The notes: generated from the letters alone by a model not told the origin. Positions 1 to 64,000 are shown, counted from the stretch's first letter. The stretch: 64,000 bases of DNA from Candidatus Woesearchaeota archaeon (GCA_047602885.1 JBLKOQ010000003.1:464-64463), one strand, 5' to 3'. Made by a program: numbers and translations.

Positions 1-428
1 TCAAAAAACTAGACATATATCATAAGACAGACGTCATAAGAATAAATGAGGAAATCAAAGGCATAATCAAAGTCAATTATCTAAGCCTAAGATACTCCCC
101 AAAATATGATTCTAAAAAGCTAAGCTATTATGGCTTATTTGAATCATGGCGAGACACCCAGTTCATATTCACATTAAACTTTAACAAGAACCTTTTTATA
201 TGGGACTATATTAATGTCGAAAAATCAAATAGAGGAAAAAGACTGGGAACAAAAAGTGTGTTGAGCATAGAAAGGATTGCACGAAAGCTTGGATTTACAA
301 GGTTTAGTGTCGAATATCCTAACAGGGCATACTGGATAAAAAAGCTAAGATATAACATACCATACAAGTATAGGATAGGTTCAGGAAAACATGAGTATAC
401 CCTGGAAGGATATAAGGAAATAATATGA
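1..428 (+). CDS. 3' end of a gene running into the window (C-terminal ~142 aa). A GNAT-like motif suggests an acetyltransferase-fold protein.
   Basis: Open frame from position 3 to a TGA at 426-428. The segment NRGKRLGTKSVLSIERIARKLGFTRFSV resembles GNAT motif A (R/Q-x-x-G-x-G/A). Confidence 0.35.
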   Translation, partial: KKLDIYHKTDVIRINEEIKGIIKVNYLSLRYSPKYDSKKLSYYGLFESWRDTQFIFTLNFNKNLFIWDYINVEKSNRGKRLGTKSVLSIERIARKLGFTRFSVEYPNRAYWIKKLRYNIPYKYRIGSGKHEYTLEGYKEII

Positions 429-454
429 TAGATAAAGGAATAATTGAAATATAA

Positions 455-601
455 ATCAACAACCCCGCCCTAAAGGGCGCGGTATGTTGGAGTTAATGGT
501 CAAACTACTATCGGCCTGAAGACCGAGGCATGTACCTCACCCATTAACAATCAACAACCCCCATCTAAAGACCGAGGTATTTAATCCAACTATTAACAAT
601 C
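455..601. repeat. Dispersed intergenic repeat: one full dimer copy (455-552) followed by a monomer copy (553-601).
   Basis: ATCAACAACCCCGCCCTAAAGGGCGCGGTATGTTGGAGTTAATGG...CGGCCTGAAGACCGAGG...CCATTAACAATC. Near-identical copies occur at 15345-15440 and 19190-19284. It contains the hairpin CGCCC-TAAA-GGGCG. Confidence 0.75.
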
Positions 602-612
602 AAAATATAATA

Positions 613-855
613 TTACCACTTGTTCATCTCTTCTATAAAATCATCAAAATCCATACTATTGCCTTTCCCGGACTTAATCCTCTGATAATCTTCTTCAGTT
701 TCCCTCGCAAAAGAGATATCCTCAGAAAATTTCTTGTCTAAACTGCTCGCCTTTTTTATTATAACACACCTATACAAGTAATATCTTACGATACATAAAT
801 ATTTTGTAACAATAATATAAATACAGTTAAAATAATCCAAGATAACGGCTATCAA
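613..855 (-). CDS. Hypothetical small protein (80 aa). The hydrophobic N-terminus makes the start uncertain.
   Basis: ORF only; the C-terminal half is hydrophilic and plausibly coding. Confidence 0.2.
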   Translation of the reverse strand: MIAVILDYFNCIYIIVTKYLCIVRYYLYRCVIIKKASSLDKKFSEDISFARETEEDYQRIKSGKGNSMDFDDFIEEMNKW

Positions 856-899
856 ACTCTAATTATAAGGAATCTGATAACCCCCATACCAATAGACTA

Positions 900-1196
900 T
901 TATGCCCCCAGCATTCTTAAGAGCTCATAGACAAGGAAGCCCGGCCATAACAGGGCTTTTAATACTCCCAATACGCCCATCCAAAAGCTGGTAGCAGTGC
1001 TAATATAATATATTGCAGCTCCTAAAAAACCTAGGCCGTATATTGCACTTGACATTCCGTCAGCACTAACATTAGCCTTCATCTTGCAGCATTTTAATCC
1101 TTCGTCCTTGAACTCCTTTTCTATCTTAGAGCCTATAGCGCTTCCTATCTCTTCCCATGACGCTTCTTTACCTTTACCAGTCCTCTTTTTTTCCAT
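900..1196 (-). CDS. Hypothetical small membrane protein (98 aa, two predicted C-terminal TM helices).
   Basis: ORF with a charged N-terminal region followed by two hydrophobic helices. Confidence 0.4.
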   Translation of the reverse strand: MEKKRTGKGKEASWEEIGSAIGSKIEKEFKDEGLKCCKMKANVSADGMSSAIYGLGFLGAAIYYISTATSFWMGVLGVLKALLWPGFLVYELLRMLGA

Positions 1197-1313
1197 AATA
1201 ATACACCTCTATAATACGACAAGTGTTGTAGTATTAGCTTGTAATAATAAACCTTTTGGTTACTAAAATAATACACTTATCATAACAAGACTTGCGCATA
1301 ATATTATCTTTTA

Positions 1314-2024
1314 TCAGTCAAGCTCTTTCCACATAAGATATACTTCCACACTGGTTCCACCATCATTATGAGAGCCATTCATTTGTAGTGACTCCAATCT
1401 TACGGTATTGCGGATAGTAAAATCCAGCTTTTCGTGCAGTATTCTTGAAGCTAGACTAGTGCATTCAGAAAACGCATATGAAAAACCCCTTTTACGCGCA
1501 TCAGCCAATGCTTCCTGCAATAATTTTTTTCCTATACCCTTCCCCTCATACCCTGGAGCAACTCCTACTGCAGATACATGAAAACATTTTCCTTCGCCCA
1601 TCATAATATACTGTTTTATTGGACTGCGAATCTCTTCAAGCACTCGCATAAGATAAGATATCTTTTCCTGATCATCTATACTCATAATGTCAGGAATGCT
1701 CTTGTCCCTTACTATTCCAGGATCGTCACATACTATGAATCCAACTTCATTATTCGAGCCAGCCTGCTCCCTTGCAAACCACGACATCCCCTGTATTACA
1801 GGATTATTATTTGTATCGCCATACAAAGACATTGCTACTGATACCATCTGCTTCTTGCTATAACCCAACCATTTAGTCAAAGGCTCCCTATCCTGAAAAA
1901 TATCAACATATAAACTGATTAGATTGTTCATCTCATCAGCCTTGACCTTTACTATAACAATACCAACATTTTCTGTTACCATTCCAAACACACCTCTAAT
2001 AAGATTTATGACGTGCACAGCCAT
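1314..2024 (-). CDS. GNAT family N-acetyltransferase.
   Basis: Acetyl-CoA-binding motif A: GKGIGKKLLQEALADARKRGFSYAFSE. Confidence 0.7.
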   Translation of the reverse strand: MAVHVINLIRGVFGMVTENVGIVIVKVKADEMNNLISLYVDIFQDREPLTKWLGYSKKQMVSVAMSLYGDTNNNPVIQGMSWFAREQAGSNNEVGFIVCDDPGIVRDKSIPDIMSIDDQEKISYLMRVLEEIRSPIKQYIMMGEGKCFHVSAVGVAPGYEGKGIGKKLLQEALADARKRGFSYAFSECTSLASRILHEKLDFTIRNTVRLESLQMNGSHNDGGTSVEVYLMWKELD

Positions 2025-2161
2025 ATTATTCTTTATATTATTATCACTATCCTGACATGCTCTGAGCTACATATAAGATTACCATATATAAATTTGTTTA
2101 GCTTAATAATACAGGAGCCTTAAAGCATACGTTTAAAAAACATTATTCTCCTAATCAATAT

Positions 2162-3847
2162 GTGGCATCACCATTATACATAGAGTTCACGATAATACTC
2201 GTAATAGCTGTTACTATGGGAGTTATATTGAGATGGCTAAAACTCCCGTTAATACTAGGGTATGTAATATCAGGAATACTCGTAAGCCCCGTAATATTTG
2301 GGATAATGGAATCAGAACAGACTATCGAGTTCCTTTCAGAAATAGGAATAGCGTTCCTATTGTTTATAGTAGGCCTAAGCCTTAACCTAAGGGACTTTAG
2401 AAAGACGGGAATGCCAGCTGCAATTACAGGAGCAGTGCAGGTAGCACTGACTTTTGGAATAACCTATCTTATCACTATCCTAATAGGATTCAGCCCTATA
2501 CACAGTGCATACATAGCAATAGCATTATCGTTTTCAAGCACTATAATAGTACTAAAACTATTGTCTGACAGGCATGACTTGGACGCTCTGCACGGAAGAC
2601 TGGCTGTAGGAATACTCATATTCCAGGACTTAGTCGCAATATTTGTCCTAACACTAATAGCATCCATGAATAGCGCATTAGGTTTAGGAAGCTTGATAGG
2701 AGTAACATTACTAAAATTATTGGCGTTCGCCATAGGAATTATTATTATAATAAAAATTGTAATACCGAGGCTTGATAGGATACTAGCACACAGCCATGAA
2801 ATGGTATTTATAAGCGCTATAACATCATTATTATTGTTCAGCGCAGTATTCTCTTATTTCGGGCTTTCTCTCGAGATAGGAGCGTTGCTTGCAGGAATAT
2901 GCTTTGCCTCAAGCAATCACAGGTTTGCCATTAGGGAAAAGACAATACCGTTAAGGGACTTTTTCATAATACTGTTCTTCATACTCATAGGAACATTCAT
3001 AGATTTTGGAGTACTAAAAAAATCAATATTCATAATACTACTACTCTCAGTAATAGCAATAATAATAAAGCCTATTATAATAATGGGAGTACTAGGAATA
3101 CTAAAGAACAGGAGGAGACACACTTTCTATACAGGAACATACATGTCACAAATATCAGAGTTCAGCCTCGTAGTAATATTGCTCGGAATATCTATGAATC
3201 ACATAACTCCTGAAATACTATCAATAATAACCAGTGTCATGATAATATCAATATCAGTATCAGCAATACTGATAAGCAATGTTGACAAAATATTTCTGAG
3301 ACTTTCAGACAAGCTAAAGGTATTTGAGAGAAAAGACATAAAAAAAGAGCCTGAAAAGCATGCAAGTCCAAAAGTGGTATTGTTAGGATATACTAACTTA
3401 AGCTATCGTATATCATTATACCTTAAGAGAAAGTCAATCTCATTTTTAATAGTGGATGACAATCCTGAGAGAATAGCGGACTTGAAAGAAAGAAACATGC
3501 CTGCACTCTTATTGGACTTGGCAGACCCCGAATCATATGACATGATGGATCTTAGCAAGACACAAGTAGCCATAATATGCTTAAAATCTTTTGACGCTAA
3601 AAGGATGATTATCAGCATACTAAAAGAGAACAAGATAATGGTGTTTGTTGAGGCAACATCTATAGATGACGTGAACACATTGTATGGTTATGGGGCAACA
3701 TACGTCCTAATGCCGCACTTGCTCGGAGGAGAGCACATAGTACACCTCTTCGAAAAACACGGATTCTCTAAAAGAGAGTTTAACAGGCACAGGAAAAAAC
3801 AGTTGGATGACATAGAAAGGCGCAAGAGGCTTGGCAATCCTGTATAA
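2162..3847 (+). CDS. Monovalent cation:proton antiporter (CPA2/Kef-type) with a C-terminal RCK/TrkA-N domain.
   Basis: About 12 TM helices, then a soluble Rossmann-like domain (KVVLLGYTNLSYRISLYLKRKSISFLIVDDNPERIADLKE). GTG start with a TATA-like box (CGTTTAAAAAACA) about 25 bp upstream. Confidence 0.8.
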   Translation: MASPLYIEFTIILVIAVTMGVILRWLKLPLILGYVISGILVSPVIFGIMESEQTIEFLSEIGIAFLLFIVGLSLNLRDFRKTGMPAAITGAVQVALTFGITYLITILIGFSPIHSAYIAIALSFSSTIIVLKLLSDRHDLDALHGRLAVGILIFQDLVAIFVLTLIASMNSALGLGSLIGVTLLKLLAFAIGIIIIIKIVIPRLDRILAHSHEMVFISAITSLLLFSAVFSYFGLSLEIGALLAGICFASSNHRFAIREKTIPLRDFFIILFFILIGTFIDFGVLKKSIFIILLLSVIAIIIKPIIIMGVLGILKNRRRHTFYTGTYMSQISEFSLVVILLGISMNHITPEILSIITSVMIISISVSAILISNVDKIFLRLSDKLKVFERKDIKKEPEKHASPKVVLLGYTNLSYRISLYLKRKSISFLIVDDNPERIADLKERNMPALLLDLADPESYDMMDLSKTQVAIICLKSFDAKRMIISILKENKIMVFVEATSIDDVNTLYGYGATYVLMPHLLGGEHIVHLFEKHGFSKREFNRHRKKQLDDIERRKRLGNPV

Positions 3848-3896
3848 TATATAGGCAACCGAACATAATATAAACAGATTATTCTTTAGCCGCAAC

Positions 3897-4631
3897 ATGC
3901 AAGAAATATTATACTATCTCGCTGCACTAATAGCTGAGATAGCAGGGACTATAGCAGGGTTTGGAAGCTCTACAATATTCCTGCCGTTATCATTATTTTT
4001 CATGCCATTCCAGTCAGCACTAATAATGGTAGCAATATTCCACGTATTCGGAAATATCGGGAGGATATCATTCTTCAGGAAAGGAGTAGAATGGAAACTA
4101 ATATTAAGGTTTGGAATACCAGCACTCATCCTCACAGTAATAGGAGCTTTGCTAGCAAGCTATGCCAGTACATTATGGCTATTGCTTGGACTAGGAGCAT
4201 TCCTGCTTGTGTTCTCCATACTTTCATTAACTTTGAAAGAATTCAGACTAAAGCCTAACAATGCCACATTAACAATAGGGGGAATCCTCTCAGGATTGTT
4301 TGCCGGATTATTGGGTACAGGAGGGGCTCCAAGGGCAGCGTCACTCAGCGCTTATAACCTCGAAAAAGAAAAATATATTGCAACCAATGCAATGATAGCA
4401 TTAGGCGTTGATATTACCAGGATAATAGTATATCTTAATGCAGGATTTCTGACACAAGAATACTATAATGCAATAATACCACTATTTATAGTGGCCATAA
4501 TAGGAGCTTATATAGGAAAGAGAATAGTGGATCATATACCGCAATCAGCATTCAGGACGATAGTGCTTACAGCACTTCTTCTTATAGGAATAAAATTCAT
4601 TGTTGACAGTTTAGGGATGATTCTTGGGTAA
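3897..4631 (+). CDS. TauE/SafE (DUF81) family membrane exporter.
   Basis: Internally duplicated 4+4 TM layout with glycine-rich motifs (GGILSGLFAGLLGTGGA). Confidence 0.8.
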   Translation: MQEILYYLAALIAEIAGTIAGFGSSTIFLPLSLFFMPFQSALIMVAIFHVFGNIGRISFFRKGVEWKLILRFGIPALILTVIGALLASYASTLWLLLGLGAFLLVFSILSLTLKEFRLKPNNATLTIGGILSGLFAGLLGTGGAPRAASLSAYNLEKEKYIATNAMIALGVDITRIIVYLNAGFLTQEYYNAIIPLFIVAIIGAYIGKRIVDHIPQSAFRTIVLTALLLIGIKFIVDSLGMILG

Positions 4632-4732
4632 TAAAATCTACATATCTAAAAACAATCTCTATAGAGTTTTTCCGGACTTATATTGGATTTATATACGATT
4701 CATTTATAAGATCTAAAATTATTTCTAGTAAT

Positions 4733-5350
4733 ATGCTAAAATCAGATATGCTCAAGATTGTAAAAGAATTACAATTTGATAAACCTGTAGTGGTTTATAA
4801 AAATGAGGTTACAGAAATAATACTATTAAGACCATCTATATTATCAAACAGGTTTAAGTATTATGATAAAAATAAGAATTTTCAAGTCTGGATTAAACAA
4901 GGAGGAAAAAAATTCAGACCAAATCATTTAAGATTATTGATTGATTTAAACTTAAGAGCAAGATGCAGAGAAGATTTAATTATAGAACTTCTTAGTGCTT
5001 TTGATAACATCTTTTATGGAAAGGACCCTGAAATCGAATTACAAAGATTATCTGAACAAAAGTTCGAACATTATCTTAATGATATTATAACAATTGGAGT
5101 TCTATCTCAAACCTTAATCTTGGAACAAGAATACGGATATCATAAGGAAAGCAAGTACAATCCTCCAAGTTTATATCTGCAGGGTTGGATTAGAGCTTTT
5201 ATTTGTAATATAAAAGAGATAGACATACTATTAGCTAGAATATGTGGAAATAATCCTCCTGAAGTTCGATTTACCTGCCAAGATGACAAAAATCATAAAA
5301 AATATAGTAAAGAAAATAAACCTATCTGGTATTTAGAGGATAATTCGTAA
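4733..5350 (+). CDS. Hypothetical protein (205 aa); positional candidate for the restriction endonuclease partner of the adjacent methyltransferases.
   Basis: Convergent with the two-MTase operon and overlapping its 3' end. No recognisable catalytic motif. Confidence 0.35.
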   Translation: MLKSDMLKIVKELQFDKPVVVYKNEVTEIILLRPSILSNRFKYYDKNKNFQVWIKQGGKKFRPNHLRLLIDLNLRARCREDLIIELLSAFDNIFYGKDPEIELQRLSEQKFEHYLNDIITIGVLSQTLILEQEYGYHKESKYNPPSLYLQGWIRAFICNIKEIDILLARICGNNPPEVRFTCQDDKNHKKYSKENKPIWYLEDNS

Positions 5351-6170
5351 TTACAACTTCATTTACTTTTCCTCTCTTGCTAGCATCAGAATTAATTGAC
5401 CTTGAGGCTTGAACTATTCTAATGTTATAATCTTTATATAGACTTTTAATAAAATCAGTATCACTATTGCTTTTCATAACCAAACAACCCTTTTTATCAA
5501 GCTCTCTAAAAATCTCAAATAGTTTAGTTTGTTCTTCTTCCATGAAAACATCTTTAGTATAGGAGGTAAAATTCTTTCCCTTAGTTATAGGATAATAAGG
5601 AGGATCGAAATATACAAAGTCTCCCTTTTCAGCCAAATTAACTATATTTTCAAAAGGCATAAGACGAATGTCTGTATTCTTTATTAACATTGAAATAGCT
5701 CTCAATTTATCTTCTTGTATAATATCCGGATTCTTGTAATCTCCCATAGGAACATTAAATTTACCTTTAGAATTTACTCTATAGAGTCCATTAAAACAAG
5801 TTTTGTTAAGATAAATAAATCTAGCGGCTTTCTCCACATCAGATAATAAGTTATGATCCTTCTCTCTTATTTTTAAGTAATAACTCTTACCTTCAGATAC
5901 ATGATAGTCTTTGTGTTGTTTCAGTTCTAGAATTAAACTCTCAACATCATCCCTAATAACTTTGTAAGCTGTAATAAGCTCATCATTAATATCTGAGATT
6001 ACTGCTTCTTTAGGACTATATTTCTCTTTAACATAAAAGAATACGGCACCACTCCCTACAAATGGCTCGAAATATCTGTTGAAACTCTTTGGAAACAAAG
6101 GTTCAAACTGGCTTAATAACTGTCCTTTGCCCCCTGCCCATTTTACGAACTTAGGAATTTTATAATCCAT
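5322..6170 (-). CDS. Dam-like (alpha-class, D12 family) DNA N6-adenine methyltransferase.
   Basis: N-terminal motif I (FVKWAGGKGQL, FEPFVGSGAVF) and motif IV (YFDPPYY), the canonical D12-class order. Confidence 0.85.
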   Translation of the reverse strand: MDYKIPKFVKWAGGKGQLLSQFEPLFPKSFNRYFEPFVGSGAVFFYVKEKYSPKEAVISDINDELITAYKVIRDDVESLILELKQHKDYHVSEGKSYYLKIREKDHNLLSDVEKAARFIYLNKTCFNGLYRVNSKGKFNVPMGDYKNPDIIQEDKLRAISMLIKNTDIRLMPFENIVNLAEKGDFVYFDPPYYPITKGKNFTSYTKDVFMEEEQTKLFEIFRELDKKGCLVMKSNSDTDFIKSLYKDYNIRIVQASRSINSDASKRGKVNEVVITNYPLNTR

Positions 6171-6194
6171 AATTCATTGGAATCCGTTCTGTAT

Positions 6195-6980
6195 TTAAAT
6201 ACTCTTTTTGATTTCAATCCTTGCTCTTTTTAAAGTAAGGTCCAAGAAATCTTTTTCTTTGTCTATACCTATATATTTCCTGTTAAGCATTTTTGCAACT
6301 ACACCGGTGGTTCCAGAGCCATTGAAAGGGTCTAGAATAACTGCGTTCTCTTTAGTTGAAGCTAATATTATTCTTTTCAACAATTCTACAGGTTTTTGTG
6401 TAGGATGCTTTCCATGAATCTTTTCACTTTGGGGAGTGAGTGGAATATGCCACAGGCTTCTCATCTGTTTTCCTTTAATACTAAATTTATCATTATACTC
6501 TTTCATTATTTCATAATTAAAATAGTGAGGGACATTCTTATTTTTCCGTGCCCAGAGTATTGTTTCATGAGCATGAGCAAAATATTTGCAACTTAGGTTA
6601 GGAGGAGCGTTTGGCTTGAACCATGTTATTTCGTTAAGCAGTTTATAATCATTCAACTGAAGAGCATAACCTACTTGATAAATATTATGCATTGTTCCCG
6701 ATATCCATATTGTGCCATGATCAGTAAGCACTCGTTTGCACGCTCTTATCCATTCTAAGGTAAACTCAAAATCATCATTTATTCCTTTTGACTTATCCCA
6801 ATCGGCTTTGTTAACAGATACCATCTTACCTGCTCTACAAGAAATACCCCCATTTGATAGAAAGTATGGAGGATCAGCAAAAATCATATCGACAGAACAT
6901 GGTTTTAGATTATTAAGTACTTTAAGACAGTCATCATTATATAGTTTAAATCTTATCGACTTATAGTACAAATCAGGCAT
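6195..6980 (-). CDS. Beta-class DNA methyltransferase (N6-adenine or N4-cytosine); second MTase of the Type II module.
   Basis: Motif IV DPPY (VDMIFADPPYF) lies N-terminal to motif I (FNGSGTTGVVAKMLNRKYIGID), the beta-class order. The ORF caller extends the start to 7154, which overlaps the divergent uvrC start. An ATG at 6980 (MPDLYYKSIRFKLYNDDC) sits 22-26 bp downstream of the TATA-like box TTTATAAT and is the more plausible start. Confidence 0.75.
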   Translation of the reverse strand: MPDLYYKSIRFKLYNDDCLKVLNNLKPCSVDMIFADPPYFLSNGGISCRAGKMVSVNKADWDKSKGINDDFEFTLEWIRACKRVLTDHGTIWISGTMHNIYQVGYALQLNDYKLLNEITWFKPNAPPNLSCKYFAHAHETILWARKNKNVPHYFNYEIMKEYNDKFSIKGKQMRSLWHIPLTPQSEKIHGKHPTQKPVELLKRIILASTKENAVILDPFNGSGTTGVVAKMLNRKYIGIDKEKDFLDLTLKRARIEIKKSI

Positions 6981-7089
6981 GCTAATAGAAGGATAATCAA
7001 ACATTATAAACTTTGCTAAATAATGTCCATAGTATTTACGATTAGTCATATTCCACACATTTTTTAAGTAACTATAGTTTCTTAATATC
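6981..7089. promoter_or_regulatory. Divergent promoter region between the beta-class MTase and uvrC.
   Basis: TATA-like boxes in both orientations: TTTATAAT on the minus strand upstream of the 6980 start, and TTTTTTAAG about 25 bp upstream of the uvrC ATG at 7090. Confidence 0.3.
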
Positions 7090-8676
7090 ATGAAAATCAA
7101 ACTCTCCAATATTCCCAAAGAGCCGGGCATATACATGTTCAAGGATGACAACAAAAAAGTAATATATGTGGGAAAAGCAAAGAACCTCAGGCAGAGAGTA
7201 TCATCATACTATAACAAGAATAATAATGCGAAGGCATTGTTCCTTACAAGACATATTCGGGATGTTGACTTTATTATAATGCCCTCAGAAAAGGACGCTC
7301 TTATACTAGAGAACAGGATGATAAAAAAGCATAATCCAAAATACAATATCAGGCTTAAGGATTCTAAGACATACTCTTATATCGCAATAACCAAAGAAGA
7401 GTATCCAAGGCTTATTAGCACGAGGAGAATACCCAAAGATACTGAGTGGTTCGGCCCTTATACTGAAGCGTTAAAAAAGAAAGAGACACTATTATTGGCA
7501 CAGAAGATATACAATATAAGGACATGCAAGAGGATGCCCAAAAAAGCATGCCTTAACTATCATATAGGGCTTTGTAGCGCTCCTTGCATCAATGCCATTA
7601 CCAAAGAAGAATACAATAATAGCGTAGTAAAAGCACTAAAATTTCTGAGAGGGGACATTAAGGAGACTCAAAAGAAGATCAGTGAAGAAATGCACTATTA
7701 TTCGAGCATGCAAAAGTATGAGATAGCACTCAAAAAGAAGAGACAGCTAGAATCTATAATGATACTGAGCGAGAAACAGAATGTAGAGCATAATATCGGC
7801 GATGACTGGGACATATGGGCGATAATGAGGGACAAGAACACCATACTAATAAGCATACTTACAGTAAGGAAGGGCATAATATCAGGAAAGAAGAACTATA
7901 ATATTGACGATAACAATGATAATGCAAGACAATTCCTAACACAATACTATACTACCAATAGAGTGCCTAAAGAGATAATAGTATCAGAAGAGTTATGGGA
8001 GGACAATGATGAGAAAGATGCGATAATAGAATATCTAAAGACTATAAAAAAACAGAGTGTCAGGATACTATTGCCTTTAAGAGGAGAGAAGAAAAGACTA
8101 TTGGACATAGCATTAAAGAACGCTATGGAAAGCACTAACATAAACAATGCTTCTTTGGAAATGCAAAAAATGCTAAACCTTGCATATCCTCCGAGGATTA
8201 TAGAATGTTTTGACATGAGCAACCTTCAGGGTACTGGAATAGTGGGTGGTATGACAAGATGGATTAACATGGCGCCTAACAAGAATGGTTATAGGAGGTT
8301 TGAGATTAGAGAGACTAAGAACAAGCCTGACGATTATAGTGCTATGAAAGAAACGGTATATAGGAGGTATAAGAGGCTAAAAGAAGAGTCATCCCAATAT
8401 CCCGACCTTATAATAGTGGATGGTGGAATAGGACAATTGAACGCTTCTATAAACGCACTATCAAGCCTAGGAATACAAATACCTATTATAGGAATAGCAA
8501 AGAAGAACGAAGAGATATACATTCCCAATACTAAAGAACCAATAAGAAGCAATCCTAACAAAGAGCCATTATTGTCTATCAGGAGGATTAGGGATGCCAC
8601 TCATAACTATGTATTATCTTATCATAGGCATAAGAGAAGGATGAATTTCAGGAAGGAAACCGGCAAGCAAACATAA
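7090..8676 (+). CDS. uvrC: Excinuclease ABC subunit C (UvrC).
   Basis: N-terminal GIY-YIG domain (GIYMFKD...VIYVGKAKNLRQRVSSY) and UvrC C-terminal nuclease/HhH region. Confidence 0.8.
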   Translation: MKIKLSNIPKEPGIYMFKDDNKKVIYVGKAKNLRQRVSSYYNKNNNAKALFLTRHIRDVDFIIMPSEKDALILENRMIKKHNPKYNIRLKDSKTYSYIAITKEEYPRLISTRRIPKDTEWFGPYTEALKKKETLLLAQKIYNIRTCKRMPKKACLNYHIGLCSAPCINAITKEEYNNSVVKALKFLRGDIKETQKKISEEMHYYSSMQKYEIALKKKRQLESIMILSEKQNVEHNIGDDWDIWAIMRDKNTILISILTVRKGIISGKKNYNIDDNNDNARQFLTQYYTTNRVPKEIIVSEELWEDNDEKDAIIEYLKTIKKQSVRILLPLRGEKKRLLDIALKNAMESTNINNASLEMQKMLNLAYPPRIIECFDMSNLQGTGIVGGMTRWINMAPNKNGYRRFEIRETKNKPDDYSAMKETVYRRYKRLKEESSQYPDLIIVDGGIGQLNASINALSSLGIQIPIIGIAKKNEEIYIPNTKEPIRSNPNKEPLLSIRRIRDATHNYVLSYHRHKRRMNFRKETGKQT

Positions 8677-8678
8677 AG

Positions 8679-9779
8679 TTAAAATAATGTCTTTGACAGC
8701 TTATACTTAGAATAGACCTTGCCAGGATCATAGTCTTTTGATAATGCTATGCCTTTACGGTTATACATTATATTCTTGTTCTCATCCCTAATATAAGGGT
8801 CGTGTATTGGCCTTATTCTCTTATTATACAGGCGTTTGCTAAAACATTTTTTTTCTTCAAGCCTCCTGTTAAGCTCTCCTATAATCTTATGCGCATCACC
8901 CTTCCTCTTCTTATACGCATATCGCAGCTTCAATAACAGCTCATTGCCAGACCTTGCTTTCAACAATCTCCTGCCATATCTTATAGGATTCTTGTCAACT
9001 GATGCTATATAGTATACTTCACTAAAATAGTGGTCAAGACTCGACTCTACAATGTTTACAGGCCTATTGGTAGCCTGTATATTCATCCCCAGAAAAGTGT
9101 CTTTTCCTATGCACAGTCCTGACTGCATGCCAAAATATGATATTGTAGGAATGCTCGTCTTGTAAGAGCCGTCCTTTTCGAGAAAGAATGACAACGCAGT
9201 ATCCTTATTGTCATATCCTGCAATATAATAGTTGCCTCCTTTAATCTCGGAGAGGTCCATTAGTCTTGACTGCATATCATTCATCAATACTATATTGGTT
9301 CTAACCACAGTATTCTTTGATATTATGGGTACTGCTATTGAATATCCACTGTCAGCAAGCTTTCCTCTCACAATATCGACATTAAGCGTAACGCTTGGCA
9401 ATACCACATACACTCCTCTGGCGTGTCTCGATACCATCTTAGAGTATAATCCTCCTGGAGAGGCTGCTGACGCTATAATAGTATAAGCATTCCTCAATAG
9501 TATATCATCACCTATATAGTCTGATATTGGATTGTCGTTAATCATTACTCTATGGATTTCTTTAAGACTGTTTATTTCGAAAGGGATGATAATGTCATTA
9601 TCAAGGTCTACTATATAGCATCCTCTAAGCCTAAGGCCATAACTGTAAGGATCTCCAATAGATGACGACGGCCATGTACTAGGTTTGTATAATACGGCTT
9701 CTCTTGCAGACAGGTGGAGGCTATGATACCTTCTTGGGGATTCTGGAAAAATCCTTTTCATAATGATAATATGATGCAA
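8679..9779 (-). CDS. Hypothetical protein (366 aa); last gene of the ATP-grasp/FGase operon.
   Basis: ORF 10 bp downstream of the FGase gene on the same strand. No motif recognised. Confidence 0.5.
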   Translation of the reverse strand: MHHIIIMKRIFPESPRRYHSLHLSAREAVLYKPSTWPSSSIGDPYSYGLRLRGCYIVDLDNDIIIPFEINSLKEIHRVMINDNPISDYIGDDILLRNAYTIIASAASPGGLYSKMVSRHARGVYVVLPSVTLNVDIVRGKLADSGYSIAVPIISKNTVVRTNIVLMNDMQSRLMDLSEIKGGNYYIAGYDNKDTALSFFLEKDGSYKTSIPTISYFGMQSGLCIGKDTFLGMNIQATNRPVNIVESSLDHYFSEVYYIASVDKNPIRYGRRLLKARSGNELLLKLRYAYKKRKGDAHKIIGELNRRLEEKKCFSKRLYNKRIRPIHDPYIRDENKNIMYNRKGIALSKDYDPGKVYSKYKLSKTLF

Positions 9780-9789
9780 TACTATATAA

Positions 9790-10512
9790 TTATGATGGAA
9801 TACTATCCTCTTTTATGGATGATATATAGTCAAAAGTGTCATTTAACACTCTTCTCAGCCTTTCTATTTTGGCATCATCAAGAACCAATGTATCCTCATC
9901 CATGTAAGCTCTCTTGGCTATCTCAAACTCTACTCCTATAGAACCATTCTCTAACACTCTTTTCATAATATTCGCCTTAAGGCCCTTGTAAGGATAGTCT
10001 ATTTTTACGTCGTAACCTTCAAGCTCGAATAATTCTTTTATCTTCATGACTATCTCTTTGGGACATAACGAGTATTCTCCTGTAGCTATGCATATGTCAG
10101 GCCTTATGGTCCCATGATCCCCTCCTCCCTTATTGCCTTGAGAGTCCATGCTATGACAGTCCCATACAAAACTATTGGGTTTTATCATGTCTATATCAGA
10201 ATAGAAAGGATCATAATATTGTGACAATAATGATTCTGTATCCTCAGGATATTTTTTCCATACATTATTGCCATGCCAGTCCTTCCTAATAATTACGCCT
10301 TGGTCACTGCTGAGATCGTCCCTCTTCCTATTAAGGTCTACTACGAATCTTGAAGCACCAGCCACTATCTTAGGGTATTTGAAAGGCTCGTATATCCTAT
10401 CAACCCCATAATCAATATTTTTTAGGATTGATTCAGGAGCTATCTCATAATCTTTTATCATATTTTCTGGAATGTATGTTGATGAGTGCGGTATTGTAAG
10501 TATAATATTCAT
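9790..10512 (-). CDS. N-formylglutamate amidohydrolase (FGase) family zinc hydrolase.
   Basis: LTIPHSSTYIPE near the N-terminus and WDCHSM (the family iDlHSM motif). Confidence 0.6.
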   Translation of the reverse strand: MNIILTIPHSSTYIPENMIKDYEIAPESILKNIDYGVDRIYEPFKYPKIVAGASRFVVDLNRKRDDLSSDQGVIIRKDWHGNNVWKKYPEDTESLLSQYYDPFYSDIDMIKPNSFVWDCHSMDSQGNKGGGDHGTIRPDICIATGEYSLCPKEIVMKIKELFELEGYDVKIDYPYKGLKANIMKRVLENGSIGVEFEIAKRAYMDEDTLVLDDAKIERLRRVLNDTFDYISSIKEDSIPS

Positions 10513-11405
10513 TGGTTATACCCCCTGTCATTGCTCGCCTTTATTTCTAGAGCAATATCTTTAATGTGCAATAACATCTTTCTTGCAAGCTCCCCTCCAA
10601 AATATTTTGGCATTATCCCGGGAGTAAAATTGGCTTCTATAAACCGTGTGCCATCACTGGTTTCTATAAAGTCTATAGCACATATCGAGAGTCCAAGCAA
10701 TTGGGAGCATGACAGTGCCATTTGCTTAATATCATCAGGAAGCTCAACAATTTCTGCTTTTCCTCCAGTGCTTACATTGGCCCTCCACTCATTCCCACTA
10801 CCTGTTCTCCTAATTCCTATAACCTCTTCTCCTATAACTAATCCTCGAGTATCAGTATTGGCGTTAGGTACGAATGACTGCATTGACAGGAATTCCTCGA
10901 ATACTTGCAGAGTGTCTAGTATAGGCCTTAATTCCTCCTCAGATTTTAATAGCATTACACCCTTACCCCCATAACCCTGCAATAGCTTTAATACTAGTGG
11001 GTATCCTAGTTTTTCTCCAAGGCATAATGCACTGCCAGGGCTTATGGACAGTGAAGAGTCTGGGCTTGGTATTCCTATCCTGGATACTTTCTGGACAGAA
11101 AAATATTTGTGATTGGTAATCTGGTATCCGTCAAGGCATGATGGCATTGCTATGCCCTTAGACTCTAACAAGTCCAATAATATTTCTGCAAACAAAAAGT
11201 CTTTTTGAAACACTCTAATATAAGCGCAGTCAAAAGAGGTTAAGTCTACATTCTTGTATTTTGCCTTAATCTCATTATCCTCCAAGTCTATCCTTACAAG
11301 GTCTATAGGAACGTACAATACGGAATCGAATATCTTCTTAGCCTCTTCTATGAAGATATGTTTTACATCCTCTCCGTCTTGGCCTGATATTAGCGCGAAT
11401 CTCAT
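10509..11405 (-). CDS. RimK/GshB-type ATP-grasp ligase.
   Basis: GYPLVLKLLQGYGGKGVMLLKSEEEL (ATP-grasp core) and C-terminal LGLSICAIDFIETSDGTRFIEANFTPG. Confidence 0.75.
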   Translation of the reverse strand: MRFALISGQDGEDVKHIFIEEAKKIFDSVLYVPIDLVRIDLEDNEIKAKYKNVDLTSFDCAYIRVFQKDFLFAEILLDLLESKGIAMPSCLDGYQITNHKYFSVQKVSRIGIPSPDSSLSISPGSALCLGEKLGYPLVLKLLQGYGGKGVMLLKSEEELRPILDTLQVFEEFLSMQSFVPNANTDTRGLVIGEEVIGIRRTGSGNEWRANVSTGGKAEIVELPDDIKQMALSCSQLLGLSICAIDFIETSDGTRFIEANFTPGIMPKYFGGELARKMLLHIKDIALEIKASNDRGYNQ

Positions 11406-12223
11406 GAACCTTTAACCCTCCTGCCTACAAAATCCAACAGTTTCATTGCAATATCACTCCCTGTAATGTTGCTGTAAACGTCCATGTCAAATGATATCCT
11501 AGCGTCTATAACCTTACCATTGCATGTTATTATGACACCGGCATCCAATCCAAGATTCTTTGCAGCGCCTATAATCATGGCATTATGACTGTCGCTCATC
11601 TTAACCCCATTATAATATGTGCTGTGAGCGCTCTTTGATTCTACCCACGCCTTCTTTATAGTGTATACTTCATCTCCTATAACCAGGTTCTCTTCAATAT
11701 CGCCCCTCTCATAAGACATTAATACTAATACATCATAATTTGTGTCTATTCCCTTAAGATATGATTTCAGGCTTTCTTCAGACTCAAAAATAACTTGTTG
11801 TGTCCTATTAAAACTCTTGTATAATTCTGCTTTTACAGGGTATGTCATGTCTACTATTCCTAGTTCAGGGACTCTTTTACCTGAATATATCCTCATATAA
11901 GGCATTGGTATGCCCTTAGATTTCATCACATAATAAGTGAACGGCCTATTAGCCAGTAGGTTGAATGCTGTGGGCTTAATCTGACTGTAGACTCCCCTTT
12001 CACTAAGCTCCTCTAACATTGGCTCTACAAAGAGCATAAACTTCCAAGGCACCATTATTATTGCAGCATCATAATGGTCAAAAGATAATACTGAAGCCCT
12101 CCCTGACTCTACCATTAGCGATAATGAAGAGATATCAATCTTATCAACCGATAAATCAAGCTTAACAGCAGCATCCTCTAATGTTTTGGGCATGTCATTC
12201 TGGCTTATGAGGGCTATTCTCAT
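11402..12223 (-). CDS. Second RimK-type ATP-grasp ligase paralog.
   Basis: C-terminal KNLGLDAGVIITCNGKVIDARISFDM matches the RimK-type lgLD.aGVD...dG..vlEvN element. Overlaps both neighbours by 4 bp. Confidence 0.6.
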   Translation of the reverse strand: MRIALISQNDMPKTLEDAAVKLDLSVDKIDISSLSLMVESGRASVLSFDHYDAAIIMVPWKFMLFVEPMLEELSERGVYSQIKPTAFNLLANRPFTYYVMKSKGIPMPYMRIYSGKRVPELGIVDMTYPVKAELYKSFNRTQQVIFESEESLKSYLKGIDTNYDVLVLMSYERGDIEENLVIGDEVYTIKKAWVESKSAHSTYYNGVKMSDSHNAMIIGAAKNLGLDAGVIITCNGKVIDARISFDMDVYSNITGSDIAMKLLDFVGRRVKGS

Positions 12224-13824
12224 TTCCTATCATGCTCCTTCCCATTGGTAAGGCTTGGCTTCCATTCAGGCTTATTCTTTTTCTGGGGAGCGGTTTTTGC
12301 ATCAACATAAGGACTGATATAATTATTGACTACTCTTGATTCCCTCATGCTCTGTCTAAGATACCTCTCAAATGCTTTTGATATGCTCTGATAAGCCGAT
12401 ATCTCACCATAATACAATCCCTCATTTATCCTCCATGCTGCAGCAGTCTTCCTCCTCGCAAATACAGTGTATCCTTTTCTTCCTTCCTCTAAATGCTTCT
12501 GGAGTTTCTTGGCGTTGATAAGATATGTGCCTCTCGTCCTCATTACAGGATCCAGTATGACAAGCTCATCCTCTTCTACTCCTGCAACAAGCACATACTT
12601 GTCTTCTTTAGTCTTTTGATCCCCATTACTCGAAGGTATGCATAGTATTATCAGCGCTTCCTGGGTTAGCCATGACTGTATCTCAGACCTAAGATTGTAT
12701 TTGGAATTCCATTCTATAAAAGCGCCTTGAACCTCGTCTTTAGTAAGCTCTTTGGCAGCAATTATCATATTCTCTGTTTCCGTAGAGCCCTTGGATTTCT
12801 TCATGATGCCAATAACATTAGCAGAGTCAGCATCATATCCGAAGAATGATAGTAGCAGTGAGAGTGAAGCTCCTGAACTCTTGGAGGGGAGCGCTACAGT
12901 ATGCTTGGATATTAATGGCTCTAGCCTGTGAATGTCAGTTGATGTTCTTTTGATAAGCAGCGCTTTACGCATGATAATGCTGTTAGGTATCATGATGCTG
13001 TATCCTGAATCGAAAGAGACATAAGCAGCATGGCCTGTGATTTGTGTTACCTCTCCTACTTTTCCTTGTAATTGTATCTTCTGGCCTATCCTAACAACGT
13101 GTTTTGAAACGTAAGGGCTTATCAGCAGGTTGGCAGCATAATCCTTAAAACCGTATCCTATGAAGAATGCCAATAATATCATGAATATTATCATGCTAGA
13201 AACCAATATGACATCAAATACCATGAAAGAGAGCTCAGCATAGTTCATCGCTGCGCTTAGTATTGCAAGGCCGAGGAAAAGTTTTACGAAGCCGAATATG
13301 AATCCTACCAGTCTGGGACTCAACTGGTACTCTTGTAAATGCTTATCTCCCGCTTTTAGTATGAAGTCCCTTACAAGGTTGAGGAAGACTGTCATTATAG
13401 CAGTTGCAAATACTGTGATAAGAACCACTAATAAGAGTCTTGCTGTTAAATCCCTAATGATATCCCAAGTGTCATCAACGATAGGCATTCCTATAACTGC
13501 AAGTGCCAAGAATATGGATATAGATACTATTATTATGGACAATAGCCTGTCAGATCCCACCTTCTTGTTCTCATGCAATCCTAGTGAGCTCCTAATAGTC
13601 CTCACTTTTCTTGATAAGAATCCTGCCAGTATTATACCAAGAGCTATTATGAGCACTCCTACTATGACTTTCCATAATATTATGCCCATACCAATATCAG
13701 ATGACAGCATATCCATTGTTGATTGTATAAATCCCATAAGCATCCCCAAGGAGTCTGATAGAACCAAAATAAGTTTATAAAGATATGTGTATTGTGACCG
13801 GAAGTATGGACAATCGGCCAACAC
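12220..13824 (-). CDS. MscS-like mechanosensitive channel fused to a ~230-aa C-terminal soluble domain (possibly an inactive papain/C39-like fold).
   Basis: Multi-TM N-terminus and the MscS beta-domain signature GEVTQITGHAAYVSFDSGYSIMIPNSIIMRKAL. The C-terminal region KYVLVAGVEEDELVILDP resembles the C39_2-like HyvvvtGyd..v.v.DP terminus without an obvious Cys/His pair. Confidence 0.65.
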   Translation of the reverse strand: MLADCPYFRSQYTYLYKLILVLSDSLGMLMGFIQSTMDMLSSDIGMGIILWKVIVGVLIIALGIILAGFLSRKVRTIRSSLGLHENKKVGSDRLLSIIIVSISIFLALAVIGMPIVDDTWDIIRDLTARLLLVVLITVFATAIMTVFLNLVRDFILKAGDKHLQEYQLSPRLVGFIFGFVKLFLGLAILSAAMNYAELSFMVFDVILVSSMIIFMILLAFFIGYGFKDYAANLLISPYVSKHVVRIGQKIQLQGKVGEVTQITGHAAYVSFDSGYSIMIPNSIIMRKALLIKRTSTDIHRLEPLISKHTVALPSKSSGASLSLLLSFFGYDADSANVIGIMKKSKGSTETENMIIAAKELTKDEVQGAFIEWNSKYNLRSEIQSWLTQEALIILCIPSSNGDQKTKEDKYVLVAGVEEDELVILDPVMRTRGTYLINAKKLQKHLEEGRKGYTVFARRKTAAAWRINEGLYYGEISAYQSISKAFERYLRQSMRESRVVNNYISPYVDAKTAPQKKNKPEWKPSLTNGKEHDRK

Positions 13825-13855
13825 GCTTATAAAAGCAATGTTGATGCCTATATAA

Positions 13856-14674
13856 ATGGTTGCCTATTCTCATTCAAGAATATCAACTTTTGAACAATGC
13901 AGACTAAAGTATAAATACCAGTATATAGATAGGATAAAAGTAGATATTCCTACTACTATAGAAGCTCATATGGGCTCTGCAGTGCACCATGCACTATACA
14001 TATTATATCAGGAGCTATCTAAAGGGAATGTATTGTCAGAAAAAGAGCTTATAAACATTTATGAGGATGCCTGGCAGAAGGACTGGGATCCCAACATACT
14101 GATAGCAAAGCATGGCCATGATGACAGGATGTACTTAGTTAAAGGGAGGTCATACATATCAAGATATTATGCTATCCACTCCCCTTTTGACAGATTAGAA
14201 ACACTGGGCTTAGAAACACAAGACTACCTTAGGCTTAACAATAAGGACAGCTATCATATTAGGATTGACAGGCTTGCAAGAAACAACGAATCATATTTTG
14301 TAATAGACTATAAGACCAATAACAGGGCCAAGACACAATCAGAGATTAATGAGGACAAGCAACTCGCTATGTACTCATTATGGGTTAAAGAGAAATATGA
14401 TGCTAGTGATGTCAGGCTAGTATGGCACTTCCTTACTAACGGCACCACTCTTACCAGCATTAGGAAAGATGATGAGTTATTGTCATTAAAAGAAGAGATA
14501 CTGGACAAGATTAGTATTATAGAATCGGCAGATGATTATCCTCCCAATCCTAGCGGTCTATGCCCATACTGTGTGTTTAAGGAAATATGCCCTGCCATGA
14601 ACATTAATAGTATAAAATCAGAGCATATTATTATACCTAAAAAGATAGAGAGGCAAACAAAGCTTAACTTTTAG
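13856..14674 (+). CDS. Cas4/RecB-like PD-(D/E)XK nuclease (DUF83-type) with four Fe-S cluster cysteines; standalone.
   Basis: N-terminal Cys (RISTFEQCRLKY), a D-x-K motif (VIDYKTN) and C-terminal CPYCVFKEIC. No CRISPR array in the window. Confidence 0.65.
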   Translation: MVAYSHSRISTFEQCRLKYKYQYIDRIKVDIPTTIEAHMGSAVHHALYILYQELSKGNVLSEKELINIYEDAWQKDWDPNILIAKHGHDDRMYLVKGRSYISRYYAIHSPFDRLETLGLETQDYLRLNNKDSYHIRIDRLARNNESYFVIDYKTNNRAKTQSEINEDKQLAMYSLWVKEKYDASDVRLVWHFLTNGTTLTSIRKDDELLSLKEEILDKISIIESADDYPPNPSGLCPYCVFKEICPAMNINSIKSEHIIIPKKIERQTKLNF

Positions 14675-15305
14675 ACGATAATTTGATTCTTCCAAAATAT
14701 TGTTGTAACAAGTACGGTATTCTTCCGAGGAAAGTGGCATATACTATTCCCATGCTGTATGTTATTGCCCAGTGCATTCCTAGCATATACTGCATTATAA
14801 TAACGAATAGTACTATTATTCCCATGCCAAAAAATACTTCTGATTTTTCTGCGTCCCTAGGGTCAAAACTATGTATTATGGAAGTGGTTCTATACAAAAA
14901 CAACAACAAGAGCGCATACACTAAGTTGAGTATGGGAAAAATTAGCAAGTAAAACAATATTCCGCTATGATATGTGAGTATGCTCTCCAGGGCTTGTAGG
15001 CCTATTCCTACGGGCATTATAAGACCGAATATTATTAGGATGTTCTTTTCAAGCCTTGATTTTTTTGCATTGCTAAAAGCATGATACCAAGCCAGAATTT
15101 TAGCAGAGAATAGGAATAGGAACATGAGCAGGTTGAAAGGATTTACAAGCCCAGTAATGGTATCTATTCTCATGTCATAGTCCAGTATGAATAGTACTGT
15201 GAATGTGAAGCTTATAAGGAATACCGTGACTTCGTCAAAATCAGGCGTTATTTTTCCTAAAGTCTTTTCTACAGACAATAATAATGAACTTGGCATAATA
15301 ACCAA
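14664..15305 (-). CDS. Hypothetical polytopic membrane protein (213 aa).
   Basis: ORF with about six hydrophobic helices. Confidence 0.45.
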   Translation of the reverse strand: MVIMPSSLLLSVEKTLGKITPDFDEVTVFLISFTFTVLFILDYDMRIDTITGLVNPFNLLMFLFLFSAKILAWYHAFSNAKKSRLEKNILIIFGLIMPVGIGLQALESILTYHSGILFYLLIFPILNLVYALLLLFLYRTTSIIHSFDPRDAEKSEVFFGMGIIVLFVIIMQYMLGMHWAITYSMGIVYATFLGRIPYLLQQYFGRIKLSSKS

Positions 15306-15344
15306 TACTAAGTGACGAATATATAATGTTTTTGTTATGGATTA

Positions 15345-15440
15345 ATCAACAACCCCGCCCTAAAGGGCGCAGTATGTTGGAGTTAATGGTTAACTGCTAT
15401 CGGCCTAAAGACCGAGGTATTTAACCCTCCATTAACAATA
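15345..15440. repeat. Dispersed intergenic repeat, dimer copy.
   Basis: About 95% identical to 455-552 and 19190-19284. Confidence 0.75.
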
Positions 15441-15467
15441 AAAAAAACTTTTTATTCCATGCACACT

Positions 15468-18008
15468 CTATCTGCCGACATTAATAGTAATATTAGCCTG
15501 AGTAGACTGGCCATAACTATCAGTGGCTCTTGCTACAAAAGTATATCTTCCTTCCCTAAGCCTTGGAAGCTCAAAGTCGTAAGGAGGCTCCATTAATGAT
15601 CCCATCTGAATAAGATGAGTTCGTCTGCTCGCAAAATGCTCATAAAGCGCATAGAAGTCTACCCTTACCGATTCTCCAAGATAATCTCTTGCTTCCAGGT
15701 TAATCAGAGCGGCCGAGAACCTCGTAAATAGGTCTTGAAGCCTTGGAGTAATAAACCTTATTATAGGATGTGGTGTTTCGGGAGGCTCAGGCACATATTC
15801 TTTTACATGGAATTCTACAGCACTACTTGTAGTAGTTGCACCTTCATTGTCAGTAGCCCTAGCCCTTAGACTATATGTTCCTACATCCAATACACCTAAT
15901 GGTAAATTATACGGTGCTTCAGTATCAGTCCCTAATACTTTACCGTCCAACAAGAACTCTACCTTTACTACCTGGCCATCGCTGTCATGCGCATCAGCCA
16001 TAGCCATTATAACAACATTGTCATAATAGACTCCTCCATCCTCAGGATTGGTTACAGCTACTGTAGGAGGAACATTCTCTGCAGGTGGAGCAACCACATA
16101 CACAGTTACTGGTGTTGAAGTAGCAGTAGCGCCCCCATTATCAGTAGCCCTAGCACTAATATCATAAGAGCCTACCATTGCAGGCACCCATGATAATGAC
16201 CAAGGACTCGTAGTTCGCTCCCCAACTTTTACACCATCAGCAAAAAACTCAACCTTTACAACACTTCCGTCAGGATCACTGGCACTTGCAACTATAGTCA
16301 CACTATCACCCAATACAAACTCAGCACCCTCCACAGGACTACTAATTGAAACTACAGGGGGCTTGTTTGGAATGTCAGGAGCATCAATCTTAAAGCTTAC
16401 AGGAGCACTAGTCCTATGAGCATTATCATTGTCTACTGCTCTTGCCCTCAACTCATAAGTTCCAGGCGTCAATGACTTGAATTGTGCAGTGTAAGGCTCG
16501 TCATAGTCAGTATGCACCAAATCTCCATTCAACAAGAATTCTACACGGTCTATGTCGCCGTCAGCATCAGAAGCATCAGCCTCAGCATATACAGTATCTC
16601 CTTCATCATATGATGCACCATCACTAGGCCTAATTAGGCTCACAGTAGGCCTCTCATTAACTCTTATGCTTACAATCGAAGATGCAGTGCTAGCATCATC
16701 ATTATCATATGCTACTGCCCTGAACCTGTAAGCTCCAGGACTCAATGCTTCCTGATTGTACTGGTAAGGCGCATTAGTATCTGTATGTACAAGCTGGTCG
16801 TCCCTATAGAATTCTACTTTAACTATATTACCATCGCTGTCATGAGCATCAACGCGCACTTCTATAGGCTCATCAGACTGGAATACCTCATTATGCTGAG
16901 GCCTAGTAATAGATACTGTAGGAGGGACATTGTCTGGAGGCGGACCAGCAACATTAATACTTACTGCTGATGAAGTAGCAGTAGCGCCCCCATTATCAGT
17001 AGCCCTAGCACTAATATCATAAGAGCCTACCATTGCAGGCACCCATGATAATGACCAAGGACTCGTAGTTCGCTCCCCAACTTTTACACCATCAGCAAAA
17101 AACTCAACCTTTACAACACTTCCGTCAGGATCACTGGCACTTGCAACTATAGTCACACTATCACCCAATACAAACTCAGCTCCAGACTCAGGACTAGTTA
17201 CAGAAACAACTGGAGGCTGGTTAGGAGCGCCCGTAACAATATATCTTCCCTGGACAGGATTGCTTGGAATATGATCCTCACTATAAGCTACTGCTATTAG
17301 AGTAGTATCACCAGTAATCCTAATGGGCTCAGTGTATACCATAGCATCAATGTCGCTGGTCAATATGTCATTCCACTCCTCTAGCAATACCAGACAGGCT
17401 GCAACATCCTCATCATCCTGCTCGCCTATTTCTCCCACCCACTTATTAATATCCGTTATTATGGTCTCATTCATCACTGTAAAAACTTCTATGCAGGCAT
17501 CCACTCCCTTAGGGTCCACTTCTGACAATAGGTATGATAGAGAATCATATTTGGGGTCAGAGAATACGTTGAGAGTATCTAAACATAAGCCCACAGTTGC
17601 CATACGCAGATTCCCTACTCCCACATGAACCATAATTTCATGTGCCCATCCTTCAGAAACATCTGTGATATCACTATATATTGTACGATATACCTCATTA
17701 TATATTCGTCTACAGGAAGCATCATTGCCAAAAGCCTCCCAAAACGATTCTACTTTTCTGCCAAAATCATCAAGGTTCACTGGGCTAGTGCCGTCAAGAG
17801 TGTATAGAATAGTAGCTCCTGGCGTTGGAGTGGTAAGAGTGACATCAACATAGTTTTGTGCAAAGCTATCTGGAGCAGGGCTCATCACAGGATCTGATGC
17901 TCTACCCTTAACAACTATTTCATCGCCAAACAGTGAATCCTCTACATTACAGGATATCAGTGCAAAAGTGACTATAAACAATACTATTATTAGTTTAAGG
18001 TTTGCCAT
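15468..18008 (-). CDS. Large secreted/surface protein with tandem Ig-like (Big/PKD-like) domains; possible lipoprotein.
   Basis: Signal peptide with a lipobox-like LISC; about five repeated ~90-aa domains; two are near-identical (PPVVSxTSPESGAEFVLGDSVTIVASASDPDGSVVKVEFFADGVKVGERTTSPWSLSWVPAMVGSYDISARATDNGGATATS). Confidence 0.7.
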   Translation of the reverse strand: MANLKLIIVLFIVTFALISCNVEDSLFGDEIVVKGRASDPVMSPAPDSFAQNYVDVTLTTPTPGATILYTLDGTSPVNLDDFGRKVESFWEAFGNDASCRRIYNEVYRTIYSDITDVSEGWAHEIMVHVGVGNLRMATVGLCLDTLNVFSDPKYDSLSYLLSEVDPKGVDACIEVFTVMNETIITDINKWVGEIGEQDDEDVAACLVLLEEWNDILTSDIDAMVYTEPIRITGDTTLIAVAYSEDHIPSNPVQGRYIVTGAPNQPPVVSVTSPESGAEFVLGDSVTIVASASDPDGSVVKVEFFADGVKVGERTTSPWSLSWVPAMVGSYDISARATDNGGATATSSAVSINVAGPPPDNVPPTVSITRPQHNEVFQSDEPIEVRVDAHDSDGNIVKVEFYRDDQLVHTDTNAPYQYNQEALSPGAYRFRAVAYDNDDASTASSIVSIRVNERPTVSLIRPSDGASYDEGDTVYAEADASDADGDIDRVEFLLNGDLVHTDYDEPYTAQFKSLTPGTYELRARAVDNDNAHRTSAPVSFKIDAPDIPNKPPVVSISSPVEGAEFVLGDSVTIVASASDPDGSVVKVEFFADGVKVGERTTSPWSLSWVPAMVGSYDISARATDNGGATATSTPVTVYVVAPPAENVPPTVAVTNPEDGGVYYDNVVIMAMADAHDSDGQVVKVEFLLDGKVLGTDTEAPYNLPLGVLDVGTYSLRARATDNEGATTTSSAVEFHVKEYVPEPPETPHPIIRFITPRLQDLFTRFSAALINLEARDYLGESVRVDFYALYEHFASRRTHLIQMGSLMEPPYDFELPRLREGRYTFVARATDSYGQSTQANITINVGR
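16116..16325. repeat. Intragenic direct repeat, copy 1. It is 210 bp and identical to 16971-17180.
   Basis: Exact 210-bp duplication inside the Ig-domain gene; the duplication likely extends with mismatches to ~255 bp. Confidence 0.8.
16971..17180. repeat. Intragenic direct repeat, copy 2.
   Basis: Identical to 16116-16325. Confidence 0.8.
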
Positions 18009-18055
18009 AAGATGGCCAAGACATTATAGCTTTATATATCTTTTGTGAACAAACA

Positions 18056-18334
18056 TTATTTACGTCTGTTCTTTCGTTTAGCATATATTCTCATCGCATA
18101 AAGCAGCAGTCCGGACAATAGATAGTATGAGACTATGTTAAGCATGATACTATTCCATGAGACGAACACTCCTCCAGCATCTCTAAAAAGCCATTTATAA
18201 GGAAATCCTCCTGCACAATCTCTTGTTTCAGCGTCACAAGAGCCTCTAAGAGAAAAGAGTACCATGAACATTATCATAGCCATCAGAGTGTATTTGCTCC
18301 ACAATGCAAACTTATAATCATCCATAAAAAGCAT
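18056..18334 (-). CDS. Hypothetical small membrane protein (92 aa).
   Basis: ORF with two TM helices and a basic C-terminus. Confidence 0.35.
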   Translation of the reverse strand: MLFMDDYKFALWSKYTLMAMIMFMVLFSLRGSCDAETRDCAGGFPYKWLFRDAGGVFVSWNSIMLNIVSYYLLSGLLLYAMRIYAKRKNRRK

Positions 18335-18362
18335 TGTCCAACAGCATTATATTAATATGTTG

Positions 18363-19133
18363 TTATTTACCGTTAGCCTCGTACTGGCCTTCTATAAGAG
18401 TTGTAGATATATCAGGATAATATATTAGCGGTCCCGAGCCAATATCATATTTTTTATTGTTGAGAGTCATCCTTTTAAGCATTCTAGAAGGGTTTCCTAT
18501 TCGCATGGGACTGTTAGGATCATGGCCGAATAGGTGTCCGTGCAAGAACAATAATGCTCCATTATCCCCGTTCCTATGAGCATTATAAAGACTGTCTACT
18601 ATCATTATCGAATAGTCTCTTGGTATGCTATGGTTCCTGTAAGGAAAATATTGTAGAGGGGATAGCACAGTGTTAATAAGATCGTACTGGCCGTTATACA
18701 ATGAGGATAGCATCCTACACTCATATTTTTTAGGATCCTCATTATCCAAAGACCTTAATGACTCAAAACCATGATATTCTCCTATCATCCTAATAATATT
18801 ATTGTCCAGATGCCTGACAACTTTTTGCATAGGATGAGATTCTTCTATAGATGGAGGGATATAATGATAATATTCTGTAACATCCCTATTGGCAAGAAGG
18901 ATAAACTTCTTATAAGACAATATGTCGTGCATCGCTCTTGTCCTATCATCGGTCCTCATAATTGTTTCTAGTTTGCCCGAAATAATACTTGCTGCTATGG
19001 GATTGTATGATGATGCTATTTTAATATTGCTTACAGACCCAAATCCAAGCATCCTGTCTAGTCCTTCTCTTAGAGCATTGGTATACGAGTCTATTGCCCA
19101 TTGACCATCTCCTGGCTTTTCATAGAGAACCAT
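18363..19133 (-). CDS. Hypothetical protein (256 aa).
   Basis: ORF with good coding density. No motif recognised. Confidence 0.5.
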   Translation of the reverse strand: MVLYEKPGDGQWAIDSYTNALREGLDRMLGFGSVSNIKIASSYNPIAASIISGKLETIMRTDDRTRAMHDILSYKKFILLANRDVTEYYHYIPPSIEESHPMQKVVRHLDNNIIRMIGEYHGFESLRSLDNEDPKKYECRMLSSLYNGQYDLINTVLSPLQYFPYRNHSIPRDYSIMIVDSLYNAHRNGDNGALLFLHGHLFGHDPNSPMRIGNPSRMLKRMTLNNKKYDIGSGPLIYYPDISTTLIEGQYEANGK

Positions 19134-19189
19134 ATGATACCTTCCAAAACAATATCAATACTATTTATAAACATTATTTTTTTGATGAA

Positions 19190-19284
19190 ATCAACAACCC
19201 CGCCCTAAAGGGCGCGGTATGTTATAGTTAATTGTCAAACTGCTATCAGCCTAAAGACCAAGGTATCTGCCGTCATTAACAATG
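19190..19284. repeat. Dispersed intergenic repeat, dimer copy.
   Basis: ATCAACAACCCCGCCCTAAAGGGCGCGGTATGTTATAGTTAATTGTCAAACTGCTATCAGCCTAAAGACCAAGGTAT...CATTAACAATG. Confidence 0.75.
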
Positions 19285-19419
19285 AAAAGAAACATTATCT
19301 CAAAGACTATAGTCCCGAACCAACCAAGTTTTAGGAGACCATACTTGAAATGGCATTGCACCTAAATAAGAATAATGATAAGTAATAAGATTTATATTGT
19401 GGTATAAGAAACATTGGTT

Positions 19420-19950
19420 ATGGCAATCAAAATAATAATGGTAATGATGATAACATTTCTGGTGGCAGCATGCACTAGCAGTCATGGAAATCCTAAAGCT
19501 GTAATAGAGACGAACTATGGGACTATGACCCTAGAATTATACAAGGACAAGGCTCCTATTACAGTAGAGAACTTTATGAACTTAACAAGACAAGGGTTCT
19601 ATGACAATCTGACATTCCACAGAGTTATAGAAGGCTTCATGATACAAGGAGGAGACCCTAGAGGTGATGGTACTGGAGGGCCAGGCTATTCTATTCCTGA
19701 CGAGTTTCACCCAGAATTAAGGCATGACAGTATAGGAATATTAAGCATGGCAAATGCAGGGCCGAATACTGGGGGGAGTCAGTTCTTCATAACCCTTGAT
19801 GCTACTCCTTGGCTGGACGATAGGCACAGTGTCTTCGGCAAATTTATAGAAGGAGAAGACGTACTGTTGTCTATAGGAAGAGTAAGTACAGGGGCAAGGG
19901 ATGTTCCTATAGAACCTGTAATAATCAGTACTATTAGAATAGTAGAATAA
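19420..19950 (+). CDS. Cyclophilin-type peptidyl-prolyl cis-trans isomerase, probably a secreted lipoprotein.
   Basis: HRVIEGFMIQGGDP and SMANAGPNTGGSQFFIT. N-terminal hydrophobic segment with lipobox-like VAAC. The ORF caller begins at a TTG at 19414; the ATG at 19420 lies 26 bp downstream of TTTATATT. Confidence 0.85.
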   Translation: MAIKIIMVMMITFLVAACTSSHGNPKAVIETNYGTMTLELYKDKAPITVENFMNLTRQGFYDNLTFHRVIEGFMIQGGDPRGDGTGGPGYSIPDEFHPELRHDSIGILSMANAGPNTGGSQFFITLDATPWLDDRHSVFGKFIEGEDVLLSIGRVSTGARDVPIEPVIISTIRIVE

Positions 19951-19957
19951 TGATGTT

Positions 19958-20482
19958 TTATCGCATCGAAAAATATCCTGTTGTTATGCCACCTGCATCA
20001 TCAGAGAAAACCCTTATCATGTTCCAATCACTCTTTAGGACTTTGTCAAGCACTCTAGGATTCTTCTCTTGCAACAATTGGCTATACTCTTCTCCTAACA
20101 ATCCTTTAACATTAAATATCATGTTATCAAGCCTCTTAGGACTTAGGCATGCTATCTCTACAGCATGATAATTATGCTTTGCATCATTGAATATTCCATT
20201 GTATACTATGCACCTGTCGTGGAGGTATGCTTCATGAGCATAAGATGATATTCCAGGATGAATTATTCCAAAACCATCAGGTATGATATCTTCTGTTATT
20301 ACCCTGCTCCCTTTAAGACAATCATTAACAGACCTGTAAGCTGCTGATACTATTGTCTTGGCACCCTCATTATCTATGCCTTCAATAGTATCTTCTATGC
20401 TCTTGCTATGTAGTTCGAGTCTTGATAGTGAAATCCATTCCATGCCAATATCGACATTAATGTAGTATATATTATTATCCAA
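19958..20482 (-). CDS. Hypothetical protein (174 aa).
   Basis: ORF only. Confidence 0.45.
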   Translation of the reverse strand: MDNNIYYINVDIGMEWISLSRLELHSKSIEDTIEGIDNEGAKTIVSAAYRSVNDCLKGSRVITEDIIPDGFGIIHPGISSYAHEAYLHDRCIVYNGIFNDAKHNYHAVEIACLSPKRLDNMIFNVKGLLGEEYSQLLQEKNPRVLDKVLKSDWNMIRVFSDDAGGITTGYFSMR

Positions 20483-20580
20483 AAAATGATTGTTGTACTA
20501 TTATAATTATTACTATGATAGGACTATAGAATATAATGTATATGGCAAAATAATTAAAGAAGGCATATAAAAGTGAGCTG

Positions 20581-21108
20581 ATGAATAACAACCACATTAT
20601 ACTATTGGGAATGCCAGGATCAGGAAAGAAGACACAAGCATTAGAGCTACAAAGACAGGCAGGATACAATCATATATCATTACAGGATACTATTGATAGC
20701 AGGTCATCTGGTAATCGAAATGATAGTCCTCATATAACACACTCATACCCCGACGATATTCTAAGTACGAGTATAGAATCCCTTATAGCAGGTTATAATG
20801 GAAGCCCTCTCGTATTGGAAGGATATCCAAACAATTTAATGCAGGCACAATATCTTGAAGGAATAATTCCAAACCCTATAATAATGCATCTTGACGTTAA
20901 GAAAGCGTTGGCGGTAGACAGGCTTATTAAAGAGCACGAAGGCAATGATAGTATTATAGATATCGTTAATATGAAGATGCAGTATTATAATGATAATACT
21001 ATGACACTCATAAGATGGTATAGGCTTAAAGGCAAAGAATATTATCGTGTGGATGCAAACAATCCTATAGATAGAGTGCATCAAGACATAATGCGACTTA
21101 TAGGATAA
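20581..21108 (+). CDS. P-loop nucleoside monophosphate kinase (adenylate-kinase-like).
   Basis: Walker A GMPGSGKKTQALELQ. Short (175 aa, no LID domain). Confidence 0.5.
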   Translation: MNNNHIILLGMPGSGKKTQALELQRQAGYNHISLQDTIDSRSSGNRNDSPHITHSYPDDILSTSIESLIAGYNGSPLVLEGYPNNLMQAQYLEGIIPNPIIMHLDVKKALAVDRLIKEHEGNDSIIDIVNMKMQYYNDNTMTLIRWYRLKGKEYYRVDANNPIDRVHQDIMRLIG

Positions 21109-21127
21109 CCTGCTATCATGACTCAGA

Positions 21128-21865
21128 TTATAAATGGTTTTTTATCCAGTCATAACCCCTCTCTTCTAGCTCGTCAGCAAGTTCGGGGCCCTTATGCAAT
21201 ACTATTCTGCCGTCTATCATAATAGCAACACTGTCAGGCTCTATTAGTCCTAATATTCTGGAATAATGGGTTATTATCAGAAAGCTCCTATCATCAGACC
21301 TCATATTATTAACTGCTAATGACACTATCTTTAGAGCATCAATATCCAACCCAGAGTCAGTCTCGTCCAATATGCATATCTTTGGTTTTAAGAGCATCAT
21401 CTGTAGCATCTCAAGCCTCTTCTTCTCCCCTCCGGAAAATCCTACATTAAGATACCTGTTACTAAACGATTCTGGTATCTCTAAGAGTCTCATAGCCTCT
21501 TTTAGCTCTGATAGGAATTCTTTGAAAGCTATCTTTCCTCTCTGGGACTCCATAGCCGCTTTGAGGAATCCGCTGACAGTAACTCCTGGTACTGCTATAG
21601 GATACTGGAATGACATGAATATTCCTTTACGTGCCCTCTCATCAGGCTCCATAGTAAGGATATCCTCACCATCCAATGTGATGCTGCCACTAGACACTTC
21701 ATATTTTGGATTCCCCGATATTACATGGCTAAGAGTGCTCTTGCCACTACCATTAGGACCCATTACTGCTATTACTTTTCCTTTAGGAATCTCTATGTCA
21801 ACACCATTAAGTATCTTCTTGTCCTCTATTCCTGCTACTAATCCTTTTATTATCATAATAGTCAC
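21128..21865 (-). CDS. sufC: Fe-S cluster assembly ATPase SufC.
   Basis: ABC ATPase with Walker A GPNGSGKST, signature FSGGEKKR and Walker B ILDETDSGLD; typical SufC length. Confidence 0.9.
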   Translation of the reverse strand: MTIMIIKGLVAGIEDKKILNGVDIEIPKGKVIAVMGPNGSGKSTLSHVISGNPKYEVSSGSITLDGEDILTMEPDERARKGIFMSFQYPIAVPGVTVSGFLKAAMESQRGKIAFKEFLSELKEAMRLLEIPESFSNRYLNVGFSGGEKKRLEMLQMMLLKPKICILDETDSGLDIDALKIVSLAVNNMRSDDRSFLIITHYSRILGLIEPDSVAIMIDGRIVLHKGPELADELEERGYDWIKNHL

Positions 21866-23074
21866 CTATAATATTTTATTTACGGCATTCTTGTAAGCGC
21901 TAAAAAAACTGGTTATGTCATCTTCATTATTGTAAATGTATGCTGATGCTCTTAGAGTTCCACTAATTTTTTTATGGTTCATGAAGGGCATTGCACAATG
22001 GTGTCCTGTCCTAACAGCAATCCCCATGCTGTCTAGCATTAGTCCAATATCATTATGATGTACTTTAGGATGATATAATGATATTATAGGCAATAATCCT
22101 GTATTATGGCCTGATAATATTCTTGTAGTATCTTTGGGTAGGGAGTCTTCCATGCAATCTTTAATAGTCTTATTGATCATATTGGCATGCGCCTTTATCT
22201 TAGCTCTTCCTATCCTGTTAAGATATGATAATGCCTCGTTAAAGCCTGCTGATTGGGCTAATGGCATCGTACCTGCCTCGAACCTGTAAGGGCTCTTTTG
22301 GAACTGGGTATTATCAATCGTTACTTTGGATATCATCTCACCACCATAAGAGTATGGCATAAGATTGTCCAATAAATCCTTCCTTCCGACCAGCACTCCT
22401 ATTCCTGTAGGGCCTAGCATCTTATGAGCGGAGAATGCATAAAAGTCTGCTTTGGAATCCTCTATGTCAAGCATCATATGAGGGGCTGACTGCGCCGCAT
22501 CCAACAGTGTATAAGCTCCTACCTCATTAGCCTTCCTTACAATACTATGATAGTCAAGTATTTCTCCTGTAACATTAGATGCCATCGTACTGGCTATTAT
22601 TGCAGTATTATCATTAATCATGGACAAGTCATTATAGTCATTGCCCATAACATTAAACTTCATGTTATTCCTTATTGCATGCTGCTGCCATGGAACAAAA
22701 TTAGCATGATGCTCTATTATCGTAGTAGTATACTCTTTTTTATTATTGTCCAGCAATGGACTTATACCATTAGCCACTATGTTGATTGCCTCGGTAGCAT
22801 TCTTTACGAATACAATATCATAATTGTTAGGAGCGTTAATGAAACGCTTAACGTTAATCCTCGCATTCTCGTATATTTCTGTAGACTCATTGGCAAGAGT
22901 ATGGTTACCCCTATGAATATTGGAATTATTATTATTGTAGTATGATGATACTGCCTCTATAACTGATATGGGCTTATGAGTAGTAGCAGCATTATCCAAG
23001 TATACTATCTTATTATTCTTTACAGTTCTTTTTAGTATGGGAAAATCATCGATAATACTATTAGTATTCATCAT
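21866..23074 (-). CDS. sufS: Cysteine desulfurase (SufS-like, PLP-dependent).
   Basis: PLP-lysine region SAHKMLGPTGIGVL; HH...RTGHHCA near the C-terminus. Confidence 0.8.
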   Translation of the reverse strand: MMNTNSIIDDFPILKRTVKNNKIVYLDNAATTHKPISVIEAVSSYYNNNNSNIHRGNHTLANESTEIYENARINVKRFINAPNNYDIVFVKNATEAINIVANGISPLLDNNKKEYTTTIIEHHANFVPWQQHAIRNNMKFNVMGNDYNDLSMINDNTAIIASTMASNVTGEILDYHSIVRKANEVGAYTLLDAAQSAPHMMLDIEDSKADFYAFSAHKMLGPTGIGVLVGRKDLLDNLMPYSYGGEMISKVTIDNTQFQKSPYRFEAGTMPLAQSAGFNEALSYLNRIGRAKIKAHANMINKTIKDCMEDSLPKDTTRILSGHNTGLLPIISLYHPKVHHNDIGLMLDSMGIAVRTGHHCAMPFMNHKKISGTLRASAYIYNNEDDITSFFSAYKNAVNKIL

Positions 23075-24087
23075 GAATCACCTTTGATTAATGAATCTGA
23101 TACTATCCTGGATATTCTCTCCTCATAAACCGTTAGGAGTTCTCTAGGAAAAGAGCCTAGTACAGGGCTAAGAAATGATGATATTAGCATGCTAAGAGCA
23201 TCCTCTCTACTAATGCCTCGGGACATTGCATAGTATAATGTTTCTTCATCCACATTGCTGACAGTAGCGCCGTGACTGCACTTGACATCATGGTTTCCTA
23301 TCTCCAGGTTGGGTATGGGCCTTGCAACAGCATTCTCTCCTAACAGTATGATATCTTCTTGCTGGTATCCATTACTATTATGAGCGTTGGGCTTGATAGT
23401 AACATCGCCTTGTATTATTGCACTGCTATTATCAGATATTATTGCTCTTATCTTCATGTCACTCTCACTGTTACTTGAGTCATGGTCAACATCTGATTCT
23501 GCATCTATCTTACTGTTATTATAGGAGAATATTCCGTGGATAGGATAAACCTTTGCATTATCACCCTTCAATAATATCCTTGACTTTCTATAAGAGTCAT
23601 TCCCGGTAATTACCAGTTCGTTAATAGTAAGTGTTGCATTCTCGCCTATTATTCCTTTAAGAAAGAAAGCAGTCTTCCCTGTAATTGTTTGTTCATGGTC
23701 ATCCTGCACTATTATAAGAGTGATATTCGATGACTTATTACATTTTATTATGATAGCGCTCGATAGTATTCCCAGTATCCTATTATCGTCATGCTTTATG
23801 TGTACTGTAATAGTCGCATTGTTTTTGGCGTCTATTATTATTCCTCTGGAACCCAATGTTATAGTTTTATCAGAATCTATCATAATATTATCGTATTCGA
23901 GTGAGGAGAGTATATGCTTTTCTAATGGTATATCCTCTAATATTTTTTCTTCAGACAATAATCCTATAGCATTATTGTTTGATCGTTCTATAGTAGAAGC
24001 TTTCCTGTCTTCTTCCATAAAAGGGCTTACAACTCCAAGGCCGTATACGAGGCTTGGCTTGATTACTTGAGGGATGCTATTAGCCAT
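23071..24087 (-). CDS. sufD: Fe-S cluster assembly protein SufD.
   Basis: C-terminal beta-helix with VKCSHGATVSNVDEETLYYAMSRGISREDA, paralogous to the SufB C-terminus. Confidence 0.75.
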   Translation of the reverse strand: MANSIPQVIKPSLVYGLGVVSPFMEEDRKASTIERSNNNAIGLLSEEKILEDIPLEKHILSSLEYDNIMIDSDKTITLGSRGIIIDAKNNATITVHIKHDDNRILGILSSAIIIKCNKSSNITLIIVQDDHEQTITGKTAFFLKGIIGENATLTINELVITGNDSYRKSRILLKGDNAKVYPIHGIFSYNNSKIDAESDVDHDSSNSESDMKIRAIISDNSSAIIQGDVTIKPNAHNSNGYQQEDIILLGENAVARPIPNLEIGNHDVKCSHGATVSNVDEETLYYAMSRGISREDALSMLISSFLSPVLGSFPRELLTVYEERISRIVSDSLIKGDS

Positions 24088-24092
24088 TATAA

Positions 24093-25502
24093 TCAGCCCA
24101 GACTCCCTTCCATTTCCAATGCTATTAGCCTGTTTAGCTCTACAGCATACTCTAAGGGAAGCTCTTTTATCACAGGCTCTATAAATCCTGATACTATCAT
24201 CTGGACGGCCTGCTCTTCTCCTATGCCTCGGGACATGAGATAGAATATTTGTTCGTCGCTAATCCTTCCTACAGTGGCCTCGTGACTAATAGTAGCAGTA
24301 TTGTTCTGTATGTCCATTACAGGATAAGTGTTTGATTCTGAATGATTGTCCATCATCAGAGCATCACACTCCACATTTAGTGTTGCATTCTTTGCATTCT
24401 TAGCCACTTTTACTATGCCCCTATAACTTGTTATTCCTCCTTCCATGCTAATGCTCTTGCTCGTAATAGTAGCACTGGTATTGGGGGCCAGCATGAACAC
24501 TTTGGCGCCTACATCCTGATTTTGCATTTTTGATGCGAATGCTATGCTGATATGATCAGATTTTGAACCTCTCCCTCTAAGAATACTGCTAGGATATAGC
24601 ATTGTTACTCCACTCCCAAGATTTCCGCCCACCCATTCTATAATGCCATTATCGTCTACGAGCGCGCTTTTAGTGTTAAGATTATAAGTATTCCTAGACC
24701 AGTTCTCTACACTGCTATATCTTGCTCTCGCGTTCTTCTTGACAAATACTTCTACGCAGCCAGCGTGTATTGATGAAGCGTTGTATTGTGGCGCTGAGCA
24801 TCCCTCAATATACTGCAGTTTTGCATTTTCCTCTACTATTATAAGGGTGTGCTCAAACTGTCCCATCTTAAGGCTGTTCATCCTAAAATATGCTTGTAAT
24901 GGTAGATGAACTTCAACTCCTTTAGGAACAAATATGAATGTCCCTCCACTCCATACCGCATAGTGAAGTGCAGAATACTTATGGAGGGTGTAAGGAACGC
25001 ATTTAGAAAAATATTCTTTTACTAGGCCTTCGTGTTCTTTTAATGCCACATCCATATCCAAGAATATTACTCCCTTGTCTTCCCATTCTTTTTTTAGGGA
25101 GTGATATACTACTTGTGATTCAAACTGAGCTCCTACTCCTGCAAGGGACTTCTTTTCGGCCTCAGGTATTCCAAGCTTGTCATAAACACTTTTTATTTCT
25201 TGAGGAACATCATCCCAGCTATTGGCGTTACTCTTGGCATCAGGCTTAACAAAATAGGTAATATTATCCAAATCGAGTCCTACAAGGCTTGGACCCCATT
25301 CAGGATTAGGCTTGTTTATATAGAATTTTAATGCTTTTAACCTTAAGTTGAGCATCCATTCAGGCTCATCCTTGTCTTTGGAGATCATTCTTACAATATC
25401 CTCAGTAAGCCCTTCTATAGCCCTATACTTATGAGGCCTTAATAATGGTGCGTCAAGCACCTTTTGGAGTTCCAACGATTCTGTAGACTGCATCCAAACC
25501 AC
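24093..25502 (-). CDS. sufB: Fe-S cluster assembly scaffold SufB.
   Basis: 469 aa. ISHEATVGRISDEQIFYLMSRGIGEEQA and conserved core. A TATA-like box (TTTTATAC) lies about 30 bp upstream on the minus strand. Confidence 0.9.
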   Translation of the reverse strand: MVWMQSTESLELQKVLDAPLLRPHKYRAIEGLTEDIVRMISKDKDEPEWMLNLRLKALKFYINKPNPEWGPSLVGLDLDNITYFVKPDAKSNANSWDDVPQEIKSVYDKLGIPEAEKKSLAGVGAQFESQVVYHSLKKEWEDKGVIFLDMDVALKEHEGLVKEYFSKCVPYTLHKYSALHYAVWSGGTFIFVPKGVEVHLPLQAYFRMNSLKMGQFEHTLIIVEENAKLQYIEGCSAPQYNASSIHAGCVEVFVKKNARARYSSVENWSRNTYNLNTKSALVDDNGIIEWVGGNLGSGVTMLYPSSILRGRGSKSDHISIAFASKMQNQDVGAKVFMLAPNTSATITSKSISMEGGITSYRGIVKVAKNAKNATLNVECDALMMDNHSESNTYPVMDIQNNTATISHEATVGRISDEQIFYLMSRGIGEEQAVQMIVSGFIEPVIKELPLEYAVELNRLIALEMEGSLG

Positions 25503-26043
25503 CAGTTAACAATTGTTAATTAGTTTTGGGCTTTAGTATAAAAAGGTTATTGTATTATGGTCAAATTTGTATCAACACAATAAGATACTGCGCAAACCTT
25601 CTATCTCAAATCTCTACATCTTGTACAGACCAAATACTATTAAACCAGTAGTATTATCATGACAGAATGAGCAGAGTATTAATGCTGGACTTAGAAGGAG
25701 TATTAATAGCAAAAGCAATTCCAGGGCCTGGAAGAGATATCGCTGTAAGACCATACGCGCATAGGTTTACGAAAGAAATACCCCCTCTGTTTGACCGAGC
25801 ATATCTAAATACTTGTGTTCTAAAGGATAGAGATTGGACTTGAAAGGTTCGCTCGTTGCGATTCTCTCTCATAATTTTTTCCCTCAGCTCTCAATCACTA
25901 AGTACGTGAAGGAGGATAAAACTTTCCTTATATACGATGACAAAAGAAAAAATGTTTGAAAGCTTTGTATAATAGCGGTTACAAAGGACTTAATCCATAT
26001 ACAATCTCTTATAAAAAATTACTGTTCTAAATGTAAAAAAAAA

Positions 26044-28035
26044 TTAGCGGCGAGTATTATCTTTATTTTCTTTCTTAACAAACAATACTACTGATAAAAA
26101 AATGAGCGTGGCACTAATAATCATCTTTGCAATGCCTAGACCAAATATATGATGGATATCTCTATTGTTAGTTATATTCCTAAGAATTATTATGTCAAAA
26201 TAACCAGATGGACTGTTAACAATAAGTACATAAAAAGTAATCGGAATACGTTTTTCTTCATGATGCGAATAGGATATAAGCGGTATTCTTGCATGACCCT
26301 CTTCATGAGTTGAGATATTTCCCTGTATTAATCGAATGGTTCGGAAATTTATTGTAATCCATCTTATTCTGCTTTTACCAACAGGATCACCTTTTATATT
26401 CTTCAAGTACACATCAGTCCAATATCCTACATCAACCCAACCATGCTTAGAACCAATATCATATTCAGGGTCAAAAAAGGAGACATTATGATGATCAAAG
26501 GTCGTATTTATTAGCCTTACGTAGCCAGACGGACTAGATACTAATAAATCAAAATCATTAGATAATTTACTGTTAATCGTACTATCAGTTATTTCGCAAA
26601 TCTGCGAGTCACTTAAATATGGAGTTATCAGCAAATAAAATCCTCTCGATTGTTTTCCTAGAGTATTAATATTAACCTTACTCAATGAGCATTCAAACCT
26701 CAAATATGAAACGACCATTCCCTCAGAACGGTCTCCAATAGTGCTTATGTTAACCTCATCCAAGTTTAAAGACAATGTACTGGTTGCATTAATACCTGAA
26801 GAAATATTACCTACAGTAATTATACTACTACGCGAAAGACTAAAAGATTTATGTCTGCCGCTCGGGATCATAATCCCACTGGACGACACTCCGGATGTGT
26901 GTATATTAGTATCTTCTACTCTCCAACTTCCCGTAGCTCTTATCCCCTCTGAAAAATCACCAAAGGTAGTCATATTCACGTTCTTAATACTGCCTGCACC
27001 AAGAGCAGCTACAGAATAATTTCCATATGTAATGACAGTAACATCATGCATTTCAAATGAAGAATCTGAAAGAGCTATTCCAGTGCTTCTATTTCCCATT
27101 GTTTTTATACGACTGTCCTGAAGGCTAAGGAAATAGCTAAGAAAAGAAGAATAGCCAGTTGCAGAATCCCCAAGAGTTACAATCTCAGTTCTTTTAGCAA
27201 ATATGCCTCTAGAAACCGATGCAATAGAAAAACCCGCAGAATGTTTACCAGTAGTATGAACAGTGATATCAGTCAAAGAATGGTTACGCGAAATTTGTAT
27301 GTGTACTCCAGTTGCAGAATCACCAGAGGTGTTAACTCTCAAGTTGCTCATGTTCCAAAAACGCGTGTAACCAGTATGAATGCCATAACTATAACTACTT
27401 GCAGTACTTATATTTAGATTGGTTAATGAAACATTATCAACATAAAAAATTATACTATTAGGCTCACTTGGACCAAATACACCTCTTTGAGGACTGCTAT
27501 TTTTTCCAAGACCATATATTGATGGACAAGGATTACTAATAGAACATATATTAGGATTGCTTTGTATAACATTGCAGTTGATTACACTCACATTGTTAAT
27601 ATTTAATGATTGAGACCATATAAGTACTCCATAACCTTCTTCATCTGAACTATAATCAATCGTGTGCCCTTTACAGTCCAAGACGACATCACTTACATTT
27701 ATTTTAAAACAAGTCCCGGAAGCATTTACATTGCTACTGAGAAAGTAAGATCCAGGCCTGCTAAGAACCTGACATGTACTTATATCATTAATAAATCCTA
27801 TATGCTCATCATCATATAACTCACCAATAGCATAATTAACCAAACCATCAAATGAAACCAAATCATTATCAAAATTATACTCAAGAAAACTCAAATCATC
27901 ATCCAAACCAAAAATAAAGCCAGAACAAATAAGAACCATAACACCAAAAAAGATACTAAAAATTAACCACCGATTACCCATACACAACAATTCCAATAAT
28001 GCTATAAAAACCTTTCTGAAACAAGTAAAACCCAC
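26044..28035 (-). CDS. Surface protein with right-handed parallel beta-helix (PbH1-type) repeats; N-terminal TM/signal anchor and C-terminal TM anchor.
   Basis: Periodic ~22-aa repeats (xxTxGxxSxGIxxS), N-glycosylation-like NxS/T sites, and the terminal hydrophobic segment IISATLIFLSVVLFV followed by KKENK. Confidence 0.6.
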   Translation of the reverse strand: MGFTCFRKVFIALLELLCMGNRWLIFSIFFGVMVLICSGFIFGLDDDLSFLEYNFDNDLVSFDGLVNYAIGELYDDEHIGFINDISTCQVLSRPGSYFLSSNVNASGTCFKINVSDVVLDCKGHTIDYSSDEEGYGVLIWSQSLNINNVSVINCNVIQSNPNICSISNPCPSIYGLGKNSSPQRGVFGPSEPNSIIFYVDNVSLTNLNISTASSYSYGIHTGYTRFWNMSNLRVNTSGDSATGVHIQISRNHSLTDITVHTTGKHSAGFSIASVSRGIFAKRTEIVTLGDSATGYSSFLSYFLSLQDSRIKTMGNRSTGIALSDSSFEMHDVTVITYGNYSVAALGAGSIKNVNMTTFGDFSEGIRATGSWRVEDTNIHTSGVSSSGIMIPSGRHKSFSLSRSSIITVGNISSGINATSTLSLNLDEVNISTIGDRSEGMVVSYLRFECSLSKVNINTLGKQSRGFYLLITPYLSDSQICEITDSTINSKLSNDFDLLVSSPSGYVRLINTTFDHHNVSFFDPEYDIGSKHGWVDVGYWTDVYLKNIKGDPVGKSRIRWITINFRTIRLIQGNISTHEEGHARIPLISYSHHEEKRIPITFYVLIVNSPSGYFDIIILRNITNNRDIHHIFGLGIAKMIISATLIFLSVVLFVKKENKDNTRR

Positions 28036-28075
28036 TATACAGTAACAATAAGAGAAACGAAAAGTTCTAACTGAT

Positions 28076-28118
28076 GAACCTCTCCACCCTAAAATCCGAG
28101 GTATTCAGGATATAATAA
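28076..28118. repeat. Dispersed repeat, monomer-form copy (variant 3' end).
   Basis: CCACCCTAAAATCCGAGGTATTCAGGATATAATAA shares CCTAAA..CCGAGGTAT with the other copies and AGGTATTCAGGATATAATAA with the 29538-29625 copy. Confidence 0.55.
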
Positions 28119-28165
28119 GGCAAAAATAAATAGAAGCCCATATAAAAGGAGTCTTCTAAATTAAT

Positions 28166-28900
28166 ATGATGGTTCGTAAAAAATTCTGGGAGGAATGGAA
28201 AGAAAAGACCTTATGGGAAGAGAGAGCCATAAAACATGCGATAATAGCCAAGAGAATAATACTACACAGTATTCCTAAAGATGAGATTCATAGTATATAC
28301 ATTAAAGGGAGCATGGCAAGAAGGGAAATGAACGAGAAAAGTGATGTAGATACACTAACAATAGTAAAGCATTCTGGTATGTTAAGTAAACTCAATAATT
28401 TACATGCTATTCATGGAAAGAAGTATAAGATGGATATAGACTTTAGCGGATACTCTTTATGGGAATTACGACATAACAAGAAAAGCAATCAAGGAAAAGC
28501 CGATAGACCTTCACCAGCAAGAACAATGCATCATATCCAAACATATAAGTTAATATATGGAGAGGCATTGAAGAATAAGACATTTAAGAGCACAACCAGT
28601 AAAAAGAGATTGAATGAGATGACTAAAGTATTCGAAGATAAGTTCCTACCGAATTATGAAAATGGATTATTCAGTTTCAGCGATATCATAAAACAAACAT
28701 TCTGGCTCGTAGAAAATGAACAATCATCTTTAGGCAATAGTCCATTTGGTAGTTGGAAAGAATTGAAAGATAGCATACAAGACAAAAAGCACATAATACA
28801 TGATGCTTACAACCTAAGAATAAATCATACAAAAGATAAGGCTATAAGAACAAGATTTATTCGAAAGCTGAAACAGTACATAGAAAGACTAAAAGATTAA
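28166..28900 (+). CDS. Nucleotidyltransferase (Pol-beta superfamily; KNTase/ANT-like two-domain architecture).
   Basis: Minimal NTase motif GSMARREMNEKSDVDTLTIV and a helical C-terminal domain. Confidence 0.6.
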   Translation: MMVRKKFWEEWKEKTLWEERAIKHAIIAKRIILHSIPKDEIHSIYIKGSMARREMNEKSDVDTLTIVKHSGMLSKLNNLHAIHGKKYKMDIDFSGYSLWELRHNKKSNQGKADRPSPARTMHHIQTYKLIYGEALKNKTFKSTTSKKRLNEMTKVFEDKFLPNYENGLFSFSDIIKQTFWLVENEQSSLGNSPFGSWKELKDSIQDKKHIIHDAYNLRINHTKDKAIRTRFIRKLKQYIERLKD

Positions 28901-29033
28901 CTTACCTCAAAAAAGTAATCCATACTAGTAGCAATGAATTATTGGAAATAAGGGTTGTGTTACAATTAAAAATCATTAAACATTGTTATCAGTAAAATCC
29001 AAAAAGCGTATTCCAGGATAAACCGACTCTATC

Positions 29034-29393
29034 TCATGACTTATCATGCACACAGTTGCTTATTACAGACTGATAAACCTTGATGACATTATCGTAGTGA
29101 GGAACAAAATCTGTTGCTCTTTTACTACCAACTACTGCTAACTGAAGCATTCCTTCTAGCGTAGCTTTTCTTCCACGACCAAAAGAGTTCAGGGATCCTC
29201 TTGGCATTAAAGGAACACTATCATTGTTTGTGTTTGTAATCGTTTCATGAAAATACAATTGATGAGCAATGTCCAGCCATTGGTCTTCTGTTAAACCATT
29301 ATAAGGTTCTTTTGTTGCCATATAACTGTATATTGCCCTTATAATATAATCCGGTAAGATTATTTCTTCTGGTAGTTTTTCCATAAAACCCAT
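29034..29393 (-). CDS. Hypothetical protein (119 aa).
   Basis: ORF only. Confidence 0.4.
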   Translation of the reverse strand: MGFMEKLPEEIILPDYIIRAIYSYMATKEPYNGLTEDQWLDIAHQLYFHETITNTNNDSVPLMPRGSLNSFGRGRKATLEGMLQLAVVGSKRATDFVPHYDNVIKVYQSVISNCVHDKS

Positions 29394-29537
29394 AGTTATA
29401 TGGGCATATTAAATAAATTATTATTAGGATAAAGACTATTAGTCACCAAAATGTAAAGAAATGACAGTGTTTGAATAATTTCAATCCTACTTATTATACA
29501 GGAATAACATCTAAACGCAATGATTCGAAAAAAAAAA

Positions 29538-29625
29538 CACAAACCCTCCCTAAAAGACATTATATGTTAGAGTTAATGGTAAAACTGCTATCGGCCTAAA
29601 GGCCAAGGTATTCAGGATATAATAA
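29538..29625. repeat. Dispersed repeat, degenerate dimer copy.
   Basis: CCCTCCCTAAAAGACATTATATGTTAGAGTTAATGGTAAAACTGCTATCGGCCTAAAGGCCAAGGTATTCAGGATATAATAAAA. Confidence 0.6.
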
Positions 29626-29708
29626 AAAAGAATACTCTAATCACCAACATACAAATAGCTGACCTTTGCAACTATATAATAGTAAATATCATTATATTTA
29701 TAAATAGA

Positions 29709-30344
29709 TTGTATTTCCATAGCATAATGAAAGGAAAGCTTACACAAAAGGAAGTCGAATTGTTATCCCATAGGAACCTAAGACTGTTGTCACCAGACTG
29801 GCAGGAGATTAGGACAGGATATTATCCTAACACTGCATTACTGGATGCAACGAATGTACCTGCAGAATACTTGGGATACCATGTGGGCAGTTCAAACCAG
29901 ACTGTACTTACTGCAACCAAGCCTTTAGAGGAACACCCCGAAATATCATTAAAAAACGTATTCTTCTCCCTAAGAAAAGATGCTCTTGAACACTATCTTA
30001 ATATGAGTCTTGAAGAGTTTTTAGTGTCAGACAATGATGAGATGGTATATTTTGTAGATTATAAGACAGTAAAAGAGGGGCGCGTACAAACATCATATTC
30101 TCCTGCAGTATTGTTTCAAGACAAAATTATGGCAAAAGAAGAAGCTTATGAGAATAATCTAGTAGGACTAGTAGAGTTAATGCAAGAATATGATGACTGG
30201 ATAGAAAATTATACTATAAGATACAATCCTAACAGATATGAAAGATATAACAATAGGAAGAATATAAATTATATCCTGGTAAAAAGTCCCATAAAAGTAA
30301 TACTAGGTTTAAACCCACTCATACCTATAAGATTTACCTCCTGA
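29709..30344 (+). CDS. Hypothetical protein (211 aa).
   Basis: ORF only. Confidence 0.4.
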   Translation: MYFHSIMKGKLTQKEVELLSHRNLRLLSPDWQEIRTGYYPNTALLDATNVPAEYLGYHVGSSNQTVLTATKPLEEHPEISLKNVFFSLRKDALEHYLNMSLEEFLVSDNDEMVYFVDYKTVKEGRVQTSYSPAVLFQDKIMAKEEAYENNLVGLVELMQEYDDWIENYTIRYNPNRYERYNNRKNINYILVKSPIKVILGLNPLIPIRFTS

Positions 30345-30956
30345 TTTAGAGTGCTTTGCAATCCCAAGATACTCCCCTTCTTCATTAAATACTATTCTAT
30401 AAGGACCACGACCACTACCCGCTAATCTAACATCATAAGTTATGATATCCTTATCATGTAGTTGCGGAGCCGGAAAGCCACCATGCCTATGGTATCTGGA
30501 AAGCAGTTCTTTGGCATCAGGACGGTCTAGGTTTTTTTCAATATATTCTGCCGCTGCAACGTCCAGTAGCATTCCTTCTACATCATTTTTATCACGCATT
30601 CTTCTTAGGATACGCCTGCCTTTACCTCCCATAACCTTATTACGAGCATACTCAAGTATTGCATTCTTAACTTCTGGAAGCATAGCTCTTCTATGATGAC
30701 GGTCTGAGAGGTGATTAATGCCTGTACCAGTACGTTTCATAATCTTTTCTAGACCGCCAATATCAGAGCCTGCAGTATTAACAACAAAATACATTGAGAG
30801 CAGTATTAGCAATATACCCACAAAGAAGACAGGAGAAACTGTAGAAGTCCCCGGGCCAATCGCAGCTCCCGTAATGCTCGGAGCACCGCCATAAGACAAT
30901 AATAGTCCTGTAATGAGCAATGCTAATCCAAGAACCCTATAATAAAACCGTCTCAT
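30309..30956 (-). CDS. Hypothetical membrane-anchored protein (two N-terminal TM helices, then a basic soluble domain with a RelE/ParE-like C-terminal motif).
   Basis: GPYRIVFNEEGEYLGIAKH near the C-terminus resembles the yRivY...e..v.vlrigHR element of RelE/ParE-fold proteins. Local GC is higher than the surroundings. Confidence 0.4.
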   Translation of the reverse strand: MRRFYYRVLGLALLITGLLLSYGGAPSITGAAIGPGTSTVSPVFFVGILLILLSMYFVVNTAGSDIGGLEKIMKRTGTGINHLSDRHHRRAMLPEVKNAILEYARNKVMGGKGRRILRRMRDKNDVEGMLLDVAAAEYIEKNLDRPDAKELLSRYHRHGGFPAPQLHDKDIITYDVRLAGSGRGPYRIVFNEEGEYLGIAKHSKSGGKSYRYEWV

Positions 30957-31070
30957 AGAAAACTCTTAAAGAGACTTGTGTTTAATAATCTTTTTGTTAT
31001 AAAATACTGCAAAACAATAATAATAAGGAACAACAAATACCTCATTGCATAAACTCTAATTATATATTAC

Positions 31071-31427
31071 TCAATCATCATATTTATCGATCATTACCAA
31101 TGGCTTCTGATACACACATAGGCTAACACCATGTCTGCTGAGTCTCTTTTCTGACACTACAAGTTCTCTTAACTGCTCTTGGTCTAGTACGGCAGGCTTT
31201 ATTATTCCGCATAGCTCTTTGGATCTTATCTTATTATTACTGCCTTGGAGTTTATATGTCATAACATAATGTCCCAACTTCTTTTCGAGCATTATCCTCT
31301 CATTGTTTACTGCATTATTGGGCAGTACAAACTCTGAACAGTCCAGATCATAGTATATACTATCAGGAATCTCCATAAGAAAAGGGATGGTCTTACGCAA
31401 CTCATCCAAAAAAATACGCTCATCCAT
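31071..31427 (-). CDS. Hypothetical protein (118 aa).
   Basis: ORF only. Confidence 0.4.
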   Translation of the reverse strand: MDERIFLDELRKTIPFLMEIPDSIYYDLDCSEFVLPNNAVNNERIMLEKKLGHYVMTYKLQGSNNKIRSKELCGIIKPAVLDQEQLRELVVSEKRLSRHGVSLCVYQKPLVMIDKYDD

Positions 31428-31491
31428 AATACTGAATAGCTTATACTCTTTAATAGGTTAATGAAAAAACAATAGAATAAAGGAAAAAAGT

Positions 31492-32025
31492 TTAGTCTGA
31501 AGGCTGTAAAACGGGGAAAAGCTTTGATACCAGTCCTCTCTCCCTGACTAATTCCCAGGCTCTCTTATCTCCCCTATTGAGCTCAGTCAGATTATTGTAC
31601 CCTGAGTCTGCAACGTGTATTACTATGTCTTCATCGCTTATATACAGGCTCGGATCAACACCCAACTGTCCTAGAAAACCATATAGTCCTGGAGCCTTGG
31701 TTCTCATATGGAGCCTTTCGGATGGAGATAAGTCTTCTGCTAATACTGAAGCATCAACATCGGTTACTAACGGGACAAACTCACGCTCAGCATAAGTCCT
31801 GTATCTTCCATCGAGATCAAGCTGTTTCGTTCTTGTCTCAACCATCTCTCCTAGTTTTAGGCCTTTATGCTCATATTCTGTTACAACTGTCTGGCCAAGG
31901 TCTATTAGGGGCTCATAGTCTTTCCTTCCTTCAAAGTATGCTTGCATGTCTCTTTTTGCCATGACTGTAGAATAATATAACCCTTTATAAACATTTCTAT
32001 AATTTACTACTTTTAAGTAGCACAT
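31492..32025 (-). CDS. Hypothetical protein (177 aa; GC-richer than the flanks).
   Basis: ORF only. The probable true start is the internal MAKRDMQAYF. Confidence 0.4.
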   Translation of the reverse strand: MCYLKVVNYRNVYKGLYYSTVMAKRDMQAYFEGRKDYEPLIDLGQTVVTEYEHKGLKLGEMVETRTKQLDLDGRYRTYAEREFVPLVTDVDASVLAEDLSPSERLHMRTKAPGLYGFLGQLGVDPSLYISDEDIVIHVADSGYNNLTELNRGDKRAWELVRERGLVSKLFPVLQPSD

Positions 32026-32029
32026 ATTA

Positions 32030-32731
32030 TTATTTGTAAGTCAAATCGGTGTAGACTTTAGGACTTTCCATACGCAATACCATCTTTGCAGGGCAGTCTA
32101 CTATTCCAAGCCTTGGATTACTAAAAGCATTTAATGCGTCCCTTTTAGAACTCCCCATAAATATTAGGAAAGGGATTGCTCCTGCCACTAATTCAACACT
32201 GGCAGTCATCCTGTCCTTGGGAGGCTTGGGACTGTCATCAAGTATTAAGAACTCCTTACCTTTAATAGTAAGAGCTGGATGGTTAGGATAGAGCCCTGCT
32301 ATATGACCATCCTCTCCCGAAGATAATAATACAATATCAAACATTCCACCATAATCATCAAGCACTTTCTTATAATTGCTCGCACCAAAATCATCCTTAT
32401 CTTTATTAACCATAAAAGGATGAAGATTACCTTTAGGAAGAATATTATTATCAACCAAATCTTTAGCAAAAGAATCATAAGAGAGCTTATAATTGCTCTG
32501 AGGATCATTAATACTAACTAGTCTTTCATCAACCATGAATATATGGATATTCTTCCACGCGTCATCTCTTGAATGCCTAAAGTATGATAGTACTTGATTA
32601 ATGCTCCTGCCACCGCATAGCGCTAATGTTACTATATCCTTATTATCCAACAGCTTTTTTGCAGTGTCAATAATATCCTGACCTATGATACTTCCAAGAT
32701 TATCCCTATCTTTTTCGACAACAATGTTCAT
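32030..32731 (-). CDS. 6-phosphogluconolactonase / glucosamine-6-phosphate deaminase family protein.
   Basis: TLALCGGRS...IHIFMVDERLV matches the Pgl/NagB laLsGGsTP...vhvf.gDER signature. Confidence 0.6.
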   Translation of the reverse strand: MNIVVEKDRDNLGSIIGQDIIDTAKKLLDNKDIVTLALCGGRSINQVLSYFRHSRDDAWKNIHIFMVDERLVSINDPQSNYKLSYDSFAKDLVDNNILPKGNLHPFMVNKDKDDFGASNYKKVLDDYGGMFDIVLLSSGEDGHIAGLYPNHPALTIKGKEFLILDDSPKPPKDRMTASVELVAGAIPFLIFMGSSKRDALNAFSNPRLGIVDCPAKMVLRMESPKVYTDLTYK

Positions 32732-32845
32732 ACTACAAATTAGTATATGTCATTTAATAATTTATTGTAAAAAAATGTCACTCTACCAAAAACATTCCGA
32801 AAAAGTGATGAGAGGACTATAAAATAATACTATTATGCAAGGTTC

Positions 32846-34708
32846 ATGGAAAAAAAGACCAATAATAGAATACTGACAATAGGAACATTATTTATTGCAT
32901 TAAGCATTATGCTGATGCAAACTGTTAATGCCGACTTCATAATAACAGAGGTTAGTCCCAGGCCAAATAATGGTACACTGGAATTTGTAGAATTATACCT
33001 TATAGGATATGAAGGCACAGATATTGGAATAGTAGATAATTTTGCGGGCTCTAACATTAAGCAAATGCAACGTTATATTAACGGGACAATAATAGACTAT
33101 GATAATCATAGCTATACTGGTTATGCCATAATAACACAGTATCCCGAACACTTTATTGATACTATGAACACTAATGTTACCGAATGCCTAATTATTGGCC
33201 TTACAGGAAGGATAGGAAACGGTCTTGCTGATTCTGGTGATGAGGTCCACATTACTATTAACAATAATACTAAGTCATTCTATTATACTAATGCTGTAAG
33301 AGGCAAATCATATAATAATCCCTGCGATAGTCATGAGTGCGTATATTATTATCATGACAGCAGCGAATATTATATTGATTATGAGACTCCTTGCTATGGC
33401 CTGATAAGCAATATTATGGATGACAATGACTATCATGATGAAACTGACGATGAATATACTGATGGTGATGAAGAGCATGATGAGAGCAGTGGAGATGAAG
33501 GAATGGATGATGGAAGTGAAGAAGAATATGATAATGACAACCAAAACGGCGAAGAAAACAATAATGGGAATGGTAGCGATGATACTCCTGAAGAAAACAA
33601 TAATGGAGATGATACAGGAGCAGAAGAGCCTGTAGATGATACTAATAATGAAGATGAACACTCAGAAGATGATACTACTGAAGACTCTACTGATGACAGT
33701 TCAGATGATAGTACAGAAGGAAGTGGAGAAGATAATGATTCTAATGAAAATGAAGAGCAAACTGATGAAGAGTATAATGATAATGGCAATGGAGGACAAG
33801 AAGAACAAGATGACAGCACAAACAATAATGAAGAGAATCAGAATGATTGTCCAACAATAACAATAACAGCCAAGGAAACTCCTTACACTACCAGAATAGA
33901 ATATAGGATTATAGGGAACGGGAATGACTATGACTATTGGATAGAATACTATAATGGGAGTATAGCAAGGAACAAAGCAGTATCAAAGACAAACACACAA
34001 AAGACTTACACTCCAAAGCAGGGTTATAGCATGCAAGAATCAATATTCAGGATAATAGCACAGTACCATAATGAATGCGATGGGATAAAGGTCAATGCCA
34101 CAAAATATGTCATGTTCGTCCATGCAGTAAAAGAGGATGCGCCTCAAGAAGAAGAGGAGAAGTGCACTATAATAGTGCCTCCTCCAAACAATCCAGGATT
34201 AAGTAATGCTATGAATAATCCTCAAGTAATAAGATCTTTTTATACCAGGGCGCAAAGACAGTCAGCAGAATACAATTATTTTTATGGCTTAACACCTAAT
34301 ATGACTAACATCTCATTGTATGCCTGCAGTATCATGCCAGTAACCCATCCCAAGGATAACAAGCACGTATTCAGGCATGAGACTATTAGCATTGGAATGC
34401 CAGTATTATTGGCACTCTCAGAAAACAACAGTGTAATAGATATCATGATAGGAACAAAGCCAGGGTTCATAAACGATACTAGTAATGAAGCAGAAGAATA
34501 TGAGGCGATAGTAGAAGAAAAAGCTGTTAATGATACTATTCTTAAAGACACTATAAACAGTGCTGCTATTAGGACTGTGACTCCTAACGAAAATAGCCTT
34601 TTAGGAGTAGATAATAAGAAGCCATTATGGGAAAAAGCCATGCCATATGCCATTCCTACAATGCTAATAGGAATAGTAGGAGTTGCTGCCTTTAGAAGGA
34701 TAAAATGA
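32846..34708 (+). CDS. Secreted surface protein with an N-terminal lamin-tail domain (LTD), a very long acidic low-complexity linker and a C-terminal TM anchor.
   Basis: Signal peptide; LTD signature FIITEVSPRPNNGTLEFVELY; a D/E/N-rich ~150-aa linker; terminal TM segment and RRIK. Confidence 0.7.
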   Translation: MEKKTNNRILTIGTLFIALSIMLMQTVNADFIITEVSPRPNNGTLEFVELYLIGYEGTDIGIVDNFAGSNIKQMQRYINGTIIDYDNHSYTGYAIITQYPEHFIDTMNTNVTECLIIGLTGRIGNGLADSGDEVHITINNNTKSFYYTNAVRGKSYNNPCDSHECVYYYHDSSEYYIDYETPCYGLISNIMDDNDYHDETDDEYTDGDEEHDESSGDEGMDDGSEEEYDNDNQNGEENNNGNGSDDTPEENNNGDDTGAEEPVDDTNNEDEHSEDDTTEDSTDDSSDDSTEGSGEDNDSNENEEQTDEEYNDNGNGGQEEQDDSTNNNEENQNDCPTITITAKETPYTTRIEYRIIGNGNDYDYWIEYYNGSIARNKAVSKTNTQKTYTPKQGYSMQESIFRIIAQYHNECDGIKVNATKYVMFVHAVKEDAPQEEEEKCTIIVPPPNNPGLSNAMNNPQVIRSFYTRAQRQSAEYNYFYGLTPNMTNISLYACSIMPVTHPKDNKHVFRHETISIGMPVLLALSENNSVIDIMIGTKPGFINDTSNEAEEYEAIVEEKAVNDTILKDTINSAAIRTVTPNENSLLGVDNKKPLWEKAMPYAIPTMLIGIVGVAAFRRIK

Positions 34709-34750
34709 GAATACCCAACTTTTTTAAACCCTTATACATATCATGATGCT

Positions 34751-35326
34751 ATGGAAAAAAAGTATCATGGTCATGCAATAATGGAAGTTATGGGAAAGCC
34801 TCAAGAGCATGTAGCCGAGACTATGAGGCTGTTGCTCAAGAAGGCTAAGGACACTAAGGAACTAGAAGTAATAGAACATCATATGGAAGAGCCCCAAAAG
34901 GTAGAGGATGACTCAACCCTCTATTCAGGATTTCTTGAAATGGAGATAAAACTCCTTAACATGGAAACCATATTCGGCTTCATACTGGATTATATGCCTT
35001 CAAGCCTGGAAATATCAGATCCTGACGAAATAAACTTTGACTTATCGACATTCAACGGGTTCCTATCCGATTTTATAGGACGATTGCACGAGTATGACAA
35101 GATAGTAAAAGAAAAGATAGGGGAGAATGTCCAGCTCCAAGAAAATATTGACCTGCTAATAAGGAATCTAATAATAATATCACTCAAGGAGAAGAGTCTA
35201 ACAGCAGAAGAAATATCATCAAAGGTAGGCATAGCAGCAGAATCTTTAAAGCCCTTCCTAAACAAGTTTGCAGACAACAAGACTATAATAGAGACTAACG
35301 ATAAGTATTCATTGCCCGTAAAGTGA
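34751..35326 (+). CDS. Hypothetical protein (191 aa); positionally a possible ScpA-like kleisin partner of ScpB.
   Basis: Immediately upstream of scpB and probably co-transcribed; the C-terminal part is winged-helix-like. The assignment is weak. Confidence 0.35.
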   Translation: MEKKYHGHAIMEVMGKPQEHVAETMRLLLKKAKDTKELEVIEHHMEEPQKVEDDSTLYSGFLEMEIKLLNMETIFGFILDYMPSSLEISDPDEINFDLSTFNGFLSDFIGRLHEYDKIVKEKIGENVQLQENIDLLIRNLIIISLKEKSLTAEEISSKVGIAAESLKPFLNKFADNKTIIETNDKYSLPVK

Positions 35327-35330
35327 TAGC

Positions 35331-35903
35331 ATGATACAAAGAAAACTAAAACATGACATACTCGCATTATTGTTTGCCAGTGCGGAACCTTTAAGCGAAG
35401 AAGAACTGGTAAGGCACAGCAATGCAAAAAACAAGATACAATTAAGAAAGGCAATAGAAGAAGTAAAAGATGAAATTAAAGAACTTCCCATACAAATAAT
35501 ATCTTCTGATGCAAAATACAAACTAACTTTAAGAGCCGATTATGTTGATGTGGTAAGAAGCCTTAATCCTGATACAGAGCTTACTAAGGGAGCTCTGGAA
35601 GTACTCTCAATAATAGCATACAAAGAGCCAGTACTCCAAAGCGATATTATAGGACAGCTAGGCACAGGTGCTTATGACCATATAAGACAGTTATTGGAAG
35701 GCAAGTTCATAGTAAGGACTCCTAAAGGAAGAAGCTATCAGATAAGATTAGGGGAAGAATTCTATAGGTATTTTGAAGTAACCAGTAGTGAAGCCAAGTC
35801 AATATTCGAGCCTGCAGCCCAGAAGAAGCTAAAAGAACTCCAGGAGCAAAAGAGCATATCAGAGTTCGAAAAAGAACAGTATGAGAGTGAAGAAGAAAAA
35901 TAA
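35331..35903 (+). CDS. scpB: Segregation and condensation protein B (ScpB).
   Basis: ALLFASAEPLSEEEL and a tandem winged-helix layout (LTKGALEVLSIIAYKEPVLQSDI). Confidence 0.8.
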   Translation: MIQRKLKHDILALLFASAEPLSEEELVRHSNAKNKIQLRKAIEEVKDEIKELPIQIISSDAKYKLTLRADYVDVVRSLNPDTELTKGALEVLSIIAYKEPVLQSDIIGQLGTGAYDHIRQLLEGKFIVRTPKGRSYQIRLGEEFYRYFEVTSSEAKSIFEPAAQKKLKELQEQKSISEFEKEQYESEEEK

Positions 35904-36332
35904 TCATCTATAATTAAACGGGTTAAACCCCTGCTCTAACAGGTTCTGTAATGGAAGAAATAATGGCAAAGGCATATCATCCCATAAGAACCATTCCCAA
36001 CCCTCACATTTATTAGGTTCCATAACACTTGGTTTTCCTGAATCATAGTCTGCTATAACAAAAACAGTAATATAATGTATTCCTTCTTTTACAAATATGT
36101 CATTAGTGTATGGGCCCTGCCTAATATTCTTTATGGACAATCCTGTCTCTTCTAAGACTTCACGCACAGCGCAATCCTCTATACTTTCATTATAATCCAG
36201 CTTTCCTCCCGGAAAAGCCCATGTACCATCGCCAAGAGAATTTTTTCTTTTACCCAATAACACTTTGTTGTCATTGACTATCATTACGCCAACACCAACC
36301 CTGGGCGCATTCATATTATTAACCATAAACAA
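35904..36332 (-). CDS. Nudix hydrolase.
   Basis: Nudix box GGKLDYNESIEDCAVREVLEETGL. Confidence 0.85.
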   Translation of the reverse strand: MFMVNNMNAPRVGVGVMIVNDNKVLLGKRKNSLGDGTWAFPGGKLDYNESIEDCAVREVLEETGLSIKNIRQGPYTNDIFVKEGIHYITVFVIADYDSGKPSVMEPNKCEGWEWFLWDDMPLPLFLPLQNLLEQGFNPFNYR

Positions 36333-36465
36333 TTAATAAGAGTGCAATAGTATTAAATATTATGCAATGCGTAATATGCAATATGACTATGGTATACAGG
36401 AAATGCAAGGTTGTATGCCTAAACTGCGGCTCTTTTCATGACTGCAGTGATACAGGGTTATGATA

Positions 36466-36603
36466 ATGAGAACATATGATACTAAATGTCCTAAGTGTGG
36501 AAATACACAAAAGTTCCAGTCAATAAAAGGTCTTACAATAAAGTCAAGGAAGAAATGCGTATATTGTGGTAAGAGCTATAATGTCAGGGATTGTCTAATT
36601 TAG
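36466..36603 (+). CDS. Small zinc-ribbon protein (45 aa, C4-type); not in the ORF track.
   Basis: MRTYDTKCPKCGNTQKFQSIKGLTIKSRKKCVYCGKSYNVRDCLI, with CxxC...CxxC. Confidence 0.35.
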   Translation: MRTYDTKCPKCGNTQKFQSIKGLTIKSRKKCVYCGKSYNVRDCLI

Positions 36604-37145
36604 GCCTTAGTCCCATGGTAATACTTTCTTCTAAGACCATTAATCCTGCTCATAATAGGTATTACTATTCCCCTGTCTACTAATATGTCTAGCCTTTCGC
36701 CAATCCATGTTATCCATATATCATTTCCTGATATCCTAATCTGGTTGACTATTTCATCCATTATTATGCTCCAGTCTATGGACGAATATGCTATAGTCAT
36801 GCAGTCATCCAAGTCACCTTCTCTATCAGTCATTGTCTTGAACATAAAAACATCCTCGTTAGAGCATAATGAGAATGACAGTTTGTCCATGCCAAATATC
36901 CTATCGGATCTTGCAATCATACTCTCAGACAGCATGAATTTTGAGCATACACTTTTCTCAAACAAGTCTATTCTATAATCATCCCTTACCAGTATTTGGC
37001 TCAAATTCATATTGGAATAATACTTGTCTGGAATGCGAGGAATAAACCCTATTTGTCGTAGAATCATTACCAATTCATTATACTCTCTTCTTGTTCCTAC
37101 TATTATATCAATGTCCTTGGTAGAAGATTTTAGTCCCCTGTACAA
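36600..37145 (-). CDS. Hypothetical protein (181 aa), possibly a minimal nucleotidyltransferase fold.
   Basis: N-terminal GLKSSTKDIDIIVG resembles the GS-x-n-DhD NTase motif. Weak. Confidence 0.35.
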   Translation of the reverse strand: MYRGLKSSTKDIDIIVGTRREYNELVMILRQIGFIPRIPDKYYSNMNLSQILVRDDYRIDLFEKSVCSKFMLSESMIARSDRIFGMDKLSFSLCSNEDVFMFKTMTDREGDLDDCMTIAYSSIDWSIIMDEIVNQIRISGNDIWITWIGERLDILVDRGIVIPIMSRINGLRRKYYHGTKA

Positions 37146-37247
37146 TAGTGCTGTTCCTCCTATTGCATATACGCTAACCCTATGATTTAGTACAGAATTG
37201 ATTTCTGTTAGCAGTTCTGTTATTCCAATAAAATCGTTTATCGTATA

Positions 37248-38111
37248 TTACACCCTAATATCATACAGCTCTGCCCTTTCCTTAATCTCACTTAGTGAAG
37301 GGTATCCTTTGACTGCACCTCCTTTTAGTATAATATCAATATTCATAATGACTCTGTGGCTGATTCCGAAATTCTTCCTTACCTTAATATAAAACAATGC
37401 AAAGAATATGATGTTTCTTGCGCCGCCCTCCTTTTCTATAACGTACAATGAATGTATCATAATCTCTTTTTTTGTAAGCCTTTTTTTTGGCAGATAATAA
37501 TAGTTCTTAATGCCCCCTATACTAATACCATAATGCTCGTATGCTGAAAAAGCAGTCTTTGCAGCAGGCAACTCTTGTTTGGTTGAGAATACTATATCGT
37601 CGTCTGTCCTATGATAAATGATTGAGCCTATAGGAACACGGTCATCAATATTACTGTTATAGTCTTGCAGGCTCTTTAACAATACTATAATATCAGGCCA
37701 GAGGCGATTGTTAAGAGCGTACTTCTCGTTTGCCGTTATTATGCTTCTTTTTCTTGCTTCTGAGAGCTTATAGAATATCGTAGACCTCTTGTACCCTGTT
37801 ATTGTCTGTATTTCCTCTACCGTTCTATCATGATCGATTAGACAGGTTAGTATTGGTATGCCTGAATTGGACAATAGTCCTGTAATGTTAGGATGGTTTG
37901 ACAAGAACTGGAGCAATAATGAAATATGCAGCTTTGGTTCAATAGTAAGTGTGCCCCTATAAAGCTTTACTATTCCCTTCTTATTCAGATGTGATAATGT
38001 ATGATAGACTTGTTTTTCGCTTCTGTTCATAGCTCGGGCAATGCCTCTTATCCTATTATTTCCTTGGGATAAATGCAATAGCATTGTCAACTCCGGTTTT
38101 GATAATCTCAT
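37248..38111 (-). CDS. Winged-HTH transcriptional regulator-like protein (287 aa).
   Basis: N-terminal wHTH (LHLSQGNNRIRGIARAMNRSEKQVYHTLSHLNKKGIVKL); the C-terminal domain is unassigned. Confidence 0.5.
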   Translation of the reverse strand: MRLSKPELTMLLHLSQGNNRIRGIARAMNRSEKQVYHTLSHLNKKGIVKLYRGTLTIEPKLHISLLLQFLSNHPNITGLLSNSGIPILTCLIDHDRTVEEIQTITGYKRSTIFYKLSEARKRSIITANEKYALNNRLWPDIIVLLKSLQDYNSNIDDRVPIGSIIYHRTDDDIVFSTKQELPAAKTAFSAYEHYGISIGGIKNYYYLPKKRLTKKEIMIHSLYVIEKEGGARNIIFFALFYIKVRKNFGISHRVIMNIDIILKGGAVKGYPSLSEIKERAELYDIRV

Positions 38112-38313
38112 AAGTCCAGTAATATGTAATTTCTTTATATATCTTTCTTATATTATTAGACAATATGATGTTATTAAAGAAAGATTTACATACAATAAAG
38201 ATTTATCGAACCTCATAATGTCTTATCAGTATCACTTGCCAAAAAACCACCAATCCATTTATAAATAAAACACTCTTCTTTTCAGACGACAAACTGATAA
38301 TAATCAAAATAAC

Positions 38314-38329
38314 CATATCTTTATAAACA
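38314..38329 (+). promoter_or_regulatory. TATA-like box of the gyrA promoter.
   Basis: CTTTATAAAC centred about 29 bp upstream of the gyrA ATG (38353), spacing typical of archaeal leaderless transcripts. Confidence 0.35.
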
Positions 38330-38352
38330 ATCCTTGATCCCATTTTAATAGT

Positions 38353-40836
38353 ATGAAAAACAATGATTCTAATGATAATACTCCTGAAAGAGTAATGTTA
38401 AGGCCTATAGAAACTGAGATGAAAAAGGCATACCTAGACTATTCTATGAGCGTAATAGTAGGAAGGGCTTTGCCTGACGCCAGAGACGGCCTAAAACCTG
38501 TTCATAGGAGAGTATTGTATACTATGCTTGAGATAGGACTGCAGCCTAACAGGCCTTACAAGAAAAGCGCTACCATCGTAGGAAACACTATGGCAAAGTA
38601 TCATCCTCACGGTGATTCAAGCATATACGATGCCCTGGTAAGAATGGCACAGGATTTTTCCATGAGATACCCCTTAGTTACAGGCCAGGGTAATTTTGGC
38701 AGTGTTGACGGGGATAGCGCTGCTGCAATGAGATATACTGAAGCTAAACTGTCAAAGGCAGGAGCATTATTATTAGAGGATATAGACAAGGAAACCGTAG
38801 ACTACATAGAGACTTTTGACGGCAGCCATAAAGAGCCATCAGTATTGCCAGCAAAAATCCCTAACCTGCTGATTAATGGGAGTTCTGGAATAGCAGTGGG
38901 AATGGCTACCAATATACCTCCTCATAATGCAAAGGAAACCATTAGGGCGATTAAAGCGCAAATAGAAAATCCTGATATTACTATCAGGGAGATTATGGAT
39001 ATAATGCCAGGACCTGACTTTCCTACAGGCGGCGAAATAGTCAATGCTGACGCGTTGCTCGAAGGATACCATAATGGGAGAGCTTCATTAAGGGTTAGGA
39101 GCGTATGGGATCATGAGGAGCATGACAACAGGAAGTGGATGGTAATAACACAAATACCATTCCAAGTAAACAAGAGCAGCCTGGTAGAAGAGATAGCCGA
39201 GGCAGCAAAAGCAGAACTCGTTAACGGAATACACGATCTTAGGGATGAGTCGGACAAAGACGGTACTCGTATAGTAATAGAACTAAAAAAGGATGTCCAG
39301 ACAGAAATATTAGAGATGCAATTATTAAAACATACCCGTCTAGAGACAACTTTTGGAATGCAATTACTTGCTATAGACAAGGGCCAGCCCAAGACATTCT
39401 CACTAAAAGAGCTTATCCAATGTTTCATAGACCACAGGTTTGAAGTAACAACCAGAAGAATAAGACATGAACTGAAGAAGGCAGAAGAAAGACTCCACAT
39501 ACTAGAAGGACTCATAATAGCATTGGATAATATTGACGAGGTAATAGCAGACATTAAAGGTTCCGATAATAGCCAGCAGGCTCACAGTCTGTTAATGGAA
39601 AAATACTCTCTTAGTGACAGGCAGTCACAGAGCATCCTGGAGATGAGACTCCAAAAACTCGCTGCACTAGAGACTCGCGAGATAAAAAATGAAGCAGAAA
39701 AGATAAGAGAGGATATTAAAGAATACAATATCATACTCAAGGATCCTAATAGAATATATGATATTATTATTAGTGAGCTGGACGATTCTACCAAAGACGT
39801 TGATTCGAGCAGGATTACAGAATTTTCCAACAAGGTATCTTATGATATTGACGAGGAACAGTTAATAGAAGAGCAGACAATGGTAGTTACTATTACAAGA
39901 AAAGGATATATCAAGAGGATACCATTAGACGAGTACAGAGTGCAAAAGAGGGGCGGGAGAGGACTCTCAGGAGCAGGAAGGAGAGAAGATGACAGTGTAG
40001 AAAAGGTAATAGTAGCATCCACCCATGACTATATGATGTTCTTTAGCGATAAGGGACAATGTTACTGGCTAAAAATCTATAAGATCCCATTAGGGAGCAG
40101 GACGAGTCTTGGAAGGCCCTTGGTTAATCTTATAGACATAGAACAGGATGAGAGGATAACAGCTCATATCAATGTTAGGGGTTTTGACGAAGACAAATAC
40201 CTAATGTTTATTACGCGGAAGGGCACAGTCAAGAGGACTCCCCTAAGAGCATTCTCCAACATTAGAGTAAATGGCATTAGGGCAATAACACTGGTAGACG
40301 ATTCTCTAGTAGAAGTAAAGCTTACTGACGGCGAGGATACTATTATGATAGGTACCAGGAAAGGTGCTAGCATTACATTCAAAGAGACTGATGTTAGGAG
40401 CATGGGTAGGACTGCTTATGGAGTTAGGGGAATAAGGCTTACTGACGGAGACAGGGTTGTAGGAGCAGCTCTTCAAAGTGAAGGTTCAACAATACTAACG
40501 ATAAAAGCGAATGGCCTAGGAAAGAGGACACTGCATGAAGATTATAGGGTACAATCAAGGGGCGGTAAAGGAGTTATCAATATCAAGACTGCGGGAAGCC
40601 CTGTAATAGGAATAAAGGCAGTGCATGATGATAACGGATTATTAGTAATAACGAAGAACGGCCTGCTAATAAGAACATTAGTTGATAAGATATCGATAGT
40701 GGGCAGGGCAACTAAGGGCGTTAGGATAATAAGACTGCAAGAAAATGATAAGGCACAGTCAGTATCAATCGTACCGAGAGAAGAGATGAACGGGGAAGAA
40801 AACGGTAACGAGAACGCATCAGATGATTCTCTTTAA
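38353..40836 (+). CDS. gyrA: DNA gyrase subunit A.
   Basis: [12 protein letters not shown] and the active-site tyrosine region [10 protein letters not shown]; C-terminal beta-pinwheel repeats. 827 aa. Confidence 0.92.
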
Positions 40837-42798
40837 TACCACTACACCATAAGGAGCCAATACGCTTAACACTAACTCTCTGTCTAATAATTCAAATGAA
40901 CTGCTCGGATTATTACTGATTATATCAGGGTATGCTATTAGGCCAAAACCGGCATAATCAAAAGAATCACTGTTTAATACGACTTCATAATCGTTATTGT
41001 CAGTTACTCCAACACGATAATCCCTATGGAGCCATGAGCTTGTATTGATTACTATAACATATTTTTCGTTGATTTTGCCTGTCTTCTCCAATACTATTAC
41101 TTTATTATTGTCATCTACATTCAAGAACTTCCTCGTATGACAGTATTCTGGCCAGAATGCGGATTCTCTCATAAGAAGATTAATAGTTTTCTTGTATTCT
41201 AACATTCTCTTGTTTACAGGATTGTATGTAAGATACCATCTTATGCTGCTGTCATGCTCAAAAGTGCCTGGCTGCAACAGGAAAGTCTGCACCAAGTCCA
41301 GTGTGCGTCCTTCCATACAAAAGCTAATGTATGCTTCCATAACCTTTAGTTTTCCTATCGCATGAGGATGATTGGAAGGGTTTAGTGTCATGCACTCATA
41401 AGCAAAAGCTCCTGTAGCCCTTTGTTCCATTAGACCTGCAGCAGCATCATGATTATGGAAATCGGCAATACAACTATTGGATTGTCCCCACTCCTTTTCT
41501 GATGCAATATCCCTAAGCCTCCAAGGACTTATCTGTTCGGCTGATCTTAGCATATAATCCTTATGAAAAAAGTATGTTTCTCTTGAACTATTGTATGCTG
41601 TTGCTCCTAAAGCTCTGCTGTCTGTCTCGTACGGCACTACGAGCATCTTTGCATTATCCCCATAAAAATAGTGTGCCTCAAAATGTATTAGTGCTCTAGG
41701 ATTATAATCATATATTCTGCTAGTCAGTTCCCTCAGAAAAGTTCTACCGTAAGGACGCTCTTCTCCGTCACCATTATCACCATACCTTAGTATTCCGTCT
41801 ACATTGTCTATCCTAAAACCGTCTATCTTATAGTATTTCATGAAGCTAAGACATGATTCTATTACAAACTCTCTTACATGAGGATTGTCATAATGAAACC
41901 TCATAGTGCCCCAAGGAGTATACTCTCTCATGAATACTGGGTATCCTTTCCTGTCAATCCAAACGTGAAGACCATTATCATCACTGTCATAACCAAATAC
42001 CTTATAGTCTTTGTATGGAAGATGGCTTATAACAAAGTCTCCTATGACCGCTATTCCCAGCTTGTGGGCTTCGTCTATCATTCTGCTAAAATCATCTGGC
42101 GTTCCCCAGTTCTTGTTAATAGCATACTGAAATGGAACTAAGTATCTGTACTTCCAATTAGTCCCGTCTATAGACTGCGCAAATGGCAGGAATTGTATGG
42201 TGTTGAATCCTAGCTCCTTAATGTATTCCAGCACTCCTGATACTGCTATGAAATTATAGTATTCTCTTAACGGTACATCCTTTCCTAATCGTCCGTCCTT
42301 ACCCTTATAGTAAGATATCAGTCCGGGAAGATCTGTTTGGCATATAATACAAGGCCTGTTCCTAGTGTCTACAAAATCATTCTTCTGCTTGTATGATGTA
42401 GGATGCTCATGATCCCAGAATAATGAGTTGCCCGCATCATCATAGTATGGCGCTGCAGGGTCCTGGAAGAACCTCTTGTTATTGTCCAATACGCATAATA
42501 TCTTATAAGGAGTTTTATGCCTTAGCTTATTTGTTGTTAGACTAGCATATACGCTATGAGCATCATGCTCAAACTCGTATAGCCTAAGATCATTATTCCC
42601 CCAATCATTAAAAGGCCCTACCAAGTATAATACTGCACTTGGATTGTCTATTAACAGTCTAATGTTTACTTCTAAAACTGTCCCGTCAGCCTTTCTTGAT
42701 ACAACTCTAGGTCCATAATTAGGAGTCCAACCGGCTATATCTTTGCCCTTATCAATCCTTGACAGCGCTTCCCACTGGTAAAAAGGAATTCCCCCCAT
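40819..42798 (-). CDS. GH13-family alpha-glucan branching-enzyme-like protein with an N-terminal CBM48-like domain.
   Basis: [16 protein letters not shown] (GH13 region II-like), [11 protein letters not shown] (region III-like GFRFD) and N-terminal [13 protein letters not shown]. Confidence 0.7.
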
Positions 42799-42866
42799 GC
42801 TAGTGTATAATGAACTAGGGCTTATAAAAGGTTGTGGTTTGTGTCAGATACGAGCAATCATCCATC

Positions 42867-43667
42867 CTAAAAATATAAAAATGTAATCAACAGAATTACA
42901 ATTATCACCAAGGAAGGCAGTACAGAATTAAGAATAATAGCCCGTTTGGTTTGGATTATCACTTTCTCTGAAGGTATTACCATAGGGTAGTATTGTTTCC
43001 ATAAGAAGAAATTTTTCTCTAGATATAATATCTTACTGCCTTCTTCTACTCTCACTATTCCTTCAAGCACTAGCTCATCTCCCTTTCTAGCAATAATCTC
43101 AGCATATCTTACTGAGCTTATCATCTTCTTAAAAAAGCCTGCCTCTTGCGACTTTGTTAACTCTCCTTCATCCTTTGGGCTGATGGATAGACTCGAATAA
43201 TTTCTAATCATTGCAGAGATCTGTTTTGCTCCTTCCCTATTGGTCTTGGGATTCCAATAGTAGTATTCCTTATCAGAAACACTCCGTAAGATATGTGGGC
43301 TTACAGTCAATAAGCCTGTATCATCCGATATTATAAATTGATTTACTGGAAAATTTACATCCTGGACTGACCAAGTTAGGCTGCCGCTTCTTGCACCATA
43401 CAATTCGGTTGCCACTGAATACCAAGCGCAAACAGAACCAGATATAGGGCTCTTAAGGCTATTCTCACTCTTTATCCTTCCGCAAACTCTTACTTTATTT
43501 CCTATACTCAGTTCAGATATCTTCTGTATCTTTCTTTTCTTTATAAGAGAATAAACCTTATAGTAAAAAACCACTTGACCCCCTCCAATAATCCAAATTA
43601 TTATAATAATCATTATAATAACATAATAAAATATTGGATTGGATAGCAAGTCGAACGATAGTACCAT
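42867..43667 (-). CDS. Hypothetical membrane protein (N- and C-terminal TM helices).
   Basis: ORF only. Confidence 0.45.
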   Translation of the reverse strand: MVLSFDLLSNPIFYYVIIMIIIIIWIIGGGQVVFYYKVYSLIKKRKIQKISELSIGNKVRVCGRIKSENSLKSPISGSVCAWYSVATELYGARSGSLTWSVQDVNFPVNQFIISDDTGLLTVSPHILRSVSDKEYYYWNPKTNREGAKQISAMIRNYSSLSISPKDEGELTKSQEAGFFKKMISSVRYAEIIARKGDELVLEGIVRVEEGSKILYLEKNFFLWKQYYPMVIPSEKVIIQTKRAIILNSVLPSLVIIVILLITFLYF

Positions 43668-43995
43668 GACTTGACATTATTAGTATTTCATTTATATTCT
43701 TTTGGTTTAGGATTTCTAGTATATGCTAATTAATTTCTTACTATGAAGGATATCTTATTAACCTAGATTCCGATTCCCCAAAAAAATTATGAAGAGAATA
43801 ATTGCTGGGGTAGAATTGCTAGGGCAGATCAAGTGAGAGGGATGACATCTGTTGGGATAAAAGAATATGACTGGATAATAAGATTCCTAAAATAAAAGAA
43901 GACTAAGTATGATTATTTTATAAGGTTATTTATTATGAAAAGGAACCGTATTATGATCATATCAACAATCTCATCACATGAATAGTTCGTTAATA

Positions 43996-44604
43996 TTAAT
44001 AAGAATACCGTCTCTTCATGAATATTAGCACTGCAAAAACAATAAGCAACAAAACTATTATGCCTATCAATAAGGGTACTATAGGATCATTATCACTTAC
44101 AGGAATGATATGAGTATCACATTCTATGCCATAATATTCAGCGCATCCTATACAAAGACCACTACAAGAAGCATCCTTAAGATCAGCATAATATAATAGC
44201 CTGCCACTATCCTCCTCTTTTATCATCAAAGTAGCTATGTCATAAGATATAGGAAGACGGACCAAGAAGTCATATCCTTCAGGCATAATATCCCCTCCCG
44301 AACCATTACCAAAAGAATCATAATGAAGAATATAAGAAGATATTATACTCTGCGAAAGAATCCTGCCAGAATCATCTGACAACGCAAAGATATATCGCTG
44401 ATCTCCAGAACCAAGAGGAGTAGTCTGGGGACGATCAGATATCGATATACTGCCAATAACAACATTCCCATCATTAAAAATGGTACCATCAACATGAAGA
44501 GTCTGACCATAAGCTACAGGCAACAATAATACTAACACCAAACCCCAAATAATATTATGATATCGCACCACAAACCACCAAAGCATTATACATATCAGAC
44601 TCAT
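43996..44604 (-). CDS. Hypothetical surface protein with a C-terminal TM anchor.
   Basis: ORF; N-terminal hydrophobic segment and terminal LLIGIIVLLLIVFAVLIF followed by KRR. Confidence 0.4.
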   Translation of the reverse strand: MSLICIMLWWFVVRYHNIIWGLVLVLLLPVAYGQTLHVDGTIFNDGNVVIGSISISDRPQTTPLGSGDQRYIFALSDDSGRILSQSIISSYILHYDSFGNGSGGDIMPEGYDFLVRLPISYDIATLMIKEEDSGRLLYYADLKDASCSGLCIGCAEYYGIECDTHIIPVSDNDPIVPLLIGIIVLLLIVFAVLIFMKRRYSY

Positions 44605-46435
44605 ACTTCATATAATCATAACCAGCAGGACCAAATACACCATAAGGATCACAATAGTCCATTAAAAAACCCTTATTATACTCGGGATTAGAAAGACAAC
44701 GTTCAAACTCTTCAGGACTACAAGTATAAGGAGGAACCGAACACCTATAATCGATAGGCTCAGTGCATGATGGCTGGCAATCCTGATGATTAACGCCTGA
44801 ACATGCTCCTGCAGGATAATCAGTATCAATCCATTCTTCTCTAGGATTGCAACTAAGATGATGAAGACCAAAAGTATGGCCTGACTCATGAAGAGCTATG
44901 CTGGCAGCATCTTTAGGCGGCGGAAATTCAGCCATGCTTAACCCAACCCTCCCATAAAGCCGTGCGATGCCACTATACAAAACATCTGAGACTAGCTCAC
45001 CACCAGAATAATAATAATACTCCCAAAAATTTGCAGAGAGTCCAATAACCCTATCAACTCTTCCATCAACATTTCTTTCTGCACACTCTAGCGCTTCACT
45101 AAAACAAGATTCAATGTTTCTTTGCCTTTCTGCATTGATAGCAAAACGATTGTTTGCCACTATCGTATACTGGCATTCTTCAATACACTCCATGTCATCC
45201 ACTATAACAAACCTGAATCCTATTTCTTCATGCGTGCACTCTCTTATAGGCAGTTCCTCACGGAAAGCTTGTATGACTTCATATGCCCTCTCTCGGTATA
45301 TAGAATATAAGTATGAAGGATATCCTAATGGAACAATGACAAATGTAAACTCGTTTCCAGACTCATAACAAGCACCCCTAACAGCATCGAATACCAGTCC
45401 TTCACAGCAAGAAGAAGCATCTCCAGCTTTCATACCTAAGGACGCGCATGAGGTCATGCACCCTAGTCCATCCTCTGTTTCAACACAAAAAGGAGTTTCT
45501 TGCATGCATCTTGAAGAGTCTGTACATGATTCAGGCGGCATTACCTCAAGGGTAGGAATATTATCTGGCAATGATACTCTTACTAAAGCGCCTGATTCTG
45601 TAAAGAAAGTAAGCCAGTCCTCATCAAGCACCCAGTTTCCTTGTGACAGCGGCGTTGTATCACCTATAAGCGCATATAATACTGCATCTTCATGATCAGT
45701 TTGTAATATTTCCATAAAGATCTCCCTAACATTATCAGTACCGAATGCTCCATTGGATCCTTGGCGCCTAAGCAGGCCATATCCAGTATGAATATCTTCT
45801 TCGGCATCATACGTTACAACAAAATGGACTGGATGACCCATCACAGTAGGGTTTGGCCCGAATTGGATTGTCTTGATATCTACTATTATTGCTTCAGGAT
45901 CATAAACAGTGAACTGCCCTTCAGCCAATAATACTTGAGTGCCATTATGAAGAGTTCCTATAACCTGATAAGGATATACTCCTACAGTATGAGTCTCCTC
46001 ATATCTGATAGTAAAAGTCCTATTACCCGCTCCCCCACCATCATCTATCACTCTACCGGTAATAATATCTCGGGGCCTTTGAACTGCTATTGCCCCACCC
46101 GTTCCTCCTGGTACTGTTCCTGATGATGGACTGGTAGCATATATACCCGTACTAGCAATTATTCCTTCAAGGTCATCTACTACTACTTCTACAGGGTTTC
46201 CAACAGCCACCCTATCCGGCACACTAACTCTTACTCCACTACCATAAATACTTCCATCAGACAAGGATCCTGGTATTATGTCACAGTCAAGCCCCCTGCA
46301 CTGGAATACTCCAAGAGTATCACCAAATATAGTCATCTGACCAGTAAAAATCAATACTAATACTACCAACACGACTATCACAATAATCGCTATTATTATG
46401 GTGTTTAACGGCAGTCCCTGAGCCTTACGAACCAT
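44555..46435 (-). CDS. Protein with a class III (archaeal type IV pilin-like) signal peptide and a C-terminal metzincin-type zinc metalloprotease motif.
   Basis: N-terminus MVRKAQGLPLNTIIIAIIVIVVLVVLVLIF; C-terminal HESGHTFGLHH, which is the HExxHxxGxxH pattern. Confidence 0.55.
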   Translation of the reverse strand: MVRKAQGLPLNTIIIAIIVIVVLVVLVLIFTGQMTIFGDTLGVFQCRGLDCDIIPGSLSDGSIYGSGVRVSVPDRVAVGNPVEVVVDDLEGIIASTGIYATSPSSGTVPGGTGGAIAVQRPRDIITGRVIDDGGGAGNRTFTIRYEETHTVGVYPYQVIGTLHNGTQVLLAEGQFTVYDPEAIIVDIKTIQFGPNPTVMGHPVHFVVTYDAEEDIHTGYGLLRRQGSNGAFGTDNVREIFMEILQTDHEDAVLYALIGDTTPLSQGNWVLDEDWLTFFTESGALVRVSLPDNIPTLEVMPPESCTDSSRCMQETPFCVETEDGLGCMTSCASLGMKAGDASSCCEGLVFDAVRGACYESGNEFTFVIVPLGYPSYLYSIYRERAYEVIQAFREELPIRECTHEEIGFRFVIVDDMECIEECQYTIVANNRFAINAERQRNIESCFSEALECAERNVDGRVDRVIGLSANFWEYYYYSGGELVSDVLYSGIARLYGRVGLSMAEFPPPKDAASIALHESGHTFGLHHLSCNPREEWIDTDYPAGACSGVNHQDCQPSCTEPIDYRCSVPPYTCSPEEFERCLSNPEYNKGFLMDYCDPYGVFGPAGYDYMKYESDMYNALVVCGAIS

Positions 46436-46608
46436 AGTAAATACTTATAACATAGAGTTTATTAATTTATGGGATAGAATGAACAGCTATGTAATCATAT
46501 TATCATGCTTCTATAAGTTAGAATTACAGATTAGTGGAGAAATAATCTCTAAATAGTTTACTTATAATATTAATAGATTTAGGACATAGAAGGAATGTTT
46601 ACAGATAG

Positions 46609-48348
46609 TTATTTTATTAGTTCTTTCAACTCATCAACCTGCCTTCTTATTACTTCAAAGCCTTTCTCCCAGAACTCTTCTTCTTCGGGATTGTATCCTG
46701 CTTCTATTAGTATTTCTAAGGGTGGTCTTGAGCCTCCATAGGATAATATTTTTATGTATTTTTCTATGAAATCATCCTTGTTTTCTAAATAATCTTCGTA
46801 TAATGCGAGTACTAGTAGGTTGCCCCATGAGTATGCATAACAGTAGAATGGACTATGATGAATATGCGGGATATAATTCCATTCGTTCCTGAATATATCA
46901 GGAATATCCATGTCTCCGAACTGCTCTTTTAATAATTCCAGCCATTTATCTTCAAGTTCTTGGAGTGTTGCCCCTTCTTTTATCCTATCATGAGCATATT
47001 CCTCAAATAATACGAAATAAGCCTGTCTTATTATAGAAGCGTACTGATCATCCAACATTCTTGTAATTATTGATATCTTCTCGTTATTGTCCTTGGCATT
47101 ATCTAGCATCTGGTTAGACAATAATAGTTCTGAAAATATTGATGCTGTTTCTGCTAATGGCAGTGTAGCATGTTGTAATATGTCGGGCTTATCTTCTGCC
47201 AGTATGGAATGAATAGCATGGCCTAGCTCATGGGCTAGAGTAAATACGTCTCTTAGCCTATTATTATGATTTAAGAGTATGTAAGGGTCTATACTGCGAG
47301 ATACAGTATAACAGTATGCTCCTCCCTTCTTACCCTTCTTAGGATATACGTGGACATGGTCTTTGTCAAATATTCTTCTTGCCGCCTTTTCAAACCTAGG
47401 ATCGAATTCTTTGAACAATCCTAATACCATTCTTTTGGAAGACTCATAATCATATTCCTGTTCTTTCATGTTTATAGGAGCGTACAAGTGGAATCTTGAG
47501 TAAGGATAGTCTTTTTTTGAGATTTCATATTTTAGCTTGAAATATTCCTGGAATACATTGGTATTCTTTCTTATTACTGACAATAGTGCTACTACAGACT
47601 TGTCTGTAACATCATTTCCTACATTCCTCTGGCTTATAGGACTGGTATGGCCTCTTATTAGTATTCCTTCATTATGCCAATCCATTACTATAGCCTTATA
47701 TATTTCTGTTAGGACAGTAGAATATTCTTTGTATCTTGACAATACCATATTATATGCTTTTACTCTCTTATCCTTATCATTACTCGTATACCATGATGTT
47801 AATTGCTCTTGAGAATATGTTTCTTTGTCAATCTCATAGGTGAATCCTGAACAGATTATGGAATATAGGCTTGATAGGGAGTCTTCAGCAGAAGATTTTA
47901 GGTTTATTATCTTTTCTTTCTCTTCATCAAGAGTATATTTTTTCATAATCCTAAGCCTTTTAAAGAAATAATAGTATTCTTTGAGTTCTACAGAATTTAT
48001 GAGCCTATCAGTATTATTGTCATCCAGGTACATGAACCATATTCCAAAGAATATCATCCTGTTAGTTAGGCTATTTGATATCTGGTCAAACCTTGTAATC
48101 CTGCCTAGGATTTTAGGGTCTGATGTATTATCAGAGAATACGAAATAATAGTATGCGTTGATTCGAGAAGCTATGATTCCTATACGCTCTTTTAGCTGGA
48201 TTATTGAGAGCAGTAGTTTAGGATCAATATCAGGCTGCAAGTCAACCCTGTGCTTTTCGAACTCAGATACTAATAGTTCGAGTTCTTGGATTAATTCATC
48301 ATCAGTCTTACCCTGCAGTATGTCGTTAAGGTTCCATATATCTGCCAT
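46609..48348 (-). CDS. pepF: Oligoendopeptidase F (M3 family).
   Basis: HELGHAIH zinc-binding motif and M3B architecture; 579 aa. Confidence 0.85.
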   Translation of the reverse strand: MADIWNLNDILQGKTDDELIQELELLVSEFEKHRVDLQPDIDPKLLLSIIQLKERIGIIASRINAYYYFVFSDNTSDPKILGRITRFDQISNSLTNRMIFFGIWFMYLDDNNTDRLINSVELKEYYYFFKRLRIMKKYTLDEEKEKIINLKSSAEDSLSSLYSIICSGFTYEIDKETYSQEQLTSWYTSNDKDKRVKAYNMVLSRYKEYSTVLTEIYKAIVMDWHNEGILIRGHTSPISQRNVGNDVTDKSVVALLSVIRKNTNVFQEYFKLKYEISKKDYPYSRFHLYAPINMKEQEYDYESSKRMVLGLFKEFDPRFEKAARRIFDKDHVHVYPKKGKKGGAYCYTVSRSIDPYILLNHNNRLRDVFTLAHELGHAIHSILAEDKPDILQHATLPLAETASIFSELLLSNQMLDNAKDNNEKISIITRMLDDQYASIIRQAYFVLFEEYAHDRIKEGATLQELEDKWLELLKEQFGDMDIPDIFRNEWNYIPHIHHSPFYCYAYSWGNLLVLALYEDYLENKDDFIEKYIKILSYGGSRPPLEILIEAGYNPEEEEFWEKGFEVIRRQVDELKELIK

Positions 48349-48438
48349 AATAATAAGAAATGCAAGATTAGTATTTAAGAGTTATTTAAATAGAAGGGTG
48401 AAATGATATAAAGACGAAAGGATATTCATCATAATATT

Positions 48439-48573
48439 ATGGTAGACAACAAAGAAAATAATCCTGAACTAAGCAAAGAGACAATAATCGCTATAGAAAA
48501 AGCAAGAGAAAGAATAAAGAAAGGGCATTTTGTGACAGAGGAAGAGGCAGCGATAAGATTAGGGTTGCATTAA
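48439..48573 (+). CDS. Small ORF (44 aa), possibly an antitoxin-like or regulatory peptide; not in the ORF track.
   Basis: MVDNKENNPELSKETIIAIEKARERIKKGHFVTEEEAAIRLGLH; charged and helical. Lies upstream of the defence island. Confidence 0.25.
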   Translation: MVDNKENNPELSKETIIAIEKARERIKKGHFVTEEEAAIRLGLH

Positions 48574-48723
48574 GATACAACCCAAGAGCTATCTTTAATG
48601 GTACTAAACACTTAACTTTTATATAAAAGCATTGTTCATTTAAATACTATATTGCTATTTAGCATTATTTGGATATAACAATGCCAAAATATAATCAGTA
48701 TAACACAAACTTATTTATATTAG

Positions 48724-49842
48724 ATGTTGTTATTTAACATCATGGGAAAGGGCTCTACTCAGATTCTTATAAGAAGGATAATAGAATCATTAGCTAAATC
48801 TCCAAAATCATCAAGTGAGATAGCAAGAGAGACAGGGCTTGACAGGACTGCAATATCAAGATACCTGGAAGTACTAAATAAAAGTGGTTTTGTAACAGTA
48901 GAAAAGAAGGGTTCTAGCAAGAGATTCATATTATCATCAAATTATCGTATAGACACTTATTTCGGCCTATCTCTAGACTCTAAGACTGATAGGCTGATTG
49001 ATTCCATATACTATTATATTAGCGAAAGATGGAAAGAGAATAGCAGTAGGAGATTGCTCAAGACTACTGCACAAAAAATAATGTATCAGATAATACATGA
49101 TTGTGATCTCAGCATTCCTAACGGATGGTATATTTATGGGGGTATATGCGTAAAGCCTTATGATGCTAATAGTAGTTATGGTCATCGCAGACTGTCACAG
49201 AGTATAATTAATTGTGTGAATGAGACAGTCACAGAATATTCTAAGAATAAGTTTGAGTATGAGAGCAAACAACTCCAATATAAGAAGGCGGGAAAAGAGC
49301 TCTATTATATCAAAGAGGATATTCTAAAGATACTATATTCTAAGAGTTTTACTAAAAAGTCAATGCATGTACTACAAAAACAGTATGCGAGATTAAGGAA
49401 GATAGTACCTTCAGGAGACGCTTTATATTATGAGATTATTAACGATTATGACACTCTCCTTATAGACATTACAAGAGAATGGGATCATTTTGTGGATGAA
49501 AAGGATGATAGGAATTATGCTGAGTTCAAGCACAAACTAGTTTCTTCATTTGAAGCATTATGGAAGATGATAGCCATGCAAAATTTTAAAGAAGACCTAC
49601 TATTAGGAGGATATTATATGGAAAAAGAGCTCTATGAACATTTCAGGCTTGATATAGCCCAGGCTAAAGAGGATGTTATAGAAATCTGTTCCCTGTTAAA
49701 CGAGATGATACCATCAGAAGAGCCCGATGACCCTGATTATGATGAGTTTAAGAGAATTATTAAGGAAGGCCATAAGCTGCCTAAGAAAGAGCAGGCTAGG
49801 CTGATAGAAAAGCTTAATTCAAAGATTAGGAGAAAATCATAA
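48724..49842 (+). CDS. wHTH-domain protein with a large uncharacterised C-terminal domain.
   Basis: N-terminal MarR/ArsR-like wHTH (SSEIARETGLDRTAISRYLEVLNKSGFVTVEKKG). Confidence 0.5.
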   Translation: MLLFNIMGKGSTQILIRRIIESLAKSPKSSSEIARETGLDRTAISRYLEVLNKSGFVTVEKKGSSKRFILSSNYRIDTYFGLSLDSKTDRLIDSIYYYISERWKENSSRRLLKTTAQKIMYQIIHDCDLSIPNGWYIYGGICVKPYDANSSYGHRRLSQSIINCVNETVTEYSKNKFEYESKQLQYKKAGKELYYIKEDILKILYSKSFTKKSMHVLQKQYARLRKIVPSGDALYYEIINDYDTLLIDITREWDHFVDEKDDRNYAEFKHKLVSSFEALWKMIAMQNFKEDLLLGGYYMEKELYEHFRLDIAQAKEDVIEICSLLNEMIPSEEPDDPDYDEFKRIIKEGHKLPKKEQARLIEKLNSKIRRKS

Positions 49843-50241
49843 TAATTGTTCAGGCTTGATTGTGGGGACTTTTGAATTCTTGAAATCATTCGTGTTTCTT
49901 GTCACAATGTAGTCAGCTTTAGCTCTTCTTGCCAGTATGCAGTGTAGCTCGTCCTGGACATTATTGGGATTCTGGCTTCTTGCCATTTCTTCATCCTCTT
50001 CCGTTTTTCTTACTTTTATGGTTTTCTTTTCGAGTATTTTAAGGAGTATTCTTGCGCTTGAAAGCCTCTTTTTTATTTCCAGCTCTTTTAGCGTCCAGTC
50101 AGATATTATCACATTATGCTCGCATTTTGCAGCCCTGAACAATAATACTCTAGAAGATGCTGATATGTCTTTTCCGAATAAGTTCATAGTATCGTCAAGA
50201 GCATACATTATTATGTTCGTATCAATGTAAAGCCTAGCCAC
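49837..50241 (-). CDS. PIN-domain protein (VapC-like ribonuclease fold).
   Basis: LYIDTNIIMYALDD near the N-terminus and C-terminal DYIVTRNTNDF. GTG start. Confidence 0.7.
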   Translation of the reverse strand: MARLYIDTNIIMYALDDTMNLFGKDISASSRVLLFRAAKCEHNVIISDWTLKELEIKKRLSSARILLKILEKKTIKVRKTEEDEEMARSQNPNNVQDELHCILARRAKADYIVTRNTNDFKNSKVPTIKPEQLL

Positions 50242-50360
50242 TTAACCGCCCTGCAATTACTAGAGAAGCAGAATATGTTATTAATAGTATTAATGTAAAG
50301 AAGTCCAGTGGCATTATAAGAAAGGTATGAGATAATAATCCTTATACGATATGATACTCA

Positions 50361-50903
50361 TTACTCATTAGTATAGTCATACAAGCTCTTATTCTTGGAA
50401 TCCTTCTTATCTAAATCTATTAATTCAGTTTCATCATCAATCTCTATAATATCGCCAAATTTTCTTTTCATCTGCTCTAATAATATTTGTGCAATATCAT
50501 CCTTATGTAATATGAATCCGTCACTTGTCATAAAATAATCATTCCTAAAATCCTGTTCAATAACCTCTTTTCTTGCAAATCTCTTATCAAAATAGTCTAT
50601 TTTTAAAGAGCTCATTATATGGCTTGATGTTCTGCTAATAGATTTTGGCTTAATACCCATCTTATCTGCAAGCCCTTTCTGAGACCATTCCTTATCATTC
50701 TGAGCCAAGTAGTTTATAGTAGAATATACCCATAATAGCCCTCCTGCAATAAACTCTGTTTTAGAATTGGTATAATGTTTTCTTAAACGAAAATAAGCAT
50801 CTATTAGCTTTTCGATGTTCTCCTTATCCTCATCAGTATAAGAGAGTGATAGACCAAATACGATTTCTTTTACCTTATCCCTTTTTTCTTTAAAATCGCT
50901 CAT
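50361..50903 (-). CDS. Hypothetical protein (180 aa) with a possible central HTH.
   Basis: ORF; SQKGLADKMGIKPKSISRTSSHI is HTH-like. Confidence 0.4.
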   Translation of the reverse strand: MSDFKEKRDKVKEIVFGLSLSYTDEDKENIEKLIDAYFRLRKHYTNSKTEFIAGGLLWVYSTINYLAQNDKEWSQKGLADKMGIKPKSISRTSSHIMSSLKIDYFDKRFARKEVIEQDFRNDYFMTSDGFILHKDDIAQILLEQMKRKFGDIIEIDDETELIDLDKKDSKNKSLYDYTNE

Positions 50904-51096
50904 ATGAAATCATCTTTTGTGTTCTTATATACTGGTTATTGTTCTCATATTGTTATGGGTAGGCTTATTTCTCTTTTTATGCCTAAGCTAGAGGATTTAC
51001 AGTCCCGCCGAGGCAGGACCATCCTCTTTACACTTTCATTATTAGTGAATAGAAGGGAGTGGTGATTGTTTATAAGGTTGTTGGGGAATAATCATA

Positions 51097-51819
51097 TTAT
51101 GGAGTCCTAAAGCTCTCTTCATTCACCAGGCTAATTACTCCAATACAAGAATCATTGTATTTTGCAAATTCATGTGGATTACTAATTGTTCTGATTAATG
51201 CGAACCCTTTGATTGGGATATTAGGAAAATGCTTTTTTAGTAAGCTAGCACAACCTTGCATTGTGGACCCTCTTGTAATGACGTCATCTATAAGAAGAAT
51301 GCTTCTTGGCTGATGAACTTGTGGTATTACCTTGATGCTATTGTAATGCTCTGTTGGTTTAGGGCGTTCAGATGAAACGGAGTATGATGATTTTTGCACA
51401 GGAATAAAACGTTGTAAACAAGGATAATAATTCCCAAGACCTTGTTTTGATAGTGCTCGTGCAATCCTGTCAGGAACCCACAAAGTATCTTTTTGCATAA
51501 GATGACTTTTAGGCACAGGAACTAAATCAATATCTTCTCCGAAAAAATCTTTGAAAGGAAAACTCTCAATCTTTGTTTTAATCATCTCTGAGATTAATTC
51601 AGATGTAACTCTTGGAGGATTACCTCTAATTGAGTCACTTTTTACATTATTCATTACATTTTTTGATTTCTTTATCTCCTCATTCTTCTGACCTTCAATG
51701 AATCTTGGACAATACGCGAATAAGGAGCCATATTCAAGATTAGAAAGTAACAAGTTGATTACCCCAAACATCCTCTTGGGTTTCGGATAGTTCTTCTGGG
51801 AGAGAATCCAAAAGGACAC
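51097..51819 (-). CDS. Phosphoribosyltransferase (PRTase) domain protein, ComF/ShosT-like.
   Basis: PRPP-binding loop ILLIDDVITRGSTMQG. The 5' end overlaps the upstream gene by ~80 bp, so the true start is probably the internal Met at 51771 or 51654. Confidence 0.6.
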   Translation of the reverse strand: MSFWILSQKNYPKPKRMFGVINLLLSNLEYGSLFAYCPRFIEGQKNEEIKKSKNVMNNVKSDSIRGNPPRVTSELISEMIKTKIESFPFKDFFGEDIDLVPVPKSHLMQKDTLWVPDRIARALSKQGLGNYYPCLQRFIPVQKSSYSVSSERPKPTEHYNSIKVIPQVHQPRSILLIDDVITRGSTMQGCASLLKKHFPNIPIKGFALIRTISNPHEFAKYNDSCIGVISLVNEESFRTP

Positions 51820-52573
51820 TCAAATCTTTGATGCTTAGGACTTCTGCGCCGTACTTTATTAGTTTGGAAGGCCAGCTCAGATTCTTGTTGTTTGCAAGGT
51901 CTTCTAGGATGAACAGTCTTCTACCAAGCCTTAATGCTTCCCAGCCCTGATGCATTGTTCCGCTCTTATCACTTGCCTCTACTATGACTGATACTCTAGA
52001 TATTAATGCCATAGTCCTGTTTCTTGCCGGAAAGTTTGATGGGAGTATTGGACTTCCTATTCTGAACTGGGATATTAGGAGATGGTTATTTTTTATTGTA
52101 TCTTGTAGCTTACTATTTTCTTTAGGATAGCAAGTGTCAAGAGGCGTTCCTATGACTGCTATCGTGTTTCCTTTGTTTCTTATTGCTGATTCGTGAGCTA
52201 TAGTGTCTATTCCTTTGGCTAGGCCGCTTACTATGATGACATTATTCTTAACCAGGAATTCTGCTATTATTCTGGCATTTTCCATTCCCTTGCTTGTAGG
52301 CTGCCTGGTGCCTATTATTGATATGCTCCTGCTTTTTGATGCCAATGCCTTATTTCCTATAATGTATAATTCCTTAGGGGCAAATTTTTGTTCAATATCA
52401 TTTAGATTGCCGATAAGATTGGATGTTTCTATAGTCTCAATATTGTCATCTGCGCTCATACGTAATACCCTATGCTCTGTATTATCATAAGCAATATTAT
52501 AAGCTTTGTTATACATGCTATTAAGGTCGTTATAAACCGTTAATATAGGTAACATGCACAAGTCCAGTGGCAT
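51740..52573 (-). CDS. DprA/Smf-like Rossmann-fold DNA-processing protein.
   Basis: IIGTRQPTSKGMENARIIAEFLVKNNVIIVSGLAKGIDTIAHESAIRNKGNTIAVIGTPLD matches the DprA core G.R..s.yG......la..La..g..vvSGlA.GIDaaAH. Confidence 0.7.
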   Translation of the reverse strand: MPLDLCMLPILTVYNDLNSMYNKAYNIAYDNTEHRVLRMSADDNIETIETSNLIGNLNDIEQKFAPKELYIIGNKALASKSRSISIIGTRQPTSKGMENARIIAEFLVKNNVIIVSGLAKGIDTIAHESAIRNKGNTIAVIGTPLDTCYPKENSKLQDTIKNNHLLISQFRIGSPILPSNFPARNRTMALISRVSVIVEASDKSGTMHQGWEALRLGRRLFILEDLANNKNLSWPSKLIKYGAEVLSIKDLSVLLDSLPEELSETQEDVWGNQLVTF

Positions 52574-52663
52574 AAAACCATCTTATAAAGGGGAGTATTG
52601 AGCGTATAGGGCATTAAGAGTCTTAAAACATACTTTTTTATAGATAAAACTGATTTTTATCTT

Positions 52664-53098
52664 ATGGAGCATCCTAATGAGGAAATCATGCGAAAAGCGA
52701 TAGAATATGGCTATACCAATAGAACAGTCGGCTGCATAATAACAAGAGATGATAAGATAATCGCTAAGGCTGGAGGGACGATATTTTCAGATGAGCATGA
52801 TGCCACAGGACACTCTGAAATAAATGCTATTAGGGCTGCATGCAAGAAACTGGGAACTCATGAACTGAAAGATTGCTGGCTGTACACTACTTATGAGCCT
52901 TGCCCTATGTGCATGTCTGCAATCTGCTGGGCAAAAATGGAAGGGGTTGTGTTTGCAGCAAACCATACTGATAGGAATGAGCGTTGGACTTGGGAAATAA
53001 TGATACCTTCTGAAAAGATAGTTGAGAAATCAGAGCACAAGCCAAGAATAATACCTAACTTCTTAAGAGAAGAATCATTGAAGATACTAAGATTATGA
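52664..53098 (+). CDS. Cytidine/deoxycytidylate deaminase-fold zinc deaminase (TadA/guanine-deaminase-like).
   Basis: H-x-E ...PCxxC zinc ligands (HSEINAIRAA, EPCPMCMSAI). Confidence 0.8.
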   Translation: MEHPNEEIMRKAIEYGYTNRTVGCIITRDDKIIAKAGGTIFSDEHDATGHSEINAIRAACKKLGTHELKDCWLYTTYEPCPMCMSAICWAKMEGVVFAANHTDRNERWTWEIMIPSEKIVEKSEHKPRIIPNFLREESLKILRL

Positions 53099-53118
53099 TT
53101 TGGGTTTAAAAGATATAT

Positions 53119-53700
53119 TTACAGCTTTCTCCATTCCGGCTTTACATGTACTGGAGTATTTAAAGGAATGAATTCTATTTGTTTTTTCTTAGTATCTAAA
53201 ATTGTTACTCCGTTAGGATAAGTTCCATTAGATACTGGAGGGCAGAATATGATGTTTATGTCATTGTTTAAGCCTATTTTCTTGAAACCTGTCTCTGTTA
53301 GGGTGTTATCCTTGTAGTGCATTATTCTGTGGTCATGGCCATGAATGCTTATTTGACAATTATGCTTTTTCATCATGCTTATATGGTTTTTGAAGTCTTT
53401 TTTGTTTTTAGGCTCTGATGTAAGTTGATCCTGCATTGTCAGGATATATGAAGTGGGATAAGAGGACGTTAATGCCATCATAGCTCTTTATGGCGTATTC
53501 TTTTAGTTTGGAGAGGTAGCTCTTTTCATTACTGTTTATTAAAGGGCTAAGTTCTGTTTCTTCATAAAGATAAACCCTGTTTTTTGAAAGCTTTCTTCTT
53601 ATTTCATAATCCAGGCCATACCAGTTCTTAGGATAGACGAAATTGGCCTTATTGTTAGGAAGCTTTCTTATCGCGTAAAGGTCGTGGTTGCCTATAAGTA
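53119..53700 (-). pseudogene. Degraded MJ0936/YfcE-family metallophosphoesterase, N-terminally truncated and frameshifted.
   Basis: Upstream frame 53700-53470 encodes KVLIGNHD (motif III) with an in-frame stop just 5' and no motifs I/II. A second frame (ORF 53119-53481) encodes HGHDH and IFCPPVSNG, which resemble the GHTH and NPGS motifs. The frame switches near 53440-53480. Confidence 0.45.
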
Positions 53701-53702
53701 CT

Positions 53703-54467
53703 TTATTTATCTTTCTTTAATAAATTGTGTTCAATGATTTTAATTTGACTCTTGTTTAGATGATACTGCTTTTTTCCTTTAATTAAATATATGAACTCTG
53801 CATTCTTCAAAAGCTTGCCTTTAATTTTGGTCCCATCAAGAAAAGTGACAGTTACGATTGGAAAATGTGACTTTGACGAACCAAGTACCATTGCGGCATA
53901 TGATAAGTTTACAAAAGTAAGTATCAACACAACAAAAAATCGGTAACTGTTTGTTGATTGAAAAAATGATACTGTTGCATAAATTAGAAAAGTACATATT
54001 AAAAAAACAAGAAATTGATTTTCTAAAGTTCTAAAAAGCTTTGAATAAAAATTATTGTTCATAGAGATATTTTTCTCAACATCCATTTGTTCCGTAACAT
54101 ATGATTTATTTGATTTTTTTAACTCAGTTAGTTTTTTTCTTAATGTTTTATTATATAATTGTTGTATATTAAAAATCTGAATTTCTTTATAATACTTATA
54201 TTTTGAGTAAAACCCGAATAAAACTATCTGAATTGCAATGACTAATAAAAAATTAATTTTATAATTAAGGGTACTAAAAAAATATAGAGCTAAAGACAAA
54301 GGTACAAGAATGTATGAGAGTACAAAGTAAAAGCCTGTAACCAACATACTGTAGTAATCAAAGCTCTGAACTTTCGTATCAGCAATAATTCTCCCAAAAT
54401 AATAAAAACATGCTGATATAATAATGAGAAATGCTGACAAATTACCTATTATACTTGCGATTTCCAT
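53703..54467 (-). CDS. Hypothetical polytopic membrane protein (254 aa) downstream of the Type I RM operon.
   Basis: ORF; N-terminal multi-TM region, central helical region and C-terminal soluble segment. Confidence 0.45.
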   Translation of the reverse strand: MEIASIIGNLSAFLIIISACFYYFGRIIADTKVQSFDYYSMLVTGFYFVLSYILVPLSLALYFFSTLNYKINFLLVIAIQIVLFGFYSKYKYYKEIQIFNIQQLYNKTLRKKLTELKKSNKSYVTEQMDVEKNISMNNNFYSKLFRTLENQFLVFLICTFLIYATVSFFQSTNSYRFFVVLILTFVNLSYAAMVLGSSKSHFPIVTVTFLDGTKIKGKLLKNAEFIYLIKGKKQYHLNKSQIKIIEHNLLKKDK

Positions 54468-54479
54468 CTTAATTATCTC

Positions 54480-54818
54480 TTAACTTAAGTTACTAGCACC
54501 CCAAATTATAACTAAACCTGTAATTATTGATGAAGCTATCTTCCCTGCAGTGTAATAACTTTCAAACAGTTTAAATTTGAATGTATAGCTTATAATTCCA
54601 ACTACACCTAATAATGTCACAATGTTTGTGTATAAAATAATAATAGGAGGTACAATCTCATAAATACCAAAGAATGTTACAAGTGCAATAGCATTAGCAA
54701 ACATTGTAACTCTTCCCGTATAATGTTTCTCAACTAAATAACCAATTAGAATCAAAGACAAAGGTGCTAACAAATGAAAAAACGAATAAGGTAATAAATC
54801 CAGAAGCCAAATATTCAT
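54480..54818 (-). CDS. Hypothetical small membrane protein (112 aa).
   Basis: ORF with 3-4 TM helices; overlaps the hsdS stop by 4 bp. Confidence 0.4.
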   Translation of the reverse strand: MNIWLLDLLPYSFFHLLAPLSLILIGYLVEKHYTGRVTMFANAIALVTFFGIYEIVPPIIILYTNIVTLLGVVGIISYTFKFKLFESYYTAGKIASSIITGLVIIWGASNLS

Positions 54819-56281
54819 GATTCCACCTCAAAAGCTTCCCTTAAAATAGTATTCATCAATGCTTCAGAATTCTTTTGATTTTCCTTAATTCGAGATTCAA
54901 GTTGAACGAAAACATCCATAAGTTGATCGATTTTTTGGACAATTCTCTTTTGTTCTTCCAAAGGGGGAAGAGGGACTATACAGTTCTTAATGGTTCCAGT
55001 GCCAAGTTCTGTTTGCTTAGTACTACCAGTTACTTTAAGATTATCTTGTACATACTTAGAAGATAGCCAAGATAGAACAAATTTATTATACACCAAATCA
55101 TTAACAACTCTAACTATAGTAACATGGGAGTCTACAACTACTCGCTTGTATAGATGTTTTTCATTGTATTCGCATATTCTCCCTATTGTTCCATCGCCAG
55201 TAGAATTCCATAATAAATCTCCACTGATTACGAAACGAATATCTTCATACTTATGTATCGATTGAGGATCAATATATCTTACTTTATTAATGTAAAATCC
55301 ATTCCACTGAACACATTTCTGAGAAATCACAGGATAATCGCTAATCTCTGTGTACTTAGGAGATCTTCCCCTTTGAATGTAACTACTAATATCTCCCAAT
55401 CTCACCCATTCCCATCCTTTCGGTAATTCATAAGGAAGTTCTTCTTTAGATATCAGAGGTAATGGTTTTTCTTTTCTTATCTTCTTTTCTTTTACTAACA
55501 GTTCTTTTTCTTTCTTTATTTTTTGTAGCAGAACTGATGCTGGTTCATCATTAGGATCTTGTGGAACAAGCTTTCCTTCAACTGCTTCAGAAAGGATTGC
55601 TTGACGAAGCTTTGAAACGAATTTTGTGTTCTTTTGTGTAATTGATGATATTAAACTAAGTTTCTCTGATAAAAAATGTACTTTAATAATTTCTCGCTCA
55701 ATTTCTTGATCAAAATACTTCATTGTTTTTAAAGATTCACTAAAAAAATCATCAAGGAAGTTGACTATTCTTAATTGTAACTCTTTATCTTTGCAAAAAA
55801 TAATCTGCTCCTTTAGTAGATATTTGTAATGTCTGCTATACCCTCTTTCTTCAACAGTCAAACCTTTCAATTGATAATAAAAGAATCTTGCATTAAAGAT
55901 ATTTTTAGGCTTTAGTATTTTTACTCCATCAGCCCCTTGAGCGAAATCAAAATCTACATATTTAATTGATTTTGTATGGTCTCCGAAAATTATAAAGGGA
56001 CCATGTATTATTTTTGCATCCTCGTTATTTGTGTAGCCAGCAATAAAACTCTTTCCTTGATCAATTATAGGAATTTTTCCTTTAATGAGATAATCTTTTT
56101 TTTGTATTTTAGAAGGTATTCTGAAGTTTAATCTATCTAACGAATTATTGACAGATATTTTAACTCCAAAATTATTATCCAAGAGGTACTCATTTATTAA
56201 CGCAATATAAGTTTTAATATTACTCATAAATAATAAGTTTTTCATCTTAAAGTTCCTTCTTGATTTGTTCAAGTAGCTCAA
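54815..56281 (-). CDS. hsdS: Type I restriction-modification specificity subunit HsdS.
   Basis: Two target-recognition domains separated by conserved coiled-coil repeats. Overlaps the hsdM 3' end; the true start may be the Met at ~56245. Confidence 0.8.
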   Translation of the reverse strand: MSYLNKSRRNFKMKNLLFMSNIKTYIALINEYLLDNNFGVKISVNNSLDRLNFRIPSKIQKKDYLIKGKIPIIDQGKSFIAGYTNNEDAKIIHGPFIIFGDHTKSIKYVDFDFAQGADGVKILKPKNIFNARFFYYQLKGLTVEERGYSRHYKYLLKEQIIFCKDKELQLRIVNFLDDFFSESLKTMKYFDQEIEREIIKVHFLSEKLSLISSITQKNTKFVSKLRQAILSEAVEGKLVPQDPNDEPASVLLQKIKKEKELLVKEKKIRKEKPLPLISKEELPYELPKGWEWVRLGDISSYIQRGRSPKYTEISDYPVISQKCVQWNGFYINKVRYIDPQSIHKYEDIRFVISGDLLWNSTGDGTIGRICEYNEKHLYKRVVVDSHVTIVRVVNDLVYNKFVLSWLSSKYVQDNLKVTGSTKQTELGTGTIKNCIVPLPPLEEQKRIVQKIDQLMDVFVQLESRIKENQKNSEALMNTILREAFEVES

Positions 56282-57674
56282 TGTTTTCTTTCATTGATTT
56301 TTCTAAAATATCAATGATTTCCTTACTTGACATATGCTCAGTTTCATCTATGTTATTTGGATTGTTAATGTCCAGGTTATAGTTTCTCTTCTTTATTTCA
56401 TCTATACTGACTTTCCAACAGTATTGCTTAAATTCGTCATTCTCTCTGTCCTTCCACCATCTTTTCTCTAAATCAAACTCTTCAATTCGCATTGGTCTAG
56501 TTTTATTGTATGTTTTGTATCCATCAGGAAGAGGATGTTCAAAATACCATATTTCCTTAGTTGGTTTTCCTTTTTCAAAGAATAATAAGTTTGTTCTTAT
56601 TGAAGTATAAGGATTAAACACACCATTAGGCAGCCTGACTATAGTATGTAAATTGAATTCATCCAGCAATTTTTCTTTAATCCTAGTCTTAACACCTTCT
56701 CCAAATAGAAACCCATCAGGAAGTACTATTCCACACCTACCTTCATCACGTAACAATTCCATTATCAACACCAAGAATAGATCTGCAGTTTCTCTTGTTC
56801 TAAATGATGCTGGAAAGTTATTCTCTATACCTACTTCTTCAGCACCTCCAAAAGGAGGATTTGTTACAACTATATCTACCATATCTGAAGGTCCAATATC
56901 TCTTATAGGTCTACTGAGAGAATTATCATGTCTGATATCAGGTAATTCAATATCATGCAATATCAGATTTGTAGTTGCTAATAGATGAGGTAACGGTTTC
57001 TTTTCTATACCTCTAAGACATTTCTCCAACTTTTCTCTTTCATCTACAGTATTAACTGATTTTTTTAAGTTCTCCAAGCTTGAAATAAGAAATCCTCCTG
57101 TACCACATGCAGGATCTAGTATTAGTTCACCTAATTTTGGATCAATAATATCAACTATGAACTGAGTTACAGCCCTTGGAGTATAATATTCTCCCGCATT
57201 ACCTGCACTTTGTAAATCTCTTAATATCTGCTCATATATATCATTAAATGTGTGCCTATCAGCAGTCGTATGAAAATCGACTTCATTTAACTTGTTAATT
57301 ACCTGTCTAATTAACGCTCCGTGTTTCATATAATTATAAGCATCTCTAAATAATTCTCGTACAAGAATCGCTTTCTTATCATCTTCATTAGCTTCTAGAT
57401 TTTTTAACTTAGGAAATAAAACATTATTAATGAATTCAAGCAAATCTTCACCAGTTATTCCTTCATCATCCGTAGCCCAACTTCTCCATCTGAGGTTCTC
57501 AGGTATAGGTGATTTATAATTATCATCTTCTAGCTCCCATTCTTCTTCTTTCGCATCAAAGACTTTTAGAAATATCATCCAAACTAATTGAGAAATTCTT
57601 TGTGCATCTCCATCTACTCCAGAATCCTTTCTCATTATATCCTGTATTGATTTTATTATTGTTGACAAACTCAT
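56247..57674 (-). CDS. hsdM: Type I restriction-modification N6-adenine methyltransferase subunit HsdM.
   Basis: HsdM N-terminal domain (ISQLVWMIFLKVFD), motif I LDPACGTGGFL and motif IV NPPFG. Confidence 0.9.
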   Translation of the reverse strand: MSLSTIIKSIQDIMRKDSGVDGDAQRISQLVWMIFLKVFDAKEEEWELEDDNYKSPIPENLRWRSWATDDEGITGEDLLEFINNVLFPKLKNLEANEDDKKAILVRELFRDAYNYMKHGALIRQVINKLNEVDFHTTADRHTFNDIYEQILRDLQSAGNAGEYYTPRAVTQFIVDIIDPKLGELILDPACGTGGFLISSLENLKKSVNTVDEREKLEKCLRGIEKKPLPHLLATTNLILHDIELPDIRHDNSLSRPIRDIGPSDMVDIVVTNPPFGGAEEVGIENNFPASFRTRETADLFLVLIMELLRDEGRCGIVLPDGFLFGEGVKTRIKEKLLDEFNLHTIVRLPNGVFNPYTSIRTNLLFFEKGKPTKEIWYFEHPLPDGYKTYNKTRPMRIEEFDLEKRWWKDRENDEFKQYCWKVSIDEIKKRNYNLDINNPNNIDETEHMSSKEIIDILEKSMKENIELLEQIKKEL

Positions 57675-57676
57675 TC

Positions 57677-60022
57677 TTAAGCCTCCGCATATAATTGTTC
57701 TTCCAATTCTCTTATTGCTTCAATATAACCTTTCTTTCCTCCAAAGTATTTTACAATCTCAAAAGGAGTGCCTAAATCTCTTAGAGGGTTTACTTTTAGT
57801 ACATTTAAGCTTTCAAGGTCTAGGATGCCTTCATCAGCGTATTTGTCCAAAAGAGCATCAAGTACTACTCTAGCTTTTTCTCCATACTTAGAGAAGTAAT
57901 TCTTTTTCTTTACATTCTTTGCCCTCTCCTGTCTAGTGAGAGGTTTCTTATCAAAAGCAACATGGCATATTAGGTCAAAAGGATCATAATCTCTTCCAAC
58001 TTCTCTTTGAAGTTCATCTAATAGTATGCCTTGCTCTTCTAATTTCTCTATAATAATAGACTTTTTAGTTGAATCATTCCAATCCTTCAAAAATTTACTA
58101 AGAGTCTTATACTCTTGATAAAGAGTTTTCTTTGTAAAATCTTGAAGACTTTCTGTTATCAGTCTCCCTTCACTATCATAAAACAATACCCTCTGATTAA
58201 TTACTTTAACAGGAACTCCTTTGACATAGTATTTTCTAGGTCTTTCTTTAGTATCTTTAATAAAGACTTGTTCTTGTTTAGTTAAACCATACTTGTCCTC
58301 CTTATCTTTTATAGCCTCAGGAATATCTATTTTCTTATTAGGGGGAACTTCATATATTTGAACTGGTTCTCCGTCAAAGTCTGGATCGGCGAACAAATCT
58401 GTAACTTGTCTAAAATCCATTATAGTGAAATAGTACTTCCCATAATCTTCTCTAATTCTTGTACCTCTTCCGATTATTTGTTTAAACTCAGTCATTGATT
58501 GAATGTTAGAATCTAATACTATTAGTTTGCATGTTTGTGCATCTACCCCTGTATTCATCAATTTAGAAGTTGTTACTATAACAGGATATTTAGTCTTAGG
58601 ACTAATAAAATTATCTAATTCTTTTTTACCTAAATCATCATCACCAGTAATTTTCATAACATATTTGGAATTTTTCTTAATTAAATCATAATTCTCGTTC
58701 CTTAATTCTAATCTCATTCTCTCAGCATGATCAATGTCTACACAAAAAACTATAGTTTTAGCGTATCTATCCCCTGAATTTTTAAGGTATTCTGTAATTT
58801 TTTTCGCCACGGTTTCTGTTCTTTCATCAATTGCAAGATTTCGATCAAAGTCTTTAGAATTATAAACACGATCTTCTACAGCGTACCCATATTTATCTTT
58901 TTGTCCTCTACTTGGACGCCATCCTTCAACATCTCTATCTAATGAAATCTTCACAACTTTATAGGGTGCTAAAAATCCATCCTCAATACCTTGTTTTAAA
59001 GAATAAGTATATATTGGTTCACCAAAATAATCTATATTTGAAATATGCTTTGTTTCTTTTGGTGTTGCAGTTAGACCTATTTGTGTTGCTGACTCAAAGT
59101 ACTCTAATATTTCTCTCCAAGCAGAATCTTCTTTAGCGCTTCCTCTATGACACTCATCAACAACTATTAAATCAAAGAAATCTTTTGAGAACTGTTTATA
59201 TATGTTCTTCCAATCATCATTTCCAGACAATCCTTGATATAAAGCCATATAAACTTCATAAGATTTGTCAACTTTTCTATTTGTGATTTTCTTCATTGCG
59301 CCACTGAATATTTTAAAATCATTATTCATAGTTTGATCAACAAGAATGTTTCGATCTGCGAGAAATAAAATTCTTTTTTTGCTTTTTGATTTCCATAACT
59401 TATATATGATTTGAGATGCAACATATGTTTTTCCTGTTCCTGTGGCCATGACTAACAAAACTCTTTCCTGACCTTTAGCTATGTTTTCTACGGCTCTATT
59501 AATTGCAACTTCTTGATAATAACGGGGAGACTTTCCGGTTTGGGAAGTATGATAATTATGCGTTATGATACTTTCATGTTCTTCTTCTATTCCCTTCCAT
59601 ATCTTGTATCTATTCCACAACTCTTCTGGAGAAGGAAATTCATCAAGTAAAAGCTCCCTTTCAATGTATTTTCCTTTACCTGTTCTATCGTGTTCTATAA
59701 AACCATCACCGTTAGAACTGTAAACAAAAGGTATGTCCAAAATCTCTCCATAACTAATCGCTTGCTGTAAACCTGAACCTATTGTATGTTTATTGTCCTT
59801 AGCTTCAATTACTGCAATAGGCATATTTGGTTTATAATACAGGATATAATCTGCTCTTTTTCTTTCACCACGAATAATTCTTTTTCCTCTAACTATTATT
59901 TTACCATCAGTAAATGTTCTCTCTTCTCTAATCTGCTTATCTTTATCCCAGCCGGACTTTAAAATAGCAGGAGTTATGTATTTCGTACATATATCCCGTT
60001 CGGATAGATCTTTCAGATTCAT
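57677..60022 (-). CDS. hsdR: Type I restriction enzyme R subunit HsdR.
   Basis: HSDR_N region ([18 protein letters not shown]...ADYILYY...IEAKD), SF2 helicase motifs ([13 protein letters not shown]) and helicase C-domain motifs. 781 aa, at the short end for HsdR. Confidence 0.85.
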
Positions 60023-60124
60023 AAGTTAGCACCCTAAATCTGTTAAGAAATTACTCAAATACTTAAAAATTCTCTTATTAATAGGTTCGAATCACCAGAT
60101 CTATTTATAAAACCCACTTACATA

Positions 60125-60650
60125 ATGGCTCAGTTGAAAATCTCCGAAAAGTGTGCTATGCGCCACCCCGAAGGGGCCGACCCCCGGCGCATCAGCGTCA
60201 CGCAAGAACATTCGTTCCTGCTCAAGCTGACGGCTACCGCACACTTTTTCTACAGAGCCGTTAACCTGGGCTCTGTAGAAAATCTCCATAGGCGTAAGCC
60301 TATGTTATAGGCTATGAGCCTGCTGAATAGTTCTGCGGTTTGTGTCTTGATGTGTTTGCCGCTAAGACTGGTTCCGAATAGTCTTTTTAGTGCTGAGTAT
60401 AATGATTCTATGATGTTTCTTTGCCAGTACAAGGTGTAGTCTATGCAGTCTCTCATTAGTTTTCTGTGTCGTCCTCGACGACAACCTTTGCGTGCTGGTG
60501 CTATGCTGAACGTGCCGTTTTCTTCTAGCCATTGATGCAGCCATTCTGCATCATAAGCCTTGTCAAGCAGCAGTACTTCTGGTTTTAGACTTGTTCTTTT
60601 GTGAAGTTGTGGTATGCTTCTGGCTTCATTTCTTGGTTTTGCATATGATT
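60125..60650. mobile_element. Remnant of an IS4/IS5-family insertion sequence (3' portion only); GC-rich relative to the flanks.
   Basis: Carries the transposase C-terminal fragment and GC-rich terminal palindromes (for example TTTCTACAGAGCC-GTTAACCT-GGGCTCTGTAGAAA at 60245-60281). GC is about 50% against about 33% around it. Confidence 0.6.
60250..60641 (-). pseudogene. IS4/IS5-family DDE transposase, C-terminal ~130-aa fragment; the N-terminal two-thirds is missing.
   Basis: Minus-strand frame reads ...AKPRNEARSIPQLHKRTSLKPEVLLLDKAYDAEWLHQ...YWQRNIIESLYSALKRLFG. DKAYD is the third catalytic-region motif and YWQRNIIESLYSALK is an exact Y-x2-R-x3-E-x6-K signature. No in-frame start. Confidence 0.7.
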
Positions 60651-60813
60651 TCTATCATTCATAAGCATAGGACAAGCAACTTTATTTATATATGTTTTGT
60701 TTTTTACCACTTTATAGTAATATCATTTTATTGTGACTTAGCAAAAACATAAGAAATCATAACAATTAAAGCAATACAAAACCTATTTATAAGATAATAA
60801 AAAACAGCCAGCT

Positions 60814-62271
60814 ATGAGCATCTTAGATAGGCTTTTTAAACTGGTTCGAAAAGAGAAACTTCCGAAAGAAATTGATGAAGATAATTCTTTAGCATCAGAT
60901 GATAAGGAAAACGATACTGATTCGATAGAAGATTATGAATATCCTGAGGTTCTAGAAGAATTAGACAATGGACAAAAATCAGCAGTAACAACTAATCATA
61001 AAAGAACACTGGTACTTGCAGGAGCAGGAGCAGGAAAAACTAGAGTATTAATACACAGGATACTCCATCTCATAATGAACTGCAAAGTCAATTCTGGAAA
61101 TATACTTGCGGTTACTTTTACAAGAGATGCCACTTATGAAATGAAAGATAGGCTAATATCTCATTTCGAGCCAGAATATTTCGATAAAATTAAAGAGATT
61201 AAAGATAATTATGAAACTTATAAGTTTAAAACAACAATGCAATATAAGCATCCTGAAATAAGAAACTTGGATGTTAAAACAATTCATTCGCTGTGTTATC
61301 AAATATTGAGACTAGATGGCGCAAAAGTATTCAATACGAATTTTCAAGTAATAGGCGACGAAGACAAGAAAACCGATGACACTCAAAAAGGAATATCACA
61401 ACAGAAAATAATAAAAAATATAATTTTTGAGATAGGTAATGAAAATCCAGACTATTTAGAAAAAGTTAAGAAATTCATATATGATTATCTGGTAGATTAT
61501 GAGAAAATTACTCTAGCAAAATTAAGCATTTCGCCAGGTAAATATATGACTTTAGATGGAAAAGAAGTGAGGTCCAAATCTGAACGAGATATAGCCAATT
61601 TCCTAATTCAACACAACATCAAATACGATTATGAACGAGAAGCTACATGGGTAACAAAATCAGATCAAAACAAAAGATATCATCCTGATTTCTATTTACC
61701 TGAATATGACATATACATTGAACATTGGGCAGTAACCTCTTCTGAAGATGCAACAGACAAGAACTTTGAACAAACATTTGATAAGGAAAAATATCTTGCA
61801 GAAAGAAAATGGAAAATTAGCCAGTTTAAAAAACATAATAAAAAGCTAATAGAATCATCTGAAAAACAAATGCGCGGCAATCTAAACGATTATCATCAAT
61901 GGTTATACGGAGAAATCTTCAGACTTACTAATGGAGCCATTAAATTCAATCAAACTTCAAATTTCATTTTAGAGGACAAACGCATGACAGAAGGATTGAT
62001 TTTACTAATCAGAAGTTTCATGAAAATAATTAATCTAGCAAAATCTAATAGAGTATCTGAAGAAACAATAAAGACCAATCTGAAAAAAGAGAAACATGAA
62101 GAGATACTAGAATTCTATGATATATTCTTAACTACATTTGGTGCTTATGAGGAATTCCTTATAAGGAAAAGCCTAATTGACTATAACGACATGATACATA
62201 AAGTTATCGATTTGTTCAATGTAGATAAAAAAATATTATTAAAATACCAAAAAAATATAAGCATATACTAG
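60814..62271 (+). CDS. UvrD/PcrA-family SF1 helicase, N-terminal fragment. It has a Walker A, motif Ia and an embedded PD-(D/E)XK (DUF559/Vsr-like) nuclease-type insert, and ends at a frameshift.
   Basis: GAGAGKTRVLIHR (motif I), ILAVTFTRDATYEM (Ia). The insert reads SKSERDIANFLIQHNIKYDYE...YHPDFYLPEYDIYIEHW, resembling the E...DF...IE.DG.H core of DUF559-type endonucleases. Confidence 0.65.
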   Translation: MSILDRLFKLVRKEKLPKEIDEDNSLASDDKENDTDSIEDYEYPEVLEELDNGQKSAVTTNHKRTLVLAGAGAGKTRVLIHRILHLIMNCKVNSGNILAVTFTRDATYEMKDRLISHFEPEYFDKIKEIKDNYETYKFKTTMQYKHPEIRNLDVKTIHSLCYQILRLDGAKVFNTNFQVIGDEDKKTDDTQKGISQQKIIKNIIFEIGNENPDYLEKVKKFIYDYLVDYEKITLAKLSISPGKYMTLDGKEVRSKSERDIANFLIQHNIKYDYEREATWVTKSDQNKRYHPDFYLPEYDIYIEHWAVTSSEDATDKNFEQTFDKEKYLAERKWKISQFKKHNKKLIESSEKQMRGNLNDYHQWLYGEIFRLTNGAIKFNQTSNFILEDKRMTEGLILLIRSFMKIINLAKSNRVSEETIKTNLKKEKHEEILEFYDIFLTTFGAYEEFLIRKSLIDYNDMIHKVIDLFNVDKKILLKYQKNISIY

Positions 62272-62321
62272 TTGATGAATACCAAGATGTTTCATCAGCA
62301 CAAGTAGAGCTTATAAGTCTG

Positions 62322-63347
62322 TTGCTCTGCAAAGATAACTCTTTATTTGCAGTAGGAGATGATTGGCAAAGCATATATGGTTTTCGAGGTTCCGAAGTCG
62401 AATTCATTGTTAATTTTAATGAAACATTCAAAGATAGTAATGTTATAGTACTTCCATATAACTATCGTTCCGGCAAAAATATCGTTGACGCTTCAAATAT
62501 CGTAATAATGAAAAATCCTAATCAGATCAATAAACACATAAAAGCGTTCTATGAGAATAAAGACGAAAAGATCTTCCAATATAATGCATTAAATGACATT
62601 GATAGTGCTAATTTCATAATAGATGTTACAAAAAAACACTATGCAGAAGGGTATGAATACAATGATATCCTTCTTCTTTACAGAAGAAGCAGGCATATAT
62701 ATCCGTATAAGGAATACTTCAAGAAGCACAATTTTAAGATTAACACCAAAACAATACATGGCTCAAAAGGATTAGAAGCCAAAATAGTTTTCTTAATCGG
62801 AATGACTACAGATGGATTTCCTTTTGTTTGGGAAGATTCGAGAGTAATACAAGTAATAAAGAAAACAGACTTACTAAGAAAAGAAGAGGAAGAAAGAAGA
62901 ATCTTTTACGTTGCAATGACTCGAGCTCAAGAAAGACTTATATTACTATCGGAAAAGAATAATGAATCATCATATTGTTCAGATATACCTTCAGATTTCA
63001 AGAAAGTCAAAGTATCAAAACAAGAGTTTACCGAAGAAATGCTCAGCCCTAAATTAAGAGGCATACTACAAAGATTGGAAGACGGACAAAATCCAGATGA
63101 AATATCAATAGATTTAGATGAAGAACAAACAAATGTTGAAAAATATATAGCCAGATTAATAGAAATGGGGCTTGTTGATGTTAAGAAATTTGTTAATGAA
63201 AAAAATTATGCACTGATTGCTTCTGAAATACCATCTGATGAACAAAGTCCAAGGCTAAACCCAATTAAAAGAGCTCTACCAAAAAGTATAAGCTATGGTG
63301 AAATAAGGTACGTTATAGCCGATTGGAAACACAAACAGAAAGAATAG
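62322..63347 (+). CDS. UvrD/PcrA-family helicase, C-terminal fragment (motifs II-VI) with a C-terminal winged-helix-like tail. Same gene as 60814-62271.
   Basis: In this frame the sequence upstream of the annotated start reads KHILVDEYQDVSSAQVEL (motif II DEYQD). Then GDDWQSIYGFRGSEV (III), HGSKGLEAK (V-like) and VAMTRAQERLILL (VI). The ORF caller starts at a TTG. Confidence 0.65.
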   Translation: MLCKDNSLFAVGDDWQSIYGFRGSEVEFIVNFNETFKDSNVIVLPYNYRSGKNIVDASNIVIMKNPNQINKHIKAFYENKDEKIFQYNALNDIDSANFIIDVTKKHYAEGYEYNDILLLYRRSRHIYPYKEYFKKHNFKINTKTIHGSKGLEAKIVFLIGMTTDGFPFVWEDSRVIQVIKKTDLLRKEEEERRIFYVAMTRAQERLILLSEKNNESSYCSDIPSDFKKVKVSKQEFTEEMLSPKLRGILQRLEDGQNPDEISIDLDEEQTNVEKYIARLIEMGLVDVKKFVNEKNYALIASEIPSDEQSPRLNPIKRALPKSISYGEIRYVIADWKHKQKE

Positions 63348-63483
63348 GTTCAAAGGAAAGAGGAAAGTTGATTATAATCAAAGGAAGATGGAGTTTGAGG
63401 TGGGGTATATAGAATAAAAGGAAAGCACCAAGGAGCATTGAAGGGTCGCAGATTTTATATACTCAATAAGCTATTCTATAATT

Positions 63484-64000
63484 ATGGGTCTTAAGGAAGA
63501 ACTTCTAAGAAATATACTTGGGGGCATTAAAGGAGAATCCATATCTTTAGGAGAGAACTCAATAAAAAACATAAACGAAGTGAAAAGAGTCTATAAACTA
63601 TTACTAGGAACTTCTAACAAACTTCCTTTGCGAATAGGTAACTTTGATATTAAAGTACAAGGAACATACATAGAATTAGATGAGCATTTGCACTTCAACA
63701 GATATAGGTTAATAACTCTCAACTCAAGCATTTATAAGAATACTAAAATATTCAATTTAGAACTATACAAGAAACTCTGCAAAGAACACGAAGAAGATTG
63801 CCTTAAATCAGGAGGATATGGTGGAAAATGGAAGAACAACAGCACAGAAAAATTGTTTGCTAAATCATCACCTTATAAGGATTTAAGAGGAAACGGACCA
63901 TCTAGATGGAGACAAAGAGCATTTTATGATTTTATGAAGGATCTTTATGCAACAGAGAAAAAAATTAAACTTAGAAGGTTTTCAGTTTGGGAAAGGATTG
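63484..64000 (+). CDS. Hypothetical protein, 5' portion (runs off the window end).
   Basis: ATG at 63484 and an open frame to position 64000 (MGLKEELLRNILGG...RRFSVWERI). Not in the ORF track because no stop lies within the window. Confidence 0.4.
   Translation, partial: MGLKEELLRNILGGIKGESISLGENSIKNINEVKRVYKLLLGTSNKLPLRIGNFDIKVQGTYIELDEHLHFNRYRLITLNSSIYKNTKIFNLELYKKLCKEHEEDCLKSGGYGGKWKNNSTEKLFAKSSPYKDLRGNGPSRWRQRAFYDFMKDLYATEKKIKLRRFSVWERI

Follow-up and report, generated by a model that had tools for sequence, protein, structure and literature searches.

Two open reading frames follow one another on the plus strand towards the end of a 64-kb stretch of DNA (64,000 nucleotides, hereafter the window) from a contig of a metagenome-assembled genome (MAG) of Woesearchaeota, a DPANN archaeon. 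They raise a simple question: are they two genes or one, and if they are one, what might the product do? The first ORF (60814-62271) encodes 485 amino acids and, in the frame as written, ends in ...KKILLKYQKNISIY* at a premature TAG (62269-62271); the second (62322-63347) was called from a TTG start and encodes 341 amino acids. A preliminary description had reported both ORFs together with a run of seven A (A7) near the end of the first, all of which we recover, and had read a helicase motif II, KHILVDEYQD, in the downstream frame ahead of the second start. Translation bears this out, the downstream frame being open already upstream of 62322, where it reads KKYKHILVDEYQD. The features of the locus and of its surroundings are collected in Table 1.

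Table 1. Features of the helicase locus and its neighbourhood, in window coordinates
Feature	Coordinates	Strand	Basis
Intact type I restriction-modification operon	54815..60022	-	ORFs; Pfam of identical proteins on Logan contigs
hsdS	54815-56245	-	Type I RM operon; S subunit named by NCBI
hsdM	56247-57674	-	Type I RM operon
hsdR	57677-60022	-	Type I RM operon
Truncated IS, C-terminal part of DDE transposase, between hsdR and helicase	60250..60650	-	Pfam DDE_Tnp_1, E 3.7e-8, model 60-200 of 200
Helicase gene 5' part, codons 1 to ~481, including A7 run	60814..62255	+	ORF calls, translation
Walker A / motif I, A69-G-A-G-A-G-K-T76	61018..61041	+	Read from sequence; first half
PD-(D/E)XK endonuclease-like domain, residues ~236-356 (~120 residues), inserted in helicase domain 1B	61519..61881	+	Profile, AF2, Foldseek
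Candidate active-site residue E257	61582-61584	+	Invariance, alignment
Candidate active-site residue D292	61687-61689	+	Invariance, alignment
Candidate active-site residues E303-H304	61720-61725	+	Invariance, alignment
A7 homopolymer, -1 frameshift site	62249..62255	+	Sequence; orthologue alignment
Helicase gene 3' part, codons ~482-844, motifs II-VI and UvrD_C region	62256..63347	+	Shifted frame; translation, Pfam
Motif II DEYQD (Walker B)	62274..62288	+	Read from sequence; second frame
HTH_40 helix-turn-helix / winged-helix, residues 753-835	63069..63317	+	Pfam PF14493, E 2e-10, 41.3 bits (gathering score 27)
DUF7255 gene, cut by window end	63484..64000	+	Pfam PF23913, E 4.8e-47

Inserting one A in the run at 62249-62255 joins the two frames into a single product reading ...KYQKKYKHILVDEYQD; the earlier proposal of a single protein is thus upheld, although its length is 844 rather than about 830 residues. 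This repaired reading matches eight intact full-length orthologues (804-860 amino acids) at 53-66% identity. Because these relatives read straight through KYQKK[F/Y]KHILVDEYQD as single intact ORFs, locus 60814-63347 is one gene and not two, an A having been lost from an ancestral A8: the unbroken sequence here would be CAA AAA AAA TAT. A second A7 lies 22 nt further upstream (62227-62233), and the orthologue alignment assigns the shift to the run at 62249-62255 and not to this one. A scan of the window found 142 homopolymer runs, 39 of them of at least 7 nt, and the helicase locus is the sole case in which long open frames flank a homopolymer in different frames. One other pair of ORFs (51097-51819 and 51740-52573) was considered as a possible frameshift and proved to be DprA and an unrelated overlapping ORF; the homopolymer scan found no other frameshifted gene in the window. 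As written the gene is non-functional: the 485-residue product comprises the nuclease domain and Walker A but lacks Walker B, and the downstream product is without Walker A. That both frames are long and open might instead suggest a two-gene arrangement, the halves cooperating as a split helicase, yet this is scarcely credible: all eight orthologues and all 17 family loci compared are single intact ORFs, the break interrupts domain 1A six codons ahead of the motif II strand, so that Walker A is parted from Walker B, and the sole candidate start of the second half, the TTG at 62322, falls downstream of motif II. We therefore retain the one-gene reading and hold, with good confidence, that the whole locus is explained by one gene for a helicase with a PD-(D/E)XK insert and an HTH_40 tail, which carries a recent or artefactual lesion and whose product may act as a helicase-nuclease.

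The break is recent or artefactual, because it is a single lesion beyond which neither the invariant residues nor the overall conservation are diminished. Over 2.5 kb there is no defect other than the frameshift, nor any sign of later decay. The window copy retains 42 of the 42 columns that are invariant among 62 family members, and after the shift every invariant residue from D488 to S719 is kept. Its 3' part is 72% identical to the orthologues, as they are among themselves, and the ratio of window-orthologue to orthologue-orthologue identity is 1.03 after the shift as against 0.96-1.00 before it. Between a very recent real mutation and a homopolymer miscall the balance is close, and we lean slightly to the mutation. 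If the lesion is a sequencing or assembly error, which we give somewhat less than an even chance, the organism has A8 and makes an intact 844-residue helicase-nuclease. Such an error would fit a lone lesion in a homopolymer, in a sequence that is a MAG consensus, with every invariant residue and full downstream conservation kept; neither half has an exact protein match in NCBI or Logan, which fits a 'frameshifted pseudogene' flag and is silent on the cause. However, the other 38 runs of at least 7 nt, including A8, A9, A10 and three T8, are intact in frame, so the assembly is not generally prone to homopolymer errors. In addition, independent Logan assemblies of two sequencing runs reproduce the neighbouring proteins of the contig exactly, suggesting accurate reads; it is these exact copies, together with the decayed IS next door, that tilt us towards a real mutation. 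In SRR32456880 and SRR32456869, the Logan contigs of this population break off at the IS remnant, short of the 3.8-kb segment with the helicase, and the protein collection searched contains no helicase of this population. Scans for a second copy of the A-run site yielded chiefly generic UvrD, Rep and HelD loci from GTDB genomes, the back-translated patterns being generic, and only orthologues at 65% identity or less from JGI metagenomes.

The same run of A had also been suggested to be a slippage-prone switch. Whether it acted by phase variation, as a contingency tract, or by programmed slippage, only some genomes, transcripts or ribosomes would yield full-length protein. The break does lie in a slippage-prone type of homopolymer in which A8 restores the frame, with the second A7 close by, and the gene is of a kind that can be costly to express. 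Nevertheless, not one orthologue is shifted at the A-run, where they read CAAAAAAAA, CAAAAAAAG or CAAAAGAAG in frame, so a programmed switch finds no support; interruptions and variation in their tracts (CAAAAGAAG, CAGAAAAAA, CAAAAAATA) show that the run is not conserved. Moreover, efficient slippage generally calls for runs longer than A7 or A8. We consider this explanation very improbable, and return to a gene broken once, by the loss of a single nucleotide in A7, as had first been proposed.

What would the intact gene encode? From sequence profiles and a structural model, the repaired protein is a UvrD/PcrA/Rep-type SF1A DNA helicase, in agreement with its first assignment to the UvrD family. 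It matches the Pfam models UvrD-helicase (PF00580, residues 51-540, E 9e-62, 209.6 bits for a cut-off of 23) and UvrD_C (PF13361, E 8e-24, 85.1 bits for a cut-off of 25.6). Its PDB sequence matches include PcrA, UvrD and Rep (E 6e-50 to 1e-40), and a full AF2 model of it (pLDDT 89.5) matches the fold of PcrA (1qhg, Foldseek E 1.5e-26). Among the 62 family members, residues A69, A71, G72, G74, K75 and T76 of Walker A and D488, E489, Q491 and D492 of motif II are invariant. The winged-helix-like tail noticed at the outset corresponds to the HTH_40 domain, which the eight full-length orthologues and a C-terminal fragment of a ninth protein have as well.

The unusual part of the protein lies between motifs Ia and II, where domain 1B accommodates an insert with a PD-(D/E)XK nuclease fold. 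The AF2 model of the insert (pLDDT 87.1) has an alpha-beta-beta-beta-alpha-beta core (H24-35, E62-64, E69-74, H93-109, E113-118), and its top Foldseek matches are nucleases only, all of the PD-(D/E)XK fold; an embedded nuclease-like module, as originally proposed, is thus supported. Its more specific label, 'DUF559/Vsr-like', holds at the level of the fold and not at that of sequence profiles. On the side of the fold, the best PDB matches are I-Bth0305I (3r3p, E 3e-3) and Vsr (1vsr, E 1e-2), at a Foldseek probability of at least 0.99 although with weak E-values, the TM-scores of Vsr/DUF559-type matches are modest (0.45-0.59), and the phage-structure matches include phage Endonuclease I, DUF559 and Vsr proteins. 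On the side of sequence, the HMMs of DUF559 (PF04480) and Vsr (PF03852) gave no match at E <= 1 to the full protein or to 32 insert sequences, and the nearest relatives are instead T7 endonuclease I and phage Holliday-junction resolvases: the insert profile matches T7 endonuclease I in the PDB (2pfj, and 1m0d, E 3e-4) and, in PHROGs, phrog_9019 ('Holliday junction resolvase', E 1.5e-8) as well as the phrog_945 family. Eight of the 32 family inserts match Pfam Phage_endo_I (PF05367) at E <= 1, the best at 22.7 bits (E 8e-5), below the gathering score of 29.1; the insert is thus a remote relative and not a member of PF05367, and it stays below the gathering score of every Pfam model.

Nine residues of the insert are invariant among the 62 family members (S254, E257, Y273, E274, P291, D292, F293, E303 and H304), and K334 is nearly so, being kept in at least 90% of them. 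The profile alignment places E257, D292 and E303 opposite E20, D55 and E65 of T7 endonuclease I; the catalytic K67 of the phage enzyme falls opposite W305 here and opposite other residues elsewhere in the family. The canonical (D/E)xK lysine is therefore absent, and catalysis would have to rely on the invariant H304 or on K334. Alternatively, given this missing lysine, the insert could be a non-catalytic DNA-junction binder.

The window protein belongs to a very large family in which an invariant endonuclease-like domain sits inside a UvrD motor, and which bears generic database names only: annotation pipelines call it 'DNA helicase IV' (also at JGI) or 'UvrD-helicase domain-containing protein'. 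A search with the insert profile finds 12,608 cluster representatives, every full-length one checked being a UvrD helicase, and the insert is found across Bacteroidota, Actinobacteria, Proteobacteria, Asgard and DPANN. From Walker A to motif II, relatives in which both motifs were scored span 359-401 residues and the window protein about 417, and each of them contains the insert. The gene is also carried by 52 plasmids, singly and IS-flanked, and in one case adjoins a Lit exclusion protein; one Acinetobacter plasmid member is WP_201949802.1. Another orthologue, L090, carries a TAA in place of the Q of DEYQD, for which stop-codon recoding was rejected because no other in-frame TAA occurs in the preceding 490 codons.

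The surroundings of the gene are those first described, an IS remnant with the type I RM operon beyond it; tRNA and Rfam scans of the 64-kb window were empty. The downstream ORF, a DUF7255 gene, had been put forward as a possible partner, a proposal that the family does not sustain: tblastn with the DUF7255 fragment found nothing better than E 0.9 in 91 related loci, and no neighbour of the helicase is common to the 17 family loci. DUF7255 was accordingly rejected as a conserved partner. The fragment had no match in PDB, PHROGs, PADLOC or NCBIfam, and literature searches on DUF7255 brought up nothing on the helicase family. For the window itself, the main result is a correction of the annotation: one disrupted gene, and no DUF7255 partnership.

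The neighbourhood nevertheless invites the hypothesis that the intact helicase-nuclease defends on its own against phages or plasmids, its position beside the RM operon marking a defence island. Several contexts point in this direction: (i), the window copy adjoins hsdRMS and an IS remnant; (ii), orthologue L089 has an MmeI-like RM enzyme 8 nt upstream and an integrase nearby; (iii), L001 sits amid genes for Csa3/CARF, Fic, nucleotidyltransferase, Cas4-like, MazG-like and Schlafen-like helicase proteins, and L006 amid PemK and PIN toxins; (iv), the gene is mobile, as its plasmid copies indicate, and its neighbourhood is never conserved. Furthermore, the insert, when taken alone, is recognised by three candidate-defence models of PADLOC, PDC-S69 (5.5e-13), HEAT_CxxC_PDDEXK and PDC-S68. 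However, these matches are limited to the nuclease domain: they span only a core of about 70-110 residues (179-249 of 289 and 1101-1205 of 1221 in model coordinates), membership in the three models was therefore rejected, and none of them is among the best 25 of the 47 PADLOC matches of the full protein. The full-length PADLOC matches reflect generic GajB/UvrD similarity, without a GajA-like partner, and other orthologues reside amid housekeeping genes, L005 with SHMT and a class II aminoacyl-tRNA synthetase (Asp/Asn type) and L088 with exonuclease VII and GluRS. A defence role is thus possible given the RM, toxin-antitoxin, IS and plasmid contexts, while the stand-alone defence system set in a defence island is a tentative reading that we rate as rather unlikely. 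Often found on plasmids and beside RM and toxin-antitoxin genes, the family is a reasonable candidate for a defence or a fork-processing enzyme.

Nuclease activity, substrate and biological role are putative for the insert-bearing helicase, and a mechanism can be proposed by analogy, since we found no experimental work on this family in the literature. Like UvrD and PcrA, the intact motor would translocate 3'-5' on single-stranded DNA. In structures of UvrD and PcrA, domain 1B adjoins the junction between single strand and duplex; a nuclease seated there could cleave either the displaced strand or a branched junction encountered by the motor. The protein would then be a self-contained helicase-nuclease for forks, recombination intermediates or foreign DNA. 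At its most ambitious, this proposal describes an unstudied class of enzymes in which a junction-resolvase/Vsr-like endonuclease within UvrD domain 1B couples unwinding and cutting at the fork, serving archaea and bacteria as a mobile one-gene module for defence or genome maintenance, with repeated knock-outs near motif II (the A7 here, the TAA of L090) betraying selection against a costly enzyme. Taken as a whole, we regard that picture as speculative and improbable.

How does the predicted enzyme compare with known systems? The defence systems that had been evoked, Gabija, Nhi and Hachiman, offer analogies only. GajB of Gabija is also a UvrD-type helicase (PADLOC GajB models up to E 2.5e-60; PDB 8jqb, E 8e-10), but it is without an embedded nuclease. 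The locus was rejected as a Gabija system because no GajA (OLD-type ATPase/TOPRIM) is adjacent, its neighbours being the IS remnant and hsdR upstream and DUF7255 downstream. With Nhi and Hhe the window protein shares the general idea of helicase and nuclease in one defence protein; both use other helicase classes, and neither is among the best 25 of its 47 PADLOC matches.

Within its own superfamily, the window protein has all the helicase motifs and the 1A/2A core in common with UvrD, PcrA and Rep, PcrA being the best PDB match by sequence (1pjr, E 6e-50) as well as by fold. It differs from them in a domain 1B that is about 180-200 residues longer, accommodating the nuclease domain, and in its HTH_40 tail. 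It scores 278, 247 and 204 bits against the pcrA, uvrD and rep equivalogs (TIGR01073, TIGR01075 and TIGR01074), for cut-offs of 911, 1144 and 951, and was rejected as a member of each. The same applies to helicase IV (HelD) of E. coli, the source of the family's usual name: the UvrD-type core is shared, NF008276 matching residues 343-727 at 242.9 bits for a cut-off of 543. The E. coli protein, by contrast, has 217 residues from Walker A to motif II, without a PDF or EH motif, and tblastn finds no match to the insert in its helD locus (L024).

Combining an SF1A motor and a PD-(D/E)XK nuclease in one polypeptide is not new: AddA, RecB and AdnB do so, and AddAB and RecBCD match the model of the window protein by Foldseek (E 1e-19 to 1e-17). 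One orthologue is in addition translationally coupled to a Cas4/AddB-like PDDEXK_1 protein. In AddA, RecB and AdnB, however, the nuclease is C-terminal and of RecB type, and the proteins work in multi-subunit complexes, whereas the putative nuclease of the window protein belongs to the endonuclease I/Vsr type and is set within domain 1B, and a conserved partner is lacking. Vsr, DUF559 and I-Bth0305I resemble the insert in fold without HMM matches, and the 'PDF ... T-H' arrangement of Vsr presumably parallels the 'PDF ... E-H' of the insert. T7 endonuclease I and the phage resolvases come closest in sequence, E20, D55 and E65 of the T7 enzyme aligning with E257, D292 and E303; where the phage enzyme has its K67 lysine, the insert has none and instead an invariant His after the Glu, and where the T7 enzyme is a free domain-swapped dimer, the insert is a domain built into a helicase.

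The preliminary description had proposed that the window encodes one UvrD-type helicase, broken by a frameshift in an A7 run, and both ORFs and the run are indeed present (table). The frame of the 3' ORF is already open upstream of 62322, as had been described, with translation KKYKHILVDEYQD, and one added A gives the proposed continuous frame, with a product of 844 residues rather than the ~830 first estimated. The orthologue alignment assigns the shift to the run at 62249-62255: the 5' frame agrees through KYQK and the 3' frame from KYKH. The window is thus one A short of an A8-type string of Q-K-K codons, since orthologue DNA is in frame there. Since the split puts Walker A and Walker B on separate polypeptides, ATPase activity is excluded for both products as written. 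Neither helicase half was found in the protein collection, which fits annotation as a frameshifted pseudogene.

Features of the helicase locus and its surroundings (window coordinates)
Feature	Position	Strand	Remarks
gyrA	within window		product is NCBI MFT4309081.1, DNA gyrase subunit A
DprA (DNA_processg_A)	51740-52573		few kb upstream of RM operon
Type I RM operon hsdR, hsdM, hsdS	54815-60022	-	complete; genes tightly packed or overlapping
Truncated IS	within 60130-60650	-	C-terminal part of DDE_Tnp_1 transposase, E 3.7e-8
Helicase 5' ORF	60814-62271	+	485 aa; ends ...KKILLKYQKNISIY*
Nuclease-like insert	61519-61881	+	residues about 236-356; in domain 1B, motif Ia to motif II
Second A7 run	62227-62233		not the site of the shift per orthologue alignment
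A7 run (AAAAAAA)	62249-62255		frameshift site; read from sequence
Helicase 3' ORF	62322-63347	+	341 aa; start codon TTG
DUF7255 gene	63484-64000	+	runs to window end; E 4.8e-47; holds 'IELDEHLHFNRYR' stretch

In relatives the helicase is a single gene, as emerged from the comparison with orthologues that the preliminary description had called for. A search with the repaired protein returned eight full-length orthologues of 804-860 aa, with 53-66% identity and 94-100% coverage; each has UvrD-helicase, UvrD_C and HTH_40 domains, and in each KYQKK[F/Y]KHILVDEYQD or a near variant spans the site uninterrupted; their DNA there reads CAAAAAAAA, CAAAAAAAG, CAAAAGAAG, CAGAAAAAA or CAAAAAATA, every one in frame. 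Likewise, the helicase is one ORF in 17/17 loci with insert-bearing relatives from DPANN, Bacteroidota, Actinobacteria and Proteobacteria. Separately, in one DPANN orthologue (L090:1560-1683, contig SDBV01226695.1), motif II reads DEY*D, with TAA where the family has an invariant Q, 70 nt from a contig end, and the frame resumes normally past it; error, a real nonsense mutation and selection for inactivation are all conceivable for this second disruption, which lies at most ~12 codons from the position of the window frameshift.

The frameshift is the only defect in the gene: family-invariant residues are kept on both sides of it (42/42), and the ratio of window-orthologue to orthologue-orthologue identity is 0.96-1.00 on the 5' side, and for the helicase core on the 3' side it is 1.03. 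With no further defect and no drop in conservation, the shift must be very recent or not real, and both a sequencing error and a recent inactivating frameshift, the pair originally suggested, fit such a single lesion. We lean slightly towards a real mutation, an ordinary disrupted gene, because the 39 homopolymers of at least 7 nt show no other frame break and independent assemblies give neighbouring proteins exactly; an assembly slip, which these two observations speak against, is only a little less probable. Among all 142 homopolymer runs scanned in the window, the helicase locus is the sole site flanked by long ORFs in differing frames. Several other window proteins are present in NCBI (same organism) and Logan assemblies; metagenome and genome scans returned no near-identical contig for the helicase segment, and Logan contigs of the same population end at the IS remnant, 153 nt past hsdR. 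A third suggestion, a programmed or phase-variable switch by slippage at the A-run, is unsupported: all orthologues are in frame at the site, and the tract sequence is not conserved among them.

The repaired protein is a UvrD-family helicase, as first described: Pfam places UvrD-helicase at residues 51-540 (E 9e-62), followed by UvrD_C (E 8e-24) and, as the predicted winged-helix-like tail, HTH_40 at residues 753-835 (E 2e-10). Among solved structures, PcrA, UvrD and Rep come closest by sequence (E 6e-50 to 1e-40), and an AlphaFold2 model built from a 62-sequence alignment (mean pLDDT 89.5, pTM 0.82) best matches PcrA and UvrD (E about 1e-26). Equivalog status as pcrA, uvrD, rep or helD was rejected, NCBIfam scores being all far under cut-offs. 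Walker A and motif II are 217 residues apart in E. coli HelD, which lacks the insert, as against 359-401 in relatives where both motifs could be scored and about 417 in the window protein.

The insert is conserved as strictly as the helicase motifs (62 sequences show no variation at S254, E257, Y273, E274, P291, D292, F293, E303 or H304) and is kept across the whole family. Searched against the PDB, its profile matches T7 endonuclease I (2pfj and 1m0d, E 3e-4), whose catalytic E20, D55 and E65 align with E257, D292 and E303; catalytic K67 is aligned with W305. In PHROGs it finds phrog_9019 'Holliday junction resolvase' (E 1.5e-8) and endonuclease families, and in PADLOC the nuclease parts only of PDC-S69 (5.5e-13), HEAT_CxxC_PDDEXK (7e-10) and PDC-S68 (7e-9). 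Modelled separately (pLDDT 87.1), the insert has an alpha-beta-beta-beta-alpha-beta core, and its top Foldseek matches in the PDB are all PD-(D/E)XK nucleases (I-Bth0305I 3r3p, Vsr 1vsr and 1cw0, R2 endonuclease, Bax1, AbaSI, Cas4), with weak E-values (3e-3 and above) and probabilities near 1 for the first four. Predicted viral structures match better (E 1e-6 to 1e-4), under the names Endonuclease I, restriction enzyme, DUF559, homing endonuclease, Holliday junction resolvase, DUF2726 and Vsr. From these sequence and fold relatives, the proposed reading as a PD-(D/E)XK nuclease-like module is therefore right. The narrower DUF559/Vsr label holds for the fold and fails for family membership: neither model matches the repaired protein or 32 family members at E <= 1, and the sole Pfam signal, seen in 8 of 32 members, is Phage_endo_I, which at 22.7 bits stays under its gathering score of 29.1. 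This putative nuclease keeps the E/D/E triad without variation and lacks the canonical Lys, for which invariant H304 or near-invariant K334 might stand in. Vsr has a comparable PDF...T-H arrangement.

The family is common: of 1.84 billion cluster representatives, 12,608 match the insert profile at E <= 1e-3 (3,141 at E <= 1e-10), yet no Pfam model scores above gathering for the insert, and we found no paper on insert-bearing UvrD proteins in the literature searched. Long proteins predominate among the best 150 of the 12,608 matches. Nine representatives were scanned with Pfam: UvrD helicases account for all three full-length (1,163-1,756 aa) and both partial proteins (448 and 670 aa), and the four shortest (158-253 aa), with no Pfam family, are probably fragments. 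PGAP names plasmid-borne members 'UvrD-helicase domain-containing protein' and JGI names relatives 'DNA helicase IV'.

The hsdRMS proteins also occur on two Logan contigs; as these break at the IS, the join between RM operon and helicase is seen in the NCBI contig only. The IS interval is locally GC-rich, with roughly 32% GC around it. Genes near DprA include a nucleoside deaminase and a PIN_3-like ORF (52664-53098 and 49837-50241), after which come several family-less ORFs. The downstream ORF, suggested earlier as a partner, was rejected: its DUF7255 product has no homologue in 91 related loci and no match in PDB, PHROGs, PADLOC or NCBIfam. The literature searched does not mention DUF7255. 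Across the 17 loci the helicase has no conserved neighbour. RM adjacency recurs at L089, where the orthologous helicase begins 8 nt after the end of a 1,068-aa MmeI/Eco57I-like type IIL RM enzyme (25-3231) and has a phage-type integrase on its downstream side. At L001 (a Nanoarchaeia MAG), surroundings that look like a defence island hold Csa3/CARF, Fic, nucleotidyltransferases, MazG-like, Schlafen-like helicase and RadC genes; a translationally coupled 392-aa Cas4/AddB-like PDDEXK_1 protein (6826-8004) overlaps the helicase start (8001-10520) by 4 nt, and in this lineage alone the two may form an AddAB-like pair of nucleases. Other copies sit among PemK and PIN genes (L006), beside SHMT and a class II aminoacyl-tRNA synthetase of Asp/Asn type (L005), or between exonuclease VII and GluRS (L088), and on 52 plasmids the family is found as a single gene flanked by IS elements, in one case adjoining a Lit exclusion gene. 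Such mixed contexts fit an accessory, horizontally mobile gene; they are also compatible with the defence role proposed at the outset, which we consider less likely than not.

Homology with UvrD and PcrA predicts 3'-5' movement of the motor on single-stranded DNA. In UvrD/PcrA structures domain 1B sits at the single-strand/duplex junction; an insert of junction-resolvase or Vsr type at that point might nick branched structures, or the displaced strand, as the motor meets them, and the HTH_40 tail may supply extra DNA binding. Likeness to Gabija is limited: PADLOC GajB matches of the full-length protein reflect generic UvrD similarity, and no GajA-type partner gene is present at the helicase. 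The closest functional analogy is with AddA and RecB, enzymes whose nuclease belongs to another family and is C-terminal, and which depend on partner subunits.
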